Source: an uncultured Dehalococcoidales bacterium (GTDB lineage: Bacteria; Chloroflexota; Dehalococcoidia; Dehalococcoidales; CAYYQY01). Taken from it: a stretch of 58,196 bases of DNA. Positions 1 to 58,196 of the stretch are shown here, one piece after another. Within the stretch, counting starts at the first letter, position 1; the number at the start of each line of letters is the position of its first letter. The stretch is taken from contig CAYYQY010000004.1 in NCBI GenBank assembly GCA_964473905.1, positions 1 through 58,196 of the forward strand, in the 5' to 3' direction. The notes below the pieces were generated by a model. It saw only the letters and a list, made by a program, of their open reading frames with translations. It was not told where the DNA came from and searched no databases. Made by a program: the position numbers and the translations under genes.

Positions 1-2934
1 GCCCGTGGACAGGCCTGTATAACCCCAGTGCCAGGGCATGGCTATCTCGTGCACCACCTTACCGTTTATCCGAAACGGCTTGAGGCGCTTGGTAACCAGG
101 GCTACGGCTTCCAAACGGCCGCGCGCCGTAGACACGGCAATTCTGCCTCCGTTAACGATGCTCTTCTCGGCGGCCAGTTCTTCACTCAGCTCCACGAACA
201 TTTCCGGCTGTAGCTCAACCAGTAAAGGCAGGTTACGGGTCATTTGCCCCGCCTGCCAGTGCTCAACCACCCGCACCGTGGTAGCCACAATGGGGAACTG
301 CTCCGGGTCGCCCTTAAGGTCCATCTCGGAGTCCCAAATCTTGAAAGCGGGACTACACTGCGTGCCGGACATCATGTTGCGCACCGGGCTTTCCCACGGC
401 TCGTAATGCTCCGGCAGCGGCCCGTCAACACGCCCCATGCCAAAGATACGGGCATAACCTTCCGGCTGCATGATAAACGGGTACTTCGTATTAACCGGGT
501 CAACCGCTATTGGCGGCCAGCCGCCGTCGGGCACATCGCCCACCCACTTGCCGTCCTGCCACCAGATAACCGGGTGCTCTCTGTCCCAGGGAATACCATC
601 CAGGTCTACCGAAGCCCGGTTATAGATGATGCGGCGGTTTAACGGCCAGCACCATGCCCACCCGGGATACATCCCGATGTTAAAGGGATCGGGAGTAAGG
701 TCGCGGCGGGCAGCCATGTTGCCTTCCTCGGTGAAGCTGCCGCAGTAAAGCCAGTTACCGGCGGTTGTCGTCCCGTCAGCCTTGAGACTGCCGAAGGAGG
801 ACAGGAGCTTGCCCGTGGTGAGGTCATAACCATTGATTTCTCTGGCTACTACCTCCGGGTCAGCCGGGTCTCCGTAGTTCCAGGTCAGATTAACGATGGC
901 TTCAGCATTGGGCCCACCCTCCGCCGCGTAAAGCTCTTTCAGCTTGAGCATCAAATTGTTGATCATCCACAAATCGGCCTCGGCATCACCGGGTGGATTT
1001 ATCGTTTTATAGCGCCACTGCATCCAGCGTCCGCTGTTGGTAACGCTACCCGCTTTCTCATAGGAGGCCGCTGCCGGCAGCAGGAAAACTTCCGTCTTTA
1101 TATCCGCGGGGTTAACGCCAGGCCGCTTCCAGAAACCGGCCGTCTCGGTCTCCCAGAGGTCAACCGCTACCAGCCAGTCAAGGTTCTCCAGGGCTTTCCG
1201 CTCCATGTTGGAATTGGGCCCGGAGACTGCCGGATTCTGACCCCAGCACATGAGCCCCTGTATCGCCCCGGCATACATGGCTTCAAAGAGGGCCATATAC
1301 GAATACTCGGTATAGGGCTTGGACGTCTTCGGCAGATAATGATAACCGAAGTCGTTTTCAGGGCTTGCCGCGTTACCGTACCACGATTTCAGCAAACTGA
1401 CCATATACTTGGGAGTATTCTGCCACCAGTTGGCGCTGTTAGGATCAGCCGAAGTGGGAGTAACCCGGCTGAGCAGCTTCTCCAGGGTCTCGTCTTTATT
1501 CGTCGGCTGCTGGAGATAACCGGGCAGGATATGCGCCAGCAGACAGTGGTCCGTTGAACCCTGAACGTTGGACTCCCCTCTTAGCGCGTTGATACCGCCG
1601 CCGGAGATACCGATATTACCCAGTAAGAGCTGCAGTATGGCATAGCTCCTGATATTCTGTACGCCATGCGTTGACTGCGTGGCCCCCATAGCATACATCA
1701 GGCTACCGGACTTGCCGGGCTTGCCCGTAGCTGAAAATGTCCGGCATATCTCAAGAAACGTATCCGGCTTTACCCCCGTAATCTTGGATACGATATCCAC
1801 GCCATAGCGGGCAAAATGCTTTTTCAGGATTTGAAATACGCAGTTGGGGTCTTTAAGAGTTTTATCTTTTAATGGGACGTTGTTTGCGTCTACCTGGTAC
1901 TGCCAGGTGGACTTATCATAGCTCCGGTCACCAGGATTATAGCCGGAGAAAAGACCGTCCAGGTCTGCCGGCCCCTTGAAATCGGGGTTAATCAGGAAAG
2001 AGGCATTGGTATACTCCCTGACATAGACCATATTATAGTTGCCGGGGTTACGCTCTATATCTTCAAGCACATATTTTATCATGCCCCCGGTAAAAGCTAT
2101 ATCGGTGCCCGACCTTATCGCGGCATAGATGTCAGCCTTGGCTGATGTTCGGGTAAAACGCGGGTCAACGCTTATCAGCTTGGCCCCCTTGGCCTTGGCC
2201 TCCATTATCCAGCCGAAAGAGGCCGGATGGTTCTCCGCCGGATTGCTGGCAATGGCCAGAACACAATCAGTGTTACCCACATCTATCCAGTGGTTGGTCA
2301 TTGCTCCCCGGCCGAACGTTTCCGCCAAACTGGCGACAGTGGAGGAATGTCATATACGAGCCTGGTGTTCAAGGTACACGAGACCCAGGGCACGCATCAT
2401 CTTTACCAGCAGGTGACACTCTTCGTTGTCCAGTGCGGCGCCACCAACCGAAGCCACTCCTTCCGTGCGGTTGACCAGATAGCCCTCGCTATCTCTGGTT
2501 ACCCAACTGGCATCCCGGCTGGTTTTGATACGCCTGGCTATTTGTTCAATAGCCCAGTCCCAGGACTTGGTTTCCCACTCCCGGCCGCCGGGGCGGCGAT
2601 AGAGAACACTGGTCAGACGCCGCGGGTTAATCTTACCGTCTACAGTATGCAGTTGCGCCAGACTCGCTCCCTTGGCACAGGCCCCACCGCGGTTTATCGG
2701 GTGGTCCGGGTCACCTTCGATATTTATGACAGTGTCGCCCTCGGCAGCAACAATAAACCCGCATCCGGTAGCATCATAGGGACATATGGTAGTCTTCTCA
2801 CCGATGCGCTTGAGCAAAGGCACCGGTACAGGCGAATCCGCGAGATACTGTTGCGTACCCAAACCCTTAAAGATAAGGGTACCACCAAGCCCCGCCCCCA
2901 CTGCCTTGAGGAAATCCCGTCGACTTAGTTCCAT
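1..2934 (-). CDS. fdhA: Formate dehydrogenase alpha subunit (Mo/W-bisPGD, selenocysteine-containing, Tat substrate); 3' end runs off the window
   Basis: N-terminal SRRDFLK twin-arginine motif and CPYDATGC..C Fe-S motif. In-frame TGA at 2350-2352 sits in the context RI-U-HSSTVASLAETFGRGAMTNHWID. The same frame reads LKADGTTTAGNWLYCGS near 750-790 and MPWHWG near 22-39. Confidence 0.95.
2317..2349 (-). promoter_or_regulatory. Bacterial SECIS element
   Basis: Hairpin GU-CGCC-AGUUU-GGCG-(GAA)-AC begins 13 nt after the UGA. The G-containing apical loop is about 19-23 nt downstream, as in fdnG/fdhF-type SECIS elements. Confidence 0.8.
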
Positions 2935-3393
2935 CTTACTACTACCCGACTATTTTATTTATCAGCCAGCCTCTATGGACCTGTGTAAAACACCTATTGA
3001 GAAAATCTCACCCGGAGATAAGGCAAGCAAGAGACAGCATATTATACGATGGACATCGACTCCAGTCTTAAAACTCCCTGATTCTAACATGTCTGCTTAC
3101 CCAGAGTCAATCTTAAATTACGGGTTTGTATTGACCATAAACCGGACGCGTTTTACCAGGGCGCTATGTCAAATGGCTGTGCCACTACCATGTTCTTAAA
3201 TCATAAAAACAGGAGGCCTTCTCAAAGAAGAACCCCACAAAAAGTACGCCTCTTAAATAGCCATCAATCTCCGGTTTGTAATATACTATAAGCGGCATAC
3301 ACTGTACTTTGATACGGTATTACCCCATATATATTAAAGTCACCCTGACCCATTTTGACCAAACAGAAACAGCCATTGCTAACGGAGGTATAA

Positions 3394-4005
3394 ATGACCA
3401 CTGACATACTCCTGGTGCGTCATGGACAAACCGAATCAAACATCACCGGCTACTACATGGGCTGGTCGGAGGAAGACCTTGATGATACGGGTCTGGCGCA
3501 GGTGCGCAGTCTATCTGCCCGCCTGTCCCGCCTGCCGATAGCGGCAATATACACGAGTCCCCTGCGCAGAACATACACCACGGCTACTATTATTGCCGAA
3601 CCACATAGACTCCCGCTAATAGTGATGGATGATTTAATTGAAATAAAGCTGGGGGACTGGCAGGGGCTGCATATGAATGAAATAAAACGGGAGTGGCCGG
3701 AACTCTGGCGGCAATCCAGAGTTGACCCCTCGGTAGTTACCATGCCCAACGGCGAAAGTTTCTCTCAGGTAGGCGAGCGAGCCGTTCGTGCCTTCAACGC
3801 AGCGGCCGCCGCTAACGAGGGTAAACAGGTAGTAATTGTAACCCATGATGCCGTTGTCCGGATGATAGCCGCCCACGTTATCGGAGCACCGAGCAGTATT
3901 TACCGCAAGATTGAAATAGCTAACGCCTCCCTGAGCATATTACGGATTAACAACGCTAACGCCCGGCTCATCACGCTAAACGACACGGCGCACCTTGCCT
4001 GTTAG
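3394..4005 (+). CDS. Histidine phosphatase family protein (phosphoglycerate mutase/CobC-like)
   Basis: LLVRHGQT (RHG) motif, SPLRR, GDWQG, GES and VTHDAVVR; GGAGG RBS upstream. Confidence 0.9.
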   Translation: MTTDILLVRHGQTESNITGYYMGWSEEDLDDTGLAQVRSLSARLSRLPIAAIYTSPLRRTYTTATIIAEPHRLPLIVMDDLIEIKLGDWQGLHMNEIKREWPELWRQSRVDPSVVTMPNGESFSQVGERAVRAFNAAAAANEGKQVVIVTHDAVVRMIAAHVIGAPSSIYRKIEIANASLSILRINNANARLITLNDTAHLAC

Positions 4006-4097
4006 TTACAAGAACGATGTATAAGCGTCTATTGGCTACTGTCTGTTAACAGATCCCAATTACATCCTTCATACTCATTGCCACCCATGAAACAGGA

Positions 4098-4137
4098 AAG
4101 AGGGGGCGCACCTGGAAACGAATGCGCCCCCTCTCTT
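4098..4137. terminator. Intrinsic terminator between convergent phosphatase and acs genes
   Basis: GAGGGGGCGCA / TGCGCCCCCTC 11-bp stem with a U-rich tail on the minus strand. Confidence 0.75.
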
Positions 4138-4171
4138 CAGGAAAGGGGGAGTAGACACGCCTATTTAGTCT

Positions 4172-6139
4172 CTACTGCCTCTCACTAACCAGAGCACCAA
4201 CTACCGAAGGATCGGACAGCGTGCTGGTATCACCCAGTTCGTTTACATCACCGGAGGCAATCTTGGTAAGTATACGCCTCATTATTTTACCGCTTCTGGT
4301 CTTGGGTAGACCGTCGGCAAACTGAATCTTGTCCGGTGTGGCTATCGGGCCAATCTGTTTGCGGACGTGAGCAATAAGTTCCTTTTTTAATTCCTCGGTC
4401 TTTTCTACGCCGGCATTCAGGGTCACGAAGGCATATATGCCCTGACCTTTCAAATCGTGCGGCATACCGACCACGGCCGCCTCCGCTACCAGGTCATGGG
4501 CTACCAGAGCACTCTCAACCTCGGCAGTACCGATACGATGTCCGGATACATTGATGACGTCGTCAATACGACCCATCAACCAGTAGTAACCGTCTTCGTC
4601 AATCCTGGCACCGTCTCCGGTAGTATAGCAGCCGGGGAATTTAAGGAAGTATGTTTCTTTAAATCGCTCCGGTTCTCCGTAAACTCGCCGCATCAGGCCC
4701 GGCCATGGTTTGGTAATAACCAGATAACCGCCCTCGTTTACCTCTGTCTTGGAGCCATCTTCCCGGAGTATGGAAAGGGCCACGCCGGGGAAAGGTACCG
4801 TGGCCGAACCCGGCTTAATTGGGGTAGCTCCCGGCAGCGGTGAGACCAAGGCACCGCCTGTCTCTGTCTGCCACCAGGTATCTACAATGGGGCAATTGCT
4901 TTTACCAATTACCTCGTAATACCACATCCAGGCTTCGGGATTAATAGGTTCACCCACCGTGCCCAGAATACGCAGGCTGCTTAAATCATGCTTGTTAACC
5001 CAGTCATCACCTTCCCTCATCAATGTCCGTAAAACGGTAGGCGCCGAGTAGAAAACACTTACCTGATACTTTTCCACCATCTGCCAGAATCTATCGGGAT
5101 TGGGATAAGTGGGAACGCCCTCAAACATCATGGCAGTAGTGCCCAAAGACAGAGGACCATATACGATGTAGGTATGGCCGGTTACCCAGCCGATATCCGC
5201 TGTGCACCAGAAAGAGTCCTCTTCCTTGATATCAAAAACCCATTTTAGGGTCTGGTAGGCATACAGCAAATAACCGGCCTGAGTATGAAGAACGCCTTTA
5301 GGTTTGCCGGTACTGCCGCTCGTATAAAGTATAAACAGGGGGTCTTCGGAATCCATTACTTCGGGTTCACAGTAGGACTTAATGTCACCGGCACTCATCT
5401 CCTCGTGCCACCAGTGCTCACGTCCCTCCTTCAAGACTACTTCAGCCCCTGCCCTCTTAACTACGATAACATCTTTGACATCGGGACAGCTTTCGAGTGC
5501 CTTGTCCGCATTGTCCTTGCTCTTGATAACTCTACCGCTACGATAGTAGCCATCGGTGCAAACAAGGAACGTGGAACCGCAGTCCAAAATTCTATCCCGC
5601 AGCGCTTCGGCGCTGAAACCGCCAAAAACAACGCTATGAATGGCACCAATCCGAGCGCAGGCCAGCATAGCAATCGGCAATTCAACAATCATAGGTAGAT
5701 ATATGGTTACCCGGTCACCCTTTTTAACGCCATGCTTCTTCATTACGTTGGCAAACTTGCATACCTCGTAGTAAAGTTGCTGATAGGTAAGGGTCCTGAC
5801 ATCACCGATATCTCCCTCCCATATCAGCGCTGCTTTATTCTTACGCCATGTTTTCAAATGTCTGTCTAAACAGTTGTAACTGACATTGAGTTTGCCGCCC
5901 ACAAACCACTCATGTTTGCCCTGGGCGAACTCATCAACGAGCACCTTGTCCCATTTCTTGTACCAGTCCAGCTGCTCTGCCAACTCTCCCCAGAACCCTT
6001 CGGTATCTTCGATAGAACGCTTATAAAGAGCCTTATATTCGTCCATACTCTTGATATAAGCGTTCTTCCGGAGTTCTTCCGGGGGATAGAATATCCGTGT
6101 CTCCTCCATCATAGAACTAATAGCTTTTTTCTCTTCCAT
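4172..6139 (-). CDS. acs: Acetyl-CoA synthetase (AMP-forming)
   Basis: [36 protein letters not shown] and [11 protein letters not shown] motifs; 655 aa. Confidence 0.97.
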
Positions 6140-6256
6140 CTACACTCCTTTCCCATACGGGTAATATTAATAATTATTGGATACCGTAATCAGCGAGGCA
6201 AATTCCAACTGCCTGGCATAGCCAAAAAGCACAGCCTGGCATATCACACTTGTCTT

Positions 6257-6432
6257 CTAACCCGGTGAACCACCCTTGAACAGATTTCACACCCTATGCA
6301 GCACTATCTCAGGACGCACAGGAACGCAACGGGCTAAATCAATGGCCGGATGATGTGGAGTTTACGCCTTCCCTGCAGTAACTGCCAGGAATAAAAACCT
6401 GCCACAGTGACATTCAAGGTAGCCGCAGGCTT
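6257..6432 (+). ncRNA. ssrS: Probable 6S RNA
   Basis: About 175-nt intergenic rod with CCTTGAA (6274-80)/TTCAAGG (6413-19) stem. CCCTTGAACAGATTTCACACC and TAAAAACCTGCCAC...ACATTCA resemble the E. coli 6S segments flanking the central bubble (compared from memory). Ends are approximate and the strand is not fully certain. Confidence 0.6.
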
Positions 6433-6812
6433 TATAAATGGCAGTACACACTTTACAGAAGAAGGCCACTCCCCGAACACTGTTAGTTCAAGCAGCTATA
6501 ATCGTTGGTGATACGCTGTCAAATAAACAATATACATACCCTCTAACCGGAAGGGTAAACATATCAAACCCACCACGACTCGCTCGTCACTCAGGCCGCG
6601 AAAAATATCCGCTCCATGAGAAGCCGATATTGTATATTTGTAAACCTCCGATTAGTCTGATGCGCAAAGCACCGCTCTTTATTATAATATATTGTTTATT
6701 TCGTCCGCAAGCCTTTATTCAGCATTATTGATGGAAACGGATATAATATGGAGATGAATGAAGTCTATACATTCCCAAGTTGAGTTCAAAACCACTGCAT
6801 TTAACCGAATTA

Positions 6813-7049
6813 CTAGTTCGCGCTGGAGCACACGGCTTGCTCCTCCTCCGGCTTAGTATCTTTGAATTCTTCCTGAAATTCAAGGGATCGCTCCAGTAAA
6901 GCCTCGGCTTCAGCTAAAGTCCCGGCACGATTTACCCTCAGTTGCCGACGGCCACCGAAGTAATAATATCCCGCTATAGCCAGCCCAATGGCCGCCGGTA
7001 TACCTATAAAAACTCCAAGTACCAGCAGTATCGCCAATGTCAACTCCAT
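6813..7049 (-). CDS. Small single-pass membrane protein, unknown function
   Basis: Hydrophobic N-terminus followed by a charged tail; GGGAGAG RBS upstream. Confidence 0.7.
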   Translation of the reverse strand: MELTLAILLVLGVFIGIPAAIGLAIAGYYYFGGRRQLRVNRAGTLAEAEALLERSLEFQEEFKDTKPEEEQAVCSSAN

Positions 7050-7071
7050 CTTTACTCTCCCTTCATACTAA

Positions 7072-7188
7072 CTAGTGATACATATTGTGCCGTCTTAACA
7101 TATAGCCAATCACGAAAAGTATGGCTACCGGTAAGCCTAACCTGGTTGTAACAGCAAGCGCCTCAATTAATACCGCATCCAGTATCAT
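7072..7188 (-). CDS. 38-aa membrane peptide (below ORF-track cutoff)
   Basis: MILDAVLIEALAVTTRLGLPVAILFVIGYMLRRHNMYH*, with a GAGG RBS; lies directly upstream of 6813..7049 on the same strand. Confidence 0.6.
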   Translation of the reverse strand: MILDAVLIEALAVTTRLGLPVAILFVIGYMLRRHNMYH

Positions 7189-7457
7189 GACACCTCTGGC
7201 ACACGCACTAACCTTCCAACCATTTAAAACATATCATATCTATAAGTGAAGTATCATCAGCTTTACTGCCTAATCTGGCTACAGTAAAGACCATATATGT
7301 ATTACAAAAGTTAGGTATGACTACCTAGCATATGTAAGTATTTTAGCCTATTTCTACGTATTTCGTTCTAGGCATTTATTCCTATTTTTCCTCAACTCAT
7401 TGCTGTTTTTGTTTGAGACGCCTTTAACCATGCGTAAGTGCCGGTTCAATACATAAA

Positions 7458-7486
7458 TTGACAGTTGGTCATGGTTATGCTATAAT
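7458..7486 (+). promoter_or_regulatory. Sigma70-type promoter of the aro leader/operon
   Basis: Perfect TTGACA-N17-TATAAT. Confidence 0.85.
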
Positions 7487-7500
7487 TATTCCCTAGTAAT

Positions 7501-7560
7501 ATGGAAATGTACAAAAACTCTCAGGGCTATTATTATTACGCGTTTACGTGGCGCATATAG
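7501..7560 (+). CDS. Attenuator leader peptide MEMYKNSQGYYYYAFTWRI
   Basis: 19 codons, 7 of them aromatic (Y x5, F, W), between the promoter and a terminator preceding aroF. Confidence 0.8.
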   Translation: MEMYKNSQGYYYYAFTWRI

Positions 7561-7627
7561 TGCGTCAGGGAGGGTTTTACAAAATAATTATAACGATATA
7601 GATTTCAGCCAAGAATAAGTAATTTAA

Positions 7628-7660
7628 AAAGAACCTCCCCGGCGGGAGGTTCTTTATTAT
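7628..7660 (+). terminator. Attenuator terminator of the aro operon
   Basis: AAAGAACCTCCC-cggc-GGGAGGTTCTTT 12-bp stem with U/A-rich tail; competing antiterminator strand CGTCAGGGAGG at 7563-7573. Confidence 0.8.
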
Positions 7661-7714
7661 TATAGGAAAAAATAAACTCAATCAGCAGCCCTGATAATAA
7701 GGAGGAGCCGTCAG

Positions 7715-8800
7715 ATGATAATAATGCGCAGTGGTGCCACCCAGGAACAGATAAACGAGGTCATTAAAGAGATAAAAAGGTGCCGGTTGAATGCGGACGT
7801 AAGTCACGGTAAGTATAAGAGCGTTATTGGTGTAGTGGGTAACGAGAACAAGCTGGACCTGGCCCGCCTCACTACCCTGCCCGGCGTCAGGGAAGTAGTG
7901 AGAATTGACACGCCCTACAAACTGGTGAGCAGAGAGTACGGCAGATACTCCGAGGTAGGCCGCAACCGGATAATCAAAGTAAATGACATCAAGATAGGCG
8001 GTAACGAGCCGGTATTTATCGCCGGGCCCTGTGCCATAGAAAGCAAGGAACAGCTATTTAAAACCGCGGAAGGAGTTAAAAAAGCCGGAGCGCACATTCT
8101 AAGAGGGGGAATCTTTAAACCCAGAAGCTCAGTCCACTCTTTCCAGGGACTGGGAGCCGCCGGCCAGAACGAAGCACGGGAAGCCCTGGGCTGGCTACGG
8201 GAAGCCGGCGAAAAATTTGAGATGCCGGTGGTAACCGAGGTCAGAGGCGAATCACAGGTTGAACTTATCGCCGAGTATGTTAATATAATCCAGATAGGTG
8301 CCAGAAATATGTACGACCAGGACCTGCTGACCAGCGTGGCCAGAACCGGTAAACCCATCCTCTTCAAGAGGCATTTCGGGGCCGGTATTGAAGAGTTTTT
8401 ATCATTTGCCGAATATATCGCCGCCGAGGGCAACCGGGATATAATTCTCTGTGAGCGGGGGATTATACCCATAGGCAAGGGGAAGAGTTACACACGATAC
8501 ACTCTGGACCTGGCCGCCGTACCGGCCATGCAGCAGGAGACCTATCTACCGGTAATGGTAGACCCCAGTCATGGCACCGGGCGTAGAGACCTTATATTCA
8601 GCATGAGCTGTGCCGCTATTGCTGCCGGTGCCAACGGGCTGATGATAGAGACCCACCATAACCCGTCGGAGGCACTGGTTGATGCGCAACAGATGATAAC
8701 CCCCGATGAGCTTAAAGAAGTGATCACCGCCTGCCGGAAAATCAATAAACAGCTGCGTAGAAAGTTACCAGCGGGACTGGCGCTAGAGAATAATAAATGA
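7715..8800 (+). CDS. aroF: DAHP synthase, type I-beta with N-terminal regulatory domain
   Basis: IAGPCAIES, RGGIFKPRSS, QIGARNM, ILCERG and VDPSHGTG motifs. Confidence 0.95.
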   Translation: MIIMRSGATQEQINEVIKEIKRCRLNADVSHGKYKSVIGVVGNENKLDLARLTTLPGVREVVRIDTPYKLVSREYGRYSEVGRNRIIKVNDIKIGGNEPVFIAGPCAIESKEQLFKTAEGVKKAGAHILRGGIFKPRSSVHSFQGLGAAGQNEAREALGWLREAGEKFEMPVVTEVRGESQVELIAEYVNIIQIGARNMYDQDLLTSVARTGKPILFKRHFGAGIEEFLSFAEYIAAEGNRDIILCERGIIPIGKGKSYTRYTLDLAAVPAMQQETYLPVMVDPSHGTGRRDLIFSMSCAAIAAGANGLMIETHHNPSEALVDAQQMITPDELKEVITACRKINKQLRRKLPAGLALENNK

Positions 8801-8827
8801 TATAAATCAGAGTCAACAGTAATTATA

Positions 8828-9916
8828 ATGATGTATCAGCGTATAGCGGTTGAGTTCAAAACAGAAATGGCCCTGCCGGTAGTTATCGGGGCCGGTATCA
8901 TCGATGACATACCGGACCTGGTGGACTTCAGTGCCTATTCAGCCATCGTCCTCCTGACCGACACGACTGTGGGCAAGCTTTACGGAGAGCGGGTTATCCG
9001 GTCTTTAAATAAAATCGGTAAAAAAATCGTCACCCTCACCTTTCCCCCTGGTGAGCGCACCAAATCCGCGGGACCGGTCGCACGCGCCTACCGTTTCCTG
9101 ATGGATAGCGCTATAGACCGTGACGCCCTGCTCGTCGTGCTGGGCGGCGGTGTGGTTGGTGATTTGGGCGGCTATATAGCGTCTACCTACCTTCGCGGCG
9201 TGGACTATATACAGATACCGACAACCCTCCTCGCCCAGGTAGACAGCAGCATCGGCGGCAAGGTAGGCATAAATTTCGGCGGTAAGAAAAACATGGTGGG
9301 CAGCTTTTACCAGCCCGTAGCCATAATTTCGGATGTAAGTTGCCTTAAGTCGCTACCGGCCAGAGAAATGCGTAACGGTATGGCCGAAGTGATAAAATAC
9401 GGGCTGGCTATAGATAAAGAGCTATTTAATAAACTCGGTAACAGAAAGAGCAGGGGATTTACCCGAAACGAACTGATAGACATCGTTACCCGCTGTGCCG
9501 GTCTCAAGGCGAGAGTGGTTGAGGCAGATGAAACCGACCGTAGCGGCAAACGGTCAATCCTTAACTTCGGGCACACGGCAGGACACGCTGTAGAAGCAGC
9601 TGCCGCCCTGAGGAGAATACGCCACGGAGAGGCGGTAGCTATCGGTATGGTGGTGGCGAGCCGGATAAGCAATAAGCTCAATATGCTTGAGGCTGACAGC
9701 ATTAAGGAAATAGAGAGTGTCCTTGAGCACTACGGTCTCCCTGCCCGCTGCCCCGGAACGCCATTTACCGAGATAACCAAGGCCCTGGAGTTTGATAAGA
9801 AAATAACTCACGGTCAGCTAAAATGGGTGCTGCTGGATAGTATTGGCAATGGTGTGGTAAATTGCACCGTTGATAAAGACACGGTTATAGAAGTTCTCGG
9901 CGAGGTGTGCCCATGA
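8828..9916 (+). CDS. aroB: 3-dehydroquinate synthase
   Basis: GGGVVGDLGGY, PTTLLAQVDSSIGGKVG and LNFGHTAGHA motifs. Confidence 0.96.
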   Translation: MMYQRIAVEFKTEMALPVVIGAGIIDDIPDLVDFSAYSAIVLLTDTTVGKLYGERVIRSLNKIGKKIVTLTFPPGERTKSAGPVARAYRFLMDSAIDRDALLVVLGGGVVGDLGGYIASTYLRGVDYIQIPTTLLAQVDSSIGGKVGINFGGKKNMVGSFYQPVAIISDVSCLKSLPAREMRNGMAEVIKYGLAIDKELFNKLGNRKSRGFTRNELIDIVTRCAGLKARVVEADETDRSGKRSILNFGHTAGHAVEAAAALRRIRHGEAVAIGMVVASRISNKLNMLEADSIKEIESVLEHYGLPARCPGTPFTEITKALEFDKKITHGQLKWVLLDSIGNGVVNCTVDKDTVIEVLGEVCP

Positions 9917-10356
9917 AAATTCTGGTTATTAACGGTCCCAACTTGAATATGCTGGGTAAGAGAGAGACGAAGCACTACGGAGAGCAGACCCTGAAATCAA
10001 TAGAGACGGCTCTGGTAGAGAAGGCGGAGGCACTGGGTTACGCGCTGGGCTTCTTCCAGTCAAACAGCGAGGGAAGCCTCATAGATTTTATTCAGGCAGA
10101 GGCTGAGACGGCATCCGGCATTATTATTAACCCCGGGGCCCTCGCCCATTATGGCTACTCACTTCACGACGCTCTCCTGGACTGCGGGCTGCCCGTGGTT
10201 GAAGTGCACATGTCCAATATATCTGCCCGGGAAGACTGGCGCCGGCAGTCGGTCATTGCCGACGTGACTATCGGACAGATTAGCGGATTTAAAGCGGAAA
10301 GCTACAGCCTGGCCCTTTTAGCCCTGGTAGACTATATCCGGAGCCAGCCCCGGTGA
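9913..10356 (+). CDS. aroQ: Type II 3-dehydroquinate dehydratase
   Basis: INGPNLNMLGKRE..YG, QSNSEG, INPGA and EVHMSN; ATGA overlap with aroB. Confidence 0.96.
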   Translation: MKILVINGPNLNMLGKRETKHYGEQTLKSIETALVEKAEALGYALGFFQSNSEGSLIDFIQAEAETASGIIINPGALAHYGYSLHDALLDCGLPVVEVHMSNISAREDWRRQSVIADVTIGQISGFKAESYSLALLALVDYIRSQPR

Positions 10357-11639
10357 AACTTAAAGTCACACCGTCCACCGTAAGCGGCATAGTGACCGCA
10401 CCACCATCAAAGAGCTATAGCCACCGGGCGGTAATACTGGGTTCGCTGGCCCGTGGAGAAACCGTTATTGAAAACCTGCTCTTCTCGGACGATACCGGAT
10501 ACACCATTAACGCCTGCCGCTCGCTGGGGGTAGACATTGAGCGTTACGGTCAGAGTCTAAGGATTAAGGGCACGAGCGGTAATCTCCTGGTAAGGCCGGG
10601 GCACAACACCATATTTGCCGGCAACTCCGGAAGTACGCTGCGCATGCTGCTGCCCCTCGCCGCCCTCGCCGACGGCAAAATCATCTTTGACGGGTCGATA
10701 AGGCTCCGCGAGCGTCCCGTTACCGAAATTCTCGCGGCACTGGCAAGCCTCGGCGTTAAAACAAGCTCAATTGACAAAAACGGCAGGCTGCCGGTTGAGG
10801 TTCAGGGAGGTAGATTATATGGCGGAGAGGTGCTGACCAGCGGTCTCGCCGGCTCACAGCATGTTAGCTCACTGCTTATGATTGCCCCCTACGCCCGCTC
10901 CGGCATAAAGATAAAGATAACTGACAGCCTCAGGTCAAAACCCTATGTAGATATGACTGTTGAGGCTATGCGTCGCTTCGGGGTGGAGGTTGAGCGCCGT
11001 AACCATGACGAGTTTACCGTAACCAGCGGGCAGAGATATCAGGGGCAGCACTACGAAATAGAAGGCGACTACTCGTCGGCAGCCTTTTTCTTCGCCCTGG
11101 GCGCTATCGGCGGTAAGGAAGTAACTGTTGCTAATTTGAATGGGGACTCTTTGCAGGGAGACCGCTACTTTCTGGAGTTAATGTCTTTGATGGGCTGTTA
11201 TGTCAACCATAGTCCCGGGCAAATATCTGTAAGGAGAGAGGGAGAACTTACCGGCATCACAGCAGATATGGGTGATTATCCCGATATCGTCCAACCGCTC
11301 GCTGCCGTAGCTGCCTTTGCCCGAGGTACCACAAATATATCTAATATCAGTCATCTAAAGGGCAAGGAGACAGACCGTATTATTAATACAGCCGCTGAAC
11401 TCGGTAAAATGGGGATTACCGTAAAGGTAACGGAAAACAGTATGTCTATTACCGGCGGCAGGCCCCGGGGAGCCAAGGTGGATGCGCATGATGACCACCG
11501 TCTGGCGATGAGCCTGGCCATTGCTGGCCTCTTTGCCGGAGATGAGACGGTTATTAACGGCGCGGGGACGGTTAATAAATCATATCCGGATTTCTTTACC
11601 GACCTCGCCAGTATCGGGGCTAAACTGGAGCCCGTTTAG
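10353..11639 (+). CDS. aroA: EPSP synthase
   Basis: PPSKSYSHRA, GNSGSTLR, KETDRI and HDDHRLAM motifs. Confidence 0.96.
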   Translation: MKLKVTPSTVSGIVTAPPSKSYSHRAVILGSLARGETVIENLLFSDDTGYTINACRSLGVDIERYGQSLRIKGTSGNLLVRPGHNTIFAGNSGSTLRMLLPLAALADGKIIFDGSIRLRERPVTEILAALASLGVKTSSIDKNGRLPVEVQGGRLYGGEVLTSGLAGSQHVSSLLMIAPYARSGIKIKITDSLRSKPYVDMTVEAMRRFGVEVERRNHDEFTVTSGQRYQGQHYEIEGDYSSAAFFFALGAIGGKEVTVANLNGDSLQGDRYFLELMSLMGCYVNHSPGQISVRREGELTGITADMGDYPDIVQPLAAVAAFARGTTNISNISHLKGKETDRIINTAAELGKMGITVKVTENSMSITGGRPRGAKVDAHDDHRLAMSLAIAGLFAGDETVINGAGTVNKSYPDFFTDLASIGAKLEPV

Positions 11640-11643
11640 TATA

Positions 11644-12153
11644 ATGAATATTGTTCTTATCGGTATGCGCGGCAGCGGCAAGACCGCTACGGGTAAGCTC
11701 CTGGCAATAAGGCTGGGTAAGTCTTATATTGAAACGGACGATTTGATTGCGCAGAAGGCAGGCTTGAGTATAATGGAGATTGTCGATAAATACGGCTGGG
11801 AAAGATTCCGCGATCTGGAAACGGAGATCACGCATAGTCTAGCTACGGTGGATAATGCCATTATTGCCACCGGCGGCGGTATTATCACCAGGGAAGAAAA
11901 TATAAGAGAGCTGAAGAGAATAGGCAAGTTAATCTGGCTGCAAGCCAGTGTAGACACACTCGCCGAGCGTATCGGCGAGGATGACTCCAGACCCTCACTT
12001 ACCGGTAAACCGCTCCGGGAAGACCTGGAGACAGTAATGGCTGGCCGACATGAGATTTATAAACGCGAGTGCGATATTGCCATAAATACCGAGGACAGAA
12101 GCCCGGAAGAAATAGCCGAAATAATATCCGCGCTGCATATGGATGAAAAGTGA
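11644..12153 (+). CDS. aroK: Shikimate kinase
   Basis: MNIVLIGMRGSGKT P-loop, FRDLE, ATGGG and RPSL; start moved to the ATG at 11644. Confidence 0.95.
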   Translation: MNIVLIGMRGSGKTATGKLLAIRLGKSYIETDDLIAQKAGLSIMEIVDKYGWERFRDLETEITHSLATVDNAIIATGGGIITREENIRELKRIGKLIWLQASVDTLAERIGEDDSRPSLTGKPLREDLETVMAGRHEIYKRECDIAINTEDRSPEEIAEIISALHMDEK

Positions 12154-13007
12154 ACAAAATAATCAGTGCCGAAACCAAAATCTGCTGCGTTATGGGAGAG
12201 CCGGTAGCACATTCGCTGTCACCCATAGTGCATAACTGTGGCTATGAGGTACTGGGACTAGACTTTGTCTATATTGCTTTTTCGGTTAATAATATAAGGC
12301 TGGCTATGGACGCCGTAAGGACACTCGGCATACGCGGAGCAAGCATTACCATACCGCATAAAATAAACGCTGTAAAATATATAGATGAGATGGATAATGC
12401 AGCTAAAGACACCGGCTCTATCAACACCGTGGTAAATAATAGCGGCCAACTGAGCGGTTTCAACACCGACTACGCCGCCGCGCTGAAGGCGCTGGAAGAA
12501 AAGACGGCACTTGCGGGGAAGCGGGTGATACTTGTCGGTGCTGGCGGCACTGCCCGGAGCATTGCCCAAGGACTTAAGGAGAAGGGCGCCCGGCTAACCA
12601 TCCTTAACCGCACCCCCGGAAGAGCTGAGGAACTGGCAAAAAAAGTGACAGCCGAAGGCTCCGGCGGCCTGGACGAATTGTCAGCGGTTGCCTCAAGTGA
12701 TATCCTGATTAACGCTACGCCGGTAGGGATGTGGCCCGATACTAATAAGTCAATCGTACCCGGCAACTTGCTGCACCCGTATCTCACCGTTTTTGATGTT
12801 AACTACCATCCCCTGGAGACCAGGCTGATTGCCGATGCCCGTGAAGCCGGATGTACTGTTGTCTACGGATATAAAATGTTCCTCTATCAGGCTGCTATGC
12901 AATTTGAGCTTTTTACCGACCACCCGGCACCGCTACCCGAGATGGAGGCTACTTTAACCAGGGCACTGGGAGGAGACGAGCATGATAAGATTAATAACGG
13001 CCGGTGA
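12150..13007 (+). CDS. aroE: Shikimate dehydrogenase
   Basis: HSLSPIVHN, SITIPHK, GFNTD, GAGGTA and NATPVGM motifs. Confidence 0.95.
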   Translation: MNKIISAETKICCVMGEPVAHSLSPIVHNCGYEVLGLDFVYIAFSVNNIRLAMDAVRTLGIRGASITIPHKINAVKYIDEMDNAAKDTGSINTVVNNSGQLSGFNTDYAAALKALEEKTALAGKRVILVGAGGTARSIAQGLKEKGARLTILNRTPGRAEELAKKVTAEGSGGLDELSAVASSDILINATPVGMWPDTNKSIVPGNLLHPYLTVFDVNYHPLETRLIADAREAGCTVVYGYKMFLYQAAMQFELFTDHPAPLPEMEATLTRALGGDEHDKINNGR

Positions 13008-14145
13008 GTCTCACGGACCCGCCTGCCTGGCTATTCTGGAAGGTATACCCGCCGGTTTTGGCGTTTCGGCTAAAGATATTAATCTGGAGCTAAAAAAACG
13101 CCATACCGATTTCGGCCGTGGCGGCCGGGCGGATATAGAAAAGGACGAGGTAGAAATCCTCTCCGGTATCCGCTATGGCAAAACACTGGGCAGCCCGGTA
13201 GCGCTGCTGGTTAGAAACCTGGACGCCGCTAACTGGCAGTCAGAGATGAGAATTGACAAACCGTCACGGGGTGAAGAAGCCGCCGCTCTGACCCGGCCGC
13301 GCCCCGGACATGCCGACCTGGCTGGGGCTTTCAAGTACGGGCAAGGAGATATCAGGAATATTCTGGAGAGAGCCAGTGCCCGGGAGACAGTCACGCGGGT
13401 GGCCTGCGGTGCAGTGCTGAAAATACTTCTTGCTGAATTCGGCATCAGGATAGCGAGCCATACTGTACAAATCGGGAAAGTAGCGCTGGTGCGGTCTCCG
13501 ATGAGCTTTTACGAGATAGCCAATGTCTATAAGACCGACCCGGCTGTAAGGTGTATTGACCCGGAAACGTCACAGCGGATGGAGGCGGCTATCATGCAAG
13601 CCCGGGAGCAGAAGGACACACTCGGCGGTGTCGTTGAGGTCATAGCCACCGGTGTCCCGCCCGGTCTGGGCAGCGTTATGCACTACGACCGCCGGCTGGA
13701 CGGCACCATAGCCCAGGCACTTATGAGTATCCCATCGGTCAAAGCCATAGCTATTGGTAATGCCATCAAGTTGACTGCCATGCCAGGCTCGGAGGTACAG
13801 GATGCCATTGTCACCAACGAAGGACGTCTGACCCGCCGTACCAATAATATGGGGGGTATTGAAGGCGGCATGAGCAACGGCGAGGACATAATCTGCCGCG
13901 CCTACCACAAGCCCATCTCTACTTTAGGCAACCCCACCCCCACCGTAGATCTCAAAACTCATGAGCCGGCGCCAGCCATAGAGGAAAGGTCTGACGTCTG
14001 TGTGGTACCACGGGCCGGGGTAGTCTCGGAAGCTATGCTGGCCCTTGTTCTAAGCCAGGCTATGAGCGAGAAGTTTGGCGGCGACCATATTGCCGAGATG
14101 AAAAATAACTTCGTTTCTTATATCAGGGCGCTGTCAAAACGCTAG
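12982..14145 (+). CDS. aroC: Chorismate synthase
   Basis: TAGESHG, PRPGHADL, ERASARET, GGIEGGMSNG and ERSDVC motifs. Confidence 0.97.
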   Translation: MIRLITAGESHGPACLAILEGIPAGFGVSAKDINLELKKRHTDFGRGGRADIEKDEVEILSGIRYGKTLGSPVALLVRNLDAANWQSEMRIDKPSRGEEAAALTRPRPGHADLAGAFKYGQGDIRNILERASARETVTRVACGAVLKILLAEFGIRIASHTVQIGKVALVRSPMSFYEIANVYKTDPAVRCIDPETSQRMEAAIMQAREQKDTLGGVVEVIATGVPPGLGSVMHYDRRLDGTIAQALMSIPSVKAIAIGNAIKLTAMPGSEVQDAIVTNEGRLTRRTNNMGGIEGGMSNGEDIICRAYHKPISTLGNPTPTVDLKTHEPAPAIEERSDVCVVPRAGVVSEAMLALVLSQAMSEKFGGDHIAEMKNNFVSYIRALSKR

Positions 14146-14154
14146 CCCTCGTTT

Positions 14155-15291
14155 TTAGAGGCTTTTTATGTACTCAACCGCCCACTCAATAGCCGCCTCT
14201 CCCTCCAGCTCCAACTCGTAGTCCGGGGTTAGCCCCTGCCCTTCGATAACATGTCCGCTCGGAGTCAGCCAGCGCGCCACTGTCAAATACAGACCGGAGC
14301 CGTCTTCGAACTGGTAAATCTTGTTAACGCTGCCCTTGCCGTATGTCTTCTGACCGGCGATAAGAGCCCTTTCGTAATCCTGTAGCGCCCCGGCCAGTAC
14401 CTCGGCACTGCTTGCCGAATAACCATTAACCAGCACCACCATGGGTAACTCGGTAAATACCGATGAGGCCGCCTTTATGGCGCGATAGTCAGTCTGCTCC
14501 TCTCTATCAACCACGCTGACCACCACGCCCTCCTTTAGAAAATGACCGGCAACACTAACGGTCGCTTCCAGTATGCCGCCCAAGTTGTACCTCAGGTCAA
14601 GGACAATGCCTCTCGTCCCCGTGTCCATGTTCTCTATAGCCTCACTCAGCTCTCTATCAGTGCGCTCGGTGAAACTGGTAATCCAGATATAAGCAACATC
14701 ATCCCTCATGTCATAAATGACACTGGGCAAATTAATCTCATCCCTGACTATAGTGATGTCCTGGGGCTCGGACTCTTCCTCGTGAATTACGGTAATGGTA
14801 ACCGGGGTGCCCTTCGGCCCGCGTATCTTCAGCACGGCCTCAGCAACCGCCATTTCCGCGGCGGACTCGCCGTTAATGGCGAGAATTATATCGCCCGCCT
14901 GTATCCCGGCCTCAATCGCCGGGGAGCCAACGAGGGGCGCCACAATAACCACCTGCCCATCCCTGACGGTAACCTCGGCGCCAATCCCTTCTATCTTCCC
15001 TTCCAGATCACTCAAACCCAGTTTATAGGCCTCACTATCCAGATAAGAAGTATAAGGGTCATCCAGTGCCTCAAGCATACCTTCTATGGCAGCTTCACTC
15101 AGCCTGCCGGCATCCAGTTTATCGGTGTCCACGTAATCGGTGACGAGCCTGTCCCATACCTGCACCACGACATCTAACCCCGGGTCATATTCAGGGCACT
15201 CTCTATCCGCCAGCCTGTAGCCGGCACCAAAGGCTAAGGCAACGGTAACCACGATTAATACTACCGTGGTAATTTTCAGTGTTTTTGACAT
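14155..15291 (-). CDS. ctpA: S41 family C-terminal processing protease (PDZ domain, membrane anchored)
   Basis: DPYTSY, GIG, LDLRYNLGG, SASSAE and TYGKGSV; start placed at MSKTLK behind a GAGGT RBS. Confidence 0.93.
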   Translation of the reverse strand: MSKTLKITTVVLIVVTVALAFGAGYRLADRECPEYDPGLDVVVQVWDRLVTDYVDTDKLDAGRLSEAAIEGMLEALDDPYTSYLDSEAYKLGLSDLEGKIEGIGAEVTVRDGQVVIVAPLVGSPAIEAGIQAGDIILAINGESAAEMAVAEAVLKIRGPKGTPVTITVIHEEESEPQDITIVRDEINLPSVIYDMRDDVAYIWITSFTERTDRELSEAIENMDTGTRGIVLDLRYNLGGILEATVSVAGHFLKEGVVVSVVDREEQTDYRAIKAASSVFTELPMVVLVNGYSASSAEVLAGALQDYERALIAGQKTYGKGSVNKIYQFEDGSGLYLTVARWLTPSGHVIEGQGLTPDYELELEGEAAIEWAVEYIKSL

Positions 15292-15462
15292 CCTGCACAC
15301 CTCTAACAAACCTTATATTATAGTATAGCAGTTATCAAGCGAGGGAAAAGGGTAAAGACCGCCCAATAATACCCATACCCCGGCTTTTATGCCGGAGCTG
15401 ACCTAGGATAATCCTGAGACCGAAAGAAGCCTGCGGGAAGAATGAAGGATATTTAAGAGGTT

Positions 15463-15687
15463 TTATTGAACCTGAGTGCGGACGGCGTCCACTATTTTTA
15501 TGGTATCGTCTATATTCACCAGACTGAGGGAAATACCGAGTTTCTTCAGTTCATTATAGCCCAGACCCCGGAAAAGATGTCTCCCCGCCACCCGGCTCAT
15601 CTCATCATATAAAGCTGGCCATTCCTGGCCCCGACGGTTAATACAGAAAAGAACAAACTCACGCGCCAGAGGATTAACAATCATCAT
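15463..15687 (-). CDS. Hypothetical protein (74 aa)
   Basis: Protein-like ORF with AAGGA RBS; no family recognised. Confidence 0.65.
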   Translation of the reverse strand: MMIVNPLAREFVLFCINRRGQEWPALYDEMSRVAGRHLFRGLGYNELKKLGISLSLVNIDDTIKIVDAVRTQVQ

Positions 15688-16064
15688 ATCTAACGGCTTT
15701 CCTTAACACATTAAAACTTCTCCTGAACTATACCCCTTAATCTCTTCATCGGCAAACCCCCTGACACTTAGTTACAGGCATTTTATAAGGATTATTAGCC
15801 CTTGATAACGCTCGGTTCTTCGATTTTACGGCACTTTTCTCAACCTTAAATACGGCACGGCGAGGTACTTTTTTTATAACTTTAGTACCCGTTTTAAACC
15901 CTTACTGCCGCTTGTTTCAGTGCCCATAAGTTGCCGCTATGAGAGCAGCGACAGAGGGTTAAAATTGAAGGAATCCGCAGGGTAAAAGCACGTCACCGGT
16001 AAAAGAGGGACACTACCGCTATCAAATACGTTGTTTCACCGTTAATGTGACGGGGCGGGGTGGA

Positions 16065-16451
16065 CTAACTTAAGTCCATAATACCGGGCTTACCTTCAGC
16101 GAGCAAACCCAGCAGTTCCTCCACGAGGCTGTCAGCCTGGGACACGAACTCTTTTATCTCCGTAAGCGCTATGTTGTCCAGGTGCAGCCCGCAAATAACG
16201 CAGACCGGTATTTTAGTCTTTTTAGCTATGGCATGTGCCTGTCTCTTGGCTATTTCGTCATCCCGGTGCCCACACCGGGTGATTACCGAGGACGAAGCCC
16301 TATCCTCTTCGTAATCATATTCGCCCACAGCCACCGCACCCAGATGGGCGTTCTCGTTATAGAGGCAAACGATGAGGTCGCTGCCCAGGTAATAAGCGAG
16401 CAGTTCGGTGCTAACTCTACCCTGGCTCCGGCTGATACGGTATTGTTTCAT
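16065..16451 (-). CDS. LpdD-like (prenylated-FMN chaperone / PAC-like fold) protein
   Basis: HLGAVAV, GHRDD and VICGLHLD motifs typical of LpdD-like proteins. Own promoter TTGTGT-N17-TATAAT (16491-16463). Divergent from a UbiD operon. Confidence 0.7.
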   Translation of the reverse strand: MKQYRISRSQGRVSTELLAYYLGSDLIVCLYNENAHLGAVAVGEYDYEEDRASSSVITRCGHRDDEIAKRQAHAIAKKTKIPVCVICGLHLDNIALTEIKEFVSQADSLVEELLGLLAEGKPGIMDLS

Positions 16452-16511
16452 AATGCACCGTTATTATAGCACCGTCCCTGAGCCCACACAATTTCTGATT
16501 TTTTGCCATAT

Positions 16512-16572
16512 TGTAACCTATTTGTAACTTCTTCTTTCTCTTTTTGCCGGATACTTGTAACCAGTTCTTAAC
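16512..16572. promoter_or_regulatory. Phased direct repeats, candidate OmpR-family operator
   Basis: TGTAAC at 16512, 16523 and 16556 and CTTAAC at 16567; all offsets are multiples of 11 bp. Confidence 0.5.
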
Positions 16573-16680
16573 CTTAATAGAGCAGACTATGTTTAGGTTA
16601 TTATGATTAGTGCTGTATGGCAAAGACGCAACTACGGGCAACACGGTATGAGTTTGAGGAAACGGTATATGCTTCAATGC

Positions 16681-16710
16681 TTGACACCGTAGAATGGTCA
16701 CTGCTAAAAT
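16681..16710 (+). promoter_or_regulatory. Sigma70-type promoter of the ligase-pps/ppc operon
   Basis: TTGACA-N18-TAAAAT with extended -10 TG. Confidence 0.65.
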
Positions 16711-16753
16711 CAGCGACCGAACAGTTATGAATTACGAATGAGGAGGAAACTGT

Positions 16754-18415
16754 ATGGCTGAAGCTTCGGTACGCAAGAAGAAAGAACTGCAGGAATTCAT
16801 TGACAAGGGACTCTGGGAAGACCTGACATGGGCAGCGCTGTGGGACAGGAATGCCAAAGAATACCCCGATAGAGAAGCCATGGTCGATTACCGGTCAAGA
16901 TGGACCTGGGCACAGGCTAAACTGGCGATAGACAGGTTAGCCCTGGGTCTGATGGATATGGGCTATAAGAAAGATGACGCTATCGTTGTTGAGCTACCCA
17001 GCTGGTCCGAGTGCATGATAGCCAGAATCGCCTGCGATAAAGCAGGTCTCATTGTAGCCCCCGTGTTAAGGAGTTTCCGTGAAACCGAGATGTTGCATAC
17101 ACTGGCCATTCTTGAGGCCAAGGGTGTAGTCATACCGTATAAGTGGGGCGGTTTTGATTACGTTAACATGATCCAGTCGCTGCGCCCCGACCTGCCCAAG
17201 CTGGAGCATATCTTTATTGTCGGTGACGAGGTTCCCGAGGGATGCATTTCCCTGAACAAGATGCTGGAGGAACCCCTGGAGAAGAAGTACTCTCCGGAGG
17301 AACTGGAAGCACTCTTTGCTAAAACAGTAATGCCCAGCACCGAGGTATCCGAACTCTCGCATACCACCGGCAGTACCGGTCTTCCCAAGCTCGCCGAATG
17401 GCCGGCTGTGCTTGGGTTGGCCCGCACTAAGGACACGGTAAATAAATTCGGGATTAACAAGGACGATGTTCTGGGCGCCCTATCCCCGGGCTGGGGCGGC
17501 ATGAACAACCCTACCTACCACGGTGGACCGTATGTCGGGGCAAAATTCGTCATGATGGAGCGCTGGGATATAGTCGAGGCTTTCAAGCTTATCGAGAAGG
17601 AGAAGATAACCTATTTCGCCATTACGCCAACCATGATGCGCATGATGATGGACCATGCCGATTTCGGTAAATATGATCTGAGCTCTCTCCGGGCTATCAT
17701 GGTATCAGGAGCGCCGTGCCCTCCCGGCTGGCCGCGAGAAGCCGAGGAAAAATTTGGTGCCAGGGTCATCAACACCTACGGTTCGAGAGACCTGGGCAGC
17801 ACAGCGTCGCCTTCATATACAGACCCGCCCGAAACCCGATGGGCAACCGCTGGCAAACCGAACAGCTGGGACGAGATTCATCTGCTCGACGAGGCAGGCA
17901 ATGATGTGCCGGAAGGAGAAGTCGGTGAGGTAGCCGTAAGAGCCGTGACCGGTTCCGGTGGTTACTTTAAGAACCCGGAAGCCAATGCGAGTTCCGCTAC
18001 TCCGGACGGTTTGTTCCGCATTGGTGACCTGGCCAGATTTGATGAAAACGGCAACCTGGTTATTGCCGGGCGCGCCAAGAATATAATTATCCGCGGCGGC
18101 GAGAATATTTATCCTACGGAGATAGAGGGTATGCTCGGTACCCACCCGAACGTAGTCCAGGCAGCCGTAGTCAAGATGCCCGACCCGCTCTTTGGTGAAA
18201 AAGCATGCGCCTATGTCGCTCTTAAACCGGGAGGCACTTTTGCCTTTGACGAAATGGTCTCTTTCCTGAAATCAAAGAAGCTCGCTGCCTTCAAACTGCC
18301 GGAAAGATTGGAAATTGTGGACAAGATACCCATGGTAGGCGACGGCACGAAGGTAGATTTGAAAAGTCTGGAAAAAGACATAGCCGGTAAACTCAAAGCC
18401 GAAGGAAAGGTATAG
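16754..18415 (+). CDS. AMP-forming acid-CoA ligase (aryl/cyclohexanecarboxylate-CoA ligase-like)
   Basis: HTTGSTGLPK, TYGS, GDLARFD, GRAKNIIIRGGENIYP and FKLPERL motifs. Confidence 0.9.
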   Translation: MAEASVRKKKELQEFIDKGLWEDLTWAALWDRNAKEYPDREAMVDYRSRWTWAQAKLAIDRLALGLMDMGYKKDDAIVVELPSWSECMIARIACDKAGLIVAPVLRSFRETEMLHTLAILEAKGVVIPYKWGGFDYVNMIQSLRPDLPKLEHIFIVGDEVPEGCISLNKMLEEPLEKKYSPEELEALFAKTVMPSTEVSELSHTTGSTGLPKLAEWPAVLGLARTKDTVNKFGINKDDVLGALSPGWGGMNNPTYHGGPYVGAKFVMMERWDIVEAFKLIEKEKITYFAITPTMMRMMMDHADFGKYDLSSLRAIMVSGAPCPPGWPREAEEKFGARVINTYGSRDLGSTASPSYTDPPETRWATAGKPNSWDEIHLLDEAGNDVPEGEVGEVAVRAVTGSGGYFKNPEANASSATPDGLFRIGDLARFDENGNLVIAGRAKNIIIRGGENIYPTEIEGMLGTHPNVVQAAVVKMPDPLFGEKACAYVALKPGGTFAFDEMVSFLKSKKLAAFKLPERLEIVDKIPMVGDGTKVDLKSLEKDIAGKLKAEGKV

Positions 18416-18427
18416 AAAAAGATACAA

Positions 18428-18511
18428 AGGAGGCGGTCCATATGTAATTTGCGCACACATCTGGGGTTCATGAGTATATTTTGACTGCAAAATATACTGT
18501 TTGCGTCAAAA
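18428..18511 (+). promoter_or_regulatory. SD + start-stop element and overlapping inverted repeats
   Basis: AGGAGG-N8-ATG-TAA at 18428-18447; AGTATATTTTG/CAAAATATACT at 18473-98; alternative TTTTGAC-GCAAA/TTTGC-GTCAAAA at 18479-18511. Confidence 0.4.
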
Positions 18512-18555
18512 TGCTTAAAAAATATAGTCCAATTGCCCAAATCGAGGAGGTTATA

Positions 18556-20235
18556 ATGGCAATAGAACCCAGGGAAGATTATAGTTACTACGAGTTTTCT
18601 GAGGATGATGTAGACGATACCTGGTGGGTCTGGGATATGGGGCATACCCCACCCACCGCACCGTGGTCACCGATGTTTGTCCAGTGGTGGATGTACGGTG
18701 CTACCGTGCCCCTGGCCAAAGCACTGGAAGATGCGGCCACACCAAGATCCAAGGGCCCTCGCAGCCGGTCAAACCGCGGCTACCACATGGTGACAGTCGC
18801 CGTGCCTCACAACGAAGAGGAGATACAGGAACGCAGCGAGAGGTACCGGCAAGCGGTTCTGCCCTGGCTTCAGGATACAGACAAGATACTGAACGAAATT
18901 AAAGCCGAGCTATCGGGAGTATACGAGAAGTACAAGAACTATAACTACGCCACAGCCAGCTGGAGCGAACTGATAGAATGGGTCCATGACTGGGAGCTAT
19001 TCAACTACCGTCACTGGTACCTGCACTTCTGGGCAATGGTATCCACCGGCGCTATCTTTGTTGACTGGGAGAACCTGAGCTACGAGCTACTGGGAATGGA
19101 CGCTCATCATCCCACGTTCCAGAGACTGATGAGAGGCTTTGACAACACCAACTTCGAGACCGAGAGACAGCTTCACGCGATAGCGCAGAAGGTCACTGAC
19201 GCGGGGCTAAAGGACATGGTAGTCAGCAGCAGTCCCGGAGAAATAATGGGTAAGCTGCTGGGCAGTGAAGCCGGCAAGCGCGTGCTCGCCGATTTTAACA
19301 AGTTCCTGGACAAGTATGGCTGGCGTAACTTCATGATGGACACCTACATGACACCCAGCTGGAGAGAGGACACATCACCGGCATGGCAGCGTATCCAGCA
19401 GTTTGTTAACCACCCCACCTTCAAACTGGATGAGATTATAGTTAAGCAAGCCGCGGAAAGAAAACTGGCAGAAGAAGAAATAGTAAACGCGCTGCCGGTT
19501 GACCAGAGAGAATGGTACCGCATACTTATGAAAGCAGGACAGGTAGCCAGTGTCTGGGCAGAAGACCACAGCTTCTTCTTTGAGATGCAGTCGCACTCAA
19601 TAGGCCGCTACTTCTGGCTGGAAGTGGGTAAGAGGCTCGTCGCCACCGGCGCTATTGAGCAACCTGATGACATCTTCATGCTGGTACCGCAGGAAGTATC
19701 CATATTGCTTTCCGACCCCTACAAGTGCAAAGCCAAGAAGAAGGCAAAAGCCCGCAGAGCCGAGTGGGACGCTGCCAAATCCTTCTTCCCCGAACCGTAC
19801 TATGGCAGAATTCCTCAGCCCGATGCCATGATGGAGATGATGGCCTCACAGGATGTCATCTTCACCAAGGTAACCCAGGAGAAACCGCCCGAGCCCAGAC
19901 CGGAACTCAAGGCTGACCTCATTGGCGTATCCGGCTCACCGGGTATCGCCGAGGGCATCGCCCGCGTCATAATGTCACCGGCCCAGATGGGCGAAGTACA
20001 GGAAGGCGAAATACTGGTAGCCCCCATCACAGACTCAACCTGGACTCCTGTCTTCAGTATAATCAAGGGAGTAGTGCTGAACACCGGCGCTCCGCTGTGC
20101 CACGCCGCTATTATTGCCCGCGAGTATGGCCTGGCCGCCGTGGTCAACACCGTTGAAGGCACTGACAAGATAAAGACAGGACAGCGAGTCAGGGTAGACG
20201 CTGACGTCGGCGCTGTTTACATACTGGATAAATAA
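18556..20235 (+). CDS. ppsA: Phenylphosphate synthase alpha-like subunit (PEP-utilising mobile His domain + N-terminal helical domain)
   Basis: C-terminal GVSGSPG..EG and GAPLCHAAIIAREYG phospho-His motif; no ATP-grasp or pyruvate-binding barrel; GAGGAGG RBS before ATG 18556. The symbol refers to phenylphosphate synthase, not PEP synthase. Confidence 0.8.
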   Translation: MAIEPREDYSYYEFSEDDVDDTWWVWDMGHTPPTAPWSPMFVQWWMYGATVPLAKALEDAATPRSKGPRSRSNRGYHMVTVAVPHNEEEIQERSERYRQAVLPWLQDTDKILNEIKAELSGVYEKYKNYNYATASWSELIEWVHDWELFNYRHWYLHFWAMVSTGAIFVDWENLSYELLGMDAHHPTFQRLMRGFDNTNFETERQLHAIAQKVTDAGLKDMVVSSSPGEIMGKLLGSEAGKRVLADFNKFLDKYGWRNFMMDTYMTPSWREDTSPAWQRIQQFVNHPTFKLDEIIVKQAAERKLAEEEIVNALPVDQREWYRILMKAGQVASVWAEDHSFFFEMQSHSIGRYFWLEVGKRLVATGAIEQPDDIFMLVPQEVSILLSDPYKCKAKKKAKARRAEWDAAKSFFPEPYYGRIPQPDAMMEMMASQDVIFTKVTQEKPPEPRPELKADLIGVSGSPGIAEGIARVIMSPAQMGEVQEGEILVAPITDSTWTPVFSIIKGVVLNTGAPLCHAAIIAREYGLAAVVNTVEGTDKIKTGQRVRVDADVGAVYILDK

Positions 20236-20315
20236 AGTCGGGTAAAAGCGATAAGTACCATGCCGGTTGCGGCAGCGATATTGGTGCCGGGTATGGCTGG
20301 CTAATTGCTAACGAA

Positions 20316-20351
20316 GGGTAGCCCTTTGTATTTGGGTGCAAAGGGCTACCC
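20316..20351 (+). promoter_or_regulatory. Intercistronic stem-loop
   Basis: GGGTAGCCCTTTG/CAAAGGGCTACCC 13-bp perfect stem with no U-tract. Confidence 0.6.
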
Positions 20352-20377
20352 GGAAAGACCTGGGGGAGAGATAGAAA

Positions 20378-21823
20378 ATGGCATTTAAGGATTTGAGAGA
20401 TTACATTTCAGCACTGGAGCAACACGGACAATTAAAAAGAGTTGACAGGGAAGTCGATTGGAACATTGAAGCAGGGGCTATTTCCCGACTGGTTTATGAA
20501 AAAGGCCTGCCTTCTCCCCTCTTTGAAAATGTTACCGGTTATCCCGGATATAGACTTTTTGGTGCGCCAATCAGCACCTTTTCCAAACTTGCCATCGCTC
20601 TGGGGCTGGACCCGGAGACCAGCATTAAAGAATTAATTAATTTCTATCTGGAGAAAAAAAAGGATCTTGTTAAGCCAGTCTTCGTGGATAAAAGCCAGGC
20701 ACCCTGCAAGGAAAATATTGACATAGGTGACCAGGTTGACCTTATGAAATTCCCGTCACCCATGTTGCACGAGGGTGATGGCGGCAGGTATTTATGCACG
20801 TGGCATATTAACGTCTCCAAGGACCCCGATACGGGCTGGATAAACTGGGGTTGCTACCGGGCTATGGTGTCCGGCAAGAACACACTGACCGGCCCGGTGA
20901 GTCCGGCAAAACACATGGGTTCTCAATATCAAAAATACAAAGCGAAAAATATCCCGATGCCATTTGCCATTGCCATAGGTCCTGAACCCGTAAGCGGTTT
21001 TATAGCCGGAGCCAGGGTAGCCGCCAACCTTTACGAAGCCGAACTGGTCGGTGCGCTGAGGCAGGAACCGATAGAACTGGTCAAATGTGAAACCGTAGAT
21101 TTAGAGGTGCCGGCAGGTTCTGAAATCGTAATTGAGGGCGAGATATCCCTGACTGAGAAAGACTGGGAGGGACCTTTCGGCGAGTTTGTCGGTTACAGCG
21201 CTACAGGAAGAAACAAAGCGCCGGTATGGAACGTAAAAGCGATCACCTACCGTAACAACCCGATAATAACCATGTCCAACACCGGAGTGCCCGTGGATGA
21301 ATACCACCTTGACGTAGGTCTGGTCAGGTCGGCAGAGCTGTATAACAGGCTGCGTGCCGATGGTATCCCGGTGGTAGCCGTAAACGCACCGCCGGAGGGT
21401 GTTGGCTTCCTGGTTATCGTCAGCGTATCCGGTAACACACCGAATATCGCGGAGAAGGTTACTTCCAGTATCTGGAGTTCTCCCCAGGGATCAAACGCCC
21501 CCTTCGTTTTTGTGGTAAACGATGACGTGGACGTCTTTAATATATGGGAGGTCATGCATGCTATGGTCACCAAGTGCCATCCCTACCGTGATATCTGGAG
21601 AGTGGAGCGGGCCTCGGCCATACCGTTTATGACCTTTCTAAATGCCTACGAGAGGCAACACCGCCTAGGGGCCAAGGTCTACTTCGATTGTACCTGGCCT
21701 ACTGACTGGGACCCTGTATCAGAAATTCCGCCGAAGATATCCTTTGACGCTAATTACTCCCATGAAGTGAAAGAGCACGTCCTCAAAAACTGGGAGAACT
21801 ATGGCTTTATCAGGCTAGCCTAA
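20378..21823 (+). CDS. UbiD-family (de)carboxylase, phenylphosphate carboxylase-like large subunit
   Basis: DGGRY, NWGCYR, EGPFGEFVGY and GVPVDE. C-terminal FDCTWPTDW...NWENYGF resembles the Ppc clade as recalled. Confidence 0.88.
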   Translation: MAFKDLRDYISALEQHGQLKRVDREVDWNIEAGAISRLVYEKGLPSPLFENVTGYPGYRLFGAPISTFSKLAIALGLDPETSIKELINFYLEKKKDLVKPVFVDKSQAPCKENIDIGDQVDLMKFPSPMLHEGDGGRYLCTWHINVSKDPDTGWINWGCYRAMVSGKNTLTGPVSPAKHMGSQYQKYKAKNIPMPFAIAIGPEPVSGFIAGARVAANLYEAELVGALRQEPIELVKCETVDLEVPAGSEIVIEGEISLTEKDWEGPFGEFVGYSATGRNKAPVWNVKAITYRNNPIITMSNTGVPVDEYHLDVGLVRSAELYNRLRADGIPVVAVNAPPEGVGFLVIVSVSGNTPNIAEKVTSSIWSSPQGSNAPFVFVVNDDVDVFNIWEVMHAMVTKCHPYRDIWRVERASAIPFMTFLNAYERQHRLGAKVYFDCTWPTDWDPVSEIPPKISFDANYSHEVKEHVLKNWENYGFIRLA

Positions 21824-21837
21824 GGAGGCCGTTTAAG

Positions 21838-22077
21838 ATGTTTAGAGAAGGCTATGAGATTTATACGAGCAAGCTGGGACAGCTTGAGCAGGGTAAGGAA
21901 TTACAATTAGAAATCAGGGACGTCAAGACCTACCAGCCCAAGAAGGTCAAGGCAACAATATCCTCCTCCCCGGAAAAGCTGCCTGACGGTGAGTTACTAT
22001 GGGTAAGGGGCATGCTGGGCCCGTTACTTGACGGGAAACCGTGGCGGATTAAAATAATAAGCCAGGTCCAGTCTTAA
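21838..22077 (+). CDS. Phenylphosphate carboxylase gamma subunit-like protein
   Basis: 79 aa with pattern EQGKELQLEIRD...KVKATISS..EKLPD..LWVR..G......WRIKII, matching the small Phenyl_P_gamma family as recalled; directly follows the UbiD gene. Confidence 0.75.
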   Translation: MFREGYEIYTSKLGQLEQGKELQLEIRDVKTYQPKKVKATISSSPEKLPDGELLWVRGMLGPLLDGKPWRIKIISQVQS

Positions 22078-22149
22078 GCCCGGAGCGACTTCATAACGGG
22101 GAGGGGAATATTAGCTCAAGAGTGGAGATATTTATGGAGGTAATATACG

Positions 22150-23181
22150 ATGACAGAATCTAAATTGGTTTACTGGTTTGACGAGGTAGATTCCAGTTCT
22201 AACGAACTTGTGGGGAAGAAAGGGGCAAACCTGGGCGAGATGACTAAATTGGGTATGCCCATAGTCCCGGGATACGTGGTCTCGATTGAGTCATTCCGCA
22301 GGTTTATGACCGAGACAGGAGTCGGCGACAAGATTGCCAAATATGGGGACAGCCTTGGAAAACTCACTAACGTAGACCAGGGTGAAGAAGCCGGCAGGAC
22401 TATTCGCTCATGGATAATGGAAACAGAAGCACCGGACTACCTGAAGGAAGAAATAGGCTCGTACTACGATGCCCTCTGCGAAAAGACAGGCATACCGGAT
22501 GTCCGCGTATCAACAAGGTCAGGAGGGCCAACCAGCCGTCCGGGTATGTTTGATACCTACTTGAATGTCAGCGGCCGGGAAAATGTCATCCAGCATGTAA
22601 AGAAAGTATGGGCCAGTGTTTATACCGGGCGCGCCATCTGGTATCGCCAGGCTCATGATGTTCCCTTTGCATCTGATGTGCTCGGCGTTGTCGTGATGAA
22701 GCTGGTGGATGCCCGCTCCGCGGGTATTATCTTCACTGCCGACCCGGTAACGGGTGACAGGTCACGAATTATCGTTGATTCCAGCTGGGGCATGGGTGAG
22801 GGAGTCGTTGGTGCCCGGGTTGAAGTAGACCGGTTTATAGTGGACAAAGAGACCCTGAACGTGGTGGACAAGGTTATCGGTAAGAAAGTAATGCGCATCG
22901 CCTGCGGCGAGCATCTCATTGAAGAAAGAGCCGTGCCCCCTGAACTGCAAGAGATTCCCTGCTTATCCGATGAAGAGCTAAGAGAAGTAGCCAGGATTGC
23001 CAGATCGATGGAGGTAACGCTGGGCGAACCCCAGGACATGGAATGGGCACTGGACGGCGAAATAGCCTTCCCCAAGAATGTATTTTTCTTCCAGACCCGA
23101 CCGGAGAAATTTGCTACCAATAAAGAGACAACCGCCATCGACCGTCTGGCAGATATTATGGCAAAAAGGGCGACCCGATAA
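22150..23181 (+). CDS. ppsB: Phenylphosphate synthase beta-like subunit (PEP-synthase N-terminal ATP-binding domain)
   Basis: VGKKGANLGEM, DTYLNV, SSWGMGEGVV, QDMEWA and FFQTRP; ends without His or barrel domains. Confidence 0.82.
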   Translation: MTESKLVYWFDEVDSSSNELVGKKGANLGEMTKLGMPIVPGYVVSIESFRRFMTETGVGDKIAKYGDSLGKLTNVDQGEEAGRTIRSWIMETEAPDYLKEEIGSYYDALCEKTGIPDVRVSTRSGGPTSRPGMFDTYLNVSGRENVIQHVKKVWASVYTGRAIWYRQAHDVPFASDVLGVVVMKLVDARSAGIIFTADPVTGDRSRIIVDSSWGMGEGVVGARVEVDRFIVDKETLNVVDKVIGKKVMRIACGEHLIEERAVPPELQEIPCLSDEELREVARIARSMEVTLGEPQDMEWALDGEIAFPKNVFFFQTRPEKFATNKETTAIDRLADIMAKRATR

Positions 23182-23221
23182 ATCTTTCCTGAAGAGCAAT
23201 TTACCAGTAAGTTTACAGCCG

Positions 23222-23271
23222 GTACCCACTTAAGTTAACTTAACTTAACTAAGGTAAGCTTGAGTGGGTAC
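23222..23271 (+). repeat. Long inverted repeat enclosing a TTAAC triplet repeat
   Basis: GTACCCACTTAAG/CTTGAGTGGGTAC arms; TTAAC x3 at 23235-49. Confidence 0.6.
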
Positions 23272-23360
23272 TTGTTGTGTCACAAATTAGCTTTAAACCG
23301 GCATGACTACGCATGATACGGAACACGCTTATTGCAGGCACTAGAGAGAAGGAGTTTTAG

Positions 23361-24599
23361 ATGAGTGATAATATAGTAATTCTGGTAATGGCTGAGGAGA
23401 AATGGGAGGAGGCCGATTTCCTACGTAGTCATATTGAATCCCGGGGTTTTCAAACCCAGATCCTGGATATAGGCCTAGTTCTGGAACCCGATGGCCCCTG
23501 TGATATTACCCGCGAAGAGATAATAGCTCTCAGCGGCAGAGACCCGGCAGAGGTCGCCCAGCTTTACCGCGGCAAACGAATGCCGGTTATGGTAGCCGGA
23601 GCTATCAAGAAAGTGGGTGAGCTTTATGCCCAGGGAAAGATACAGGGCATAATCAGCATCGGTGGCACTACGGGTACTCAGATGGCAACCCAGATAATGC
23701 GGTCACTGCCCTTTGGTTTCCCCAAGTTTGGCGTCTCGGCGACAATATCGCTGCTCGGCTTCGCTTCCAGCGCTTTCGGTACCGGCGACATAACCATGAT
23801 GAACTCGGTAGTAGATTTTACCGGCGCTAAAAGCATAATGATGCGGAACGTGCTGGCACGAGCGGCCGGGGCTATCTGCGGTATGATAGAAGGCAGCGCC
23901 AAGGTGCCCATTACACTGCCGGGTAAAGATGAAAAACCGCTGGTAGCTATAACACAAATCGGGCTGGTAGAGATAGTAGCCTCAACTGTTAGAAAGATGC
24001 TTGAGGAGAAAGGATACCAGGTAGTTGCTTTCTCCGCCTCCGGTGTATGCGACCGGGCTATGGAGAAGATAATTGAGACCAATAACCTGTTCGGTGCCGT
24101 AATTGATATTACTCCAGCCGGAGTAGGTGAAGAGCTTTTCAACTTTGGCATGAAGTCAGGCCCCACCCGCCTTGAAGCCGCCGGTGAGGCAGGTATCCCG
24201 CAAATAATATCAATGGGCAAAGTAAATATAGGCTGCCCGATAAGCAGAAACTATGCGAAACACCCCGAGTACCGCGAGCGCAAGAAGTATGAATACGATG
24301 CAGCACGGACTTTTATACGCCTTACTGAGGACGAGCTTGTACAGGTAGCGGATGCGATGGCGGATAAGCTCAATAAAGCCAAAGGACCGGTTACAGTGAT
24401 TATACCGACGGGCGGCTGGTCTGCGGTTGATAAGAAAGGCACCGACTTCTATGATGGCGAACTGGACAGGGTGTTCGCCAGTGAGTTTAAGAAGAAGCTG
24501 AAACCGGAGATAGAGGTTATAGAAGCAGAGGGTGACCTTGATACCGCCGAGTTTGCTCAACACATCGTGACGGCATTTGAGAATATTATGGCCAAGTGA
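23361..24599 (+). CDS. Tm-1-like ATP-binding domain protein (UPF0261)
   Basis: GIISIGGTTGT, MRSLPFGFPK, DITMMNSVVD, EAAGEAGIPQ and FIRLTEDE; 412 aa. Confidence 0.85.
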   Translation: MSDNIVILVMAEEKWEEADFLRSHIESRGFQTQILDIGLVLEPDGPCDITREEIIALSGRDPAEVAQLYRGKRMPVMVAGAIKKVGELYAQGKIQGIISIGGTTGTQMATQIMRSLPFGFPKFGVSATISLLGFASSAFGTGDITMMNSVVDFTGAKSIMMRNVLARAAGAICGMIEGSAKVPITLPGKDEKPLVAITQIGLVEIVASTVRKMLEEKGYQVVAFSASGVCDRAMEKIIETNNLFGAVIDITPAGVGEELFNFGMKSGPTRLEAAGEAGIPQIISMGKVNIGCPISRNYAKHPEYRERKKYEYDAARTFIRLTEDELVQVADAMADKLNKAKGPVTVIIPTGGWSAVDKKGTDFYDGELDRVFASEFKKKLKPEIEVIEAEGDLDTAEFAQHIVTAFENIMAK

Positions 24600-24628
24600 T
24601 ACATTATTTAGCAGAATGATATGTTTAG

Positions 24629-24660
24629 AAAAAGGCAGGCTATAGCGGGCTTGCCTTTTT
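24629..24660 (+). terminator. Intrinsic terminator closing the pps/ppc operon
   Basis: AAAAAGGCAGGC-loop-GCTTGCCTTTTT. Confidence 0.75.
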
Positions 24661-24789
24661 CTGCAACTGGGATTATCATTATTCTAGGAATCTGTATGGT
24701 TACAGGTAAAATTAAGGGAAAATATATTAACAAATATATTCCAGTGCATTATAGTATAGACTCCTGACTAGTATATTGGGAGGCAGAGA

Positions 24790-25020
24790 ATGGTCATGCC
24801 ACATATTGGGGCTCCAGAACTCATCATAATACTCGTGGTTATCCTTATCTTTTTTGGTGTGGGTAAATTGCCCCAGGCCGGCAGTGCGATCGGCAAGGGA
24901 ATACGGGCCTTCCGCAAGGGGCAGCAGGGTGAAGACGAGGAGGAAAAGGTAACCCCAGCCACCAAAAGAAAAGCCGCGAAGAAGACAGCATCAACGGCAA
25001 CCAGAACACGGAAAAGTTAA
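24790..25020 (+). CDS. tatA: Twin-arginine translocase TatA
   Basis: [31 protein letters not shown]. Confidence 0.92.
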
Positions 25021-25105
25021 TATTTCCTCCTCAGGCTATTAGAAGTAACTATACTTCTCGTACCCAGCTTTTAAGCAAGTGGCTGGATTAGATAGGGAGT
25101 GGGCT

Positions 25106-25339
25106 TTGAATTTTATGGACTTGGGCTGGCAGGAAATATTGCTAATCATGGCTATTGCGCTCATAATATTCGGACCGGGCAGACTGCCAGAGATTGGCAG
25201 AACCATGGGCAAGACGGTTCGTGCCTTCAGAAAAGCAACGTCCACACTGACGGCGGAGTTTACCAAAGAGCTGCAAAATGAAGAACATACCGACGAAAAG
25301 GGGAAGGAAAACCAGAATAATAAGCCCGCTGATTCCTAG
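25106..25339 (+). CDS. tatB: Twin-arginine translocase TatA/TatB-family subunit
   Basis: GWQEILLIMAIALIIFGPGRLPE; TTG start behind GGGAG (ATG at 25115 is an alternative). Confidence 0.85.
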   Translation: MNFMDLGWQEILLIMAIALIIFGPGRLPEIGRTMGKTVRAFRKATSTLTAEFTKELQNEEHTDEKGKENQNNKPADS

Positions 25340-25389
25340 GTTACAGACCTCCCTGATATATACTGAACGATTTACTGCCAAGCACTAGC

Positions 25390-26142
25390 ATGAGCAAGGT
25401 ATCTAAAGATAGAACGGCCAATAAGTTAACCCTTACTGGACACCTCGGTGAACTGCGGCGGCGCTTACTCAGGTCTCTCATCGCCCTACTCATTACTACC
25501 CTGGCCTCTTTTTTCTTTGCCGAGCGTATCTTTGACGTACTAATCGCGCCGGCAGGAAATATTGACCTTATATTCATTGAGATGACGGAGATGCTGGGTA
25601 CTTACATGAAAGTGTCTCTCGCCAGCGGTCTGGTATTCGCCATGCCCTACCTGGTGTACCAGCTTGTTATGTTCGTATCACCCGCGCTTACCAAGCAGGA
25701 AAAGAGATATGTTTACCTGATGCTGCCCTGGATAACACTCATGTTTGCTGGCGGTGTTATCTTCGCCTATTATATACTGATACCCCCGGCAGTCAATTTC
25801 CTGATAACCTTCGGCAGTGATATCGCCACCCCCCAGATTAAGATAGGCAACTATATCTCCATCGTAACCAGGCTCCTGGTGGCCATCGGCGCCGTTTTTG
25901 AGACACCGATAATAATACTGTTTCTAACCAGGATTGGTATAGTCACGCCCGATATGTTAGCCAGGAAGAGAAGGCATGCCATAGTGATAGCCTTCATTCT
26001 GGCCGCCCTGATTACGCCTACCTGGGACCCGATCAATCAAAGCATGGTCGCTTTACCGCTGATTTTCCTGTTTGAGCTCAGTATATGGCTATCCAAACTG
26101 GTAAAACGGAGAGAGACTGCCGAAGTCAGCCCGTCCCCGTAG
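25390..26142 (+). CDS. tatC: Twin-arginine translocase TatC
   Basis: HLGELRRRL, FVSPAL, FETP and ITPTWDP motifs. Confidence 0.96.
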   Translation: MSKVSKDRTANKLTLTGHLGELRRRLLRSLIALLITTLASFFFAERIFDVLIAPAGNIDLIFIEMTEMLGTYMKVSLASGLVFAMPYLVYQLVMFVSPALTKQEKRYVYLMLPWITLMFAGGVIFAYYILIPPAVNFLITFGSDIATPQIKIGNYISIVTRLLVAIGAVFETPIIILFLTRIGIVTPDMLARKRRHAIVIAFILAALITPTWDPINQSMVALPLIFLFELSIWLSKLVKRRETAEVSPSP

Positions 26143-26174
26143 TATTTGCTCAAGACCCGTAATCCCATCCGGGT

Positions 26175-26579
26175 TCATTGCCTGTCGGCTACCGCTTTCA
26201 CCAGAACAGTGCGCTGTCTGGGCCCGTCAAACTCGCAGAAAAAGAGCCCCTGCCAGGTACCGAGCATTAACCGACCGCCCTCTATCAGGACTGTCCGGCA
26301 ACTACCGAGCAGGCTGGCTTTTATATGGGCCGGTGAGTTGCCCTCCAGGTGACGGTAGCTGCCCGCCTCCGGTACCAGCCTGCTAAGATGTTCGGCCATA
26401 TCCCGGACTACATCAGGGTCGGCGTGCTCATTAATGATGATGCCGGCCGTGGTATGCGGCACGAAAACGTAGCAGACCCCGTCCTTAATCCCTGCCGAAC
26501 TGACAGCCTTCTGGACTTCAGAGGTTATATCCTGAAATTCTATTCTTAACCTGGTAGCTACCTTTAGTCTGATAATCAA
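26175..26579 (-). CDS. yjbQ: YjbQ/UPF0047 family protein
   Basis: PHTTAGIIINE, GNSPAHIKASL and LGTWQGLFFCEFDGPR motifs. Confidence 0.92.
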   Translation of the reverse strand: MIIRLKVATRLRIEFQDITSEVQKAVSSAGIKDGVCYVFVPHTTAGIIINEHADPDVVRDMAEHLSRLVPEAGSYRHLEGNSPAHIKASLLGSCRTVLIEGGRLMLGTWQGLFFCEFDGPRQRTVLVKAVADRQ

Positions 26580-26690
26580 TGCCTGCCTCTGCCGTTAAAT
26601 CAGTCCGGTTCACCAGCGCGTGCCTCCCGATAGCGGTTTTACCGCCCGTAAATCCGCCCTGCCATACCGATACCCGTGCCCAATTTTAAA

Positions 26691-26960
26691 TCACTTTTTA
26701 TAGAAACCGCTGGCCTTGAGAACCGTATACTGTTTTATGCCCTCGGCGGTAGGCTCGTAACAGTAAAGAGCCGTCCAACTGCCGGACTTCTCCAGTATCA
26801 GACCGGCCATGACAAGAGCTCTCAGCGAGGCCTCGCCGAGAAACCCTACCAGGTTAACGTGGTGGTCCGGTACCGGCTGTCCTGTCGCCTCGTACTCCCG
26901 GCATATATCGCACAAAAGCCGCGCCGGCTCTTCTCTAAGGCTCCGCGCCATCTGCTGCAT
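26691..26960 (-). CDS. Hypothetical protein, possible winged-helix fold
   Basis: LRALVMAGLI...YEPTAEG wing-like end; start placed behind a GAGGG RBS. Confidence 0.6.
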   Translation of the reverse strand: MQQMARSLREEPARLLCDICREYEATGQPVPDHHVNLVGFLGEASLRALVMAGLILEKSGSWTALYCYEPTAEGIKQYTVLKASGFYKK

Positions 26961-27221
26961 CACGCTGGTGCCCTCTATTATAATAGCAAAATCATCAAGC
27001 GCGCTCACCTGATAACCCTCCTTTTTCGTGACTTCGGACTTTTATTTTGCTATTCCAATTATACCGACCAGACTAGATTTTAACCCGCGGCATTATTTTA
27101 AACAAGGGGGTAACAGGCACCCGAAAGCCTGACCATTAGAAATGCGTTATGCTATAATTGCAACCAGGCTCGATTCCGGTGACGGACATCACTTTATGTC
27201 AATAATACAGGGAGGTACGAC

Positions 27222-27677
27222 ATGTCAGACGAATTAAAAAATGATATTCTGGAGTATTTAGCCAGCCATATTTACTGTGTGATGGCGACCAGCAAACAGG
27301 ATAACCCCCGCGCTGCCACCGTCATGTATGCATATGACGGTCTGGATATTTATGTGCACACCATAGCCGGCACCCAGAAGGTACGCAACGTGGAAGCTAA
27401 TCCCAACGTAGCACTTTTAATTGATGACCATGCCAAAGAAGGCTGGGATAAAGCCCGGATGCTGGAGTATGTCGGCAGGGCTGAAATACTAGGAGACCCC
27501 GCGGAGCAGGAGAAGGCAGCCGCCATTTACATAGCCAGATTCCCCGTAGTCAAGAAAATATTAACCCCGGAGGGGCTGGTCAAGGACCAGGTGCTAATCA
27601 AAATAACACCGGTAAAGATATACTTCACGGATTATGCCAAGGGTTACGGTCACCGGGAAAAGCTGGAAAGCTTCTAG
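27222..27677 (+). CDS. Pyridoxamine 5'-phosphate oxidase-like (FMN split-barrel) protein
   Basis: MATS, PRAATV, KVRNVEANPNVALLI; GGAGG RBS. Confidence 0.85.
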   Translation: MSDELKNDILEYLASHIYCVMATSKQDNPRAATVMYAYDGLDIYVHTIAGTQKVRNVEANPNVALLIDDHAKEGWDKARMLEYVGRAEILGDPAEQEKAAAIYIARFPVVKKILTPEGLVKDQVLIKITPVKIYFTDYAKGYGHREKLESF

Positions 27678-27795
27678 TATACTGCCTCTGGTGGCAACGA
27701 AAGCTTAGAAGCTGGTTTGCTGCTGACCGAACGCCGGCAAACTGCGAATTGACCCGATGACAGGCGGTTAAAAGATAGGGTCAGAGTAAACCAGG

Positions 27796-28074
27796 TCAGC
27801 AGCCTGCCAGATTCGCAATCAGCAGGATAATCCCGATGCATACCAGAACGATGGCCGCCAGGAGCAGGATATAGAGTAAATTGGGACGGCGCTTGCCTTC
27901 TTCTTCCAGGGTTTGCCGGAAGCGTTGCTTGATATCACCAGGTTGGGCTTCCTCCTGTTGCTTGATATCACCAGGTTGGGCTTCCTCCTGAGGTAAAACC
28001 TCAGACGGCAAATCGGAGTACTTCGCCCACTGCTGATACAGCTTTTCTTTTCTCTTCTCGCGGATTTTTTTCAA
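27796..28074 (-). CDS. Small C-terminally anchored membrane protein with internal 11-aa duplication
   Basis: Charged N-terminus, QEEAQPGDIKQ x2, hydrophobic C-terminus. Confidence 0.65.
   Translation of the reverse strand: MKKIREKRKEKLYQQWAKYSDLPSEVLPQEEAQPGDIKQQEEAQPGDIKQRFRQTLEEEGKRRPNLLYILLLAAIVLVCIGIILLIANLAGC
27925..27990. repeat. Exact 33-bp tandem duplication
   Basis: ttgcttgatatcaccaggttgggcttcctcctg x2. Confidence 0.95.
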
Positions 28075-28253
28075 CTGTCGCCCCTGGAAAAGTATTATAC
28101 CCTAAGGATATCATCTGTAAAAGGCTGAGGCAAGACCCTATAGTTACCACTAACGGAAACACTTTGGTAATGAGTTTGCCCTGTACGGCTAGCCACAGGA
28201 CAGGAACTGCTTTATAATGTTTCACACTTACTATTATATTTTTAATTTTTGGA

Positions 28254-28958
28254 ATGACGGCATATCAACATATAGTTATACTAATCACCGTCGCCGGCAT
28301 TGAGGAGGCACGGAAAATAGCCGGCATGCTGGTAAGCGAACGGCTGGCTGCCTGCTGCAACATCGTGCCCGGGGTAAGCTCAATATTCCGGTGGGCAGGT
28401 AAAACCGAAGAGGACGGCGAAATCCTGCTCGTGGTTAAAACCCGGGCCGGGCTTTTCCCGGGAATAGTTAACCTGGTTAAGAAGCATCATAGCTACGAGG
28501 TGCCGGAGATAATAGCCCTGCCCGTAGTTGACGGCAATGCGGACTACCTGGTCTGGATAGATAAGGAGACAGAAATGACGAGGCAGATTAAAATTAAAAT
28601 GGGTGATATCGAGCTTGAGGCTTGGCTAAATGAAACGGATACGGCAAATAAAGTGTGGGCCGGGCTACCTATCACGGCCATGATTAACCTCTGGGGTGAA
28701 GAGATATACTTCCCTACCCCCATTGAGAACGGCCTTGAGAATGCAGAGGAGGTAGTAAATTCGGGAGACATCGCCTACTGGCCAACCGGAAAGGCAATGT
28801 GCCTCTTTTTCGGCAAGACTCCGGCGAGCCGGGGAGAGGAAATAAGACCCATAAGCCCCGTTAATGTCATCGGCAAAATCACGGGGGATACGGAGTTGCT
28901 CAAAGAAGCCAGACAGGGTGACAGAATCACTATAGAGAAAAAAGAGCCTGCATCCTGA
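28254..28958 (+). CDS. cutA: CutA fused in frame to a cyclophilin-like fold (DUF369-type) domain
   Basis: RLAACCNI and HSYEVPEII in the first 107 aa; WGEEIYF, GDIAYWPTG, CLFFG and SPVNVIG after M108, which has its own AAGGAG RBS. Confidence 0.85.
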   Translation: MTAYQHIVILITVAGIEEARKIAGMLVSERLAACCNIVPGVSSIFRWAGKTEEDGEILLVVKTRAGLFPGIVNLVKKHHSYEVPEIIALPVVDGNADYLVWIDKETEMTRQIKIKMGDIELEAWLNETDTANKVWAGLPITAMINLWGEEIYFPTPIENGLENAEEVVNSGDIAYWPTGKAMCLFFGKTPASRGEEIRPISPVNVIGKITGDTELLKEARQGDRITIEKKEPAS

Positions 28959-29050
28959 GAGAAGTGGAGGGAGTTTCAGGGGAAATTGCTTATTCCCCGA
29001 ACCGGCTACTATCGTCTATAATAACCAGTTATGCTAAAGTGGAGGTTATC

Positions 29051-30412
29051 ATGAAAGCACAGGAATATGATATTGCCGTTATCGGTTCCGGTCTAGGTGG
29101 GTTGTGCTCGGGGGCGCTTCTTGCCCACCGGGGCTACCGGGTAATCATGATGGAAGCCCTGGAGCGTCTGGGTGGCCGGTTTTCCACCAAAGGCTACGAT
29201 GGATTCCAGATAACAACCGGGGCACTCGGAATACACGCCAAAGGAATTATAGAAAATACCTTCCGCGAGGTGGGCGCCAGTTTTGATGTTACCGACGTAT
29301 CCAATACCTCGCTCTGGATTGACGGTAAATGGCACGACCTGCCGCAGAGAGGGCAGATAGGCTTCTTGCTGTCTATCGTTGATGCTATCGGTGAAGAGAA
29401 GGCCAAGCTCGTCGGGAGGCTTACGCAGCGGGTAGCCGTAGAGAAGATAAAATCCGCCTTCCATCAGGGGGCGGAGCACGGTAGACCAATGGATGAGGGC
29501 CTGTCCTTCCGGGACTGGCTTAAGCAGTATACCGATAACGAACGCGTGCTGCAAGTTTTCGCCACCCTCACCTCGGCCATGTCCACTGTAAATGACTTTG
29601 AGTATCCGGCGGCACACTGGTTTGCCTACGTTTCCCACCGGGGGCAGGGCGGCATGCTGAATTTCGGCTGTGCAACCCGCGGTAACATAGCTCTGGCTGA
29701 ATCACTGGCAGCCATTATTACCGCCAGGGGCGGCGAGGTATGGACGGCCTGCCCGGTGAAAAAAATCGTGGTTAAGAACAACTCGGCGACAGGTATTGTC
29801 GTCACCAGGGACGGCCAGGATATTGAACTGTCCTGCCGGGCTATAATAAGTGACGTCGGTCCTAAAAGAACGGTAGAGCTTGCCGGCAGCGAGAATTTTG
29901 ACAATGACTATCTGTCACAGGTCAAAGACCTGAAAGCGGCTTCCATCGTGGTATCCATGGTCGCCAGTGACAGACCTCTTTTTAACCAGAAATACTCCAT
30001 GATCATGGCCGGTACCAGGCGTATCGTTGCCGGTTTCCCCATATCCAATATTTGCCCCGGCCTGGCCCCTCCCGGTCAGCACCTCTTAAACCTGTGGGGA
30101 ACGCCTGCTTCATGCTCTACCCGGATGGATACCGAAGAAGAAATGAGGCAAAACCTGGCCGATATCAGGGACATCTTTCCGGACTTTGATAAATACGGCC
30201 GGATTCTCAAAATGGAGACCCATGACATTGACGATGAGTTCCCGGCTCTACGTAGCTGGATGGGCTATGATTTGAAACAGGAAACGACTGTCGCCAACCT
30301 GTATAATGTGGGGGATGGCGTTAAACCGTTCGGCTGGGAAGGGCTGGCTGCCTGCGCCCAGGGTGGCAGGCTGGTAGCCGATGCGATAGCGAAACGGGTT
30401 AAGCTCGGATAA
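29051..30412 (+). CDS. FAD-dependent oxidoreductase, phytoene desaturase-like
   Basis: VIGSGLGGL, E..ERLGGRF and C-terminal LYNVGD; GGAGG RBS before ATG 29051. Confidence 0.85.
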   Translation: MKAQEYDIAVIGSGLGGLCSGALLAHRGYRVIMMEALERLGGRFSTKGYDGFQITTGALGIHAKGIIENTFREVGASFDVTDVSNTSLWIDGKWHDLPQRGQIGFLLSIVDAIGEEKAKLVGRLTQRVAVEKIKSAFHQGAEHGRPMDEGLSFRDWLKQYTDNERVLQVFATLTSAMSTVNDFEYPAAHWFAYVSHRGQGGMLNFGCATRGNIALAESLAAIITARGGEVWTACPVKKIVVKNNSATGIVVTRDGQDIELSCRAIISDVGPKRTVELAGSENFDNDYLSQVKDLKAASIVVSMVASDRPLFNQKYSMIMAGTRRIVAGFPISNICPGLAPPGQHLLNLWGTPASCSTRMDTEEEMRQNLADIRDIFPDFDKYGRILKMETHDIDDEFPALRSWMGYDLKQETTVANLYNVGDGVKPFGWEGLAACAQGGRLVADAIAKRVKLG

Positions 30413-30430
30413 CTTTTGTGGAGTGATGGT

Positions 30431-31498
30431 ATGAACTTGGAAGAACTGAGGGGGAAAATAGACGAGACCGACGCCGAAATAGTCAGGCTGATAAGCGAGA
30501 GGGTTAAAACCGCCGAAGCCATCGGCAGGGAGAAGGGTGAGCAGGGAAAGCAAATCGAGGATAAAGGCAGGGAAAATACCGTCTTGGAACACGTGAAAGC
30601 GCTAGCCGATAGAGAGCACCTTAACCGGAAAAACATCGAGGTTATCTATAAAGAGATAATAAATGCGAGCAAATCGGTCCAGGGCATTACCGTTGCTTAC
30701 CAGGGCGAGACGGGAGCCTACGGCGAAGAGGCTGCCTTCCGTTACTTCGGCCCTTCAGTCCGTGTCAAACCCTGCGACAGCTTTGATGCCGTATTTAAGG
30801 TTGTGGAGCAGGGGCAGGCCCACTCCGGCATCGTGCCTATTGAGAACTCGCTGGAAGGCAGCATAAACCAGGTCTACGACCTGCTTCTGGACTCAAACCT
30901 CAAGGTATGCGGCGAGATAGAACTCCGAGTAGCGCACTGCCTGATAGCCAATACGAAAGCTAAACTGGACTCCATAAAAAAAGTGTATTCACATCCACAG
31001 GCGCTCGGTCAGTGCCGCACTTTCCTGAGACACCTGGGCTGTGAACTGATACCCACCTACGATACCGCCGGCAGCGTCCGGATGATAAAAGAGCAGCAGA
31101 TAGCCGGAGGCGCCGCCGTGGCCAGTGAAAGAGCTGCCGAGATTTACCGGATGAAGATTATGGCCCGCGAAATTGAGGATAACCAGCACAATTTCACCCG
31201 GTTTTTTATTCTCTCCCACGAAGATTCCCCACCCTCGGGTAACGATAAGACTTCCATAGTCTTCTCTCTGAGGCACCGGCCGGGCATACTTTACGAATTC
31301 CTGAAAGAGTTTGCCCTGAATGATCTCAGCCTGACCAAGATAGAGTCACGCCCCACCAGACTGAAGCCCTGGGAGTATAATTTTTACCTGGACTTTGAAG
31401 GTCACCGGCTGGATGATAGCTGCCGGGAAACGCTAAACAGGCTTGAAGAAAGTGCGCTCTTTATCAAGATACTGGGCTCGTACCCCAGGGCGAAGTGA
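30431..31498 (+). CDS. pheA: Chorismate mutase/prephenate dehydratase (P-protein)
   Basis: N-terminal LRGKIDETD CM domain, PIENSLEG, SHPQAL, NFTRF and ACT LTKIESRP. Confidence 0.96.
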   Translation: MNLEELRGKIDETDAEIVRLISERVKTAEAIGREKGEQGKQIEDKGRENTVLEHVKALADREHLNRKNIEVIYKEIINASKSVQGITVAYQGETGAYGEEAAFRYFGPSVRVKPCDSFDAVFKVVEQGQAHSGIVPIENSLEGSINQVYDLLLDSNLKVCGEIELRVAHCLIANTKAKLDSIKKVYSHPQALGQCRTFLRHLGCELIPTYDTAGSVRMIKEQQIAGGAAVASERAAEIYRMKIMAREIEDNQHNFTRFFILSHEDSPPSGNDKTSIVFSLRHRPGILYEFLKEFALNDLSLTKIESRPTRLKPWEYNFYLDFEGHRLDDSCRETLNRLEESALFIKILGSYPRAK

Positions 31499-31515
31499 GG
31501 TTACGAAGTAAGACA

Positions 31516-32334
31516 ATGAGGATAGCTATAATCGGCGGCTCGGGCAAGATGGGAATCTGGTTTACCAGGTTTCTACTTAAAGAAGGTATGGAAATAATAA
31601 TAGCCGACCGGAACGAAGTAAGGCTCCCGGCAGACTTGCAGCAGCCGGGTGTGGAAACCGCTACCAGTGAAGAAGCAATAAGGCGCGCCGAAGTGGTCTT
31701 ACTGTCAGTGACCATAGATAATGCCGAGAAGGTCATACAGGAAATCAGCCCTTTCATTCGTAAGGGACAGATAGTAATAGATATTACCTCCATTAAAGTA
31801 CCGGTGGTTGCCGCCATGCACCACTACATAAAAAAAGGTGTAACGCTGGGAGTTCACCCCATGTTCGGCCCCGGTGCTATAGGTATCGCCGGGCAGAACT
31901 TTGTGCTCACACCGGTAGGTGACCGCGAACAGGCCATTGCCCGTAAGGTCGCTGAGTTTCTATCCGCGAGAGAGGCTAAGGCGGTCATCATGACTCCCGA
32001 GCAGCATGATAAAATGATGTCGGTGGTCCTGGGGCTATCCCATTTCATTGCCCTGGTTACCGCGGATACCCTGTCAAACCTTGATAGCCTGAGCTTCATG
32101 CAGACAGTCGGCGGAACTACTTACAAAGTACTACTTAACCTGGTGGAAAGTGTTATTTCGGATGACCCGGCGCTATATTCCTACCTGCAGATGAACCTCC
32201 CCGGTATGAAAGAACTTGAAGAGCTATTTCAGCGAAACACGGAAAGCTGGCTGAGCCTGGTACAAAATAAAGACCGGGCAGAATTCGCCAGCAGCATGAA
32301 TGCTCTAAAAGACCGGTTTAAGAAAGCGAATTAG
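31516..32334 (+). CDS. tyrA: Prephenate dehydrogenase
   Basis: IIGGSGKMG, DITSIK, HPMFGP and HDKMMSVVLGLSH motifs. Confidence 0.94.
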   Translation: MRIAIIGGSGKMGIWFTRFLLKEGMEIIIADRNEVRLPADLQQPGVETATSEEAIRRAEVVLLSVTIDNAEKVIQEISPFIRKGQIVIDITSIKVPVVAAMHHYIKKGVTLGVHPMFGPGAIGIAGQNFVLTPVGDREQAIARKVAEFLSAREAKAVIMTPEQHDKMMSVVLGLSHFIALVTADTLSNLDSLSFMQTVGGTTYKVLLNLVESVISDDPALYSYLQMNLPGMKELEELFQRNTESWLSLVQNKDRAEFASSMNALKDRFKKAN

Positions 32335-32459
32335 CCGTCAGATAAGGTATCCGGTAAGGCATAAAAAGCGGCGGATGGGTTATAATAGAGTATGGATATG
32401 ATAGGATGCCTGCTTAGCGACGGGAACCCGGGTAATTAATAGTGACGGAGGCAGATAAC

Positions 32460-33194
32460 ATGCTTAAGATAAAGCATCTATCGGTAGCGGTGGAAGGCAA
32501 GGAGATTTTACACGATGTCAACCTGACAATTGCCACCGGCGAGACGCATGTCCTCTTCGGACCCAACGGCAGCGGTAAAACCACTCTCCTGTTGGCCATC
32601 ATGGGTTTCCCCAAATACAAGGTAACTGGCGGCAGCATCGTTTTCATGGGGAAAGATATAACCACCATGGATATAGATGAAAGGGCCCGGATGGGAATCG
32701 GCATGTCTTTTCAGCGGCCGCCCGTAGTGCGCGGTGTTAAAACCCGGGATATGATAGCCGCCTGTCTGGGTAAGCGTACATCCGAAGATAATATATCAGA
32801 CCTGGCCGAGAAGGCAAACCTGTCTGAATTCCTGGATAGAGACATCAACTACGGCTTCTCCGGCGGCGAGATAAAGCGCTCGGAGATGATGCAACTGCTG
32901 GCCCAGCACCCGGCTCTGGTCTTGCTTGATGAACCGGAGTCCGGCGTAGACCTGGTAAATATATCCCTGATAGGTAAGCTGATAAACGATGCGCTGGAAA
33001 AGGACTGCCCCATACATAAACGAAAATGCATCGGCCTGATAATATCCCACACCGGACACATCCTGGATTATATTAATGCCCGTACCGGCTATGTCATGGT
33101 TGACGGCAAACTGGGATGCCAGGCGGACCCGCATGAGATTCTATCAACCATAAAAGAGAGAGGCTACCAGGAGTGTGTTCGATGCATGAGATAA
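32460..33194 (+). CDS. sufC: Fe-S assembly ATPase SufC (SmsC-like)
   Basis: GPNGSGKT, GFSGGEIKRSE, DEPESGVD; C-terminal CVRC. Confidence 0.93.
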   Translation: MLKIKHLSVAVEGKEILHDVNLTIATGETHVLFGPNGSGKTTLLLAIMGFPKYKVTGGSIVFMGKDITTMDIDERARMGIGMSFQRPPVVRGVKTRDMIAACLGKRTSEDNISDLAEKANLSEFLDRDINYGFSGGEIKRSEMMQLLAQHPALVLLDEPESGVDLVNISLIGKLINDALEKDCPIHKRKCIGLIISHTGHILDYINARTGYVMVDGKLGCQADPHEILSTIKERGYQECVRCMR

Positions 33195-34417
33195 AATCTA
33201 CCGCTACCAACAAGGAAAAGGCCAGCGCCGCACAGGCTAAGAAGGCGGTGCTGGGGGAAGATATAGACCTGAAAAAATACCTTGACTCGACTGATGAACA
33301 GCCTTACCGGCAGGACCCGCAGGAGTTACCGGCTGATACTAAGGGAAAAATGCTGGAGGCCGGCATCATGCTGGACGATGTGAGCCAGAGGTCGGGTACC
33401 TTTATCCAGATTGATAACACACCGATCCACAACTCAGTATTTCAGGAAGGCATAGAAGTAATGCCCGTTAGTCAAGCCCTGGATAAGTATAACTGGCTGT
33501 CCGATTACTGGTGGCAGGCGGTAGCCGTTGACACCGATAAATATACGGCTAACGTAGAACTCAGTCAGAGCAACGGTTATTTCATCAGGGCTTTACCCGG
33601 TCAGAAGACGGTTTTACCGGTACAGGCATGCCTGTACCTGGCCAAGTCAAGTCTGATTCAAAACGTACACAATATAATAATTGCCGAAGAGGGCTCCGAG
33701 CTACACATCATCACTGGCTGTGCTATTGCCTCCGGAGAGGACACCGGCCTGCACCTGGGTGTCTCCGAGTTCTATATTAAGCCGGGGGCCAAGATTACCT
33801 TTACCATGATACACAACTGGAACCCCGAGGTCGCCGTGCGTCCCCGCACCGCGGCTATCGTGGAGGACAACGGTCTATTTCTGAATAACTACGTGCTCAT
33901 GAAGCCGGTGCGTTCGCTACAGATGTACCCAACCACCAGGTGCGTCGGGGAGAATGCGGTAGTCAGATATAATAGCGTGCTTCTAGCCGGTACGGGCTCA
34001 TCCCTAGACGTCGGTTCTCGGGTGATACTTGATGCCCCGCGTGCCAGAACAGAAATAATATCACGGGCAATAACTACCGGCGGCTATATCACCGCCCGCG
34101 GTTACATCGAAGGCAATGTGCCCGAGGTAAAAGGTCACCTGGAATGCCGGGGACTGATACTTAATGAAGAGGGCACTATATATGCCGTGCCCGAGCTTAA
34201 AGGCACTAAGGCTGGCGTTGACCTTTCCCACGAAGCCGCTGTAGGTAAGATAGCCGAGGAAGAAGTAGAGTATTTAATGGCGCGCGGTTTAACGCGCAAC
34301 GAGGCTACAGCCACCATAGTCCGTGGTTTTCTCAGAGTTGAGATTGAAGGCATCCCTCCCATGCTGAACGCCGAGCTCAAACGCGCTATCGAAGCCAGCG
34401 AAAAAGACCTGATGTAG
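33182..34417 (+). CDS. sufB: SufB/SufD-family scaffold (SmsB-like)
   Basis: Beta-solenoid region, HLECRGL and HEAAVGKIAEEEVEYLMARGL. Confidence 0.9.
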   Translation: MHEIKSTATNKEKASAAQAKKAVLGEDIDLKKYLDSTDEQPYRQDPQELPADTKGKMLEAGIMLDDVSQRSGTFIQIDNTPIHNSVFQEGIEVMPVSQALDKYNWLSDYWWQAVAVDTDKYTANVELSQSNGYFIRALPGQKTVLPVQACLYLAKSSLIQNVHNIIIAEEGSELHIITGCAIASGEDTGLHLGVSEFYIKPGAKITFTMIHNWNPEVAVRPRTAAIVEDNGLFLNNYVLMKPVRSLQMYPTTRCVGENAVVRYNSVLLAGTGSSLDVGSRVILDAPRARTEIISRAITTGGYITARGYIEGNVPEVKGHLECRGLILNEEGTIYAVPELKGTKAGVDLSHEAAVGKIAEEEVEYLMARGLTRNEATATIVRGFLRVEIEGIPPMLNAELKRAIEASEKDLM

Positions 34418-34573
34418 ATAGAGCCATACTTACCTCTCCGCTTGTCTTTGCGCCCAATATTTTGACATTTGTCCGTCATTATACTTGCCATTTCATTTGC
34501 TGCAGCGTATAATGCAGCATGTCTATAGTCTATAGTAGTCATTATTGCATACTTTTGTCTGTTTAACAGTGCG

Positions 34574-34929
34574 ATGGTAAAAATGGAGGATACATATGCC
34601 GGGAAAGATTCCCACGCGCTGGATTTACTCTTAAGCCAGATCTACCGCAACAGCCGGTATGACTTCAGGGACTACAAACGCAGCACGCTCACTCGCCGCC
34701 TGGAAAGCAGGCTGCGGGCTATCTGGACTACACCCGGTTCCTGGATAAGCACCCCCCGGGGAATATGAGCGTCTCGCCGATTACCTGCCATTACCGCCTA
34801 CGCGATGAGAAGACACTTAAGACCGGGTACGACATATACCTGGCAAAGCCCGTTGATACCCGCAACTTACCCGGGTTGATTCCACAGATGTTACACAAAC
34901 CTTCGGAGGAGCCTAAGGATCCACAATGA
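34574..34929 (+). pseudogene. Fused remnants of cheR (N-terminus) and a receiver-domain gene (C-terminus)
   Basis: YDFRDYKRSTLTRRL, YLDYTRFLDKHP and EYERLADYL in three different frames, then AITAYAMR / EKTLKTGYDIYLAKPVDTRNL; the last frame's TGA overlaps the next ATG. Confidence 0.7.
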
Positions 34930-35636
34930 AAATCCAGAAAATCCTCATCGTAGACGATAACGAAGCCTTTGTCAGGCTGGTCGTCCGGATCCTGCGCCAG
35001 GAGGGGTATAAAGTTATCCCGGCCGGCGATGGGCAGGAGGCATTACAGCTTCTTTTTATCCATAAACCGGACCTGGTGCTGCTTGATATGGAAATGCCCA
35101 GACTAAACGGCTGGCAGACCTGCATGCGAATCCGTGACATTTCCGATATACCCGTTATCATCCTCACCGGTAAACACACGGACGAAGCAGATATCGTGCG
35201 CGGCCTGGGTTACGGTGCGGACGACTACCTGATAAAACCGGTAGGCAACAGAGAACTGGCAGCCAGGGTGCGCACCGCCCTGAGACGGGCTGCCTTACCC
35301 TCCAGGACCGAAATAAAGGAGACATCCCAGTATGCAGACGACTACCTGACAGTGATTATTGAAGAGCGAAGGGTAACGGTAAACGGAGAACGTATCAGGC
35401 TAACACCGGTGGAATTCCGCCTGCTGGCCTGCCTGGTAGAGAACGCCGGCCACATCCTGTCTCACCGGCAGCTCCTGGAAAAGGTATGGGGCTGGGAATA
35501 CATTAACGATATTGACTACGTGCGTGTCTACATATCCCACTTGCGGCAGAAGATAGAGCGAGAGCCCTCTTCACCCCGATACATGATAACCGAGCCGGGT
35601 GTCGGCTATTCTTTCCAGAAAGCCGGTTTACTTTAA
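34926..35636 (+). CDS. OmpR/KdpE-family response regulator (no adjacent kinase)
   Basis: ILIVDD, LLDMEMP, GADDYLIKP, LTPVEFRLL and ITEPGVGY motifs. Confidence 0.95.
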   Translation: MKIQKILIVDDNEAFVRLVVRILRQEGYKVIPAGDGQEALQLLFIHKPDLVLLDMEMPRLNGWQTCMRIRDISDIPVIILTGKHTDEADIVRGLGYGADDYLIKPVGNRELAARVRTALRRAALPSRTEIKETSQYADDYLTVIIEERRVTVNGERIRLTPVEFRLLACLVENAGHILSHRQLLEKVWGWEYINDIDYVRVYISHLRQKIEREPSSPRYMITEPGVGYSFQKAGLL

Positions 35637-35689
35637 GCTCATTCTTTGATGGGATATGATGTTTCGTGCTGATGCCGCCGCGGTAAGGC

Positions 35690-35932
35690 TTATACCTCGT
35701 CCCCTTCGGTCTCCCTGGGCTCAATAATGCGCCGTGCCACTTCGGCGTGTTGCTGCGGCACCTTTATTCTCACTTCTCCCAGGCCGTCTACCGCCACTCC
35801 GTAGACTATACCCGCACTCTCGTACTCCAGCAGGACAGGAATCCCCTCGCTCTCCAGGTGGGACTTGATAACGCTGGCAGTGAGCTCCCCCTGAACCGTA
35901 GAGATAACCACAAAACGCTGTTTGTCAGCCAC
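35690..35932 (-). CDS. DUF2007-type putative signal-transducing protein
   Basis: ASVIKSHLESEGIP and VRIKVP...AEVARRII. Confidence 0.8.
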   Translation of the reverse strand: MADKQRFVVISTVQGELTASVIKSHLESEGIPVLLEYESAGIVYGVAVDGLGEVRIKVPQQHAEVARRIIEPRETEGDEV

Positions 35933-36233
35933 CTAATGTCTCACCTGCTATATTTTCCGCTTAATATTCTGTTGCCAATAAGTTCCAAAAAAACTTATCA
36001 CGCCTGCACTTGCGGGTTATGTTATACCTTTGCCCGCAAACTGTCAACCATATAGCGTAATGCCCCTTATTTTCCCCCATCCGCAAATACGCATCCCGAC
36101 CAGCCCTGCCCCTTTAGCTATTTTTTATATGTATAACCTTCATGTTTATGCTTTGTTACGGTGACGGCCGGTAAGCTATATAAAGGAAAGCAAGAATAGT
36201 TAAAGGCCGATAGGCTCAGGGGGTAAAGCAACG

Positions 36234-36572
36234 ATGGCAATGGCATGGCCAAATAGTAGCGTAAAGCTCACCGGTTCCAGGCTGGATAGTAGCCGAGAAG
36301 AGCGGCATAACCTGCATATAAAAATCTCGTATATTGCCTTACAGCAGCTAGACCTCATCCTAACCGTTTTTGCCATATCTATCGGTCTCTCGGAACTGAA
36401 TCCCTTGATGAGAAACATGATTGATGCACCGCTGGAGCTATTTCTTACCAAGGTGGCTATTCCCTGCCTTATTGCCTGGCTTGTCCCCGCCAAACTGCTT
36501 ATTCCGGCTATTGCCCTGCTGCTCTTCGTTATTGGCTGGAACGTAAAAGAGCTCTTTCTCTACCTGATGTAA
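36234..36572 (+). CDS. DUF5658-like small membrane protein
   Basis: LDLILT...G..ELNPLM motif plus TM helices; start uncertain. Confidence 0.7.
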   Translation: MAMAWPNSSVKLTGSRLDSSREERHNLHIKISYIALQQLDLILTVFAISIGLSELNPLMRNMIDAPLELFLTKVAIPCLIAWLVPAKLLIPAIALLLFVIGWNVKELFLYLM

Positions 36573-36815
36573 CCCTATATGGCGGGCTAGGGCAGCCTCC
36601 CATCTCTAAACTATCACTTGGGTATTCTTTTCAGTACCGGGGGTAATATATACTAACGGCGCCTAACTGTTGCCCCTCCGCAAGACAGCCTGTACGGTCA
36701 CATAAGCCATTAATAAACCCCAAACCCTTGCCTTCACTTAAGACTACGTTTACAAAAACCTGTCTGTAATGGATAAAAGGGCTCCTCCCTACCCGTAAAT
36801 TAAAGCCCAGAGAGG

Positions 36816-36844
36816 TTGACAAAACCACACCTGCCCCTTAAAGT
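36816..36844 (+). promoter_or_regulatory. Sigma70-type promoter of the osmoprotectant ABC operon
   Basis: TTGACA-N17-TAAAGT. Confidence 0.55.
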
Positions 36845-36928
36845 ATGTCTACCGAATTAAACTTCCGGCAGCGGGTAACGTTATTGCCGGCTAAAACCAA
36901 CCAAACAGGCAACCAGGAGGTGAATAAA

Positions 36929-37861
36929 ATGAAGAGGCTTATCTTGGCCCTGGTAACCGTCTTTACCATCTTCACCTTACTTGGCTCAAGCTGTGTGGGA
37001 CAGAGTGATGGCGTTAAGGGGCCTGTAAACGTCGGCTCAAAGATAGATACGGAAGGGTCACTGCTGTCCCAGGTAATCATCCTAATGCTGCGGGATAATG
37101 GCTTTGAGGTAGTTGATAAGTCCCAGTTCGGGCCGACTTCAGTAGTCCGGAAAGCTCTGGTAAGCGGCGAGCTGGATATATACCCCGAATATACCGGCAA
37201 TGGTGCTTTCTTCTTTAACGAGGCGGCATCGGACGTGTGGAAAGATGCCCGGCAGGGCTACGAGAGAGTAAAACAGCTGGACATGGAGGCCAATAACATC
37301 GTATGGCTCAAGCCGGCGCCAGCCAATAACACCTGGGCTATCGCCATACCCAAAGAGCTGGCCAACACAGAAGGGCTAAAGACACTTGATGATTTCGCTG
37401 CCTATGTAAATGGCGGCGGTTATGTAAAGCTAATCGGCTCCGAGGAGTTTGTCACGAGCCCCATGGCCCTTACTGCCTTCCAGGACGCATACGGTTTTAC
37501 CCTCACCAAGAACCAGCTTCTTACCGTATCCAGCGGTGACACGGCGCAGACAGAGAAGGCTGCTGCCGAGGGCATAGATAGCGTAAATGCGGCGATGGCC
37601 TACGGGACGGACGGCTCGCTCAGTGCTTTTGACCTTATAGTCCTGGAAGACCCGCGGGGTGTACAGCCGGTCTACGAACCGGCACCGATTTTACGCGGTG
37701 AAATATCTGATAAGTACCCGGAGATTGAGACTATACTCAACCCGGTCTTTGAAACGCTTGACCTGGTGACCCTCCAGACACTGAACGCCAAAATTGCCGT
37801 AGAGGGGCAGAACGCTGCGGACGTAGCCCGTGACTACCTCACGGCAAATGGACTGCTATAG
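36929..37861 (+). CDS. Osmoprotectant (glycine betaine-type) ABC substrate-binding lipoprotein, OsmF/YehZ-like
   Basis: Lipobox LLGSSC, VGSKIDTEG, IYPEYTG, NNTWA and YGTDG; AGGAGG RBS. Confidence 0.92.
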   Translation: MKRLILALVTVFTIFTLLGSSCVGQSDGVKGPVNVGSKIDTEGSLLSQVIILMLRDNGFEVVDKSQFGPTSVVRKALVSGELDIYPEYTGNGAFFFNEAASDVWKDARQGYERVKQLDMEANNIVWLKPAPANNTWAIAIPKELANTEGLKTLDDFAAYVNGGGYVKLIGSEEFVTSPMALTAFQDAYGFTLTKNQLLTVSSGDTAQTEKAAAEGIDSVNAAMAYGTDGSLSAFDLIVLEDPRGVQPVYEPAPILRGEISDKYPEIETILNPVFETLDLVTLQTLNAKIAVEGQNAADVARDYLTANGLL

Positions 37862-37891
37862 CAGTTTCACTACTAAATGAAGGATTAACAG

Positions 37892-39073
37892 ATGCTTCGG
37901 CAGACGCCCAACCACGATAGCGTGGCCGTTACCGGGTCGGTTATTGGTCTTTTTTCATGCCTGTTCGGGTGGTTCACCTTCAAGCCCAACCGTCTCGTGG
38001 CCGGGACCAGCTTCAGCCTGTGGGAGAGCGCCGGCTGGGGCATAGCCGCCGTTATTATTATGCTATGGCTCCTGTGCCTTGCCCTCAGCTTGACCGGCAG
38101 CGGCAAAAAGCGAGCCATATTACTCGGTATCCTCGCCAACCTGCTTCTGGTTGTCACCTTCATTCTCGCCGGCCTGGAAACGGGCAGGCTCATGGCCGGG
38201 GAAGTATCATTTGCCCGCGTATCGCTCGGAGCCGGCGTCTGGATTACTCTGGCCGGAGTCTACATCGTCATCTTCGGGATACGGCAGAGACTCTTCGGTT
38301 CACGCATCTGGCTTAACCTTATCTCATGGACTGGCATGGTAGTCTTCGTCGTCCTGCTCGCTACCGGCTGGTTAAATAATGTATCCATAATGCAGGAGTT
38401 CATGGGGCGTGAAGAACGCTTTATACAGGAACTGCTCCGGCATATTTACCTTTTCGGCGGCAGTGTTGCCGTGGCTACCATACTGGGCATCCCCCTCGGT
38501 ATCCTGGCGGTACGAAGTAAGCGCGCCGAAAAGCCCGTGTTCTTTATAGCCAACATCACCCAGACAATACCGAGCCTGGCGCTCTTCGGATTGCTCATAG
38601 CCCCCCTTTCCGCCCTGTCCTTTGCCTTCCCTGTTCTGCGTGAGTTCGGTATCCGCGGTGTTGGTGCCACGCCGGCCATCCTGGCCCTTATTATCTATTC
38701 CCTGCTCCCCATCATACGGAACACATTTGTCAGCCTGCGCCAGCTGGACCCGGCAGTGATTGATGCCGGCTTCGGTATGGGCATGAGCCCCGGCCGCGTA
38801 TTCCGTAAAATAGAGATGCCACTGGCTGCCCCGCTCGTACTGGAGGGCATTCGCACGGCATCAGTCCAGGCGGTGGGCAACACCGCGGTAGCCGCGCTGA
38901 TTGGCGCCGGGGGTCTGGGCTGGTTTATCTTCCAGGGGCTCGGACAGGCTGCCACCGACCTGATAGTCCTGGGCGCCTTGCCCATAATCGGTCTGGCTCT
39001 TATAGTCGATGCCGTAATGCGCACCGCAGTCAGGCTTGCTACCCCCAAGGGCCTTACCGGAGGCGATAGTTGA
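37892..39073 (+). CDS. Osmoprotectant ABC permease, YehY-like
   Basis: QTIPSLALFG and DAGFGMGM...IEMPLA EAA loop. Confidence 0.9.
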   Translation: MLRQTPNHDSVAVTGSVIGLFSCLFGWFTFKPNRLVAGTSFSLWESAGWGIAAVIIMLWLLCLALSLTGSGKKRAILLGILANLLLVVTFILAGLETGRLMAGEVSFARVSLGAGVWITLAGVYIVIFGIRQRLFGSRIWLNLISWTGMVVFVVLLATGWLNNVSIMQEFMGREERFIQELLRHIYLFGGSVAVATILGIPLGILAVRSKRAEKPVFFIANITQTIPSLALFGLLIAPLSALSFAFPVLREFGIRGVGATPAILALIIYSLLPIIRNTFVSLRQLDPAVIDAGFGMGMSPGRVFRKIEMPLAAPLVLEGIRTASVQAVGNTAVAALIGAGGLGWFIFQGLGQAATDLIVLGALPIIGLALIVDAVMRTAVRLATPKGLTGGDS

Positions 39074-40179
39074 TAAAACTGGAGAATGCAACCAAATATT
39101 ATGGTGTCAGCATTGCCGTAGATAGTCTGACCATGGAAATTAACCAGGGCGAGACCTGCGTGCTCATCGGGCCTTCGGGCTGCGGTAAAACAACCACGCT
39201 GCGCATGATAAACCGCCTCGTTGAGCCAACATCGGGGCGGATTTATGTAAACGGACAGGATACCAGCCAGATTAAACCCGACCAGTTGCGGAAGTCCATC
39301 GGCTATGCCATTCAAAGTGTCGGCCTCTTCCCTCACCTGAGCGTAGCCGCCAATATCTCAGTGGTACCGGAGCTACTAAAATGGGATAAAGGCCGTACCG
39401 CCGAACGTGTGGAGGAACTGCTTACCCTCGTCGGCCTTGACCCGGCTGAATATGCCCATAAATACCCGAACCAGCTCTCCGGCGGCGAGGCACAGCGTAT
39501 CGGCGTCGCCCGTGCTCTGGCGGCTGACCCGCCGACCCTGCTCATGGACGAGCCTTTCGGTGCCGTAGACCCGCTCACCCGAGAACGGCTGCAAGCCCAG
39601 TTTGCCCTCATCCAGAAGACGCTGAAGAAGACGGTCATCCTGGTAACACATGACCTTGATGAGGCAATCAGGCTCGCCGACCGGATAGCCATTATGGCAT
39701 CCGGCAAACTCGTTCAGTATGACACGCCGGAAGTAATACTCTCCCACCCCCAAAACAAGTTTGTCCATGACTTCGTGGGCACCGACCGGGCGTTAAAACG
39801 CCTGTCACGTATGGGTATTGAGAGCCTGATAAAAGATACGCCTTCAATCAAAGTAAGTGCCTCTATGAAAGAGGCCCAGGCAATATGCCGCCGCTCCCGC
39901 TGGATATGGGTAACCGGAGAGGATAACCGGTTAATCGGCTGGCTGGACGGGGCTATCCTGAAAGAAGCCAGCTCTGTCAGTGAGGCTACTGTCTACGGTG
40001 AAGCAGAAGAAATCGCCGTCACCCGCAACGCTACGCTGAAAGAGGCACTGTCAAGAATGCTCGGTCAGGGGCTGAAAAGTATTCCGGTGGTAGATGATAA
40101 AAACCACCTGCTCGGTGAGCTCACGCTGAGCGACATTGAGCTCATAACCGCCGCAGCGGAGACGAAAGATAATGCTTAG
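39070..40179 (+). CDS. Osmoprotectant ABC ATPase with C-terminal CBS domains, YehX/OpuA-like
   Basis: GPSGCGKT, LSGGEAQR and MDEPFGAVD motifs. Confidence 0.93.
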   Translation: MIKLENATKYYGVSIAVDSLTMEINQGETCVLIGPSGCGKTTTLRMINRLVEPTSGRIYVNGQDTSQIKPDQLRKSIGYAIQSVGLFPHLSVAANISVVPELLKWDKGRTAERVEELLTLVGLDPAEYAHKYPNQLSGGEAQRIGVARALAADPPTLLMDEPFGAVDPLTRERLQAQFALIQKTLKKTVILVTHDLDEAIRLADRIAIMASGKLVQYDTPEVILSHPQNKFVHDFVGTDRALKRLSRMGIESLIKDTPSIKVSASMKEAQAICRRSRWIWVTGEDNRLIGWLDGAILKEASSVSEATVYGEAEEIAVTRNATLKEALSRMLGQGLKSIPVVDDKNHLLGELTLSDIELITAAAETKDNA

Positions 40180-40927
40180 TCCCAGGAACAGGCGCTGGAT
40201 AATCCTTACCGCTATGACCATCGCCTTCGTCATCATTATTTCTCAGACGGAACTCTGGGAAATATCCCTCAGGTTTCTCTTCCCGAATGAGACCGAGGTG
40301 CTGCACCCGCGCGCCGATTTACTCATCCTCGTCTGGGAGCATATCAGACTGGTCGTTATATCCAGCAGCCTCACCATCTTGATAGGCGTACCCCTGGGCA
40401 TATGGGTAACCCGCCCCGGCGGCAAAGACTTTTTACCCATAGTTACCGACATGACTTCATTCGGTCAAACATTTCCCCCGGTAGCCGTGCTGGCGCTCAC
40501 CGTGCCACTGCTTGGATTCGGGCTGATGCCGACAATAGTTGCCCTTTTCCTCTACGGGCTGCTTCCCGTCGTCCGTAATACCATCGCCGGCATACGCAGC
40601 GTCCCCCCGGACATACTTGATGCTGCTTACGGCATGGGGATGAGCCGCAGGAGAGCCCTGGTGCTTATTGAGATTCCCCTGGCCATAAGAGTCATTTTAG
40701 CCGGTGTGCGCATATCGGTCATCATCAATATCGGCACCGCCATGATAGGTGCCGTTATCGGGGCGGGCGGGCTTGGTTCGCCCATAGTAGCCGGGCTGGT
40801 GCAGGACAATATTGCCTTCATACTGGAGGGAGCTGTACCCGCCGCCATGCTGGCCATACTTGCCGACCAGCTACTCGCCAATATTGAGGGCATATTCGTC
40901 CACGCTGCCGGGGCACAGCCAGCTTAA
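40172..40927 (+). CDS. Osmoprotectant ABC permease, YehW-like
   Basis: QTFPPVAVLAL and DAAYGMGM...IEIPLA. Confidence 0.9.
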   Translation: MLSPRNRRWIILTAMTIAFVIIISQTELWEISLRFLFPNETEVLHPRADLLILVWEHIRLVVISSSLTILIGVPLGIWVTRPGGKDFLPIVTDMTSFGQTFPPVAVLALTVPLLGFGLMPTIVALFLYGLLPVVRNTIAGIRSVPPDILDAAYGMGMSRRRALVLIEIPLAIRVILAGVRISVIINIGTAMIGAVIGAGGLGSPIVAGLVQDNIAFILEGAVPAAMLAILADQLLANIEGIFVHAAGAQPA

Positions 40928-40955
40928 TACAGCAAAAAGACTGTACTCGCCAGTT

Positions 40956-42326
40956 TCAGACTGATTCCTCCAGATTACCAAACGTGGCCAGTATCAGCTC
41001 GGGCAGAGCCGGGTGAATATGAAGCCCCCGGCTTATGTCGTCTATGTCTCCGCCCGCTGCCATGACATTAATCACTTCCTGGATGAGTATGGGGGCACCG
41101 GGCCCGATAATACGAAAACCCAGTATTCTACCGCTTTCTCTCTCCACTATTGCTTTGGCGAACCCGGCTTCTTCCATCATGGCTTCACCTTTAGCCACGT
41201 CCGAGTAATTTGCTCTACCCACCAGTATCTCGTGGTCTTGCCGGGTGCTCGCCTCGGTCAGCCCTACGGATGCTATCTGCGGATGAGAATAAACGGCATG
41301 CGGCGCCGCGGTGTAGTCCACCTTTATTGCCTCACCACGCAGCACATTGCTGACGGCGAGCTGTGCCTCCATATTCGCCACGTGGGTAAACATCTGCTGT
41401 CCGTTGGCGTCCCCCACCGCGTATATGTTTTTCTGGCTGGTCTCAAGATATTCGTTTACCTTGATGAAGCCCCTCTCGTCCAGCGCTATACCCGTATTTT
41501 CTACCCTTAACAGGTCGGCATTAGACTTTCTCCCCACCGCTACCATAATCCTTTGCCCGTCAAACTCATGCGTTACGCCGGCAGCCCTATCCCTGGCCAC
41601 CACGACAACACCGCCGTCTCTCCGCTTCACCTCTTCAACACGGGCACCAGTACGAACGCTCATACGCCGGCTTAACTCCTCCTTGAGCAGTCCCGATACC
41701 TCCGGCTCCTCAGCCAGAACGAGCCTGTCAGCCATCTCCAGTATGGTAACCTGCGTACCCATAGCGGCAAAGAAATGACCGTATTCCACCGCAATATAGC
41801 CGCCGCCGATAATAACCAGACTCCCCGGCCTGTCCTTAAGCTCAAGCACCGTTTCGTTGGTCAGATAGTCAACACCGTCCAATCCTTTTATCGGCGGTAC
41901 AGCCGGGCGAGAACCGGAGGCAATAAAGATATACCCCCCTTTGATTTTTTCGCCATTGACCTCAATAGTGTAGTCGGGAACAAAGTGTCCCTCGCCCTCG
42001 TAAAAATCCAGCTCGCTCAACTGTGAAATGCTTTGCCTCATGTGACTCTGAATTTCCTGTACGCCCTCTCTCATCCGTTCCATGATGAAGTTGAAGTCAA
42101 TGCTGTGAATCCCGGCTTTTATGCCGAGCTTACCGGCTTCCTCTATTTCAACTATTCTGTCTGCGGCATAAATCAGCATCTTGGACGGTATGCAACCCAG
42201 ATTGGGGCAGGTACCTCCCAGTGGCCCTTTATCCACAAGGGCCACCTTCAAACCATGGGACAGGGCTTCGTCAACGATATACATGCCACTGCCAGAACCG
42301 ATGACTATAACATCATACTCATGCAT
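40956..42326 (-). CDS. Class I pyridine nucleotide-disulfide oxidoreductase (dihydrolipoamide dehydrogenase/mycothione reductase-like)
   Basis: IGSGSG, GGTCPNLGCIPSK, IGGGYIAVE and C-terminal HIHPALPE; GGAGG RBS before ATG 42326. Confidence 0.9.
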   Translation of the reverse strand: MHEYDVIVIGSGSGMYIVDEALSHGLKVALVDKGPLGGTCPNLGCIPSKMLIYAADRIVEIEEAGKLGIKAGIHSIDFNFIMERMREGVQEIQSHMRQSISQLSELDFYEGEGHFVPDYTIEVNGEKIKGGYIFIASGSRPAVPPIKGLDGVDYLTNETVLELKDRPGSLVIIGGGYIAVEYGHFFAAMGTQVTILEMADRLVLAEEPEVSGLLKEELSRRMSVRTGARVEEVKRRDGGVVVVARDRAAGVTHEFDGQRIMVAVGRKSNADLLRVENTGIALDERGFIKVNEYLETSQKNIYAVGDANGQQMFTHVANMEAQLAVSNVLRGEAIKVDYTAAPHAVYSHPQIASVGLTEASTRQDHEILVGRANYSDVAKGEAMMEEAGFAKAIVERESGRILGFRIIGPGAPILIQEVINVMAAGGDIDDISRGLHIHPALPELILATFGNLEESV

Positions 42327-42554
42327 AGCATTACCTCCCGGTATATTTTCGCCGATATCAAGTTCCAGGAATATGTGGAACAAATTAATAATATAATACA
42401 CCGCTGCAAATTTAGCCATACCTCTGGCGCTGTAAATTGGCAACTTCTTTTTCGCAGTCCCTTATCTTCGCCATAAAATGACCACAGGAAAAAACAATCA
42501 GGCACTTTTTTTAATAAAATGATCGTGGTATAATCCACGCAAGGCTTAAGCGAA

Positions 42555-43583
42555 ATGTATATCACGAGCAAAGTGGATTTCAGCTTATCCGTAGACGGGA
42601 TGATTGGGGAAATCGAGGTTTACGGCATAACTGAGAAAATGAAAAGCTACGCTCTGGAGAAGCTGTCTACCGCCGACGAGCTTTGTCTTGACTACCCTGT
42701 CTCCGTTTTACCCCCGAGCAAGTTCTTTATGCCTCCCCGGGAATCTTTAATTACGTTCAGTCTAATCTCAGATACCGAAGTACATCACAGCCTGAAGGCA
42801 AAACCGTCCGTTATAATCGGTATTCACCCTTTTGACCTGCACGCGGTCAAGCTTTCAGACTCCGTGTTTCTGGGTAAACATATTGACGTAAACTACAGGG
42901 CAAGGCGTAGCGCCACCGCCATTATCGGTATTGACTGCCTAAACCCGTGGCCGTTCAGCTTTGCTTCCAGCATGGGAACAACCACGCCCCCGGATATTTT
43001 TGACCTGTGGCTTACCGACCTGGGCAATGACTACCTGATTGAGGTGGGCTCAAGTAAAGGTGACGACCTTATAAAAAAATATTTTGATGCCAGGAAGGCA
43101 AGCGACGCCTGTATACAGCAGCGGGAGAAGCTTCGCGAGGATGCTTTGGAGAAATATCAGCTGCACCTGGATATGCCTTTTCAGGAAATACCACGGATAC
43201 TGGAGGCTTCCTGGGAGAGCCCCATGTGGAAAGAGTTGGGGCAAAAGTGTTTTTCGTGCGGCTCGTGTACCATGGTCTGCCCGACCTGCGTCTGTTTTAA
43301 TGTGCGGGATAAAATTGATTTGAAACTTACCGAGGGCGAGCGCCGCCGCTACTGGGACAGCTGCATGTTCCAGGACTTTGCCATCGTAGCCAGCGGTGAA
43401 AACTTCAGGCCTACCGGCACCGACAGGCTAAGGCACCGTTTATATCGTAAAGGCAAATACATGTTAGACCGCTGGGGCGAGCTGGGCTGTGTGGGGTGTG
43501 GACGCTGTATTAACGCCTGTCTGGTAGATATCGCCAGCCCCGTTGCCGCCTATAACCGCCTAGCCGGGGAGGTGGGGCAATGA
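42555..43583 (+). CDS. Group 3b hydrogenase/sulfhydrogenase beta subunit (4Fe-4S, AsrA-like)
   Basis: CFSCGSCTMVCPTCVC and CVGCGRCINAC motifs. Confidence 0.88.
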   Translation: MYITSKVDFSLSVDGMIGEIEVYGITEKMKSYALEKLSTADELCLDYPVSVLPPSKFFMPPRESLITFSLISDTEVHHSLKAKPSVIIGIHPFDLHAVKLSDSVFLGKHIDVNYRARRSATAIIGIDCLNPWPFSFASSMGTTTPPDIFDLWLTDLGNDYLIEVGSSKGDDLIKKYFDARKASDACIQQREKLREDALEKYQLHLDMPFQEIPRILEASWESPMWKELGQKCFSCGSCTMVCPTCVCFNVRDKIDLKLTEGERRRYWDSCMFQDFAIVASGENFRPTGTDRLRHRLYRKGKYMLDRWGELGCVGCGRCINACLVDIASPVAAYNRLAGEVGQ

Positions 43584-44428
43584 CCTTAAGCGCTGATACC
43601 GAAGAATCAATCTATATACCCAAACTGGCGGAAATCCTCCAAGTAGACGTCCTCTCCGCTACAGAGAGGCTGTACCGGCTGCAATTTACGGACGGAAGTC
43701 ACCTGACACATGTTCCCGGCCAGTTTGTTGAGGTTTCCGTGATGGGTATGGGCGAGGCGCCAATCTCCATCTCTTCGTCGCCTACCCGGGATGCTTCCTT
43801 TGAGATTGGAGTCAGGACAATTGGCAACGTAACCCACGGCATACACCGGCTCCACCCCGGTGATACCATGGGTATCCGGGGCCCTTTTGGCAACGGATTT
43901 CCGGTACCCGAGCTTATCGGACGCGACTTACTCTTTGTGGCTGGTGGCATCGGCGTTTTACCGCTGCGCTCCATGATACAGTATGCGCTGGACAAACGCG
44001 AGCAGTTTGGCAGAATAATCCTGCTCTACGGGTGCCGTCAGCCGGCGGCGCAACTCTTCCCGGAAGAGCTTAATAGAATGCGTAATAGACCGGATATAGA
44101 ACTGCTGGAATCGATAGACCACTGCCCCTTTCACGTAGCCTGGCACGGCAGTGTTGGCGTAATAACCACGCTTTTCCCCAAAGTAACCCTTGAACCCGAA
44201 AAAACAACGGCCCTCATAGTCGGCCCGCCGGTAATGTACCGCTATGTTGCCGCCGAGTGTCTCAAGAAGGGCATAGCCAAAAACCAGATATTGATGTCGC
44301 TTGAGCGCCGGATGAAATGCGGTATAGGCTTATGCGGGCACTGCCAGATAAACAACGTATACGTTTGCCAGGACGGCCCGGTATTCAGCTACGAGGAACT
44401 GAGCAAGCTCAAGGAGACAGAGGTATGA
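43580..44428 (+). CDS. Group 3b hydrogenase gamma subunit (FAD/NAD(P)-binding, 2Fe-2S)
   Basis: PGQFV, IRGPFGNGF, VAGGIG and MKCGIGLCGHC...CQDGPVF motifs. Confidence 0.9.
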   Translation: MTLSADTEESIYIPKLAEILQVDVLSATERLYRLQFTDGSHLTHVPGQFVEVSVMGMGEAPISISSSPTRDASFEIGVRTIGNVTHGIHRLHPGDTMGIRGPFGNGFPVPELIGRDLLFVAGGIGVLPLRSMIQYALDKREQFGRIILLYGCRQPAAQLFPEELNRMRNRPDIELLESIDHCPFHVAWHGSVGVITTLFPKVTLEPEKTTALIVGPPVMYRYVAAECLKKGIAKNQILMSLERRMKCGIGLCGHCQINNVYVCQDGPVFSYEELSKLKETEV

Positions 44429-45165
44429 AAATAAAGATTGCTGTCTTCGATTTTACCGGCTGTGAAGGCTGCGAGCTTCAGATACTTAACTGCGAAGAAG
44501 AAATGCCCGACCTGTTAGCCGCCTTTGACATCGTCAACTTCAGGGAGGCAATAACAGATAAAGGTAACTATTACGATGTAGCCTTTATTGACGGCGCCTG
44601 CTCCCGGGAATCGGAGATTGCCCGGCTGCATGAAATCAGGGAGAGGGCAAAAAGGGTAATACCCATCGGCGCCTGTGCCTCTCTGGGCGGAGTCAACTGT
44701 CTGAGGAACTCTTACAGCACGGTTGACGCCCTTACAGCCGTTTACGGCGAGAGCGCTAATTACTATGACTCCATTCCCGCCCGGCCAATATCTGCGGTGA
44801 TACCTATAGACTTCTTCATCCCGGGCTGCCCTATTCAAAAAGAGGACTTTATACGTGCTTTACAGGCGATACTCATCAGTAAACTACCGGAACAGTACAA
44901 TAATCCCGTCTGCGCCGAGTGCAAGATGGCCGGTAATACCTGTGTCTTTGAGAAGGGAATGACCTGCCTGGGCCCGGTAACACGCGGCGGTTGCCACGCT
45001 ACCTGTGTTACCGGCGGCGCTACCTGCTGGGGCTGCCGGGGCTTCATTGACGACCCTAACGTAAACGCGGAGAAGGAAATACTGGAGAAGGCCGGCCTGT
45101 CCGTAGCCGAGATAATGAACAGGTTTAGCCTGTTTAATACCTTCCAGGAGAGCATATGGAAGTGA
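44425..45165 (+). CDS. Group 3b hydrogenase small (delta) subunit
   Basis: TGCEGC, GACA, PGCP, CAEC, CLGPVT and CWGC; ATGA overlap with gamma. Confidence 0.9.
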   Translation: MKIKIAVFDFTGCEGCELQILNCEEEMPDLLAAFDIVNFREAITDKGNYYDVAFIDGACSRESEIARLHEIRERAKRVIPIGACASLGGVNCLRNSYSTVDALTAVYGESANYYDSIPARPISAVIPIDFFIPGCPIQKEDFIRALQAILISKLPEQYNNPVCAECKMAGNTCVFEKGMTCLGPVTRGGCHATCVTGGATCWGCRGFIDDPNVNAEKEILEKAGLSVAEIMNRFSLFNTFQESIWK

Positions 45166-46427
45166 AGAAGATTGAAATAGGTGTCCGCCACCTTACCAGA
45201 GTGGAGGGGCACGGCAACATAATAGTCAGGGCTCATGACGGGCAGATAGACGAAGTGACCTGGGCAGTAACGGAATCGCCCCGTTTCTTTGAAGTCATGC
45301 TCAGGGGAAGACCCTGGTATGACGCTCACGTGCTGGCCTCCCGTATCTGCGGCATCTGTAGCGTATCTCATCAAATAGCATCCATAAAAGCCACTGAGGC
45401 TGCTTTCGGCCTAAAACCCTCGGAGCAGACCGTATTATTAAGAAAGCTCCTCTACGCCGGTGAAGTCATAGAAAGCCACATTCTCCATATCTACCTGCTC
45501 GCCCTGCCGGATTTCCTGGGCGTGCCGAGTGCCTTCGCCCTCATGGAATCACACAAAGATGCCGTCCTGTGCGGCCTGCGTCTGAAAAAGCTGGGTAACG
45601 ATATCATGGAGACTATCGGCGGACGGGCGGTGCACCCTCAGGCGGCTATAGTTAACGGTTTCGGACGGCTCCCCGGTAAAGAGCAGCTGTTATCAATCAA
45701 GACCCGGTTACAGGAGGCACTGCCGGACATGGCAGCCACGGTAGATCTGTTCCAGAGCCTGGTCTTGCCGGATTTTACCCGTGAAACCGAGTATATCTCG
45801 CTCAAACATCCCGATGAATATACCTTCACCGATGGTGACATAGCCTCTACCGACACCGGTATCACCAGCGTGGACAATTACCTGGACGTTACCAATGAAT
45901 ACTGTGTGCCTCAATCTACGGCCAAGTATACCAAGAATGCCCGGGAGTCCTTCATGGTCGGGGCACTAGCCAGAATCAATAATAACTACGAGCAGCTTAA
46001 CCCTCAGGCTAAAGAGGCAGCTGACCGGCTGGGGCTAAAACCACTGTGTACCAATCCCTTCCTGAACACCCCGGCACAGGTTGCCGAGACCACTCATGAA
46101 ATTGAGGAGTCAATCGCTATCATTGACCGGCTGCTTGAGACGGGTATTCAGGCCGAAGACAGGACGGTCAAGGTAAAGGCCGGACGCGGCATCGGCGCTG
46201 TTGAAGCCCCGCGCGGACTACTAATACATGATTATACCTACGACGAAAACGGCAATATTGTTCAAGCCAACTGTGTCGTCCCCACCAACGAAAATCACGC
46301 CAATATCCAGCTTGACCTGGAATCTCTAGTCCGCGATAACCTGGAGAAGGGACCAGATGAGCTCCAGTTACTCTGCGAAATGCTGGTCAGGGCGTACGAC
46401 CCGTGTATCAGCTGCTCCACACACTAG
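45156..46427 (+). CDS. Group 3b [NiFe]-hydrogenase large (alpha) subunit
   Basis: TRVEGHG, L1 RICGIC, EAPRG and L2 DPCISCSTH followed immediately by stop. Confidence 0.93.
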   Translation: MEVKKIEIGVRHLTRVEGHGNIIVRAHDGQIDEVTWAVTESPRFFEVMLRGRPWYDAHVLASRICGICSVSHQIASIKATEAAFGLKPSEQTVLLRKLLYAGEVIESHILHIYLLALPDFLGVPSAFALMESHKDAVLCGLRLKKLGNDIMETIGGRAVHPQAAIVNGFGRLPGKEQLLSIKTRLQEALPDMAATVDLFQSLVLPDFTRETEYISLKHPDEYTFTDGDIASTDTGITSVDNYLDVTNEYCVPQSTAKYTKNARESFMVGALARINNNYEQLNPQAKEAADRLGLKPLCTNPFLNTPAQVAETTHEIEESIAIIDRLLETGIQAEDRTVKVKAGRGIGAVEAPRGLLIHDYTYDENGNIVQANCVVPTNENHANIQLDLESLVRDNLEKGPDELQLLCEMLVRAYDPCISCSTH

Positions 46428-47059
46428 CCTCAATACAGGCCATGCAATACTGATCCGTACAGTAACTTGCTATTCCGCTTACCCACATAATTATAGTTTA
46501 TCCTTTCATTCTCGTTATAACGCAAGGTATTGACAACCCGATAAATAAGGGGTGAATTATAGTCTTAACTTATACATTAAAACCTATATAGTACAACTGT
46601 AGTATTCGCTTTATAAGTACGCCAGCAGAGCACCTGAATTTTGCTGACCATGATTATGGTTGGCAATTTCTTGTAATTCATATAACCCGGATTTCAGGGT
46701 AATAAGTACATAAGTGAAACTACCGATAGCATACATAAGCATATTTAAATCTCGTGAGTTAAAATCTCTGAACTTAAGAGATAGCGAGTTACGCCCCTTA
46801 ACATGTCCCGCACTCTGCCTGAACAGCCTGCCGTCTTTAAGACCAATTTTACCAGACCTTTATACCGCCATCCGTCACCGGATAAAAGCGCTGATTATTA
46901 CCGGCCATACAGCCGGGCTTCTAAACGATAATGCAAAAATTACCCCCGCCAGATATATCCACACCATTTCAATTAAGATTACCGGCTCCTACCCGTCAGG
47001 GCAACAACTGCTAATCACAGATAACCCTAACATGTATTGAAATATGGAGTAACTTGATT

Positions 47060-47644
47060 ATGGCTCAAGAAGTAAAAGAAGGGGGAAACAAAGAAGCATT
47101 CAAGGTCGAATATGAAGCTGTCAGGTATGATAATCTACCCCTGGTAATAAAAATTATCTTTGTTCTATTAACCGTTGTCGGTATTGGTCTCGCCGTGGCA
47201 TTTATGTTTTCCATCAGTATAGAGGGGAAAACCCTCTCCAATACCGGCTACTATTACCTGCTCTTTGCGCTCTTTGGCTCAGCTATCTTCCTGATACTGC
47301 CGCTGCGCAAAAAAGGCAAGACAAAATTGCCCTGGTACGACATATTGATTGCAGTGATAGCCTTTGCTATCCCCATGTACTTTTTTACCAATAGTTTTAA
47401 AATTCAGCAGGTAGGCTGGATCCCGGCACCGTCCAACTTCATTTTTACACTGGCGCTGGTACACTGCTTTATCATGCTCGAGGCTGCCCGCAGGATGGGC
47501 GGCATTATTTTTTTCTCACTGTGTATAGTACTCTGGATGTACCCTCTTTACGCCAGCCACATGCCCGGCATTTTCTACGGCATAACCAGAGCCATTACCG
47601 TGGCCGGCCCCGGCGGCGCCATGATAAAGATTTTTGATTGCTAG
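47060..47644 (+). pseudogene. Truncated TRAP transporter 4TM/12TM fused permease
   Basis: N-terminal TM helices with LPWYD and LEAARR.GG, but only about 195 aa; no partner SBP gene. Confidence 0.65.
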
Positions 47645-47712
47645 GTTTTATTCCGTGCTATAACCCCCGGGTAAGCGGCAGATATCCAGACGCTATTTCA
47701 GGCTTTCACTGC

Positions 47713-48015
47713 CTACCAGGGAGTCTCCCTACTTTTTAGCGTACTGATAAGGTCTTCCACGCTGATAGCCGCCAACGTCAGTGTCTGGGTCGTCCCTTTA
47801 GCACTCAGCCGTATTGCCAGCTTGGCTATGGTCTCATTGCTGGGGGCCTCAAGTATATTGACGAAATCATACTGACCCAACAGGGCATACTGGGCCAGGA
47901 TTTTGACCCCCATAAACTCTACTTCTTTGTTGATTTCCCGTAGCCTTTCCGGGTCTTCCTGAATAACCTGCCTCCCGTTATCGGTTAAAGTGGTGAGCAT
48001 CAGATAGATAGACAT
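47713..48015 (-). CDS. GYD domain protein
   Basis: YLMLTTLTDNG, YALLGQYDFV and TQTLTLAA; AGGAGG RBS. Confidence 0.85.
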   Translation of the reverse strand: MSIYLMLTTLTDNGRQVIQEDPERLREINKEVEFMGVKILAQYALLGQYDFVNILEAPSNETIAKLAIRLSAKGTTQTLTLAAISVEDLISTLKSRETPW

Positions 48016-48213
48016 GGCTACCTCCTTGTAATCCGGCACTTGGCATATATTATGCGGTAATACCCCACCGCTTTGTCAACACGCACATTATATATACCCG
48101 ACGCTTTGCCACTCGTTTCTGATAGGTAAGCCGTGATATAATCGGTCAAAACGTAATACTTATATGCAAACCTCATGCCATTTTAGCAAAATCATTACTG
48201 AGAGGTTGTCACT

Positions 48214-48648
48214 TTGGATGAAGCTGTAAACAGGGAAGAACGCATAAACGATAATATTACCGAGCTTATAGCAAGAGAAAAAAATGACCCGGTAGCCTCA
48301 TTTCTTGGCATGAGCATGCAGGAGCTAAGCCCGGGATACGCCAGGATAGCGATGGAGGTTAAACCGGAATACCTGAACTTCCAGGGTCTGGTGTTCGGCG
48401 GTATTATCATGGCACTGGCCGACCAGGCTTTTGGCTACGGCTGTAACTCTATCTATTACCCCAGTGTAGCCACTCAGTTCAACACCCATATCCTGGCCGC
48501 CGCCCAGACAGGAGACCGGCTCATTGCCGAATGCCGGGTGGTAAAGAGCGGGCGGCGCGTGGGCCTGTCCGAGATAACGGTCACCAACCAGGAAGGCAAA
48601 CTCATTGCCAAAGCCACCGGCACCAGCATTCCGGCGGGGGAGCAGTAG
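48214..48648 (+). CDS. PaaI-family hotdog-fold thioesterase
   Basis: NFQGLVFGG...LADQAFG and GRRVG. Confidence 0.88.
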   Translation: MDEAVNREERINDNITELIAREKNDPVASFLGMSMQELSPGYARIAMEVKPEYLNFQGLVFGGIIMALADQAFGYGCNSIYYPSVATQFNTHILAAAQTGDRLIAECRVVKSGRRVGLSEITVTNQEGKLIAKATGTSIPAGEQ

Positions 48649-48803
48649 CCATTCGGTTACAGGCTCAACTTGATATAAGAGCCCGAACTCAATCCTACAA
48701 CAGATACTGCATTCAACCAGAGTAATATGAAACACACGGGTATCTGCGCTCTTGAGAAAGGCAAAACAGCAGGCACCGGCATGCTAATTCAGGAGTGATA
48801 TTA

Positions 48804-48832
48804 TTGACATTAGTATACTGAACGTATAAAAT
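48804..48832 (+). promoter_or_regulatory. Sigma70-type promoter of the tail-tube gene
   Basis: TTGACA-N17-TAAAAT, 39 nt before the TTG start. Confidence 0.7.
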
Positions 48833-48870
48833 TTTGCCAGAAGTCTATTATAAAAACAGGGGGGATTACT

Positions 48871-49473
48871 TTGAAAAAGAAATGGCACTATCTGGTCGGC
48901 GCCGGCGTGTGTCTAACCCTGGTTCTATCGGGGATGCTGGCTATGGCACTAATCGGGACTTTAGCAGGAACACCGGTCCTGCCAGCTAACCCGGCGCAGG
49001 CTGCCGGCTCTATTACAACCGACCGAGGGGCCGCCGATATGGGAGACCCGCTAGCAGGATATACCTTCTTGCTGGAGATTGAGGGTAAAACAGCCGGTTA
49101 CTTCACGGAATGCAGCGGCCTTGGTTCCGAGAACTGGGTTATCGAACAGAAAATGACTGATGAAGACGGGAACGCAATCTACTGCAAGATACCGGGACGG
49201 TTAAAATGGTCCAATATTATCCTCAAACGGGGCATCACTGCCAATATGGATATGTGGGACTGGAGGCAGGAGGTAACAGACGGCGAGATGGAGGCTGCGC
49301 GGACAAATGGCTCTATTATTATGCTGGACAGGAATATGGAACCCGTAGCGCAGTGGGACTTTGAAGACGGCTGGCCCTGCCGGATAGCCGGAGCCTATGT
49401 GGCAGCCGACTTAAACGAGAGCGTTATCGAGGAGATAGAAATAGCCCACGAGGGGCTGACACGCGTTGAATAG
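48871..49473 (+). CDS. T4 gp19/eCIS-type tail tube protein with N-terminal signal peptide-like extension
   Basis: DPL..Y.FLLEI, FTECSGL, KIPGRLKWSNIILKRG, WDWR, R.NGSI.MLD, W.F..GWP and IEEIEIAHE. Preceded by MKKKW, a ~20-residue hydrophobic stretch and PAQA/A. Confidence 0.88.
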   Translation: MKKKWHYLVGAGVCLTLVLSGMLAMALIGTLAGTPVLPANPAQAAGSITTDRGAADMGDPLAGYTFLLEIEGKTAGYFTECSGLGSENWVIEQKMTDEDGNAIYCKIPGRLKWSNIILKRGITANMDMWDWRQEVTDGEMEAARTNGSIIMLDRNMEPVAQWDFEDGWPCRIAGAYVAADLNESVIEEIEIAHEGLTRVE

Positions 49474-49504
49474 ATGGAAAAGGGTGTAAAATCCTTGGTG
49501 CCTA

Positions 49505-49533
49505 TTGACAATTTAAATATATTATGTTAGAAT
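49505..49533 (+). promoter_or_regulatory. Sigma70-type promoter of the acyl-CoA ligase/LIV operon
   Basis: TTGACA-N17-TAGAAT with extended -10 TG. Confidence 0.75.
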
Positions 49534-49564
49534 TCTCTATCTTCGTTCATAGTAAACTATTATA

Positions 49565-49657
49565 ATGAAGCACCTGATTAAGAGTACGGAGCAACGCAAT
49601 TTCATCTTTATCAAGCGCACCGGAGTGCGCTTGAGGAGGTTAGATACTGGTAAATAA
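49565..49657 (+). CDS. Candidate attenuator leader peptide MKHLIKSTEQRNFIFIKRTGVRLRRLDTGK
   Basis: 30-codon ORF; the FIFI codons (49601-12) abut hairpin TCAAGCGCAC/GTGCGCTTGA (49611-34). Confidence 0.55.
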   Translation: MKHLIKSTEQRNFIFIKRTGVRLRRLDTGK

Positions 49658-49698
49658 TCGGGTTATTAGCGAAAAATAAGCGATTAGTTCTTGGATTG

Positions 49699-49728
49699 AA
49701 GTGCCTCCCGGGCGGGAGGTGCTTTTTT
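49699..49728 (+). terminator. Attenuator terminator ahead of the acyl-CoA ligase/LIV operon
   Basis: AAGTGCCTCCC-gggc-GGGAGGTGCTT followed by a T run; lies between the promoter and the first gene. Confidence 0.8.
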
Positions 49729-49771
49729 GTACTTTCCGGTCAGGCAAAGGAGCAGGTGCATTAAAACTGCC

Positions 49772-51664
49772 ATGGATAATCTGGATACGATACCTAAACT
49801 GGTTACGGGTAACCGTGAGAAATGGGGCGAGCGCCCGGCCATGTGTATGAAACGGATGGGTATATGGCAGCGCTACAGCTGGCAGGAATACTACGATACC
49901 GTCAAGTATTTCTCCCTGGGTCTGATTAGTCTGGGACTCAAACCGGGAGACGTGGTCTGCATTATCGGCGACAACGAGCCGGAGTGGTTCTGGGGAGCCT
50001 TTGCCACACAGGCTGCCGGAGGCATTGTCACCGGTATTTTCGTTGACTCCATCCCCTCCGAGGTAAAATACATCGCCGAGCACTCGGGCGCCAGGTTCGC
50101 CGTCGTCAACGACCAGGAGCAGACAGATAAGTTCCTGGAGATCAAGGACGAACTGCCGGTACTGGTAAAGGTCATCTACTGGGATCCCAAAGGGCTGAAA
50201 AACTATGACGACCCGCTCATAACCAGCTTTATAGATGTAGTAGAGCTGGGTAAAGAGTACGGTAAGACACATGAGGGTCTATTTGAAGAGAATGTAGGTA
50301 ACGGCAGGGAAGACGATATTGCCTTTATCTACTATACCTCGGGAACCACCGGCTTGCCCAAGGGAGCACTGCTTACCCACCGCGCGCTGGTAAATACGGC
50401 GCGGGGTTTCGTTGTCCGCTATCCGCTGAGCGAAAACGACGACCTGATGTCCAATTTCCCGGCGGCGTGGGTAGGCGACAGCTTTTTTGCCACCATTCCT
50501 CACCTGCTTACCGGCGCCAGATTAAACTTCCCCGAAGAACCGGAGACCATAGCCGAAGATACGCGCGAGGTTGGCCCCAACTTCGTCATCTACGGCCCGC
50601 GGCAGTGGGAGGAGGTAGTCAGCACTATCCAGGTAAAGATGATTGATGCCCACCCCCTAAAACGCCTGGCCTATAAACTCTTCCTGCCGGTAGGCAGAAA
50701 AATAGCCGATATGAGCTTCGCCGGGCAGAGACCGAATATCTTCTGGCGGGCTCTGCATACCATCGCCCATCTCCTCCTGTTCCGGCCCTTAAAAGACCAA
50801 CTGGGTCTCAACAATGTGAGATTCGCCGTTACCGGCAGCTCCGTTCTCAGCCTGGACACCTTTCAGTTAATACACGCTATCGGCATTGAGCTGAGACAGA
50901 ACTACGCCGGTACCGAAGCCGGTTTCATATCTTCCCACGGCAAAGGGGAGATTAGATTTGAAAGCGTGGGGCGGCCAGCTGTAGGCGTCAGCGTTAGAAT
51001 AACCGACAGAGGAGAGCTCCTCGTCAAAAGCGACTGCATGTTTACCGGCTACTTCAAAGATGATATTAAGACAGAGGCCGCATTAAAAGACGGCTGGTGC
51101 CAAACCGGGGACGCCGTCCACATTAATGAGGATGGTCATTTAATCTTCCTAGACCGCCTGGAACATATGAGAGAGCTCAGCTCGGGCACCAAATATGCTC
51201 CCCAGTATATAGAAGGCAGACTCCGTTTCAGCCCTTACATAAAAGATGCCATGGTCATCGGCGATAAAGATAAGGGATTTGTCTCGGCGCTAATCAACAT
51301 AGATTTTACCATGGTGGGTAAATGGGCGGAAAGCAACAGTATCCCCTACACCACTTTTGTTGATTTATCCCAGAAACAGGAGGTCGCCGACCTGGTGCGC
51401 AAGGACCTGCTGCGGGTAAACGGCTACCTGCCCGAAGCCGCCCGGGTAAAAAAATTCGCCCTGCTGCATAAGGAATTTGACCCGGACGAGGCCGAGCTTA
51501 CCCGCACCCGGAAGCTGCGACGGGATTTCATGGAGGAACGTTATAAATACTTGATTGATGGCATGTACCAAGACGACCAGAAGATAACGGTAAATGCGCC
51601 GGTAACCTATAGAGACGGTAGAAAAGGCACGGTCAGCACCGATATCGAGGTAAGGAGTATCTGA
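49772..51664 (+). CDS. Long-chain acyl-CoA synthetase (FadD-like, ABC-associated type)
   Basis: YTSGTTGLPKG, NYAGTE, TGDAV, PQYIEGRLRFSPYI and ELTRTRKLRR motifs. Confidence 0.92.
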   Translation: MDNLDTIPKLVTGNREKWGERPAMCMKRMGIWQRYSWQEYYDTVKYFSLGLISLGLKPGDVVCIIGDNEPEWFWGAFATQAAGGIVTGIFVDSIPSEVKYIAEHSGARFAVVNDQEQTDKFLEIKDELPVLVKVIYWDPKGLKNYDDPLITSFIDVVELGKEYGKTHEGLFEENVGNGREDDIAFIYYTSGTTGLPKGALLTHRALVNTARGFVVRYPLSENDDLMSNFPAAWVGDSFFATIPHLLTGARLNFPEEPETIAEDTREVGPNFVIYGPRQWEEVVSTIQVKMIDAHPLKRLAYKLFLPVGRKIADMSFAGQRPNIFWRALHTIAHLLLFRPLKDQLGLNNVRFAVTGSSVLSLDTFQLIHAIGIELRQNYAGTEAGFISSHGKGEIRFESVGRPAVGVSVRITDRGELLVKSDCMFTGYFKDDIKTEAALKDGWCQTGDAVHINEDGHLIFLDRLEHMRELSSGTKYAPQYIEGRLRFSPYIKDAMVIGDKDKGFVSALINIDFTMVGKWAESNSIPYTTFVDLSQKQEVADLVRKDLLRVNGYLPEAARVKKFALLHKEFDPDEAELTRTRKLRRDFMEERYKYLIDGMYQDDQKITVNAPVTYRDGRKGTVSTDIEVRSI

Positions 51665-51682
51665 TGAGAAGCAGGTGCCAAA

Positions 51683-52588
51683 TTGGCTGATTTCACTCAA
51701 ATGCTTCTACAGTACGCCATCATCGGCATCACCGTGGGCATGGTCTATGCCCTTATTGCCCTGGGTTTTGCCCTGATATGGAAATCCAGCGGTGTCGCTA
51801 ATCTGGCACTGGGACAGATAGTGCTGTTTTCCTCGTGGTTTACCTACGGCATGCTGGTCCAGGCCGGGCTTCCCTTATGGCTGGGTTTCTTCCTGGTACT
51901 GCTGTTTACCCTTGCCTTGGGCTGGTCTATTGAAAGGTTCGCCCTGCGCCCGCTCATCGCTCAGCCGGCGCTCACCCTTATCGCCGTTACGCTGGGCGTG
52001 GGCTACTTCATAGAAGGCGTGGTCAGTTTCATCTGGCCATGGAGCGTGGACGCGCTGCCGCGCCTCTTCCCCAAAGAGCCTATCCACATTGGCGGTGCCG
52101 TGGTCTCACAGGAATATATATGGGTAGTTATCGTATCGCTAATCCTGTTCGGTCTTTTATCCCTATTTTTCAGGTACCACAAGATGGGAATTGCCATGAG
52201 AGCCACCGCCGATGACCAGCTGGCGGTACAGGCCTGCGGCATCCCGGTGACCAGCATCTTCTCCACATCGTGGATGTTCGCCTGTGTAGTGGCTGCTATC
52301 GGCGGTATCCTGATATCAAGCATCAGCGGCATTACCTACGGCCTGGTTGAGACCGGGTTCAAGGCGTTTTCCGTGGTAATACTCGGCGGGCTGAACTCCT
52401 TCCTGGGCTGTATGGTGGCCGGCCCGATAATAGGGCTCTCCGAAAGCCTGGGCAGCGGTCTTCTTTATCACTTTTTCCCGTCTCTCTGGCCCGGAATCAA
52501 GGATATTATCCCGTACATTATCATCATCATTGTTATGATTTTTAAACCGTTCGGTCTGTTCGGTGAAGTACGCATAGAGAGGATATAG
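51683..52588 (+). CDS. livH: Branched-chain amino acid-type ABC permease (LivH-like)
   Basis: YALIALGF, MGIAMRATADD and VVILGGLNS motifs. Confidence 0.9.
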   Translation: MADFTQMLLQYAIIGITVGMVYALIALGFALIWKSSGVANLALGQIVLFSSWFTYGMLVQAGLPLWLGFFLVLLFTLALGWSIERFALRPLIAQPALTLIAVTLGVGYFIEGVVSFIWPWSVDALPRLFPKEPIHIGGAVVSQEYIWVVIVSLILFGLLSLFFRYHKMGIAMRATADDQLAVQACGIPVTSIFSTSWMFACVVAAIGGILISSISGITYGLVETGFKAFSVVILGGLNSFLGCMVAGPIIGLSESLGSGLLYHFFPSLWPGIKDIIPYIIIIIVMIFKPFGLFGEVRIERI

Positions 52589-52592
52589 TAGA

Positions 52593-53645
52593 TTGGGCTT
52601 ACCCTGTGGAACACGTAATTATACCTACGCCGAAGACATGGCCATTGTGCGGACAAAAACGCAATGGGTAATGCTGTTTGCTTTCCTGGCTTTGCTTTTT
52701 ACCACGCCGCTGTACCTTGGCAGCTACTGGTTGGGCGTCGTCAACCTAATTGGTATTACCTTAATCGCCGCCACCGGCCTGAATATCCTGATGGGCTACT
52801 GCGGGCAGCTATCTATCGGGCATGTCGGCTTTATTGCCGTTGGCGCTTACACCTCAGCCATCCTGACTAACCGCCTGGAGCTTCCTTTTATCGTAGGGCT
52901 AATCTGTGCCGGGCTTACTGCCGGGCTAATCGGCCTTATCTTTGGGATTCCTTCCATGCGTGTTAAGGGCTTCTACCTGGCTATTACCTCCATTGCCGCC
53001 CAGCTCATAATTATCTGGGTTATCAACCACTGGTCGGTAAGCGGCGGCTTCATGGGCATCAAGGTGCCCTACGCCGCTATCGGCAGTTTCGTCTTCGATA
53101 GTGAGGCCAGCCAGTTTTATCTGATAATGGGTATCACCGTCATCTGTATTTTATTCGCAAAAAACCTGGCCAGAACCAGGGTAGGCAGGGCATTTATTGC
53201 TATCAGGGATAACGACCTAGCCGCCGAGGTTATGGGTATTAACCTCTTCCGCTATAAGCTGCTCGCCTTCTTTATCGGCTGCTTCCTCGCTGGTATATCC
53301 GGTTCACTAATGGCCCATTGGGTCGGCTTCATGAATGCCGAATATTTCAGCATATCCGAGTCCATTCTTTATGTGGGCATGCTAGTCATCGGCGGCCTGG
53401 GGACAACGCTCGGCCCGATTCTGGGCGTAGTTTTTATACGCCTGCTACAGCAGATACTGACCGTAGAAATCGTGCCGCTACTGGAGGGAACGTTACCCTC
53501 ACTGCCCGCTGGATTCGCGACAGGCTTAATCCCGATGCTATTCGGTCTGGTAATCATCCTGTTTCTGATACTGGAACCGAGAGGGCTCGCCCATCGCTGG
53601 ATGCTATCAAAAGCCGCTTACCGTCTCTGGCCATTTTCATATTAG
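52593..53645 (+). CDS. livM: Branched-chain amino acid-type ABC permease (LivM-like)
   Basis: GYCGQLSIGH, GFYLAI, GRAFIAIRDN, IGGLG and EPRGL motifs. Confidence 0.9.
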   Translation: MGLPCGTRNYTYAEDMAIVRTKTQWVMLFAFLALLFTTPLYLGSYWLGVVNLIGITLIAATGLNILMGYCGQLSIGHVGFIAVGAYTSAILTNRLELPFIVGLICAGLTAGLIGLIFGIPSMRVKGFYLAITSIAAQLIIIWVINHWSVSGGFMGIKVPYAAIGSFVFDSEASQFYLIMGITVICILFAKNLARTRVGRAFIAIRDNDLAAEVMGINLFRYKLLAFFIGCFLAGISGSLMAHWVGFMNAEYFSISESILYVGMLVIGGLGTTLGPILGVVFIRLLQQILTVEIVPLLEGTLPSLPAGFATGLIPMLFGLVIILFLILEPRGLAHRWMLSKAAYRLWPFSY

Positions 53646-53706
53646 GCAGGTAAATATTTACTATCGGCTCTTACCAATGAACATAAAAAATACTGAGGAG
53701 GGACAA

Positions 53707-54978
53707 ATGAAAAACAGAAAACCTGTAGTGGTGACCTGTCTGGTCTTTATGGCACTGCTGCTGGTCGTACTGCCGGTCTTAAGCAGTTGTGGTCCCGCGG
53801 CAGAACCGGTAAAGGTACTGAAGGTAGGTATTACCACACCTTCAACCGGGCCAGCCGCGGAAAAAGGGAGACCGCTCGCTCACGGCAACCTTGATGCCAT
53901 TGAGTACATCAACAACGAGCTTGGGGGTGTCAACGGCTACCCCATTGAGGCGGTCTGGCTGGATAACGGCTATGACGCGGCCAAGGTAGTCACCAACGTT
54001 AAGAAGTTTCAGGACGAGGGCTGTTTGATGTTCACCACCGTCTCATCCAAGATGATGAGTGCAGCCATGGAACTGGCCAACCGGAACGAGTTACCCGGCC
54101 TAGCCTGCTTCACTTCCCCGATACTCTACCGACCGCCTGAGCATATATACGGGCAGATGCCGGATTACGGAGACGATGCCCTGGCCTTCGCCAATTATTA
54201 TCTGGAGAATATCTGGGAAGGAGAGGGTAAACCCAGATTTGCTCTGCACCTGCTCAACAACTCTACCGGTTCGGGAGCGCGGGATGCCTACCGCGCCAAG
54301 GCCGAAGAGCTGGGTATCGAGATTGTGGCTATTGAGGAGCACACCACAACTACCACCTCCGAGATGGAATCCTTGGTTAGAATAAGGGAACAAAACCCGG
54401 ACGTTCTGTTCATCTCCAGCACACCGGCACCCACCGCCCTTATCATCAAGAATGCCTACGAAATGGACATGTACCCCGGCATTACCATCGGCTGTGCCCA
54501 TGCCGGCTTTACCAAAGTCCTGATTGATATCGCCGGTGCTGACGTTGTTGAAGGAGTTTACGGGACCTTCCCTACCGTATTATGGGGAGAAGACGTGCCC
54601 GGCATGGCCAAGGTTGTGGAATACTGCGAGAGACTGCACCCGGATGATGCCGGTAATATGGACTATATCATCGCCTGGGCGCAAAGCCTGATTATTGCCG
54701 AAATCCTGAGAACAGCCCTGGAGAGTGTAGACTACGAGACGCTCGCCAAAGGAGACCTTGCGGCACGGCAAGCCCTGGAGACTCAGGGTATTAAGAAACT
54801 TAAAGACTACGCAGTTGACGGGCTGCAGGGCCCGGTAAGCTATACTCCCGGAGATAACCGTCTTACCAAATACAACAGGATTTACCAGATAGCGGACGGT
54901 GAAATTACTAATCCGAGTCCCTGGGTCGAGGCACCGCTAATCAAGTACGAAGACTACGAATGGTTCGACGCAGGATAG
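53707..54978 (+). CDS. LIV-family ABC substrate-binding lipoprotein
   Basis: Lipobox VLSSC, TGPAA and INNELGGVNG...DNGYD; GAGGAGG RBS. Confidence 0.88.
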   Translation: MKNRKPVVVTCLVFMALLLVVLPVLSSCGPAAEPVKVLKVGITTPSTGPAAEKGRPLAHGNLDAIEYINNELGGVNGYPIEAVWLDNGYDAAKVVTNVKKFQDEGCLMFTTVSSKMMSAAMELANRNELPGLACFTSPILYRPPEHIYGQMPDYGDDALAFANYYLENIWEGEGKPRFALHLLNNSTGSGARDAYRAKAEELGIEIVAIEEHTTTTTSEMESLVRIREQNPDVLFISSTPAPTALIIKNAYEMDMYPGITIGCAHAGFTKVLIDIAGADVVEGVYGTFPTVLWGEDVPGMAKVVEYCERLHPDDAGNMDYIIAWAQSLIIAEILRTALESVDYETLAKGDLAARQALETQGIKKLKDYAVDGLQGPVSYTPGDNRLTKYNRIYQIADGEITNPSPWVEAPLIKYEDYEWFDAG

Positions 54979-54985
54979 AAATAAC

Positions 54986-55011
54986 CGGGGCTCCGCGTTA
55001 GCGGAGCCCCG
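54986..55011 (+). promoter_or_regulatory. Intercistronic stem-loop after the SBP gene (probable mRNA stabiliser)
   Basis: CGGGGCTCCGC-gtta-GCGGAGCCCCG with no U-tract. Confidence 0.65.
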
Positions 55012-55029
55012 CTGAATGGAGAACGGCGC

Positions 55030-55821
55030 ATGCTCAAGTTAAATAACATTGAGGTCACCTATCTCAATGTTATACGGGTACTCCACGGCGTTTCCGTTAA
55101 CGTGGAGGACGGCTCAATTGTCGCGCTGCTGGGAGCCAACGGTGCCGGTAAAAGCACCACCCTCAAGGCGATATCGGGGCTGCTCCATGTTGAGGAAGGC
55201 GAAGTAACCGACGGCAGTATCGAGTGGAACGGGGTCAGGATAGATAAAAAGAGGGCCGAGGAAATCGGTAAACTGGGTATTATCCAGGCACTGGAGGGAA
55301 GGCGCGTATTCGGTCACCTCAGCGCCGAGGAGAACCTGCTGGTCGGAGCCTATCACCGCGGCGACCGCCGCAGTGTCAGAAAAGAGCTGGACATGGTTTA
55401 CCGCTACTTTCCGCGGCTAAAGGAACTCAGGCATAATACCGGAGGCTACCTTTCCGGAGGCGAGCAGCAGATGCTCGTCATCGGCCGGGCTATGATGTCC
55501 AACCCCAAGCTCATGCTGCTGGACGAGCCGTCACTGGGTCTCGCCCCCAAGCTGGTTGAAGAGATTTACCGGATTATCCAGCTTTTTAATACCGATTATA
55601 AGACATCAATTTTTCTCGTGGAGCAGAACGTCAGGATTGCCCTGAGCATCGCCAGTTACGGTTACGTCATGGAAAACGGGCGTGTCGTCCTTGACGGCAG
55701 TGCCGATTTCCTTAAAAATAACGAGGACGTGAAGGAATTTTACATGGGCCTATCGGCTGTGGGCACCAAGAAGAGCTACCGGCAGGTGAAACACTACAGG
55801 AGGCGCAAGCGATGGCTATAG
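55030..55821 (+). CDS. livF: LIV-type ABC ATPase (LivF-like)
   Basis: GANGAGKS, LSGGEQQML, DEPSLGLAP and VEQN motifs. Confidence 0.93.
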   Translation: MLKLNNIEVTYLNVIRVLHGVSVNVEDGSIVALLGANGAGKSTTLKAISGLLHVEEGEVTDGSIEWNGVRIDKKRAEEIGKLGIIQALEGRRVFGHLSAEENLLVGAYHRGDRRSVRKELDMVYRYFPRLKELRHNTGGYLSGGEQQMLVIGRAMMSNPKLMLLDEPSLGLAPKLVEEIYRIIQLFNTDYKTSIFLVEQNVRIALSIASYGYVMENGRVVLDGSADFLKNNEDVKEFYMGLSAVGTKKSYRQVKHYRRRKRWL

Positions 55822-57104
55822 TTTCAGAAGATAGACAGGACGAGTATTTTGATGAAAAGGAGACCATGTCTCACCAGGTACGGGGCAGATACCTGGCCCG
55901 GAGACTTGCTGAAGCTATTGACCATGCCTACCGGCATGCCCCCACCGTTAAAGAAAAAATGGATAAAGCCGGTGTCAGCCCGGCCGAAATCCGCAGTATA
56001 AAAGACCTGGAAAAACTGCCCGTAACCAGCAAGGTTGAACTCATAGAGCTACAGAAAACAAGACCCCCCTACGGGGGTTTCCTGACCATTCCCCCGAAAG
56101 ACGTGGAGCGGATATTTGTATCACCAGGCCCTATCTACGAACCACTCCATAGCGCCTACATCAAATGGTTTGCCAAACCGTTCTACGCGGCGGGCTTCAG
56201 AAAAGGGGATATCGTCATCAACACCTTTACCTACCACCTGTCTCCAGCCGGAATGCTGTTTCACGAGGCGATAAGGGATTGTGGCGCTACCGTTGTCGTT
56301 GCCGGTACCGGCAGTACCGAAAACCAGCTGCAAATCATGCGCGATATGAAAGTGACGGGATTCGTCGGAACGCCCAGCTTCCTGATGACCACTATAAAGA
56401 AAGCGGAGGAAATGGGGCACGATTTCAAGCGCGACTATCACCTGAAACGCGCCTGGTTTACCGGCGAGATGCTCCCGGCTTCGCTGCGTAATATATTTGA
56501 AGAGGATTACCAGATTGCCACCTCGCAAGCCTATGCTGTTACCGAACTGGGCGGGGCCATTGCCTACGAGTGCCGCCAGAAAGAGGGCATGCACTTCATG
56601 GATGAATACATAGTGGAAATAGTTGACCCGGAAACGGGCAAACAGCTTGGGCCCGGAGAGATAGGCGAGATAGTGGTGACACCCGTCCACAACAGGGCAT
56701 GGGGGCTCGTCCGCTTTGGCACCGGTGATATGTCCTCCTACACCAATGAACCATGCCCCTGCGGCCGGACTGCCAGCCGGCTGGTCAGTATCGTCGGCAG
56801 GACTGGTGACGCGGTCAAGGTAAGGGGTATGTTCGTTATTGCCCGGCAGGCGGAACAGGTTATCCTCGGTTTTGAGGCGGTTAACCAATTCCAGATAGTC
56901 GTCCGGCGTCCTGCCCAGCGGGACGAGATGACCGCAAATATTGAGCTTAAAGATGAAAGCGCCGACCGCGATAAGCTCGCCAGCGACCTGAATAAAAGCT
57001 TCCAGAGCCTGTGCCGGGTCAAGTTTGACCGGATTGAATTCGTGGAGAAGGGTTCTATCCCAGATCAAAGACAGGTAATTTTAGACGAGAGATCCTGGGC
57101 GTAG
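55812..57104 (+). CDS. Phenylacetate-CoA ligase family protein (PaaK-like)
   Basis: FVSPGPIY, GFVGTPSF, TGEM, FGTGD and GRTGDAVKVRGM motifs. Confidence 0.88.
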   Translation: MAIVSEDRQDEYFDEKETMSHQVRGRYLARRLAEAIDHAYRHAPTVKEKMDKAGVSPAEIRSIKDLEKLPVTSKVELIELQKTRPPYGGFLTIPPKDVERIFVSPGPIYEPLHSAYIKWFAKPFYAAGFRKGDIVINTFTYHLSPAGMLFHEAIRDCGATVVVAGTGSTENQLQIMRDMKVTGFVGTPSFLMTTIKKAEEMGHDFKRDYHLKRAWFTGEMLPASLRNIFEEDYQIATSQAYAVTELGGAIAYECRQKEGMHFMDEYIVEIVDPETGKQLGPGEIGEIVVTPVHNRAWGLVRFGTGDMSSYTNEPCPCGRTASRLVSIVGRTGDAVKVRGMFVIARQAEQVILGFEAVNQFQIVVRRPAQRDEMTANIELKDESADRDKLASDLNKSFQSLCRVKFDRIEFVEKGSIPDQRQVILDERSWA

Positions 57105-57105
57105 G

Positions 57106-57786
57106 CTAAACCGGTTGCACATCAATCTCTTTTAAATCAGGGCTGATTATCAGCTCGGGCCCGGTTACGGCTTGAACATCTTCCGCCGTCATCCCGGGAT
57201 ATATCTCCCGCAGCAACAGCCCATCCGGAGTTACTGCAATCACGGCGATATCGGTAAATATGATATTTACCTTACCTCTGGTGGTAGCCGGGTAGCTCAA
57301 CCGGCGCACTATCTTGGCCTTACCCTCCCGTGTAGTATGCGTCATGGCAATATAGAGCCTTTTCGCCCCGACAGCCAGGTCCATAGAACCGCCAATATTA
57401 CCCATGCAGTGATCGCTCCGGGGCCGGGTCGTCCAGCCCGCATAGTCACCCCGGTCATTGACCTGAAAGGCGCCCATCACCGTAACATCTACATGCCCGC
57501 CACGTATCATACCGAACGACTCCACGATATCAAAGTAGGCTGTCCCGGGAAGCTCGGCCACCGGCTCGCAGGCAGCATTCAGGCTGAATAGTTCGTTATC
57601 AGCGCCTGAAACCAGCGGGCCGGTGTTAATCATACCGACCTCCGAGTGCAGTATTATGTCTCTACCTGCTATCCAGTTGCTGATGCGCGTGGGTATGCCG
57701 ATTCCCAGGTTGGCATACTCGCCGTCTTTAATTTCCAGGCTGGCACGCCGGGCAATCCCCTCCCGGGAAAGACCTTGTAGTTTCAT
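57106..57786 (-). CDS. 3-oxoacid CoA-transferase subunit B
   Basis: NLGIGIPT, HSEVG, IRGGHVD, GGSMDL and TDIAV; GGAGGG RBS. Confidence 0.9.
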   Translation of the reverse strand: MKLQGLSREGIARRASLEIKDGEYANLGIGIPTRISNWIAGRDIILHSEVGMINTGPLVSGADNELFSLNAACEPVAELPGTAYFDIVESFGMIRGGHVDVTVMGAFQVNDRGDYAGWTTRPRSDHCMGNIGGSMDLAVGAKRLYIAMTHTTREGKAKIVRRLSYPATTRGKVNIIFTDIAVIAVTPDGLLLREIYPGMTAEDVQAVTGPELIISPDLKEIDVQPV

Positions 57787-57809
57787 GTGCTCACCCTCCG
57801 TCTGGACAG

Positions 57810-58196
57810 TCACTGTATGGCACAATAAAGCGGGGGTAGTTTAACCAATCGCTGGACATATATCCCCGGTGTATGTACATCATCAGCCGGAATTTCGCCC
57901 GGGGCTACTATCTCTTCCACCTCAACGATGGTAATTCTGGCTGCAGCTGCCATCACCGGCCCGAAGTTCCTGCCCGTCTTGCGGTACCTCAGATTACCGA
58001 GTGTGTCCGCCACCGCAGCGCGTATAAAGGCGAAGTCCGGTTTCAGCGCCCGCTCCAGGATACAATTCTGCCCGTCAAATACCATGGTTTCCTTTTCTTT
58101 CCTGTTTTCCGATAGAAAGGGAATGACGTTCTTATCCACCACCGAGCACCTTCTAGATCGTGGTTGGCACGGAGGGATGCCAGCAACGCCTGCCCT
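57810..58196 (-). CDS. 3-oxoacid CoA-transferase subunit A, C-terminal part (5' end outside window)
   Basis: LERAL..DFA, ADTLGNL.YRKT.RNF.PVMA and VHTPGIYV; the frame is open to the window edge. Confidence 0.8.
   Translation of the reverse strand, partial: RAGVAGIPPCQPRSRRCSVVDKNVIPFLSENRKEKETMVFDGQNCILERALKPDFAFIRAAVADTLGNLRYRKTGRNFGPVMAAAARITIVEVEEIVAPGEIPADDVHTPGIYVQRLVKLPPLYCAIQ

Follow-up and report, generated by a model that had tools for sequence, protein, structure and literature searches.

In E. coli, the leaders of pheL-pheA and trpL-trpEDCBA carry a promoter-proximal short ORF that is rich in codons for the end product of the operon, and four RNA segments that can form a 1:2 pairing, a 2:3 antiterminator or a 3:4 terminator, with the position of the ribosome deciding among them (PMC11802643). 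The leader described here is likewise laid out in both respects. An aromatic leader peptide has also been described for aroF: in C. glutamicum, as reviewed in PMC11802643, the Phe-Tyr-Phe leader aroR attenuates an aroF-containing operon (Neshat et al. 2014 via PMC11802643), and according to that account it responds to Phe, not to Tyr, and contains three control codons only. In Acholeplasma, uORFC-13-1 is a predicted leader ORF by an intrinsic terminator that is found exclusively upstream of aroF, and it was proposed to sense the speed of phenylalanine incorporation (PMC8632094). In Dehalococcoides, T-box leaders were found at trpE, a trpB-like gene and ileS, and in cultured Dehalococcoides the Trp branch is under T-boxes of its own (PMC2494555).

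In this work, we analyzed a window of 58,196 nucleotides, i.e., the whole stretch of DNA under study, from an uncultured Dehalococcoidales bacterium, in which an earlier note had proposed a leader-peptide attenuator in front of the shikimate genes. Dehalococcoidia are abundant in sediments and aquifers and mostly uncultured, and to our knowledge next to nothing has been learned about how they regulate their genes. Our comparative analyses support the proposal, as ORF, aromatic run, terminator and antiterminator occur in 75/75 leaders and the helices covary. We consider a ribosome-mediated transcription attenuator of the trp/phe/his type before the shikimate operon to be the probable mechanism, with a probability of roughly 85%.

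Promoter and shikimate operon

All features of the aro locus lie on the forward strand. Its promoter comprises the −35 hexamer TTGACA (7458–7463) and, after a 17-nt spacer, the extended −10 element TGcTATAAT (7478–7486). It thus agrees with the sigma-70 consensus at 12/12 positions, with the TG of an extended −10 in addition, and is the sole 12/12 site between 6000 and 16000. Its position places the predicted transcription start near 7493. Downstream, a strong Shine-Dalgarno sequence AGGAGGAG (7700–7707) precedes aroF (7715–8800), whose product is a DAHP synthase of type I-beta that carries a ferredoxin-like domain at its N terminus (PF00793, PF18152). Pfam assignments identify the genes that follow as aroB (8828–9916), aroQ (9907–10356), aroA (10353–11639), aroK (within 11521–12153), aroE (12150–13007) and aroC (12982–14145). 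The series aroF-aroB-aroQ-aroA-aroK-aroE-aroC covers all seven steps to chorismate, and the genes, overlapping or tightly spaced, are packed as a single operon. Both the consensus promoter and the complete shikimate operon named in the earlier note are hence confirmed. Directly past aroC, a gene at 14155–15309 is convergent with the aro operon.

Architecture of the leader in the window

The leader ORF (7501–7560, 19 codons) begins with an ATG at 7501, ends with a TAG stop codon at 7558–7560 and encodes MEMYKNSQGYYYYAFTWRI. It had been claimed before and is indeed present, but its start has to be placed at 7501, where no Shine-Dalgarno sequence is recognisable. Its 5′ UTR is predicted to span about 8 nt, and its translation signals are the weakest of the family; even a 3-nt Shine-Dalgarno core is missing from 15 of the 74 leaders whose start codon was scored, that of the window included. 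The control codons at 7528–7551 read UAU UAU UAU UAC (four Tyr), GCG, UUU (Phe), ACG and UGG (Trp), so that 6 of 8 codons are aromatic.

Four RNA regions and a small hairpin surround this run. Region 1, the putative anti-antiterminator AAAACUCUC (7514–7522), is located inside the leader ORF, 6–14 nt before the Tyr codons. In the minimum free energy (MFE) fold, it pairs with GGGAGGGUUUU (7568–7578) and thereby encloses the small hairpin UGGCGCAU-AUA-GUGCGUCA (7549–7567). The 5′ arm of this hairpin begins at the Trp codon, its loop holds the stop codon of the leader ORF, and its 3′ arm forms the beginning of region 2. Region 2 (CGUCAGGGAGGGUUUU, 7563–7578) is the antiterminator strand, with either region 1 or the 5′ arm and loop of the terminator as alternative partners. 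After an A+U-rich, poorly conserved spacer (7579–7627), regions 3 and 4 form the intrinsic terminator (7628–7655), with the 5′ arm at 7628–7639, the loop CGGC at 7640–7643 and the 3′ arm at 7644–7655. This stem, AAAGAACCTCCC-CGGC-GGGAGGTTCTTT (equal to AAAGAACCUCCC-CGGC-GGGAGGUUCUUU), has 12 bp with 6 G-C pairs and is followed by the T-rich tail ATTATTATAG; in the transcript, the U-rich tail UUUAUUAUUAUAG (7653–7665) is interrupted by A residues.

Within region 2, the strand CGTCAGGGAGG (equal to CGUCAGGGAGG) occupies exactly 7563–7573, i.e., 3–13 nt after the stop codon. Against the terminator 5′ arm and loop, it can form 4 bp and, after one mismatch, 6 bp; beyond a G/A mismatch the antiterminator duplex gains four further pairs, and the energy of the window duplex is −19.2 kcal mol−1. 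The position of this strand, the 12-bp terminator and the ability of the two to pair had all been predicted in the earlier note and proved accurate. Its model of two structures, however, captured only the antiterminator and the terminator and overlooked region 1 and the small hairpin. When these are added, the leader displays the full classical 1:2, 2:3 and 3:4 layout.

The MFE of 7493–7665 amounts to −42.7 kcal mol−1 (z = −3.35), and 1 of 200 shuffled sequences folded as well. For the full-length RNA without a ribosome, the 1:2 pairing together with the terminator was the optimum fold. When the transcript was cut at 7643 and the Tyr run was masked, folding yielded the antiterminator, whereas the antiterminator was unable to form when the positions covered by a ribosome at the stop codon were masked. 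At equilibrium on 7557–7665, the terminator (−23.0 kcal mol−1) is favored over the antiterminator (−14.5 kcal mol−1, with a loop of about 50 nt) by a gap of about 8.5 kcal mol−1. From this it follows that the switch must be kinetic. A kinetic decision is also found in classical systems such as the E. coli trp leader.

Conservation and covariation in Dehalococcoidia

A scan of species-representative genomes for AroF gave the best 80 loci with 65–76% AroF identity, all of them in Dehalococcoidales, Dehalococcoidia or Chloroflexota MAGs. For the leader comparison we used the 74 of these best 80 loci that had at least 300 nt of upstream DNA, and together with the window this makes 75 leaders. The 74/74 loci share one layout, in which the aromatic run lies 80–114 nt before a terminator with a CCCUCC/GGAGGG stem; as the same arrangement recurs in all these related loci, it is not a chance product. 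The earlier note had suggested looking for conserved Y/F/W-rich upstream ORFs and covarying stems at orthologous aroF genes, and both were found, with the ORFs in 75/75 leaders and covariation in all helices. In particular, an ATG-started leader ORF at the aligned position is present in 74 of the 75 leaders including the window (73/74 relatives), and 66 of the 74 scored leaders have a promoter with at least 10/12 consensus positions 15–40 nt 5′ of their ORF.

Openness of the frame from region 1 to the hairpin is not discriminating, with the three frames open in 75, 63 and 53 of 75 leaders. Aromatic codons were counted in the best 8-codon window of each leader, which contained 4, 5, 6, 7 or 8 of them in 3, 17, 25, 25 and 5 leaders, respectively; all 75 leaders hence have 4–8 and 72 have at least 5 aromatic codons per 8. 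In the controls, reverse complements mostly reached 3–4, and dinucleotide shuffles yielded at least 5 in 35/750 trials. Summed over the leaders, the control regions contain 184 TAT, 118 TAC, 102 TTT, 29 TTC and 57 TGG codons. Codons thus vary while aromaticity is kept, as would be expected from selection on the decoded amino acid and not on an RNA motif. Per control region of about 12 codons, the average numbers are 4.0 for Tyr, 1.75 for Phe and 0.76 for Trp, and 50/75 leaders contain codons for each of the three amino acids. These codon counts point to Tyr as the main candidate signal, with Phe second and Trp optional. The earlier idea that one single peptide integrates all three aromatic amino acids is plausible for the leader of this window with its 4 Y, 1 F and 1 W, but is only partly supported, as the control region of 20/75 leaders is devoid of Trp codons.

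The position of the stop codon sets the window apart. In 70/75 leaders, the stop lies 1–25 nt past region 2, and the ribosome would read through region 2 itself; in this property the window is an extreme outlier. Its nearest relatives (L081 and L082, AroF 82–83% identical) have the long form MLVRITPQQYYRYYAFTWRTGCAGGGIA. However, a stop within the hairpin loop is seen again, independently, in further leaders with the module (L088, L129, L138, L151, L159 and L161), which argues that the short form is no accident. The view of the earlier note that a ribosome at the stop codon masks the antiterminator hence fits the layout of the window, but a stop before the strand is the minority form. In 21/75 leaders, an SD-like GGGAGG followed by an ATG 7 nt later is located just 3′ of region 2; the window lacks it.

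We analyzed the competing pairings with alignment-free duplex tests that compare energies within and across loci, using 10000 permutations. Region 2 paired with the terminator 5′ arm and loop at −20.7 kcal mol−1 within a locus, at −17.1 across loci and at −10.8 kcal mol−1 in shuffled sequences (0/10000 permutations), and changes in the terminator loop are matched by changes in the 5′ part of region 2 (AAGC/GCUU, AGGC/GCCU, GAGC/GCUC, CCAGC/GCUGG). When the register was kept rigid, the pairing signal between the loop and the 5′ extension of region 2 was still significant, though weak (3.5 vs. 2.9 of 6 pairs), because loop boundaries shift between loci. The region 1:2 duplex likewise was more stable within a locus (−15.3 kcal mol−1) than across loci (−12.3 kcal mol−1; 0/10000 permutations), with matched variants such as CUCUCAAG/CUUGAGGG and CUUCCGGG/CCCGGGAG, and region 1 ends 0–8 nt before the aromatic run in most loci.

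A covariance model built from 30 leaders on the off-state structure, i.e., the 1:2 pairing, the small hairpin and the terminator, found exactly one match per aro locus, always directly upstream of aroF. On the model alignment, which is fitted to one of the structures and consists of mutually related sequences, the off-state helices were 89.3% paired and 20/23 pairs showed compensatory changes, which 0/500 shuffles matched. Broken down by helix, and with the same reading of the counts, compensatory changes were seen in all 7 pairs of the 1:2 helix, in 4/5 pairs of the small hairpin (93% paired across 82 sequences) and in 9/11 pairs of the terminator (92% paired). On this alignment also the antiterminator, which is absent from the model, had 90.2% of its cells paired and 33 compensatory cells vs. 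9.9 expected; again 0/500 shuffles matched, and slid registers were 39–70% paired. RNAalifold on a plain MAFFT alignment, which is outside the structural register, recovered fragments only (8 pairs). The sequence of the hairpin GCGCAC..GUGCGC varies less than the need to keep its structure would explain, and a pause signal or an additional factor may be the reason. A search of RNA runs found none that contain the window. For the relative L046, contigs of a peat metatranscriptome span the leader and aroF, and their contig-level assembler depth is flat and carries no signal on termination.

The same module in front of other operons

The conserved core can be described as a module in which the hairpin GCGCAC..GUGCGC is followed by UUGGGRGG and then by a terminator with a CCCUCC stem, whose loop joins the antiterminator. 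A second covariance-model match in the window (49568–49732, 28 bits) belongs to a copy at 49505–49730. It has a promoter of its own, TTGACA (49505–49510) with TGtTAGAAT, a leader ORF MKHLIKSTEQRNFIFIKRTGVRLRRLDTGK (49565–49657), the hairpin CUUGAGGAGG as in the aro leader and a terminator with a CCUCCC stem (49698–49725). Downstream of this terminator lies an operon with genes for an acyl-CoA ligase, LivH/M-type permeases, a binding protein, an ATPase and a PaaK-like ligase. In 6/6 homologous ligase/transporter loci, a leader with a conserved F-[IVA]-F motif was found.

A metagenome scan for the hairpin and the region 2 core produced at least 120 matches, 80 of which are listed as loci. In an automated evaluation, 72 of these 80 listed loci had an ATG-started short ORF that extends into the hairpin, and in nearly every case F/Y/W codons immediately precede this hairpin. 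Among the 80 listed loci, 22 copies lie before aroF and 36 before the ligase/transporter operon; further copies were seen ahead of genes for family III CoA-transferases, an octopine-dehydrogenase-like enzyme, a class I/II aminotransferase, an ABC binding protein or an MFS transporter. Every non-aroF copy that was re-searched gave a full-length covariance-model match including the terminator. The AroF and ligase genes of the metagenome contigs are 65–82% identical to those of the window. Two of these contigs carry two leaders each, and on one of the two, L128, a Tyr-rich leader (DYYYAYYF) precedes genes for a CoA-transferase III, two HGD-D subunits and a BcrAD/BadFG activator, which together make up an Fld-type cluster for a 2-hydroxyacyl-CoA dehydratase.

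We slightly favor the interpretation that one reusable RNA module, with its own Tyr- or Phe-rich leader in each copy, constitutes a lineage-wide attenuation regulon in Dehalococcoidia. As the switch would turn genes on under starvation for aromatic tRNAs, the poorly understood non-aro operons would serve to take up or salvage aromatic amino acids or aryl acids and not to break them down.

An aromatic mini-ORF at 28217–28303, upstream of a cutA-like/pheA/tyrA row, was rejected as a further candidate, as it has no terminator, no alternative helices and no covariance-model match; we treat it as a chance occurrence in an A+T-rich promoter region.

Discussion

For the ribosome footprints, the coupling of transcription and translation, the tRNA-charging signal and the termination event, we infer the following course. 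Transcription would start from the strong promoter, and the leader ORF would be translated while RNA polymerase moves on. If charged aromatic tRNAs are scarce, chiefly those for Tyr, then Phe and perhaps Trp, the ribosome would stall within 7528–7551. It would then cover region 1 (7514–7522) and the 5′ arm of the small hairpin, leaving region 2 (7563–7578) free to capture the emerging terminator 5′ arm and loop; no terminator would form, and aroF to aroC would be transcribed. With an adequate supply, the ribosome would proceed to the stop codon at 7558–7560 and mask region 2, whereas in most members of the family it would cross region 2 itself. With region 2 masked, the hairpin at 7628–7655 may form and transcription would end at the U-rich tail. 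In case the leader is not translated, region 1 would pair with region 2, and termination would be the default.

A different type of sensor could make use of the same terminator. If the RNA bound a ligand, a tRNA or a protein, as in a riboswitch, a T-box or a TRAP-like switch, the expression platform would consist of hairpin, region 2 and terminator, and the short ORF would be incidental. This would agree with the sequence conservation of the hairpin GCGCAC-N3-4-GUGCGC and of UUGGGRGG across leader families, which must act at the RNA level as the part of the hairpin after the loop is read in different frames in the aro and the transporter leaders, and in Dehalococcoides some trp genes are known to be preceded by T-boxes (PMC2494555). 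The interval from region 1 to the hairpin, however, contains only the codon run without conserved structure, and this run is variable in nucleotides yet aromatic in one frame headed by a conserved ATG. Moreover, its content differs between sister families (F-x-F vs. Y-rich) while the RNA module stays constant. In an Rfam scan of the whole window, no family matched at the gathering threshold: Phe_leader (RF01859) reached 28 bits, where the gathering score is 55, and, like weak sRNA matches, aligned to the terminator only, and the T-box family (RF00230) gave no match in 7000–8000 even at E up to 10. A switch of this type hence is improbable.

If the leader ORF is instead taken as functional, its clear conservation and its richness in aromatic codons would also suit a TnaC-like arrest, in which free aromatic amino acids and not tRNA charging halt the ribosome through the peptide; from sequence data alone, such an arrest and stalling at hungry codons look the same. 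Yet outside the aromatic run and the helix-encoded part the leader peptide is poorly conserved, and the order of Y, F and W residues and the length of the run vary freely among leaders. In addition, arrest by an abundant amino acid would have the wrong sign for a biosynthetic operon, as stalling frees the antiterminator in our folding analyses. We therefore regard peptide-dependent arrest as very improbable. Finally, a constitutive promoter with a leaky terminator and a small ORF arisen by chance would imply that there is no amino-acid regulation at all. Aromatic runs as such are not rare, with 8-codon windows of at least five aromatic codons occurring about 46 times in other frames of the 58-kb window, but chance does not account for a leader that is conserved in 75/75 cases at 65–83% AroF identity, for the covariation of three mutually exclusive helices or for a covariance model that matches once per locus. 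The comparative data effectively refute this last explanation, and attenuation by a translating ribosome remains our preferred reading.

If the attenuator reading holds, the common shikimate pathway would be controlled at the transcript level, beside any allosteric regulation that the ferredoxin-like domain of the DAHP synthase may confer. The aro leader would thus provide a signal for aromatic amino-acid limitation in Dehalococcoidia that can be read from sequence, and the module could be used to predict uncharacterised genes that respond to aromatic amino-acid starvation. As a family of cis-regulatory RNAs with leader peptides, it is well supported comparatively and missing from Rfam. The mechanism itself is textbook knowledge, so that what these findings add is coverage and annotation rather than a new principle.

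According to the earlier note, such control is not known to have been described for a Chloroflexota aro operon. Our literature search, which was mostly confined to sources outside subscription journals, found no such leader described for Dehalococcoidia or Chloroflexota, and the main text of a 50-genome survey of noncoding RNAs that covers Dehalococcoides does not contain one. Novelty in this lineage thus stands as far as these sources reach, but it is qualified by the aroF leader peptides known in Corynebacterium and predicted in Acholeplasma.

Compared with the E. coli leaders, the stop codon just before region 2 is a feature that the window shares with trpL. There is no sequence or covariance-model relationship to pheL or trpL, and several differences exist. 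The control run mixes three amino acids, and the operon encodes the common shikimate pathway and not a terminal branch. Region 1 precedes the control codons, a separate small hairpin follows them, and in most members of the family the ORF extends through region 2. With aroR, the window has in common an aromatic leader peptide and a terminator directly upstream of aroF. As far as the description of aroR allows a comparison, this is a functional analogy only: the window belongs to the Chloroflexota and not to the Actinomycetota, has a longer, Tyr-dominated run and controls all seven shikimate genes. The Acholeplasma uORFC-13-1 in turn is Phe-centred and found in Mollicutes, and there is no sign of common ancestry with the leader of the window, in which no Rfam family matched at threshold. 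The Dehalococcoides T-boxes come from the same lineage and follow the same logic, in which uncharged tRNA leads to antitermination of amino-acid genes (PMC2494555). They bind tRNA directly via Stem I, the specifier loop and the T-box sequence, however, none of which is present in the aro leader, where the ribosome would be the sensor. The aro leader of Dehalococcoidia apparently combines the classical mechanism of the pheL and trpL leaders with a so far undescribed leader family.

A second leader and related modules

The window holds a paralogous second leader on the plus strand at 49505–49730. Its promoter (TTGACA-17-TGtTAGAAT, plus strand) lies within this interval and its leader ORF at 49565–49657 (+) encodes MKHLIKSTEQRNFIFIKRTGVRLRRLDTGK. 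The hairpin GCGCAC..GUGCGC is the same as in the aro leader, the aromatic leader-peptide attenuator before the shikimate operon, and is followed by CUUGAGGAGG and, 3′ of it, by a terminator with a CCUCCC stem (49698–49725, +). Behind this leader, an operon at 49772–57104 comprises genes for an acyl-CoA ligase, LivHM, a binding protein, an ATPase and a PaaK-like protein. All six homologous loci (6/6) have kept the second leader, with an F-x-F motif. Immediately 5′ of it, an ORF at 48871–49473 (+) matches the tail-tube domain family of T4 gp19-like proteins (PF06841, E 5e-29) and may be part of a prophage or contractile injection system.

On metagenome contigs (L091–L170, the 80 loci listed of at least 120 matches), the same module, its leader ORFs rich in Tyr or Phe codons, also stands before other gene types, exemplified by L103, L113, L128, L138, L160 and L169. 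These encode family III CoA-transferases, Fld-like 2-hydroxyacyl-CoA dehydratase clusters (CoA_transf_3, two HGD-D and BcrAD_BadFG), an Octopine_DH-like dehydrogenase, a class I/II aminotransferase, an ABC substrate-binding protein and an MFS transporter. Two leaders occur on a single contig in both L103 and L128.

In peat metatranscriptome assemblies, the aro-leader terminator of the related locus L046 (2891–2921, 31 nt) showed high word depth. In one contig this terminator sequence had different flanks and was followed by AAAAAGGAGGGC, which suggests that a second gene in the same peat community has an identical upstream terminator.

Other features of the neighborhood

A small plus-strand ORF at 28217–28303, encoding MFHTYYYIFNFWNDGISTYSYTNHRRRH (aromatic codons 6/8), overlaps the start (28254) of a CutA1/cyclophilin-like gene that heads a gene row including an amine oxidase, pheA (30416–31498) and tyrA (31495–32334). 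We found neither a terminator nor alternative helices at this ORF, nor a match to the covariance model built from 30 aro leaders, and it is probably a chance product of the A+T-rich promoter region. At 27913–27990, a stretch of about 34 bp (TTGCTTGATATCACCAGGTTGGGCTTCCTCCTG) is perfectly duplicated in tandem. The duplication lies inside a 92-aa minus-strand ORF (27796–28074) and repeats the segment PGDIKQQEEAQ in its peptide.

Among the genes at window positions 16754–24599 and 42555–46427 are those for an AMP-binding ligase, PEP-utilising/PPDK-like proteins, a UbiD-family decarboxylase, a UPF0261 protein, a 4Fe-4S protein and a NiFe-hydrogenase-like subunit, a gene content that fits anaerobic aromatic or acyl-CoA metabolism.

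Shine–Dalgarno-like sequence in region 2

The antiterminator strand (region 2) contains an SD-like GGGAGG that is followed by an ATG after 4–10 nt in 21 of 75 leaders (the window and 74 related aro loci), at a distance of 7 nt in 16 of the 21. This ATG, which lies shortly after region 2 (L004, L010 and L019 are examples), overlaps the leader stop (AUGA) and starts a mini-ORF of 3–6 codons; the feature is missing from the window. The CCUCCC of the anti-antiterminator (region 1) and of the terminator 5′ arm (region 3) is similar to the anti-SD of 16S rRNA.

Follow-up and report, generated by a model that had tools for sequence, protein, structure and literature searches.

What does an operon do that places a split PEP-synthase-like kinase, a UbiD-family enzyme and a CoA ligase side by side? 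We analyzed such an operon in a 58,196-nucleotide (58 kb) stretch of an uncultured Dehalococcoidales genome, hereafter the window. The chorismate synthase encoded there, whose best named hits have about 70% identity, makes a Chloroflexota/Dehalococcoidia origin plausible. The initial annotation had read it as a Thauera/Geobacter-type system, with a non-canonical subunit set, for the anaerobic activation of phenol or an analogue.

Six genes form one operon

All six genes are intact on the + strand (16754-24599), lie where the initial annotation had placed them, and have full-length family matches that agree with the identities it had proposed (Table 1). Each starts with ATG and is preceded by a GGAGG-like motif, indicative of a ribosome-binding site. 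The mechanical open reading frame of the PpsA-like gene could reach back to a TTG at 18481 (584 aa), but the true start is probably the ATG at 18556, because a GAGGAGG motif lies upstream and the database gene call P0130 starts there.

The promoter candidate matches 11 of 12 consensus positions, has the extended -10 TG, and is the top sigma-70-like match in 15300-25500; it lies 44 nt from the ATG of the ligase gene. A pattern scan found no + strand terminator-like site within the six-gene unit. The hairpin that follows the last gene, which the pattern-based scan did not list, folds with -25.2 kcal/mol (z = -5.18, with none of 200 shuffles equally stable). These three observations count toward a single transcription unit. 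At 65-85% protein identity, the metagenomic contigs L006, L048, and L128 keep the full gene order, and L049, L050, and L125 keep part of it. Retention of the order in independent contigs shows that the arrangement is not due to chance. The promoter-to-terminator unit described initially was confirmed, and on these sequence signals the six genes are a real operon.

Table 1 Predicted features of the operon and its upstream flank.
Feature	Position in window	Strand	Family match or signal
LpdD-like small protein, 128 aa, predicted prFMNH2-binding chaperone for UbiD	16065..16451	-	PF21758
Sigma-70-like promoter candidate	16681..16710	+	TTGACA, 18 nt spacer, TG-n-TAAAAT; consensus match only
AMP-forming acyl/aryl-CoA ligase, 553 aa	16754..18415	+	AMP-binding (2e-54), AMP-binding_C
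PpsA-like subunit, 559 aa	18556..20235	+	Helical Rph-type substrate-binding region, C-terminal swivel phospho-histidine domain
PpcA-like UbiD-family (de)carboxylase, 481 aa, predicted prFMN-dependent	20378..21823	+	UbiD_N, UbiD, UbiD_C (1e-64)
Small gamma-like subunit (phenylphosphate carboxylase gamma type), 79 aa	21838..22077	+	PF09662 Phenyl_P_gamma
PpsB-like ATP-grasp nucleotide-binding subunit, 343 aa	22150..23181	+	PPDK_N (7.3e-81, residues 19-329)
UPF0261 / Tm-1-like protein, 412 aa	23361..24599	+	UPF0261 (5e-43), UPF0261_C (2e-61)
Hairpin with trailing U run, intrinsic-terminator-like	24623..24667	+	Closes the unit; -25.2 kcal/mol

The predicted kinase is a split dikinase of a non-canonical family

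The PpsA-like protein carries a PEP-utilizers swivel domain (residues 507-577, 1.9e-18), in line with its precomputed annotation (PF27448 Rph_4th and PF00391). The histidine of its CHAAI motif (H541 in the 584-aa frame) is invariant in alignment A1 and nearly invariant (>=90%) in the 44-sequence alignment A3. The AlphaFold model of the protein (pLDDT 92.3) has a full-length match among solved structures only to the rifampin phosphotransferase 5FBU (E 2.5e-18, TMq 0.68), and PEP synthases and Rph match the PpsB-like protein through their N-terminal 300-340 residues. Together these matches support a predicted split PEP-synthase/Rph-type dikinase with its ATP-grasp part encoded by a separate gene. 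As in Rph (RPH-Lm; 5FBU, 5HV1), helical substrate and swivel His domains are combined in the PpsA-like protein, and the ATP-grasp domain is matched by the PpsB-like protein. In contrast, Rph is a single polypeptide, identity to it is about 18-19%, and the Rph HMM scores in the window (92.7, for the PpsA-like protein, and 194.5) are far below the cut-off of 999.

As canonical reference we used the metagenomic phenol cluster L091, validated with NCBIfam (PpcA 738, PpcB 678, PpsA 885). Like the PpsABC/PpcABCD system of Thauera aromatica, Geobacter, and relatives, the window has a split dikinase together with a PpcA-type UbiD and gamma-type subunit, and CoA activation would come later; this shared logic, which had been noted initially, was borne out by domains and best curated families. 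However, the PpsA-like and PpsB-like proteins are only ~32% and 35% identical to those of L091, and a CBS-type PpsC is missing from the operon. With the PpsA-like protein, a family of PRK08296 type (NF006153) scored highest; its model does recognize canonical PpsA, but the score was 190 bits against a cut-off of 578. In the tree the PpsA-like clade lies apart from L091 and belongs to a large non-canonical family.

A divergent Pps-like pair together with a UbiD carboxylase and nearby CoA ligases is also known from aniline activation in Desulfatiglans anilini, in which, relative to Thauera PpsA/PpsB, the phenylphosphoamidate synthase Pas-alpha/beta is 28% and 41% identical, and which illustrates that such modules take nucleophiles besides the phenolic OH (PMC7500099). 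Compared by description, the aniline system differs in having two PpcB-type UbiD subunits in two clusters, rather than one PpcA-type UbiD with a gamma subunit.

The UbiD protein is PpcA-like and falls in a separate clade

The UbiD protein exceeds the general family threshold (TIGR00148, 326; cut-off 245) and keeps the catalytic and metal positions N156, H179, E220, R161, E264, and E269. Among curated families, PpcA (TIGR02723) ranked first with 404.7 bits, followed by BagN/FevL (343.7) and VdcC (294), but this score is under the PpcA cut-off of 564.6. The protein is 46% identical to the PpcA of L091, and metal position 179 is His in the window and Asp in canonical PpcA. It grouped with the UbiDs of L048, L006, L128, L130, L007, and L008 in 200/200 bootstraps, separate from L091, and 0/200 bootstraps joined this clade and the canonical clade exclusively.

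The gamma-like protein matches PF09662 with 28.8 bits (gathering score 25) and scores below the cut-off of TIGR02725 (25.0; cut-off 135.55). Over its whole length it aligns with the L091 gamma subunit at 34% identity, with a common LWxR...KPWxxKI motif, and its orthologues in L006, L128, L007, L008, and L001 are 49-68% identical. Neither the 58 kb window nor the window-type loci contain PpcB, HAD-type PpcD, or UbiX, which accompany most canonical PpcA-type loci examined; the subunit set is non-canonical. In phenylphosphate carboxylase, HAD-type PpcD handles the phosphate ester, as is also remarked in PMC10865409. Its lack here counts against the use of an aryl phosphate by a lone alpha and gamma UbiD.

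We considered whether these proteins could be true PpsAB/PpcA orthologues acting on phenol that have diverged in a deep-branching phylum. PpcA and PRK08296 (PpsA-type) are the top curated matches, and some orthologues carry the JGI label 'phenylphosphate carboxylase alpha subunit'. Yet the window lies far under the equivalog cut-offs that L091 clearly exceeds, the clades are separate, the subunits usual at canonical loci are lacking, and the ligase is outside the benzoate-CoA ligase family, unlike the member found at L129. We regard this as the least probable of the readings considered here. The sub-cut-off scores, separate clades, missing subunits, and different ligase family mean that phenol is not indicated, and the Thauera/Geobacter assignment was not upheld. 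Activation of some analogue is still favored by the Pps/Ppc-like architecture and by the aromatic or alicyclic-CoA context of relatives. Sequence does not single out a substrate, and phenol is not the default one.

Divergent from the operon and just upstream of it lies an LpdD-like gene that the initial annotation had not listed (PF21758, 89.5 bits; cut-off 27). Its homologue in L006, 69% identical and in the same position, has the precomputed label LpdD_chaperone, and related Chloroflexota-type UbiDs in L064, L067, L072, L076, L078, and L080 likewise have LpdD-like genes beside them. The chaperone function of LpdD has been described alongside gallate decarboxylase (PMC10865409). The window thus resembles VdcBCD and LpdBCD with LpdD in having a prFMN UbiD, a small accessory subunit, and an adjoining LpdD-family gene, but differs in its VdcC score (294 < 650), the lack of an adjacent UbiX, and the presence of a dikinase and CoA ligase.

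The sister Chloroflexota UbiDs (L001, L051, and L005) occur without any kinase and beside transporters, which suggested that the whole clade may be decarboxylases. A hydroxy-aromatic acid would then be taken up and lose its carboxyl group to UbiD and gamma, as in VdcCD/LpdC-type enzymes, with the ligase acting on the substrate or a second carboxyl and the kinases working at a different step, such as turning a phenolic OH into a better leaving group. The neighbors of these kinase-free UbiDs are solute-binding proteins and TRAP transporters, an aromatic-acid/H+ symporter-family gene (L008) and a binding-protein ABC system (L130) adjoin the module itself, and every solved UbiD relative is a decarboxylase, as is the enzyme with which LpdD was described. 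This direction nevertheless appears unlikely: it leaves a dikinase costing two ATP equivalents without a role, the gamma-like subunit, like the best curated family, indicates a carboxylase-type complex, and in the window, L006, and L128 alike the operon has no adjoining transporter.

The UPF0261 protein and the ligase depart from characterized enzymes

The sixth protein was rightly called Tm-1-like, being a member of UPF0261 (NF002674, 354.3; cut-off 335); its kinship with MarK and its degenerate nucleotide motif had not been recognized. MarK (Saro_1862, 9MPY), described in 2025, is a phenolic kinase of this family, and its phosphorylation of a phenolic OH, converting ATP to ADP, is the only known UPF0261 activity (PMC12624787). 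Residues 5-410 of the window protein align with MarK (E 1.4e-46), but the nucleotide-site motif reads MAEEKW instead of TLDTKG. MarK D14, T15, H219, and H304 are replaced by E, E, S, and Y, with K16 and G195 retained; H219 binds the phenol, and H348, which binds the ketone oxygen, is Val. We aligned the 134 closest UPF0261 cluster representatives of comparable length and found DTK with the His in 95 of them. The EEK motif without the His occurred in only two, the nearest (P0370 and P0371; 58-59% identical).

A UPF0261 gene was present in the retrieved region of 9 out of 39 Pps-bearing loci, compared with 3 out of 79 others (Fisher p = 0.002), and among the nine is canonical L091, in which the gene adjoins the cluster. 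The window protein is 71-82% identical to its counterparts in orthologous operons, on par with the other five proteins, and is therefore under constraint. Because other residues stand in this clade where MarK has the Asp-Thr at its ATP site and the His that contacts the phenol, we read UPF0261 as a putative conserved accessory or aryl-phosphate-handling partner and not as a second MarK-type kinase.

The combination of aromatic kinase, carboxylase, and CoA ligase recalls MarK and the AcvAB/HpeHI systems, and MarK-type and Pps/Acv-type kinases co-occur in many genomes (PMC12624787). By the logic of acetovanillone and 4-hydroxyacetophenone degradation, the OH of an aryl ketone or aldehyde would be phosphorylated as protection or activation, and UbiD would carboxylate elsewhere before the CoA ligase acts. 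MarK itself phosphorylates such compounds, and at least one member locus of the large PpsA-like family, L021, has the AcvAB/HpeHI plus AcvCDE plus ligase layout (PMC12624787), with biotin carboxylase, carboxyltransferase/BCCP, UPF0261, ligase, PpsB, and two PpsA genes. In the window, by contrast, the carboxylase is a UbiD and not a biotin enzyme. UbiD enzymes place the carboxyl group on sp2 ring or acrylic carbons rather than on an acetyl methyl (PMC10865409), both substrate-contacting histidines of MarK are lost, and the operon has no phosphatase or beta-ketoacyl-CoA hydrolase. We therefore consider this logic quite unlikely here.

All top curated families for the ligase were sub-threshold, led by cyclohexanecarboxylate-CoA ligase (298.5; cut-off 792) and DHB-AMP ligase (255). 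It falls outside the benzoate/4-hydroxybenzoate-CoA ligase family. The nearest solved structures are the aryl-acid adenylating DhbE, EntE, and salicylate-AMP ligase (E 4e-71 to 1e-68), but the hydroxyl-binding positions of DhbE are not conserved. The ligase thus differs from that of the canonical system both in family and in being encoded within the operon. The putative benzene/naphthalene carboxylases (AbcA/AbcD, BzlA) of strict anaerobes are PpcA-like UbiDs encoded directly beside an aryl-CoA ligase gene. AbcA/AbcD clusters carry UbiX and a benzoate-CoA-ligase-family enzyme (BzlA is a benzoate-CoA ligase) and, to our knowledge, no Pps-like kinase. The window differs in each of these respects, with a Pps-like kinase, no UbiX, and a ligase of another family.

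Relatives of the module lie near catabolic genes

At least seven metagenomic contigs carry the same module, in several cases beside anaerobic aromatic or alicyclic-CoA genes. PpsA-like and UPF0261 genes adjoin UbiD in every member of the 200/200 clade, and all members except L130 have, besides the gamma-like gene, a ligase at 52-85% identity to that of the window; in L130 the gamma position holds only an unmatched 58-aa ORF. The neighborhood of L007 includes an IclR regulator, BadH-like and BadI/MenB-like proteins, a thiolase, and a ferredoxin. L008 also has a PpcB-like UbiD, L129 a benzoate-CoA ligase family member (400 bits; cut-off 375), two AOR-family enzymes, and a CO_deh_flav subunit, and L130 an IOR alpha-like gene. 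No PpsB-like gene was seen in the retrieved parts of L007 and L008, and their PpsA-like genes belong to other subclades than that of the window. The kinase genes thus keep less closely to the module than do those of the UbiD-gamma-ligase core.

In the window, the operon has the shikimate (aro) genes at 7715-14145 on one side and tatA/tatC on the other; pheA and tyrA are at 30416-32334. These surroundings, the aro-ctpB-lpdD-operon-tat order conserved in L006, and a GC content equal to that of the flanks, which looks like core genome rather than an island, would agree with a housekeeping or biosynthetic role in aromatic amino-acid or cofactor metabolism. However, the same operon in L128 has unrelated genes upstream, the module lies beside catabolic genes, regulators, and transporters in L007, L008, L129, and L130, and no biosynthetic route known to us requires a dikinase together with UbiD and a CoA ligase. 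A housekeeping role is thus very unlikely.

Proposed function

All steps proposed here derive from homology, and identity to the closest validated system is 30-46%. The PpsB-like ATP-grasp protein would bind ATP and charge the conserved swivel-domain histidine of the PpsA-like protein, which would pass the phosphoryl group to a substrate in its own Rph-type helical domain (X-OH + ATP -> X-O-P + AMP + Pi). The PpcA-like UbiD with the gamma-like subunit would carboxylate the ring as the phosphate leaves, using prenylated flavin that a UbiX from another part of the genome would make and the LpdD-like chaperone would load. The ligase would convert the new aromatic acid to a CoA thioester for reductive or beta-oxidation-like breakdown.

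Counted against activation are the lack of PpcD, the absence from the 58 kb window of UbiX and of the benzoyl-CoA or 4-hydroxybenzoyl-CoA reductases that the initial annotation had proposed to look for, the kinase-free sister UbiDs, and the housekeeping surroundings. Most likely, the system phosphorylates a phenolic or aminoaromatic compound at the expense of ATP, carboxylates its ring, and activates it with CoA. We give a somewhat better than even chance that the operon is a self-contained module that activates a hydroxyl- (or amino-) bearing aromatic without oxygen, in the manner of phenylphosphate synthase/carboxylase but with a smaller and different subunit set. As predicted from its genes, the system resembles anaerobic phenol activation but is a separate, so far undescribed variant.

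A six-gene operon in an aromatic amino-acid biosynthesis neighbourhood

We found six plus-strand open reading frames (ORFs) with Pfam assignments, a sigma-70-like site ahead of the first and a closing hairpin after the last. The promoter-to-terminator unit proposed by the initial annotation is thus borne out. Each of the six genes has a GGAGG-like motif upstream of its ATG start. In the PpsA-like gene, GAGGAGG precedes the likely start, which is also where the database gene call begins. A pattern scan detected no plus-strand terminator-like site inside the operon, and the GC content of the operon was that of its flanks. Three gaps (18416-18555, 20236-20377 and 23182-23360) measure 140-180 nt, wide by the standard of tightly coupled operons. 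They contained no Rfam match and no plus-strand terminator, and the gap 5' of the UPF0261 gene was shorter in L128, a comparison contig carrying the same operon. An Rfam scan of positions 15000-26000 (E <= 0.1) identified no RNA element, and no tRNAs were found in the window.

Features of the operon and its upstream flank
Feature	Position	Strand	Evidence or remark
CtpB-like protease gene	14155-15309	-	after the aro operon
LpdD-like gene	16065-16451	-	PF21758, 89.5 bits (cut-off 27)
Sigma-70-like site	16681-16710	+	best such match in the region
AMP-forming CoA ligase	16754-18415	+	Pfam AMP-binding and AMP-binding_C
PpsA-like protein	18481-20235 (ORF); likely start ATG 18556	+	C-terminal PEP-utilizers swivel domain
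UbiD	20378-21823	+	three UbiD domains, PF20695, PF01977 and PF20696
Gamma-like protein, 79 aa	21838-22077	+	PF09662 Phenyl_P_gamma, 28.8 bits (gathering score 25)
PpsB-like protein	22150-23181	+	PPDK_N
UPF0261 protein	23361-24599	+	PF06792 and PF23189
Hairpin with U tail, 3' end of the unit	24623-24667	+	-25.2 kcal/mol, z = -5.2

The operon sits inside an aromatic amino-acid biosynthesis neighbourhood, because an aro operon encoding the complete shikimate pathway from DAHP synthase to chorismate synthase (7715-14145) lies just upstream and pheA/tyrA (30416-32334) lies 6 kb downstream. The best named matches to the chorismate synthase, at ~70% identity, come from Dehalococcoidia and Chloroflexota, with one labelled 'Deltaproteobacteria'; an origin in Dehalococcoidia is plausible without being firm. 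A housekeeping role is one rival explanation for the operon. Neither L128 nor the more distant relatives preserve the upstream context, and we therefore consider a functional link to the flanking shikimate genes improbable. Directly 3' of the operon (24790-26579) are tatA (76 aa), a second tatA/B-like ORF, tatC and, on the minus strand, a yjbQ-family gene. The order operon-tatA-tatA-tatC-yjbQ is kept in L128 and in a second contig with the operon, L006, though the upstream genes of L128 differ. No functional link between the operon and the tat genes was evident.

The remainder of the window is housekeeping, comprising the aro, tat, yjbQ and pheA/tyrA genes, SUF genes, a glycine-betaine ABC system, a hydrogenase and an ABC/ligase cluster. 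The four-gene cytoplasmic NiFe hydrogenase cluster (42555-46427; Fer4_22 protein, FAD/NAD-binding protein, small and large subunits) has a layout resembling group 3b. Positions 49727-57825 encode a 645-aa AMP-binding protein, two branched-chain-type permeases, a Peripla_BP_6 binding protein, an ABC ATPase and a PaaK-type (phenylacetate-CoA-ligase-like) 430-aa ligase, with a CoA-transferase gene on the opposite strand. This may be a second activation/uptake cluster, for import and activation of an organic, possibly aromatic, acid. Other single ORFs encode a CutA1 domain fused to a cyclophilin-like domain (28254-28958) and a phage T4 gp19 tail-tube domain (48871-49473, 101 bits). We noticed no further phage or contractile-system genes beside the latter, and a 4HBT thioesterase ORF (48214-48648) lies just upstream of it.

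The predicted kinase is split between two genes

The PpsA-like protein is predicted to consist of a substrate-binding region of the rifampin phosphotransferase (Rph) type and a phospho-histidine domain, with the ATP-grasp part absent, because its AlphaFold model (44 homologues in the alignment; pLDDT 92.3, pTM 0.90) matches the Rph structure 5FBU along its whole length in a fold search (E 2.5e-18, TMq 0.68). Beyond the swivel domain, that search matched no fold other than Rph. A PDB sequence search with the protein gave a match limited to the C-terminal His domain, in the last 100 residues. The phospho-histidine is invariant in an alignment of 4 sequences (A1) and at least 90% conserved in one of 44 (A3). 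The PpsB-like protein provides the ATP-grasp part that the PpsA-like protein lacks. The split architecture of PpsABC is present, with a substrate/His-swivel protein, a separate ATP-grasp protein and the phospho-histidine kept. Rph has its ATP-grasp, rifampin-binding and swivel domains in one chain, whereas here they are divided between two genes; Rph and the PpsA-like protein share a fold in the last two of these domains. We rejected membership in Rph, given the two genes and scores on Rph models of 92.7 and 194.5 bits, against a cut-off of 999 for NF041857.

In the phenylphosphate synthase of Thauera, a third subunit, PpsC, is a CBS-domain stimulating protein. No CBS-domain ORF was found in or beside the operon, and the sole CBS match in the window was an ABC-transporter ATPase (39070-40179).

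The UbiD, its putative chaperone and the CoA ligase

The UbiD scored 326.3 bits on TIGR00148, above the cut-off of 244.85. It has N156, H179 and E220 at the metal/prFMN positions and R161, E264 and E269 at the Arg-Glu-Glu positions, which we take to correspond to N168, H191, E233, R173, E277 and E282 of A. niger Fdc1. Its architecture, score and these positions all place it, as judged from sequence, in the UbiD family of prFMN-dependent (de)carboxylases. Operation in the decarboxylase direction is another, less likely explanation. The end of the divergent LpdD-like gene lies 302 nt upstream of the first gene of the operon. This gene is kept at the equivalent position in L006, and related UbiDs in several other contigs are also accompanied by LpdD-like genes. 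LpdD itself acts as a chaperone, binding reduced prenylated flavin and aiding the activation of UbiD enzymes (PMC10865409). The Pfam match and the adjacency to the UbiD mark the divergent ORF, which the initial annotation had passed over, as an LpdD-family member.

The nearest solved structures to the CoA ligase are aryl-acid adenylating enzymes (DhbE, EntE and salicylate-AMP ligase). Its nearest curated family is cyclohexanecarboxylate-CoA ligase, and every curated match was sub-threshold. The alignment was read with the residue roles that we presume for DhbE, and the hydroxyl-binding positions were not kept. We therefore drew no inference about the substrate from these three enzymes. The benzoate/4-hydroxybenzoate-CoA ligase model TIGR02262 (cut-off 375.25) was absent from the 25 best families of the ligase, the lowest of which scored 160 bits, which places the ligase outside that family. 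On the same model, the ligase of L129, a contig with a related PpsA-like gene, scored 400.3 bits.

The operon resembles phenylphosphate synthase/carboxylase in design only

As a reference we used L091, a metagenomic canonical phenylphosphate synthase/carboxylase cluster, in which PpcB scored 678 (cut-off 469), PpcA 738 (565) and PpsA 885 on NF006153 (578). L091 also holds PpsB, gamma, a third UbiD, UbiX and two HAD-type PpcD-like genes. The window UbiD is 46% identical to L091 PpcA and scored 404.7 bits on TIGR02723 (PpcA), against a cut-off of 564.6 and 738.5 bits for the L091 protein. The PpsA-like protein is ~32% identical to L091 PpsA, and scored 190.1 bits against the curated cut-off of 578. 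The gamma-like protein aligns end to end with L091 gamma at 34% identity; it scored 25.0 bits on TIGR02725 (cut-off 135.55), on which L091 gamma itself reached only 56 and is also below.

A neighbour-joining tree covered 110 UbiDs, of which 57 entered a bootstrap analysis with 200 replicates. It was built from fetched loci, with the canonical ones among them standing for the Thauera/Geobacter type. Window-type UbiDs and canonical PpcA proteins each formed a clade in 200/200 bootstraps and were exclusive sisters in 0/200. The window UbiD thus falls outside the canonical PpcA clade. The neighbours of the window-type clade, weakly supported, were kinase-less multi-copy UbiDs from Chloroflexota-type contigs. 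Two such contigs, L001 and L051 (3300-13300), hold three to four paralogous PpcA-like UbiD genes and no kinase, together with a gamma-like small ORF, solute-binding proteins and a fumarate-reductase-like flavoprotein; this large UbiD expansion is the nearest neighbour of the window's UbiD clade. In the PpsA tree, canonical PpsA lies far outside the large family that holds the window protein, in a different clade.

The gene content also differs. No second UbiD (PpcB) was found in the 58 kb, where tblastn with L091 PpcB returned only the window UbiD (36%); among the canonical loci fetched, most have PpcB alongside. Queried with both L091 copies of the HAD/KdsC-type phosphatase-like subunit (TIGR02726), tblastn found nothing in the window or in six related loci (L006, L007, L008, L048, L128 and L130), and HAD-type PpcD-like copies in 24 other loci. 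UbiX and PpcD occur in most canonical loci fetched and in no window-type locus. Neither UbiX nor a HAD-type PpcD was found in the 58-kb window, and the search for benzoyl-CoA and 4-hydroxybenzoyl-CoA reductases there was likewise negative.

The initial annotation had proposed a phenylphosphate synthase/carboxylase-like operon that activates phenol or an analogue. The gene design agrees with this claim (split kinase, UbiD and gamma-like protein). Membership does not, because the scores lie below the NCBIfam cut-offs, the trees separate the proteins from validated L091, and PpcD and UbiX are missing from window-type loci. On these sequence comparisons the operon appears Pps/Ppc-like in design and not a member of canonical PpsABC/PpcABCD. 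A canonical phenol pathway is a further rival explanation, and on this evidence a very unlikely one.

The module is conserved in metagenomic contigs

The six genes occur in identical order in L006, L048 and L128 (65-85% identity) and partly in L049, L050 and L125. More distant members of the window's UbiD clade were observed in three contigs. L007 (UbiD 59% identical) has an IclR regulator, ligase, UbiD, gamma, PpsA-like gene and split UPF0261, adjoining BadH-like, BadI/MenB-like, thiolase and ferredoxin genes and a large Fe-S flavoprotein. L008 (56%) has ligase, PpsA-like gene, UbiD and gamma, with UPF0261, a PpcB-like UbiD and a transporter of the aromatic-acid/H+ symporter family upstream. 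L130 (55%) has a GntR regulator, IOR-alpha-like gene, UbiD, UPF0261, PpsB, PpsA, a second UbiD and an ABC system. L129, whose PpsA-like protein is 58% identical, combines PpsA/PpsB with two AOR-family enzymes, UPF0261, a benzoate-CoA-ligase-family enzyme and a CO_deh_flav subunit. These four gene contexts point to anaerobic aromatic catabolism.

The UbiD-gamma-ligase core is more constant than the kinase part, because the PpsA-like genes of L007 and L008 fall in other subclades and the fetched parts of these contigs showed no PpsB-like gene. A scan of genome representatives with the PpsA-like alignment uncovered 38 loci, none with the UbiD module, and among the loci fetched the full operon was seen in metagenomic contigs only.

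A variant UPF0261 protein accompanies the predicted kinase

The UPF0261 protein scored 354.3 bits on NF002674 (cut-off 335) and has both UPF0261 domains, which places it in the family. Among solved structures it is nearest to 9MPY, the MarK protein from Novosphingobium aromaticivorans (E 1.4e-46). MarK, described in 2025, phosphorylates acetovanillone and similar compounds at their phenolic OH, converting ATP to ADP; before this, no catalytic activity had been reported for the family (PMC12624787). Its homologues show over 90% conservation at D14, T15 and K16 in the ATP site and at G195, H219 and H304 in the phenol site (PMC12624787). The window protein keeps only K16 (K14 here) and G195 (G201), with D14 and T15 replaced by Glu, H219 by Ser and H304 by Tyr. 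With four of the six conserved residues replaced, we rejected it as a MarK orthologue. An aryl-ketone-type pathway is the rival explanation on which both this kinship and these replacements bear.

The TLDTKG motif (DTK) is present together with the phenol-binding His in most Pps-linked UPF0261 proteins of other loci, whereas MAEEKW and Ser stand in their place in the window, L006 and L128. We aligned the 134 nearest cluster representatives whose length was comparable; 95 have DTK and His, and only the nearest two (58-59% identical) have the EEK motif without the His. The protein is 71-82% identical among orthologous operons, as conserved as the neighbouring operon proteins. It is thus under constraint, although its mode of action probably departs in some way from that of MarK.

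Among the fetched loci, a UPF0261 gene was found in 9 of 39 Pps-bearing loci, canonical L091 among them, versus 3 of the remaining 79 (p = 0.002). Within L021 (482-11641), from a 'delta proteobacterium' MAG, biotin carboxylase, carboxyltransferase/BCCP, UPF0261, CoA ligase, PpsB and two PpsA paralogues form a string that continues into HdrD-like and ETF genes. This locus, with its biotin carboxylase, is an anaerobic counterpart of the kinase-carboxylase layout of the acetovanillone/hydroxyacetophenone (Acv/Hpe) system.

Proposed function and significance

The most likely reading is that the dikinase would produce an aryl phosphate or phosphoamidate, that the UbiD with the gamma-like subunit would carboxylate the ring, and that the ligase would form the CoA ester, with the LpdD-like protein helping flavin loading. 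The main gaps in this reading are that the window holds neither a HAD-type subunit for the phosphate ester nor UbiX. A more speculative extension, which we consider improbable, is that split Pps/Rph-type aromatic dikinases include UPF0261 as a third, integral component, more than an alternative kinase. Aryl-phosphate handling, classically the task of HAD-type PpcD or PpsC, would then have passed in this Chloroflexota-type clade to a UPF0261 variant whose nucleotide site is remodelled (AEEKW) and which lacks the phenol-binding His. The outcome would be a minimal alpha-plus-gamma UbiD carboxylase with a non-phenol substrate and a new type of ATP-driven aromatic carboxylation.

The operon exists as described and is conserved, and its gene set hints at a mechanism; it does not form a new category of system, and its function is predicted. 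Together with its relatives it represents a distinct, widely distributed clade that combines a non-canonical dikinase, a single PpcA-like UbiD and a ligase. In our literature search for the operon or a link between UPF0261 and Pps/Ppc, the only finds were the MarK paper and a 2016 single-cell study that reported PpcA-like and small-subunit genes in marine Dehalococcoidia (PMC4959651).

To our knowledge, only a handful of solutions for the anaerobic activation of phenolic or aminoaromatic compounds are known, and the characterised ones all come from Proteobacteria and Desulfobacterota-type anaerobes. The Dehalococcoidia-related lineage is plentiful in sediments and its metabolism is poorly understood. 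UbiD carboxylases are of interest in biocatalysis for fixing CO2 onto aromatics. If active, the operon would represent an evolutionarily separate route for ATP-driven aromatic carboxylation, would reveal the minimum needs of a UbiD carboxylase, and would give the very widespread UPF0261/Tm-1 family a physiological context.

Follow-up and report, generated by a model that had tools for sequence, protein, structure and literature searches.

Introduction

To our knowledge, all characterized homologues of tail-tube proteins, i.e., those of phage tails, tailocins, eCISs, and the Hcp protein of the T6SS, are made and assembled in the cytoplasm. Canonical tubes, e.g., those of T4, Afp, and PVC, polymerize only on a baseplate or a tube initiator, together with a tape measure and a cap. 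Hcp forms rings in vitro without a sheath, and in the T6SS effectors are bound within the lumen of these rings; the protein is cytoplasmic and leaves the cell via the T6SS and not via Sec. The contractile injection systems (CISs) of Anabaena (tCIS) and Streptomyces (CisA) are reportedly anchored in the membrane as whole machines from the cytoplasmic side, either via extensions of the sheath or baseplate or via an accessory protein. Searches of the literature yielded no description of tube proteins bearing an export signal; a paper among the matches mentions gp19 only as a PVC component.

The current study deals with a tube gene in a stretch of 58,196 nucleotides from an uncultured Dehalococcoidales bacterium, which is referred to as the window in the following. 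A first-pass annotation based on the sequence alone had described the gene as a solitary tail-tube gene with a classic signal peptide and had proposed that the tube has been repurposed independently of a contractile machine.

Results

The tube domain and its canonical relatives

The gene is an uninterrupted ORF of 200 aa that starts with TTG and extends on the plus strand from position 48871 to 49473, including the stop codon. Its product is a predicted exported tube-like protein, whose residues 57 to 200 (49039 to 49470, plus strand) represent a CIS inner-tube domain of the gp19/Afp1/Pvc1 type. The Pfam family PF06841 (Phage_T4_gp19) matches residues 64 to 197 over model positions 3 to 134 of 134 (E value of 5.3e-29; 101.2 bits versus a curated cutoff of 28.2), and TIGR02241 matches residues 59 to 198 (E value of 2e-27; 95.5 bits versus a cutoff of 62.4). 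The scores for the NCBIfam equivalogs CIS1_fam (31.1; cutoff of 220) and CIS5_fam (64.5; cutoff of 260) are far under their cutoffs, and PHROGs gave a weak match to "tail tube protein." Matches to PDB sequences (phmmer) are CIS inner tubes, i.e., those of AlgoCIS (7adz), the Anabaena tCIS (7b5h), and Streptomyces CIS as well as Pvc1 and Afp1. In an AlphaFold model based on an alignment of 71 sequences, the pLDDT of the domain is mostly 80 to 95, with two 10-residue blocks at 66 to 70; residues 5 to 27 are modeled as a helix of low confidence, and residues 27 to 60 are predicted to be disordered (pLDDT of <50). The top 14 PDB matches in Foldseek are chains of the CIS tube family with a probability of 1.0, followed by Hcp and phage tubes. 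The TM-scores against the CIS tube chains are only 0.5, probably because the hairpin and the N-terminal extension of the monomer model differ from the assembled state. The first-pass annotation was thus right in recognizing an intact tube gene with a full-length domain. Canonical tubes share 62 alignment columns with a conservation of at least 90%; the window protein keeps 54 of them, and apart from a single one-column gap there are essentially no indels, from which we infer that the domain has probably preserved its assembly potential.

The closest unextended homologues are Anaerolineae/Chloroflexota proteins of about 148 aa with 58 to 60% identity. The gene for one of them, P0014, directly follows that of the sheath and belongs to a complete eCIS locus with the gene order Pvc16_N, sheath, tube1, DUF6760, tube2, CIS_tube, VgrG, gp25, and PAAR. 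Comparison with the eCIS locus L054 showed 59% identity of the window protein to the sheath-adjacent tube1 and 32% to tube2. The GTDB genome scan with the window protein recovered no extended members but canonical CIS loci only, and these served as controls: the sheath or other CIS genes lie near the unextended tube gene in 44 of 46 genome loci, and the same holds for CIS genes in about 70 of 73 JGI metagenome loci. The N-terminal extension is absent from the canonical tubes of all 46 genome and all 73 metagenome loci. No relative was present in the IMG/VR scan, the only match among the INPHARED phage genomes was Bacillus phage BCD7 (30% identity), and the matches on plasmids are ordinary eCIS loci.

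The N-terminal extension

Hydropathy, homology, and the structural model identify residues 1 to 44 (48871 to 49002, plus strand) as a predicted export signal, which may be a Sec signal peptide of unusual length or else act as an N-in signal anchor. The n-region MKKKWH has a charge of +3 (+2 or more in the relatives) and is followed by an uncharged run of 46 residues, whose best 19-residue hydropathy window reaches 2.24. The hydrophobic stretch comprises between 23 aa (the predicted helix of residues 5 to 27) and 31 aa (Y7 to L37). The c-region P-A-N-P-A-Q-A44, in which AQA corresponds to residues 42 to 44, combines small residues at -3 and -1 with an upstream helix breaker. The h-region of Sec signals typically comprises about 7 to 20 aa, and that of the tube protein exceeds this range. 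It is also atypically long in comparison with two lipoproteins encoded in the window, i.e., OpuAC and Peripla_BP_6 binding proteins, which have h-regions of about 17 to 22 aa and lipoboxes. The export signal, the charged n-region, and the AQA site of the first-pass annotation were accordingly retained, but its classic signal peptide with an h-region of about 20 aa was not. The N terminus of the window protein contains no RR and hence no twin-arginine motif. The conserved Cys14 was rejected as a sign of a lipoprotein, since its context, GAGVC, is not a lipobox.

Homologous extensions are found in at least 12 protein clusters (the window protein, P0002, P0046, P0277 to P0284, and P0125; also P0122, P0126, and P0133 of the representative library), so the feature is conserved in close homologues and not a peculiarity of the window protein. 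Y7 and A44 are invariant in the alignment and C14 is nearly so, and the position of the A/V/T-x-A motif is fixed in 12 of 12 clade members. The subsequent linker, which in the window protein consists of residues 45 to 56 (AGSITTDRGAAD; 49003 to 49038, plus strand) and is predicted to be disordered, varies in length and sequence among the relatives. Four close gene pairs differ by 24 synonymous and 19 nonsynonymous codon changes within the extension, which exceeds the synonymous share of unconstrained sequence. Both the homology in relatives and this ratio indicate that the extension is translated and selected and, as judged from these comparisons, real. The evidence on its fate is about evenly balanced: the conserved c-region motif (Pro...A/V/T-x-A) speaks for signal peptidase cleavage after A44, while the long conserved hydrophobic segment and the architecture of the relative P0121 (see below) would favor membrane anchoring.

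Expression signals and residence in the genome

A Shine-Dalgarno-like GGGGGG (48859 to 48864, plus strand) is located 6 nt upstream of the TTG, as expected from the ribosome-binding site claimed in the first-pass annotation. The promoter that had been ascribed to the gene, TTGACA-17 nt-TAAAAT at 48804 to 48832 (plus strand), is present and agrees with the sigma-70 consensus at 11 of 12 positions, but it has to be regarded as a consensus match only, because the region contains 7 sites of equal kind compared with 1.9 expected from shuffles. Five other assemblies of this strain (L001 to L005) contain the same promoter-like sequence. These carry an identical tube locus and hence provide no polymorphism signal. 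The GC content of the tube gene (54%; GC3 of 61%) is the same as that of the neighboring genes, which together with the identical locus in the five assemblies characterizes it as a resident gene of the genome. An internal GAGGGG followed after 8 nt by the ATG of M57 (49025 to 49041, plus strand) is a possible alternative start for a signal-less form of 144 aa. A methionine at this position is absent from all 11 other aligned clade members, so that initiation at M57 could yield at best a lineage-specific, cytoplasmic second product.

Genomic context of the window gene

The tube gene is flanked by a 4HBT thioesterase gene on its 5' side (48214 to 48648) and, 3', by a gene for an AMP-binding ligase (49727 to 51664) followed by Liv-type ABC transporter genes, which agrees with the neighbors named in the first-pass annotation. 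The window as a whole represents chromosomal housekeeping DNA with genes for the shikimate pathway, phenylphosphate-synthase-like and UbiD-like proteins, TatC, SUF, ABC transporters, a four-gene NiFe hydrogenase, and acyl-CoA ligases. The best named matches of its chorismate synthase (AroC) are Dehalococcoidia/Chloroflexota MAG proteins with 70 to 71% identity, besides one protein from a "Deltaproteobacteria" MAG with 69%, and the taxon is accordingly a probable member of Chloroflexota/Dehalococcoidia. The Pfam matches of the roughly 47 ORFs scanned in the 58 kb are to housekeeping and metabolic families, with no other CIS gene among them, and when 16 proteins from a canonical eCIS locus of Chloroflexota were compared with the window by tblastn, the tube ORF was the sole match. 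The earlier statement on the missing sheath, baseplate, and spike genes was thereby borne out: within the window there is no gene for a sheath, baseplate (gp25, gp6/J), spike (VgrG), tube initiator, tape measure, or ATPase. Mobile-element, integrase, and phage genes, tRNAs, and Rfam families are likewise absent from the window; PADLOC recorded no defense match for the tube protein or its neighbors, and no effector-like or immunity-like gene adjoins the tube gene. The window contains only one gp19-like ORF and no ORF of >655 aa, and thus neither a second exported tube paralogue nor an Fn3/Ig surface protein.

Several further features of the window are worth recording. A promoter-like TTGACA-17-TAGAAT with a TG extension (49505 to 49533) lies ahead of the acyl-CoA ligase/Liv-type ABC operon, and the roughly 190-nt leader of this operon ends in a 12-bp GC-rich hairpin with a T-run (49698 to 49725) just before the ORF; the leader (49505 to 49726), which has no Rfam family match, is possibly an attenuator or riboswitch-like element. 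Two genes 5' of the tube gene, a 196-aa multipass membrane protein without a Pfam or PADLOC match is encoded (47054 to 47644), which is syntenic in L001 and L002. The soluble [NiFe]-hydrogenase cluster consists of four genes (Fer4, FAD/NAD-binding, small subunit, and large subunit; 42555 to 46427) and is kept upstream of the tube gene in other assemblies (L001). A complete shikimate/chorismate operon is located at 7715 to 14145. The cluster at 16754 to 24599 encodes an AMP-ligase, phenylphosphate-synthase-like PEP-utilizer and PPDK_N proteins, a UbiD-family carboxylase, and a UPF0261 protein, which suggests anaerobic activation of phenol or aromatic compounds. Three stretches of 0.6 to 1.5 kb (6140 to 7714, 35637 to 36844, and 46428 to 47053) contain no ORF of at least 120 aa and no Rfam match at the gathering threshold.

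A clade of exported tube-like proteins in CIS-free cassettes

The clade of exported tube-like proteins was defined by the homologous N-terminal extension and the WPCRI motif, both of which are present in the window protein. R171 and I172 of this motif are found in 12 of 12 aligned members and C170 in all but P0122, compared with WP(V/S)KV in canonical tubes. An alignment of the extended clade was used as the query of the metagenome scan. The named relatives belong to Dehalococcoidales, e.g., the MAG GCA_035529715.1 (contig DATKWF010000038.1), where the protein is annotated only as "phage tail protein." The genes of the extended clade members occur in two arrangements. In the first (L059 to L062, L064 to L066, and L007), genes for tubeA (194 to 195 aa) and tubeB (208 to 213 aa) are accompanied by a third one, whose 713-aa product has a Sec signal and contains Fn3-like repeats as well as a transmembrane (TM) anchor at its C terminus. 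The second (L056 to L058, L067, and L070; cf. P0126) combines a 195-aa tube with a 1000-aa protein, which consists of the shared N-terminal extension, gp19, HYDIN/ASH Ig-like and Big_1 domains, and a C-terminal TM segment; in L056 and P0126 this segment has an RRR tail. CIS genes gave 0 matches in seven JGI loci with extended tubes, and the clade is, on the basis of gene content, consistently CIS free at the loci examined.

Inspection of the homologues' neighborhoods, as recommended in the first-pass annotation, thus revealed cassettes with large Fn3/Ig-like surface proteins, and the extracellular architecture of these partners and fusions supports an extracytoplasmic location of the tube domain. 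The view of the window gene as a one-of-a-kind case had to be abandoned, as it belongs to this clade and many distant tube proteins also bear signals. In a neighbor-joining tree of 151 tube domains, the clade is not cleanly resolved, and the most recent common ancestor of the close clade takes in 5 unextended sequences. At least 22 changes of the export state were counted on the tree, compared with 51 when the states were shuffled. Given this topology and number of changes, neither a single origin nor a count of origins is claimed for the wider set. The cassettes apparently represent an undescribed family of exported tube proteins that are encoded beside large cell surface proteins and not beside injection-machine genes.

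Signal-bearing tube proteins beyond the clade

A profile search of 1.84 billion representatives yielded 5873 clusters. Among the best 150 of these, about 70 have Sec-, Tat-, or lipoprotein-type signals, which is a count and not a frequency, since the query profile included the extension and the ranking favors extended proteins. A hydrophobic signal at the N terminus was counted in 61 of the same best 150 clusters, and a twin-arginine motif, e.g., RRDFLK or RREFLK, in about 8 to 12. The tube proteins of the representative library with Tat signals are P0132, P0134, P0137, P0143, P0153, P0161, and P0207. If functional, such signals imply the export of a prefolded and possibly preassembled tube domain.

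Long contigs were available for three of these proteins. L144 (5798 to 10558) encodes a 1393-aa acidic lipoprotein (lipobox LLGGC) with a C-terminal gp19 domain and, immediately 3', a tube protein of 185 aa, whose signal peptide is of the textbook type (...SPSASA/ADP; the slash marks the cleavage site). The two constitute, as read from their architecture, a second, unrelated paired module of exported tubes. P0132 with its Tat signal is solitary, and at L145, in a spore-former context, the gene of a signal-bearing tube is located 5' of that for a 1839-aa Big_2-repeat protein. No CIS genes were found within 10 kb on either side of the L144, P0132, and L145 members. P0121 (435 aa) contains two TM-plus-tube units in one chain and an extra TM helix between them; this architecture could keep both tube domains outside and tethered to the membrane, or it could reflect a fused call of two tandem genes. 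Two further signal-bearing tubes, P0128 (180 aa) and P0157 (482 aa), may be another adjacent pair of a small and a large protein; the longest JGI contig was 7344 bp for both.

Discussion

A proposed extracytoplasmic descendant of an eCIS inner tube

Our preferred explanation, to which we assign a probability of roughly 60%, is that the product of the window gene is an extracytoplasmic protein that descends from the main inner tube of a Chloroflexota eCIS, is independent of a CIS, is exported via Sec, and forms rings at the cell surface. The intact and solitary tube gene, the predicted export signal, and the metabolic neighbors support a repurposing away from the contractile machine. This core of the first-pass interpretation has therefore survived, whereas the classic Sec peptide and the uniqueness of the case have not. 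An eCIS tube gene would have gained an N-terminal Sec-type export signal, left the CIS locus, and founded the clade of exported tube-like proteins, of which the window copy would be a solitary member. This copy would be transcribed from its own promoter and translated from the TTG at 48871; the corresponding features are present and their activity is presumed. A Sec-dependent insertion or export with the N terminus inside and the tube domain outside is suggested by the positive charge of the n-region and by the hydrophobic segment, as well as by the extracellular type of the partners and fusions; it would be followed by signal peptidase cleavage after A-Q-A44 or by retention of the segment as an N-terminal anchor. 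Judging by the conservation of the canonical positions, the tube domain may then self-assemble into hexameric rings or into short stacks of these, either on the external side of the membrane or within the envelope of the Chloroflexota cell, which is probably monoderm. In view of the gene neighborhood of the relatives, the protein would act as a structural component or scaffold of the cell surface, in the relatives together with a second tube paralogue and an anchored Fn3/Ig-like protein or fused to the latter. Since the window copy has neither a partner tube nor a large surface protein, it may function differently from the members of the cassettes.

Other explanations differ mainly in the fate of the exported protein or deny its export altogether. 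The cleaved protein might be released and polymerize into a long, free extracellular tube or filament that serves as a conduit, fiber, or scaffold. The tube domain is almost unchanged in comparison with polymerizing canonical tubes, the signal-peptidase-type A/V/T-x-A with its upstream proline is conserved in all clade members, and the tandem A and B paralogues of the relatives could stack on each other. However, a gene for a baseplate, an initiator, a tape measure, or a cap is found neither nearby in the window nor in the cassettes of the relatives, and the long conserved hydrophobic segment and the internal TM-tube units of P0121 point to tethering, so we regard the free filament as unlikely. 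Because no baseplate or initiator gene is present here, rings or short stacks are no less likely than a polymer. A nonstructural function of an exported ring, either as an Hcp-like carrier or chaperone that binds its cargo in the lumen or as a surface decoy against phage tails and tailocins, would be in line with the relationship of the Hcp and tube folds and with the effector binding of Hcp rings. It appears more doubtful still, given that PADLOC matched neither the protein nor its neighbors, that no effector-like or immunity-like gene is adjacent, and that the recurrent partners of the relatives are structural Ig/Fn3 proteins.

It is improbable that the extension is a start codon artifact and that the actual product is a cytoplasmic protein of 144 aa starting at M57, which serves a CIS encoded elsewhere. 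The GAGGGG 8 nt ahead of the ATG at 49039 is indeed present, the product would have the canonical length, and the absence of CIS genes refers to the 58-kb window; but the reading frame is open over the 56 upstream codons, which have homologous counterparts in at least 12 clusters without a methionine at this position, synonymous differences outnumber nonsynonymous ones within the extension, a strong Shine-Dalgarno sequence and a promoter-like site precede the TTG, and canonical tubes adjoin the sheath in 44 of the 46 genome loci and in about 70 of the 73 metagenome loci. The test posed by the first-pass annotation, i.e., whether close homologues lack the extension, thus turned out in favor of the long form, although the internal start signal exists. 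We give hardly any credence to a decaying, functionless relic of a lost eCIS or prophage locus. The solitary position without partner genes in the 58 kb would fit such a relic, but the ORF is intact with 54 of 62 conserved positions kept, the clade is conserved over divergent lineages with a derived motif of its own, the composition resembles that of host genes, and the window contains no mobile-element, integrase, or phage gene.

Beyond the window gene that we read as a surface-exposed eCIS tube descendant, tube-fold proteins exported via Sec, via Tat, or as lipoproteins might, more tentatively, be widespread CIS-independent building blocks of the cell surface, whose rings or short tubes oligomerize or anchor giant Ig/Fn3 proteins. 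If this is true, they would make up a new kind of envelope structure with its roots in phage tails, and the window gene would be its minimal, solitary representative. A tube lineage that is exported by general pathways without a sheath or baseplate would represent a new route of phage-part domestication. It would also point to a so far overlooked surface structure in Chloroflexota/Dehalococcoidia, of whose envelopes little is understood, as well as in other phyla. The sole current annotation of the family, "phage tail protein," is misleading for prophage and eCIS finders.

Comparison with known systems

The fold and the family of the window protein are known, while its predicted localization and its genomic context are new. 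With the inner tubes of eCISs (Afp1, Pvc1, AlgoCIS 7adz, Anabaena tCIS All3324 7b5h, and Streptomyces CIS) it shares the same full-length domain and predicted fold, and with tube1 of the Chloroflexota eCIS also 59% identity, the conserved positions, and the loop lengths. Compared with these tubes, it has an additional 56 residues of export signal and linker and substitutions of the WPCRI type, and its gene, unlike theirs, is not adjoined by sheath, baseplate, spike, tape measure, and ATPase genes. The T6SS protein Hcp has a distantly related tube fold (Foldseek E value of about 1e-5) with no sequence-level family match to the window protein, and it exits via the T6SS, whereas the window protein is predicted to be exported via Sec. 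The membrane-anchored CISs of Anabaena (tCIS) and Streptomyces (CisA) resemble the proposed arrangement in the attachment of a CIS-derived structure to the membrane; in these systems it is the whole contractile machine that is anchored, in contrast to the window, where it would be a tube subunit only, with a predicted location outside the membrane. The Dehalococcoidales cassettes share the N-terminal extension, the WPCRI motif, 46 to 60% identity of the tube domain, and the lack of CIS genes with the window protein, but they comprise either two tandem paralogues (about 195 and 208 aa) along with an Fn3-repeat protein of 713 aa that ends in a TM segment, or a 1000-aa fusion, whereas the window harbors a single gene amid genes of acyl-CoA metabolism.

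Follow-up and report, generated by a model that had tools for sequence, protein, structure and literature searches.

The 58,196-nt stretch of DNA from an uncultured Dehalococcoidales bacterium analysed here (GCA_964473905.1 CAYYQY010000004.1:1-58196, hereafter the window) carries a leader at 49505-49728, upstream of an operon for two CoA ligases and an ABC importer, which raises the question of whether this leader controls the operon, by which mechanism, and in response to which amino acid. The sequence data of the window's organism are salt-lake DNA metagenomes. A first-pass annotation had proposed an attenuator with a Phe-Ile-Phe-Ile peptide that controls the acyl-CoA ligase/LIV/PaaK operon, and this predicted control agrees with the conservation of the leader ORF, the helices, the terminator and the six-gene operon across the order. 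With fairly high confidence, we regard the leader as a classical leader-peptide transcription attenuator that senses charged tRNA-Phe and controls the ligase/LIV-type ABC/PaaK operon. This reading draws on features observed in silico, namely the elements themselves, their conservation, the exclusive helices, the reading frame and a codon content that matches the regulated operon.

Architecture and folding of the leader

The promoter of the leader (Table 1) matches the consensus at 11 of 12 positions, with a near-consensus extended -10 element, and transcription would start at approximately 49540, about 7 nt past the -10 box. The leader ORF at 49565 lacks a Shine-Dalgarno (SD) sequence, and its 5' UTR, about 24 nt long, is A/U-rich; the AUG is also covered by a weak A/U hairpin in the minimum-energy fold. 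The Phe-Ile-Phe-Ile codons are present at 49601-12, immediately 5' of strand 1 as annotated earlier. The 1:2, 2:3 and 3:4 elements of that annotation were read directly in the sequence and are correct to the base. The partner of strand 2 in the antiterminator is the 5' arm and loop of the terminator (49703-14). The terminator has a stem of 9-12 bp (12 pairs in the terminator listing) followed by T6, and its end lies 44 nt from the ligase ATG, which is corrected here to 49772, outside the coordinates annotated before.

Table 1. Coordinates of the leader elements, the regulated genes and the sister attenuator in the window.
Feature	Position	Strand	Details
Sigma-70 type promoter	49505..49533	+	TTGACA 49505-10, 17 nt with TG extension, TAGAAT 49528-33
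Leader ORF	49565..49657	+	MKHLIKSTEQRNFIFIKRTGVRLRRLDTGK, then stop; ATG 49565, 30 codons, TAA 49655-57
Internal SD-like GGAG	49588..49591	+	9 nt 5' of first Phe codon
Regulatory codons TTC-ATC-TTT (Phe-x-Phe)	49601..49609	+	next codon ATC; family has ACC (Thr)
Strand 1	49607..49620	+	core TCAAGCGCAC 49611-20; second-Phe-codon region extends helix onto GGAGG
Strand 2	49625..49639	+	GTGCGCTTGA (49625-34) and GGAGG (49635-39); partner is strand 1 or strand 3
Helix 1:2	49611..49634	+	TCAAGCGCAC, loop CGGA, GTGCGCTTGA
Antiterminator 2:3	49628-39 with 49704-14	+	CGCTTG(A)GGAGG with CCTCCCGGGCG; 11 bp, A34 bulged
A/T-rich linker	49640..49700	+	61 nt; contains leader stop 49655-57
Intrinsic terminator, strands 3 and 4	49698..49728	+	GTGCCTCCC-GGGC-GGGAGGTGC (49701-22), then T6 (49723-28)
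Gene 1, AMP-binding acyl-CoA ligase	49772..51664	+	630 aa; PF00501, PF23562
Genes 2 and 3, LivH-like and LivM-like permeases	51683..53645	+	PF02653 in both
Gene 4, solute-binding protein (Peripla_BP_6)	53677..54978	+	signal or lipobox-like N-terminus
Gene 5, ABC ATPase	55030..55821	+	PF00005
Gene 6, PaaK-like phenylacetate-CoA ligase	55812..57104	+	solved phenylacetate-CoA ligase matches
Sister attenuator of aro operon	7459..7660	+	leader MEMYKNSQGYYYYAFTWRI, then stop in hairpin loop

The whole leader of the window folds at -61.6 kcal/mol (z = -3.6), and none of 200 shuffles folds as well. When the RNA is masked to 49621 and ends at the terminator loop, its minimum-energy fold is the antiterminator 2:3 (-25 kcal/mol), which reproduces exactly the 11-bp pairing across the terminator loop that had been proposed from reading the sequence. 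Adding strand 4 to the masked RNA lets the terminator win at -33.3 kcal/mol; the terminator thus beats the antiterminator at equilibrium, and the switch must therefore be kinetic, as in classical cases.

The same alternatives are found among the homologues. With strand 1 masked, 99 of 100 distinct leaders form a 2:3 pairing of at least 6 bp, and the mean duplex energy is -20.8 kcal/mol vs -12.1 kcal/mol with strand 2 shuffled. In an alignment of 16 diverse copies, 88% of the pair cells of the 12-bp antiterminator are paired, vs 40-58% after shifting the partner by 1-3 columns, and compensatory changes occur in four antiterminator pairs. The RNAalifold consensus of 16 diverse leaders consists of hairpin 1 and the terminator, with compensatory changes in eight pairs, including the outer terminator stem. 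All 100 copies have a terminator hairpin; one large subgroup, in which the stem reads GATTACCTCCC...GGGAGGTAATT, has a U tract broken by other bases. The linker measures 45-73 nt in almost all homologues. The hairpin core GCGCA/UGCGC is invariant, and five of its ten pairs are fixed in 15 sequences. In approximately two thirds of the folds, UUU and the preceding base pair with GGRGG and lengthen helix 1:2, where U can take either A or G as its partner; the window's own fold likewise pairs the region of the second Phe codon with GGAGG. The cassette as a family thus carries mutually exclusive 1:2, 2:3 and 3:4 helices.

The proposed attenuation would begin with a ribosome translating the 30-codon leader on the transcript that starts about 7 nt past the -10 box. 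If Phe-tRNA is plentiful, the ribosome would pass TTC-ATC-TTT and hairpin 1 and halt at the TAA (49655); behind it, strand 2 would re-pair with strand 1 or be partly covered by the ribosome, the CCUCCC/GGGAGG terminator would form, and RNA polymerase would stop at the T run. If Phe-tRNA is scarce, the ribosome would stall with a Phe codon in the A site and cover strand 1 (49607-20). The cognate codons are suitably placed for such masking, as TTT overlaps or abuts strand 1, and with a presumed footprint of about 12-14 nt 3' of the A site, a ribosome holding TTT there would cover the RNA up to approximately 49621. The free strand 2 (GUGCGCUUGAGGAGG) could then pair with the emerging 5' arm and loop of the terminator, which would be blocked, so that the ligase-LivH-LivM-SBP-ATPase-PaaK operon would be transcribed. 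Without any translation, 1:2 and 3:4 would both form and transcription would terminate. The mechanism presumes translation from the SD-less ATG, ribosome stalling, coupling of translation with RNA polymerase and a response to Phe, and the actinobacterial ilvB and leuA leaders illustrate that look-alike attenuators can fail codon-mutation tests (PMC1262725).

Distribution and reading frame of the cassette

A covariance model of the 64-nt cassette core (R1) matches 247 of 363 Dehalococcoidales genomes (approximately two thirds), usually once per genome, and 97 of the 131 high-quality genomes of this order; no match was obtained in 375 genomes from other orders of the same class. The comparison of leaders suggested as a check by the first-pass annotation therefore finds the leader conserved. 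In an exact-pattern scan of one genome per species (185,579 species, 596 Gb), the full cassette was found only in records titled Dehalococcoidales, Dehalococcoidaceae, Dehalococcoidia, Dehalogenimonas or Chloroflexota and in one 'uncultured Chloroflexia bacterium'. Matches in other taxa were bare 18-nt matches from which the rest of the architecture is absent, approximately 87 being expected by chance. This occurrence of the core within the order, together with the paired antiterminator, indicates that the cassette is not a product of chance. One of its carriers is a complete genome of 1,469,720 bp. RNA-seq of a Dehalococcoides mccartyi 195-like genome, in the form of assembler contigs, has flat depth and speaks neither for nor against premature termination.

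The cassette is also linked to the ligase. Ligase orthologues that are 70-79% identical and belong to other families of Dehalococcoidales are preceded by the same leader, and a homologous-protein search with the ligase returned only Chloroflexota relatives with at least 77% identity. One Desulfosalsimonadaceae homologue (45% identical) lies mid-operon and has no leader. The six-gene order is syntenic in six genomes, among them the complete one. These observations bear on the simplest alternative, in which there is no switch and the terminator serves only to end transcription of the tail-tube gene upstream or to insulate the operon, the hairpin and mini-ORF being fortuitous. The terminator does sit in the intergenic gap after the upstream gene (48871-49473), which encodes an unrelated T4-gp19-like tube protein. 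However, a strong promoter separates that gene from the leader, and the whole cassette stays with the ligase operon beside upstream neighbours that differ across genomes, a conservation that effectively refutes this explanation and leaves it a practically negligible probability.

Leader statistics were drawn from 100 distinct homologous copies, 77 of which are ligase-type. A frame opened by ATG reaches the Phe codons (FxF) in 98 of the 100 copies, compared with 11 and 6 for the other two frames, and in 40 of the 77 ligase-type leaders the nearest ATG is exactly 12 codons upstream, which is the mode. The leader stop lies 8-35 nt past hairpin 1 in 91 copies, in the hairpin loop in eight and in its 5' arm in one, and never inside or beyond the terminator in the 100 copies. 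In 70 of 89 leaders none of the three frames stays open as far as the terminator, vs 52% in shuffles. Upstream of the leader ATG, a promoter with at least 9 of 12 consensus positions is present in 92 of 97 homologous leaders; the median distance from the -10 box to the ATG is 31.5 nt, so that the UTRs are short, and they are also A/U-rich. An SD-like site accompanies the leader ATG in only 23 of 98 copies, and the window's ATG is among those without one, which bears out the earlier caveat that the leader shows no obvious SD. After the hairpin loop, the peptide varies with the loop length (GVRLGG, RGARGR, or a stop in the loop) and the nucleotides are conserved. Because the frame shifts with loop length past the hairpin, the 5' part is conserved as an ORF and the 3' part as RNA. 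The leader accordingly holds a short ORF with a start codon that is conserved in frame.

The RNA is under selection as well. Both Phe codons are invariant in the ligase-type leaders (TTC in 77 of 77, TTT in 77 of 77), and since their synonymous sites and the GCGCA/UGCGC core never vary, selection acts on the RNA sequence itself. The fixed synonymous sites are partly explained by the UUU-GGRGG pairing and the three-way pairing constraints, but a binding site for a protein or ligand would be expected to be equally invariant. In that alternative, the GCGCAC/GUGCGC hairpin, flanked by UUUACC and GGGRGG, would be either the target of a TRAP- or PyrR-like factor that responds to aromatic amino acids or a riboswitch in its own right, with the ORF secondary; besides the unvarying hairpin core and Phe codons, it could account for the hairpin being common to all operons of the putative regulon. 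However, the element consists of one simple hairpin and lacks a multi-helix pocket, and the frame-specific ATG, the stop placement and the operon-specific runs of aromatic codons would be left unexplained. An Rfam search of the whole window at gathering thresholds gave no match, and a permissive search of the leader region gave sub-threshold terminator matches only. T-box, PyrR site (18.4 bits vs a gathering score of 54) and known riboswitches were rejected for lack of an Rfam match. A binding RNA is very unlikely here.

Codon content and the amino acid probably sensed

The window's leader departs from its family at the codon after the second Phe. Position 4 is Thr (ACC) in 72 of the 77 ligase-type leaders, and the window's ATC is the sole Ile there; between the two Phe codons stand V in 36 leaders, I in 28, T in 9, M in 2, and S and L in one each. 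The motif common to the family is F-x-F-T-x-R-T, in which T-x-R-T is dictated by strand 1, and "Phe-Ile-Phe-Ile" is, as judged from these homologues, a local accident of the window leader. Because position 4 is nearly always Thr and the middle residue is variable, Ile sensing and branched-acid salvage are not supported. The Phe half of the earlier proposal of Phe/Ile sensing is thus retained and the Ile half is not, and the suggestion that the transporter salvages branched acids falls with it, only Phe being conserved in the ligase-type leaders.

That proposal amounts to dual sensing of Phe and branched-chain amino acids, in which a stall at the Ile/Val codon between the Phe codons, and at the window's second Ile, would also open the switch; starvation for Ile or Val would then induce the operon, whose imported substrates would be branched acids. 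The middle residue is indeed V or I in 64 of the 77 ligase-type leaders, and the transporter is of the LIV (HAAT) type. Against this, the residue is T, M, S or L in the other 13, position 4 is Ile in the window alone, and one codon alone would exert little leverage. The middle codon's nucleotides also join the extended helix with GGRGG, which can explain the preference for RYC, and the sister cassettes all belong to aromatic amino-acid genes. We consider dual sensing unlikely and return to Phe as the amino acid that the leader would sense.

These sister cassettes supply the decisive comparison. The window's aro operon has its own attenuator (Table 1), whose leader carries YYYYAFTW. It was found by reading the sequence, and BLAST and regex searches of its own genome gave no second copy because its 3' arm reads TGCGT. 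Within the genomes matched by R1, its weaker matches represent further copies of the ligase cassette, placed before other genes and with differing leaders. Before DAHP synthase genes the leaders read WYYYYFIFTW, VYYTYFAFSW or FYYTYFTFTW, before class I/II aminotransferase genes VYYAFIFT or NYYTYFMFT, and before CoA-transferase III genes LYYTNFIFS or LFFANFIFT. Across the 13 codons that end with the FxFT motif, the average numbers of F, Y and W codons are 2.3, 0.4 and 0.05 in ligase leaders and 2.3, 3.0 and 1.0 in DAHP-synthase leaders; the aminotransferase and CoA-transferase leaders are Y/F-rich. In Dehalococcoides-like genomes, the same ligase operon carries a Tyr+Phe leader, MKYAGYTYFYFMFTGRT.

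The aro-operon sister and the DAHP synthase, aminotransferase and CoA-transferase homologues share with the ligase cassette the GCGCA hairpin, GGGRGG, a linker of approximately 60 nt and the CCUCCC...GGGAGG terminator, and they are probably paralogous copies. The sisters differ from the ligase leader in having abundant Tyr and Trp beside Phe, 14 rather than 12 codons to the motif, and biosynthetic targets. Ribosome-mediated attenuation predicts just such a constant RNA switch with codons that vary according to the operon under control, and a riboswitch or protein-binding site would not predict it.

The cassette contains a further element within the ORF. An SD-like tetramer recurs 13-10 nt upstream of the first Phe codon, and such tetramers are nearly absent from the rest of the leader ORF. 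It occupies offset -13 in 65 of 93 leaders not preceding DAHP synthase (GGAG, GGGG, AGGG and similar), and GGAG itself is found at that offset in 49 of 100 copies. The element is conserved as nucleotides, as GAG never becomes GAA and a Glu-to-Gly change retains the G, and its role may be to hold or retard the ribosome where the sensing codons are read. The possibility that GGAG serves a shorter ORF as its SD was rejected because no start codon lies 5-9 nt downstream, and a programmed frameshift (SD-like element, spacer and hairpin) because there is no slippery heptamer.

A positioned GGAG that could hold the ribosome would also suit a ligand-dependent nascent-peptide arrest of the TnaC/Erm-leader type, in which (L-E-x-x-K-)F-x-F-T-x-R-T would arrest translation over strand 1 if, and only if, a small molecule (Phe, phenylacetate or another) occupied the exit tunnel. 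The conserved F-[VIT]-F-T-x-R-T and the N-terminal length fixed at 12 codons in 40 of 77 leaders are consistent with such an arrest, but T-x-R-T is fixed by the hairpin nucleotides and its x can be G, R, K, E or V. At the 'E', the GGAG/GGGG nucleotides are conserved and the amino acid is not, the other N-terminal residues are unconserved, and the sister leaders swap upstream residues for operon-matching Tyr/Trp runs, as expected if codons are sensed but not if the tunnel is the sensor. Arrest of this type appears highly improbable, and codon-dependent stalling remains the preferred reading of the leader.

Downstream operon and comparison with known attenuators

Close relatives of gene 1 are annotated as long-chain acyl-CoA synthetase or AMP-binding protein. 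The nearest solved relatives of the gene 4 product are 4n03, 3ukj, 3tx6 and 4jb0 (E of approximately 1e-10 to 1e-12), several of which we take to be Rhodopseudomonas aromatic-acid binders. The gene 6 product aligns over its full length with the solved PaaK enzymes 4r1l (E = 1.7e-48) and 2y27 (E = 1.1e-43), which places it in that family with its substrate specificity predicted. The window also holds an aro operon, tyrA and a fused chorismate mutase/prephenate dehydratase gene (pheA), indicating that this genome makes Phe de novo.

Since the operon encodes CoA ligases, including a PaaK-like enzyme, its substrates can be argued to be carboxylic acids, and the Phe-specific control suggests that the product feeds or spares Phe. 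Most likely, as far as gene content and leader allow a prediction, the operon provides Phe or reduces the need to make it, through import of an aromatic acid and its activation to the CoA ester, the functional part of this reading being conjecture. Salvage of an aryl acid such as phenylacetate is plausible. A conjectural but possible route leads from phenylacetate via phenylacetyl-CoA to phenylpyruvate and on to Phe through IOR and an aminotransferase. The genome has an IOR alpha subunit that scores above the family cut-off; co-regulation of IOR was rejected because the iorA-like gene is preceded by a promoter of its own and lacks an attenuator. Direct uptake of Phe by the operon is also possible. 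Zhuang and co-workers are said to have described amino-acid uptake by strain 195 in 2011.

No paper was found that joins Dehalococcoides, Dehalococcoidia or Chloroflexi with an attenuator or leader peptide; an earlier prediction in Lopatovskaya et al. 2010 (Mol Biol 44:128) is possible. The cassette thus appears to be a real, order-wide and apparently undescribed family of a textbook mechanism. Regulation in the Dehalococcoidia is poorly known, genetics is hard, and the class includes the bioremediation organisms Dehalococcoides and Dehalogenimonas. A cis-acting Phe/Tyr/Trp sensor in approximately two thirds of the order would make a regulon readable from sequence alone, and Phe limitation as a signal tied to a conserved six-gene importer/CoA-ligase operon turns the imported substrate into a testable question. 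Leader-peptide attenuation would be extended to the Chloroflexota and to an uptake/activation operon, with the cassette as a natural experiment in which one RNA switch is re-addressed by codon swaps, and with a precisely positioned internal SD-like element whose role is unexplained.

A more far-reaching synthesis, which we put forward tentatively and hold to be rather doubtful, is that Dehalococcoidales carry one modular cassette (UUUACC-NGG-CGCAC hairpin, GGGRGG antiterminator, CCUCCC terminator and GGAG anchor) re-addressed to Phe, Tyr or Trp by codon exchange, and that the form with Phe alone identifies the universally syntenic ligase-ABC-PaaK operon as a route of Phe supply. These organisms, including the organohalide-respiring Dehalococcoides, might then obtain phenylacetate-type aryl acids from partner organisms and, as Phe-tRNA declines, convert them to Phe by reductive carboxylation. 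GGAG as an anchor would represent a novel attenuator component and, if so, could tune the dwell of the ribosome at the two hungry codons or recruit ribosomes to the SD-less leader.

Among known systems, E. coli pheL-pheA and pheM-pheST (Rfam Phe_leader, RF01859) have, like the window leader, a Phe-codon leader ORF, 1:2, 2:3 and 3:4 helices and a terminator before the first structural gene, with the charging of tRNA-Phe as the presumed signal. RF01859 scores 19.4 bits on the window leader vs a gathering score of 55, with only the terminator aligning, so that the leader falls outside this family. Whereas pheL and pheM have a run of five to seven Phe codons, the ligase-type leader has only two, separated as F-x-F, and unlike in pheL and pheM, most of the leader ATGs here are without an SD. 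The targets in E. coli are pheA and pheST, and here an ABC importer and two CoA ligases in the Chloroflexota. E. coli trpL-trpEDCBA resembles the window leader in having two regulatory codons at or just before strand 1 and a stop shortly after strand 1, and helix 1:2 plausibly doubles as an RNA polymerase pause hairpin as in trpL. The present leaders differ from trpL in that the regulatory codons are non-adjacent, the stop falls either within the loop of the hairpin or 8-35 nt after it, and an SD-like GGAG stands 9 nt upstream of the codons.

Leader variation and signals around the start codon

Several features of the predicted Phe-sensing attenuator upstream of the ligase/LIV/PaaK operon vary among its homologues. 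In Dehalococcoides-like genomes, the same operon contains two tandem binding-protein genes and is preceded by a leader rich in Tyr besides Phe, M-K/R-Y-x-G-Y-x-Y-F-Y-F-M-F-T (loci L129/L143 in genome G086, 1,469,720 bp; L018 in G010). One large subgroup (L045, L047, L049, L094, L099, L102 and similar copies) has a longer terminator stem, GATTACCTCCC...GGGAGGTAATT, and an interrupted U tract, CAATTTAT, which may indicate a different termination efficiency or mechanism.

The leader ORF itself contains an internal Shine–Dalgarno-like GGAG (see table). Among 93 homologous leaders other than those before DAHP synthase, an SD-like tetramer occurs at offset -13 in 65 and almost nowhere else in the leader ORF; the GGAG is conserved at the nucleotide level, not as a Glu codon. 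The minimum-energy fold of the window's leader includes a weak A/U-rich 5' hairpin at 49541-49570, in which CUUCGUU is paired with AAUGAAG, so that the leader AUG would be covered.

Features of the attenuator and its sister copy in the window
Feature	Position	Remark
Internal Shine-Dalgarno-like GGAG	49588-49591	9 nt 5' of first Phe codon
Sister attenuator, same cassette	7459-7660	upstream of aro operon
aro operon	7715-14145	DAHP synthase (7715-8800) through chorismate synthase

Related loci and search matches

The sister attenuator encodes the leader peptide MEMYKNSQGYYYYAFTWRI, with its TAG stop inside the hairpin loop. This copy was picked up neither by the covariance model of the 64-nt cassette core (R1) nor by the regex search because the 3' arm of its hairpin is TGCGT. 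Paralogous ligase/LIV clusters with ligases 40–55% identical (L016, L023, L032 and G000:C37:3164-5044) lack such a leader and instead follow a gene for a LivG-like ATPase, so the putative Phe control would be limited to a single ligase/LIV paralogue per genome.

An identical match to the 18-nt search pattern was also found in many Collinsella genomes (L160-L226). These matches look like part of a conserved coding region and were rejected as unrelated to the attenuator.

Other genes in the window

The gene at 48871-49473 codes for a tail-tube protein resembling T4 gp19 (PF06841, E = 5e-29), whose N-terminus is hydrophobic and signal-like; no further injection-system genes were identified near this gene. 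A cluster at 16754-24599 encodes an AMP-binding ligase, a PEP-utilizer mobile-domain protein, a UbiD-family decarboxylase, a PPDK_N protein and UPF0261, and resembles anaerobic aromatic metabolism of the phenylphosphate-synthase/carboxylase type.
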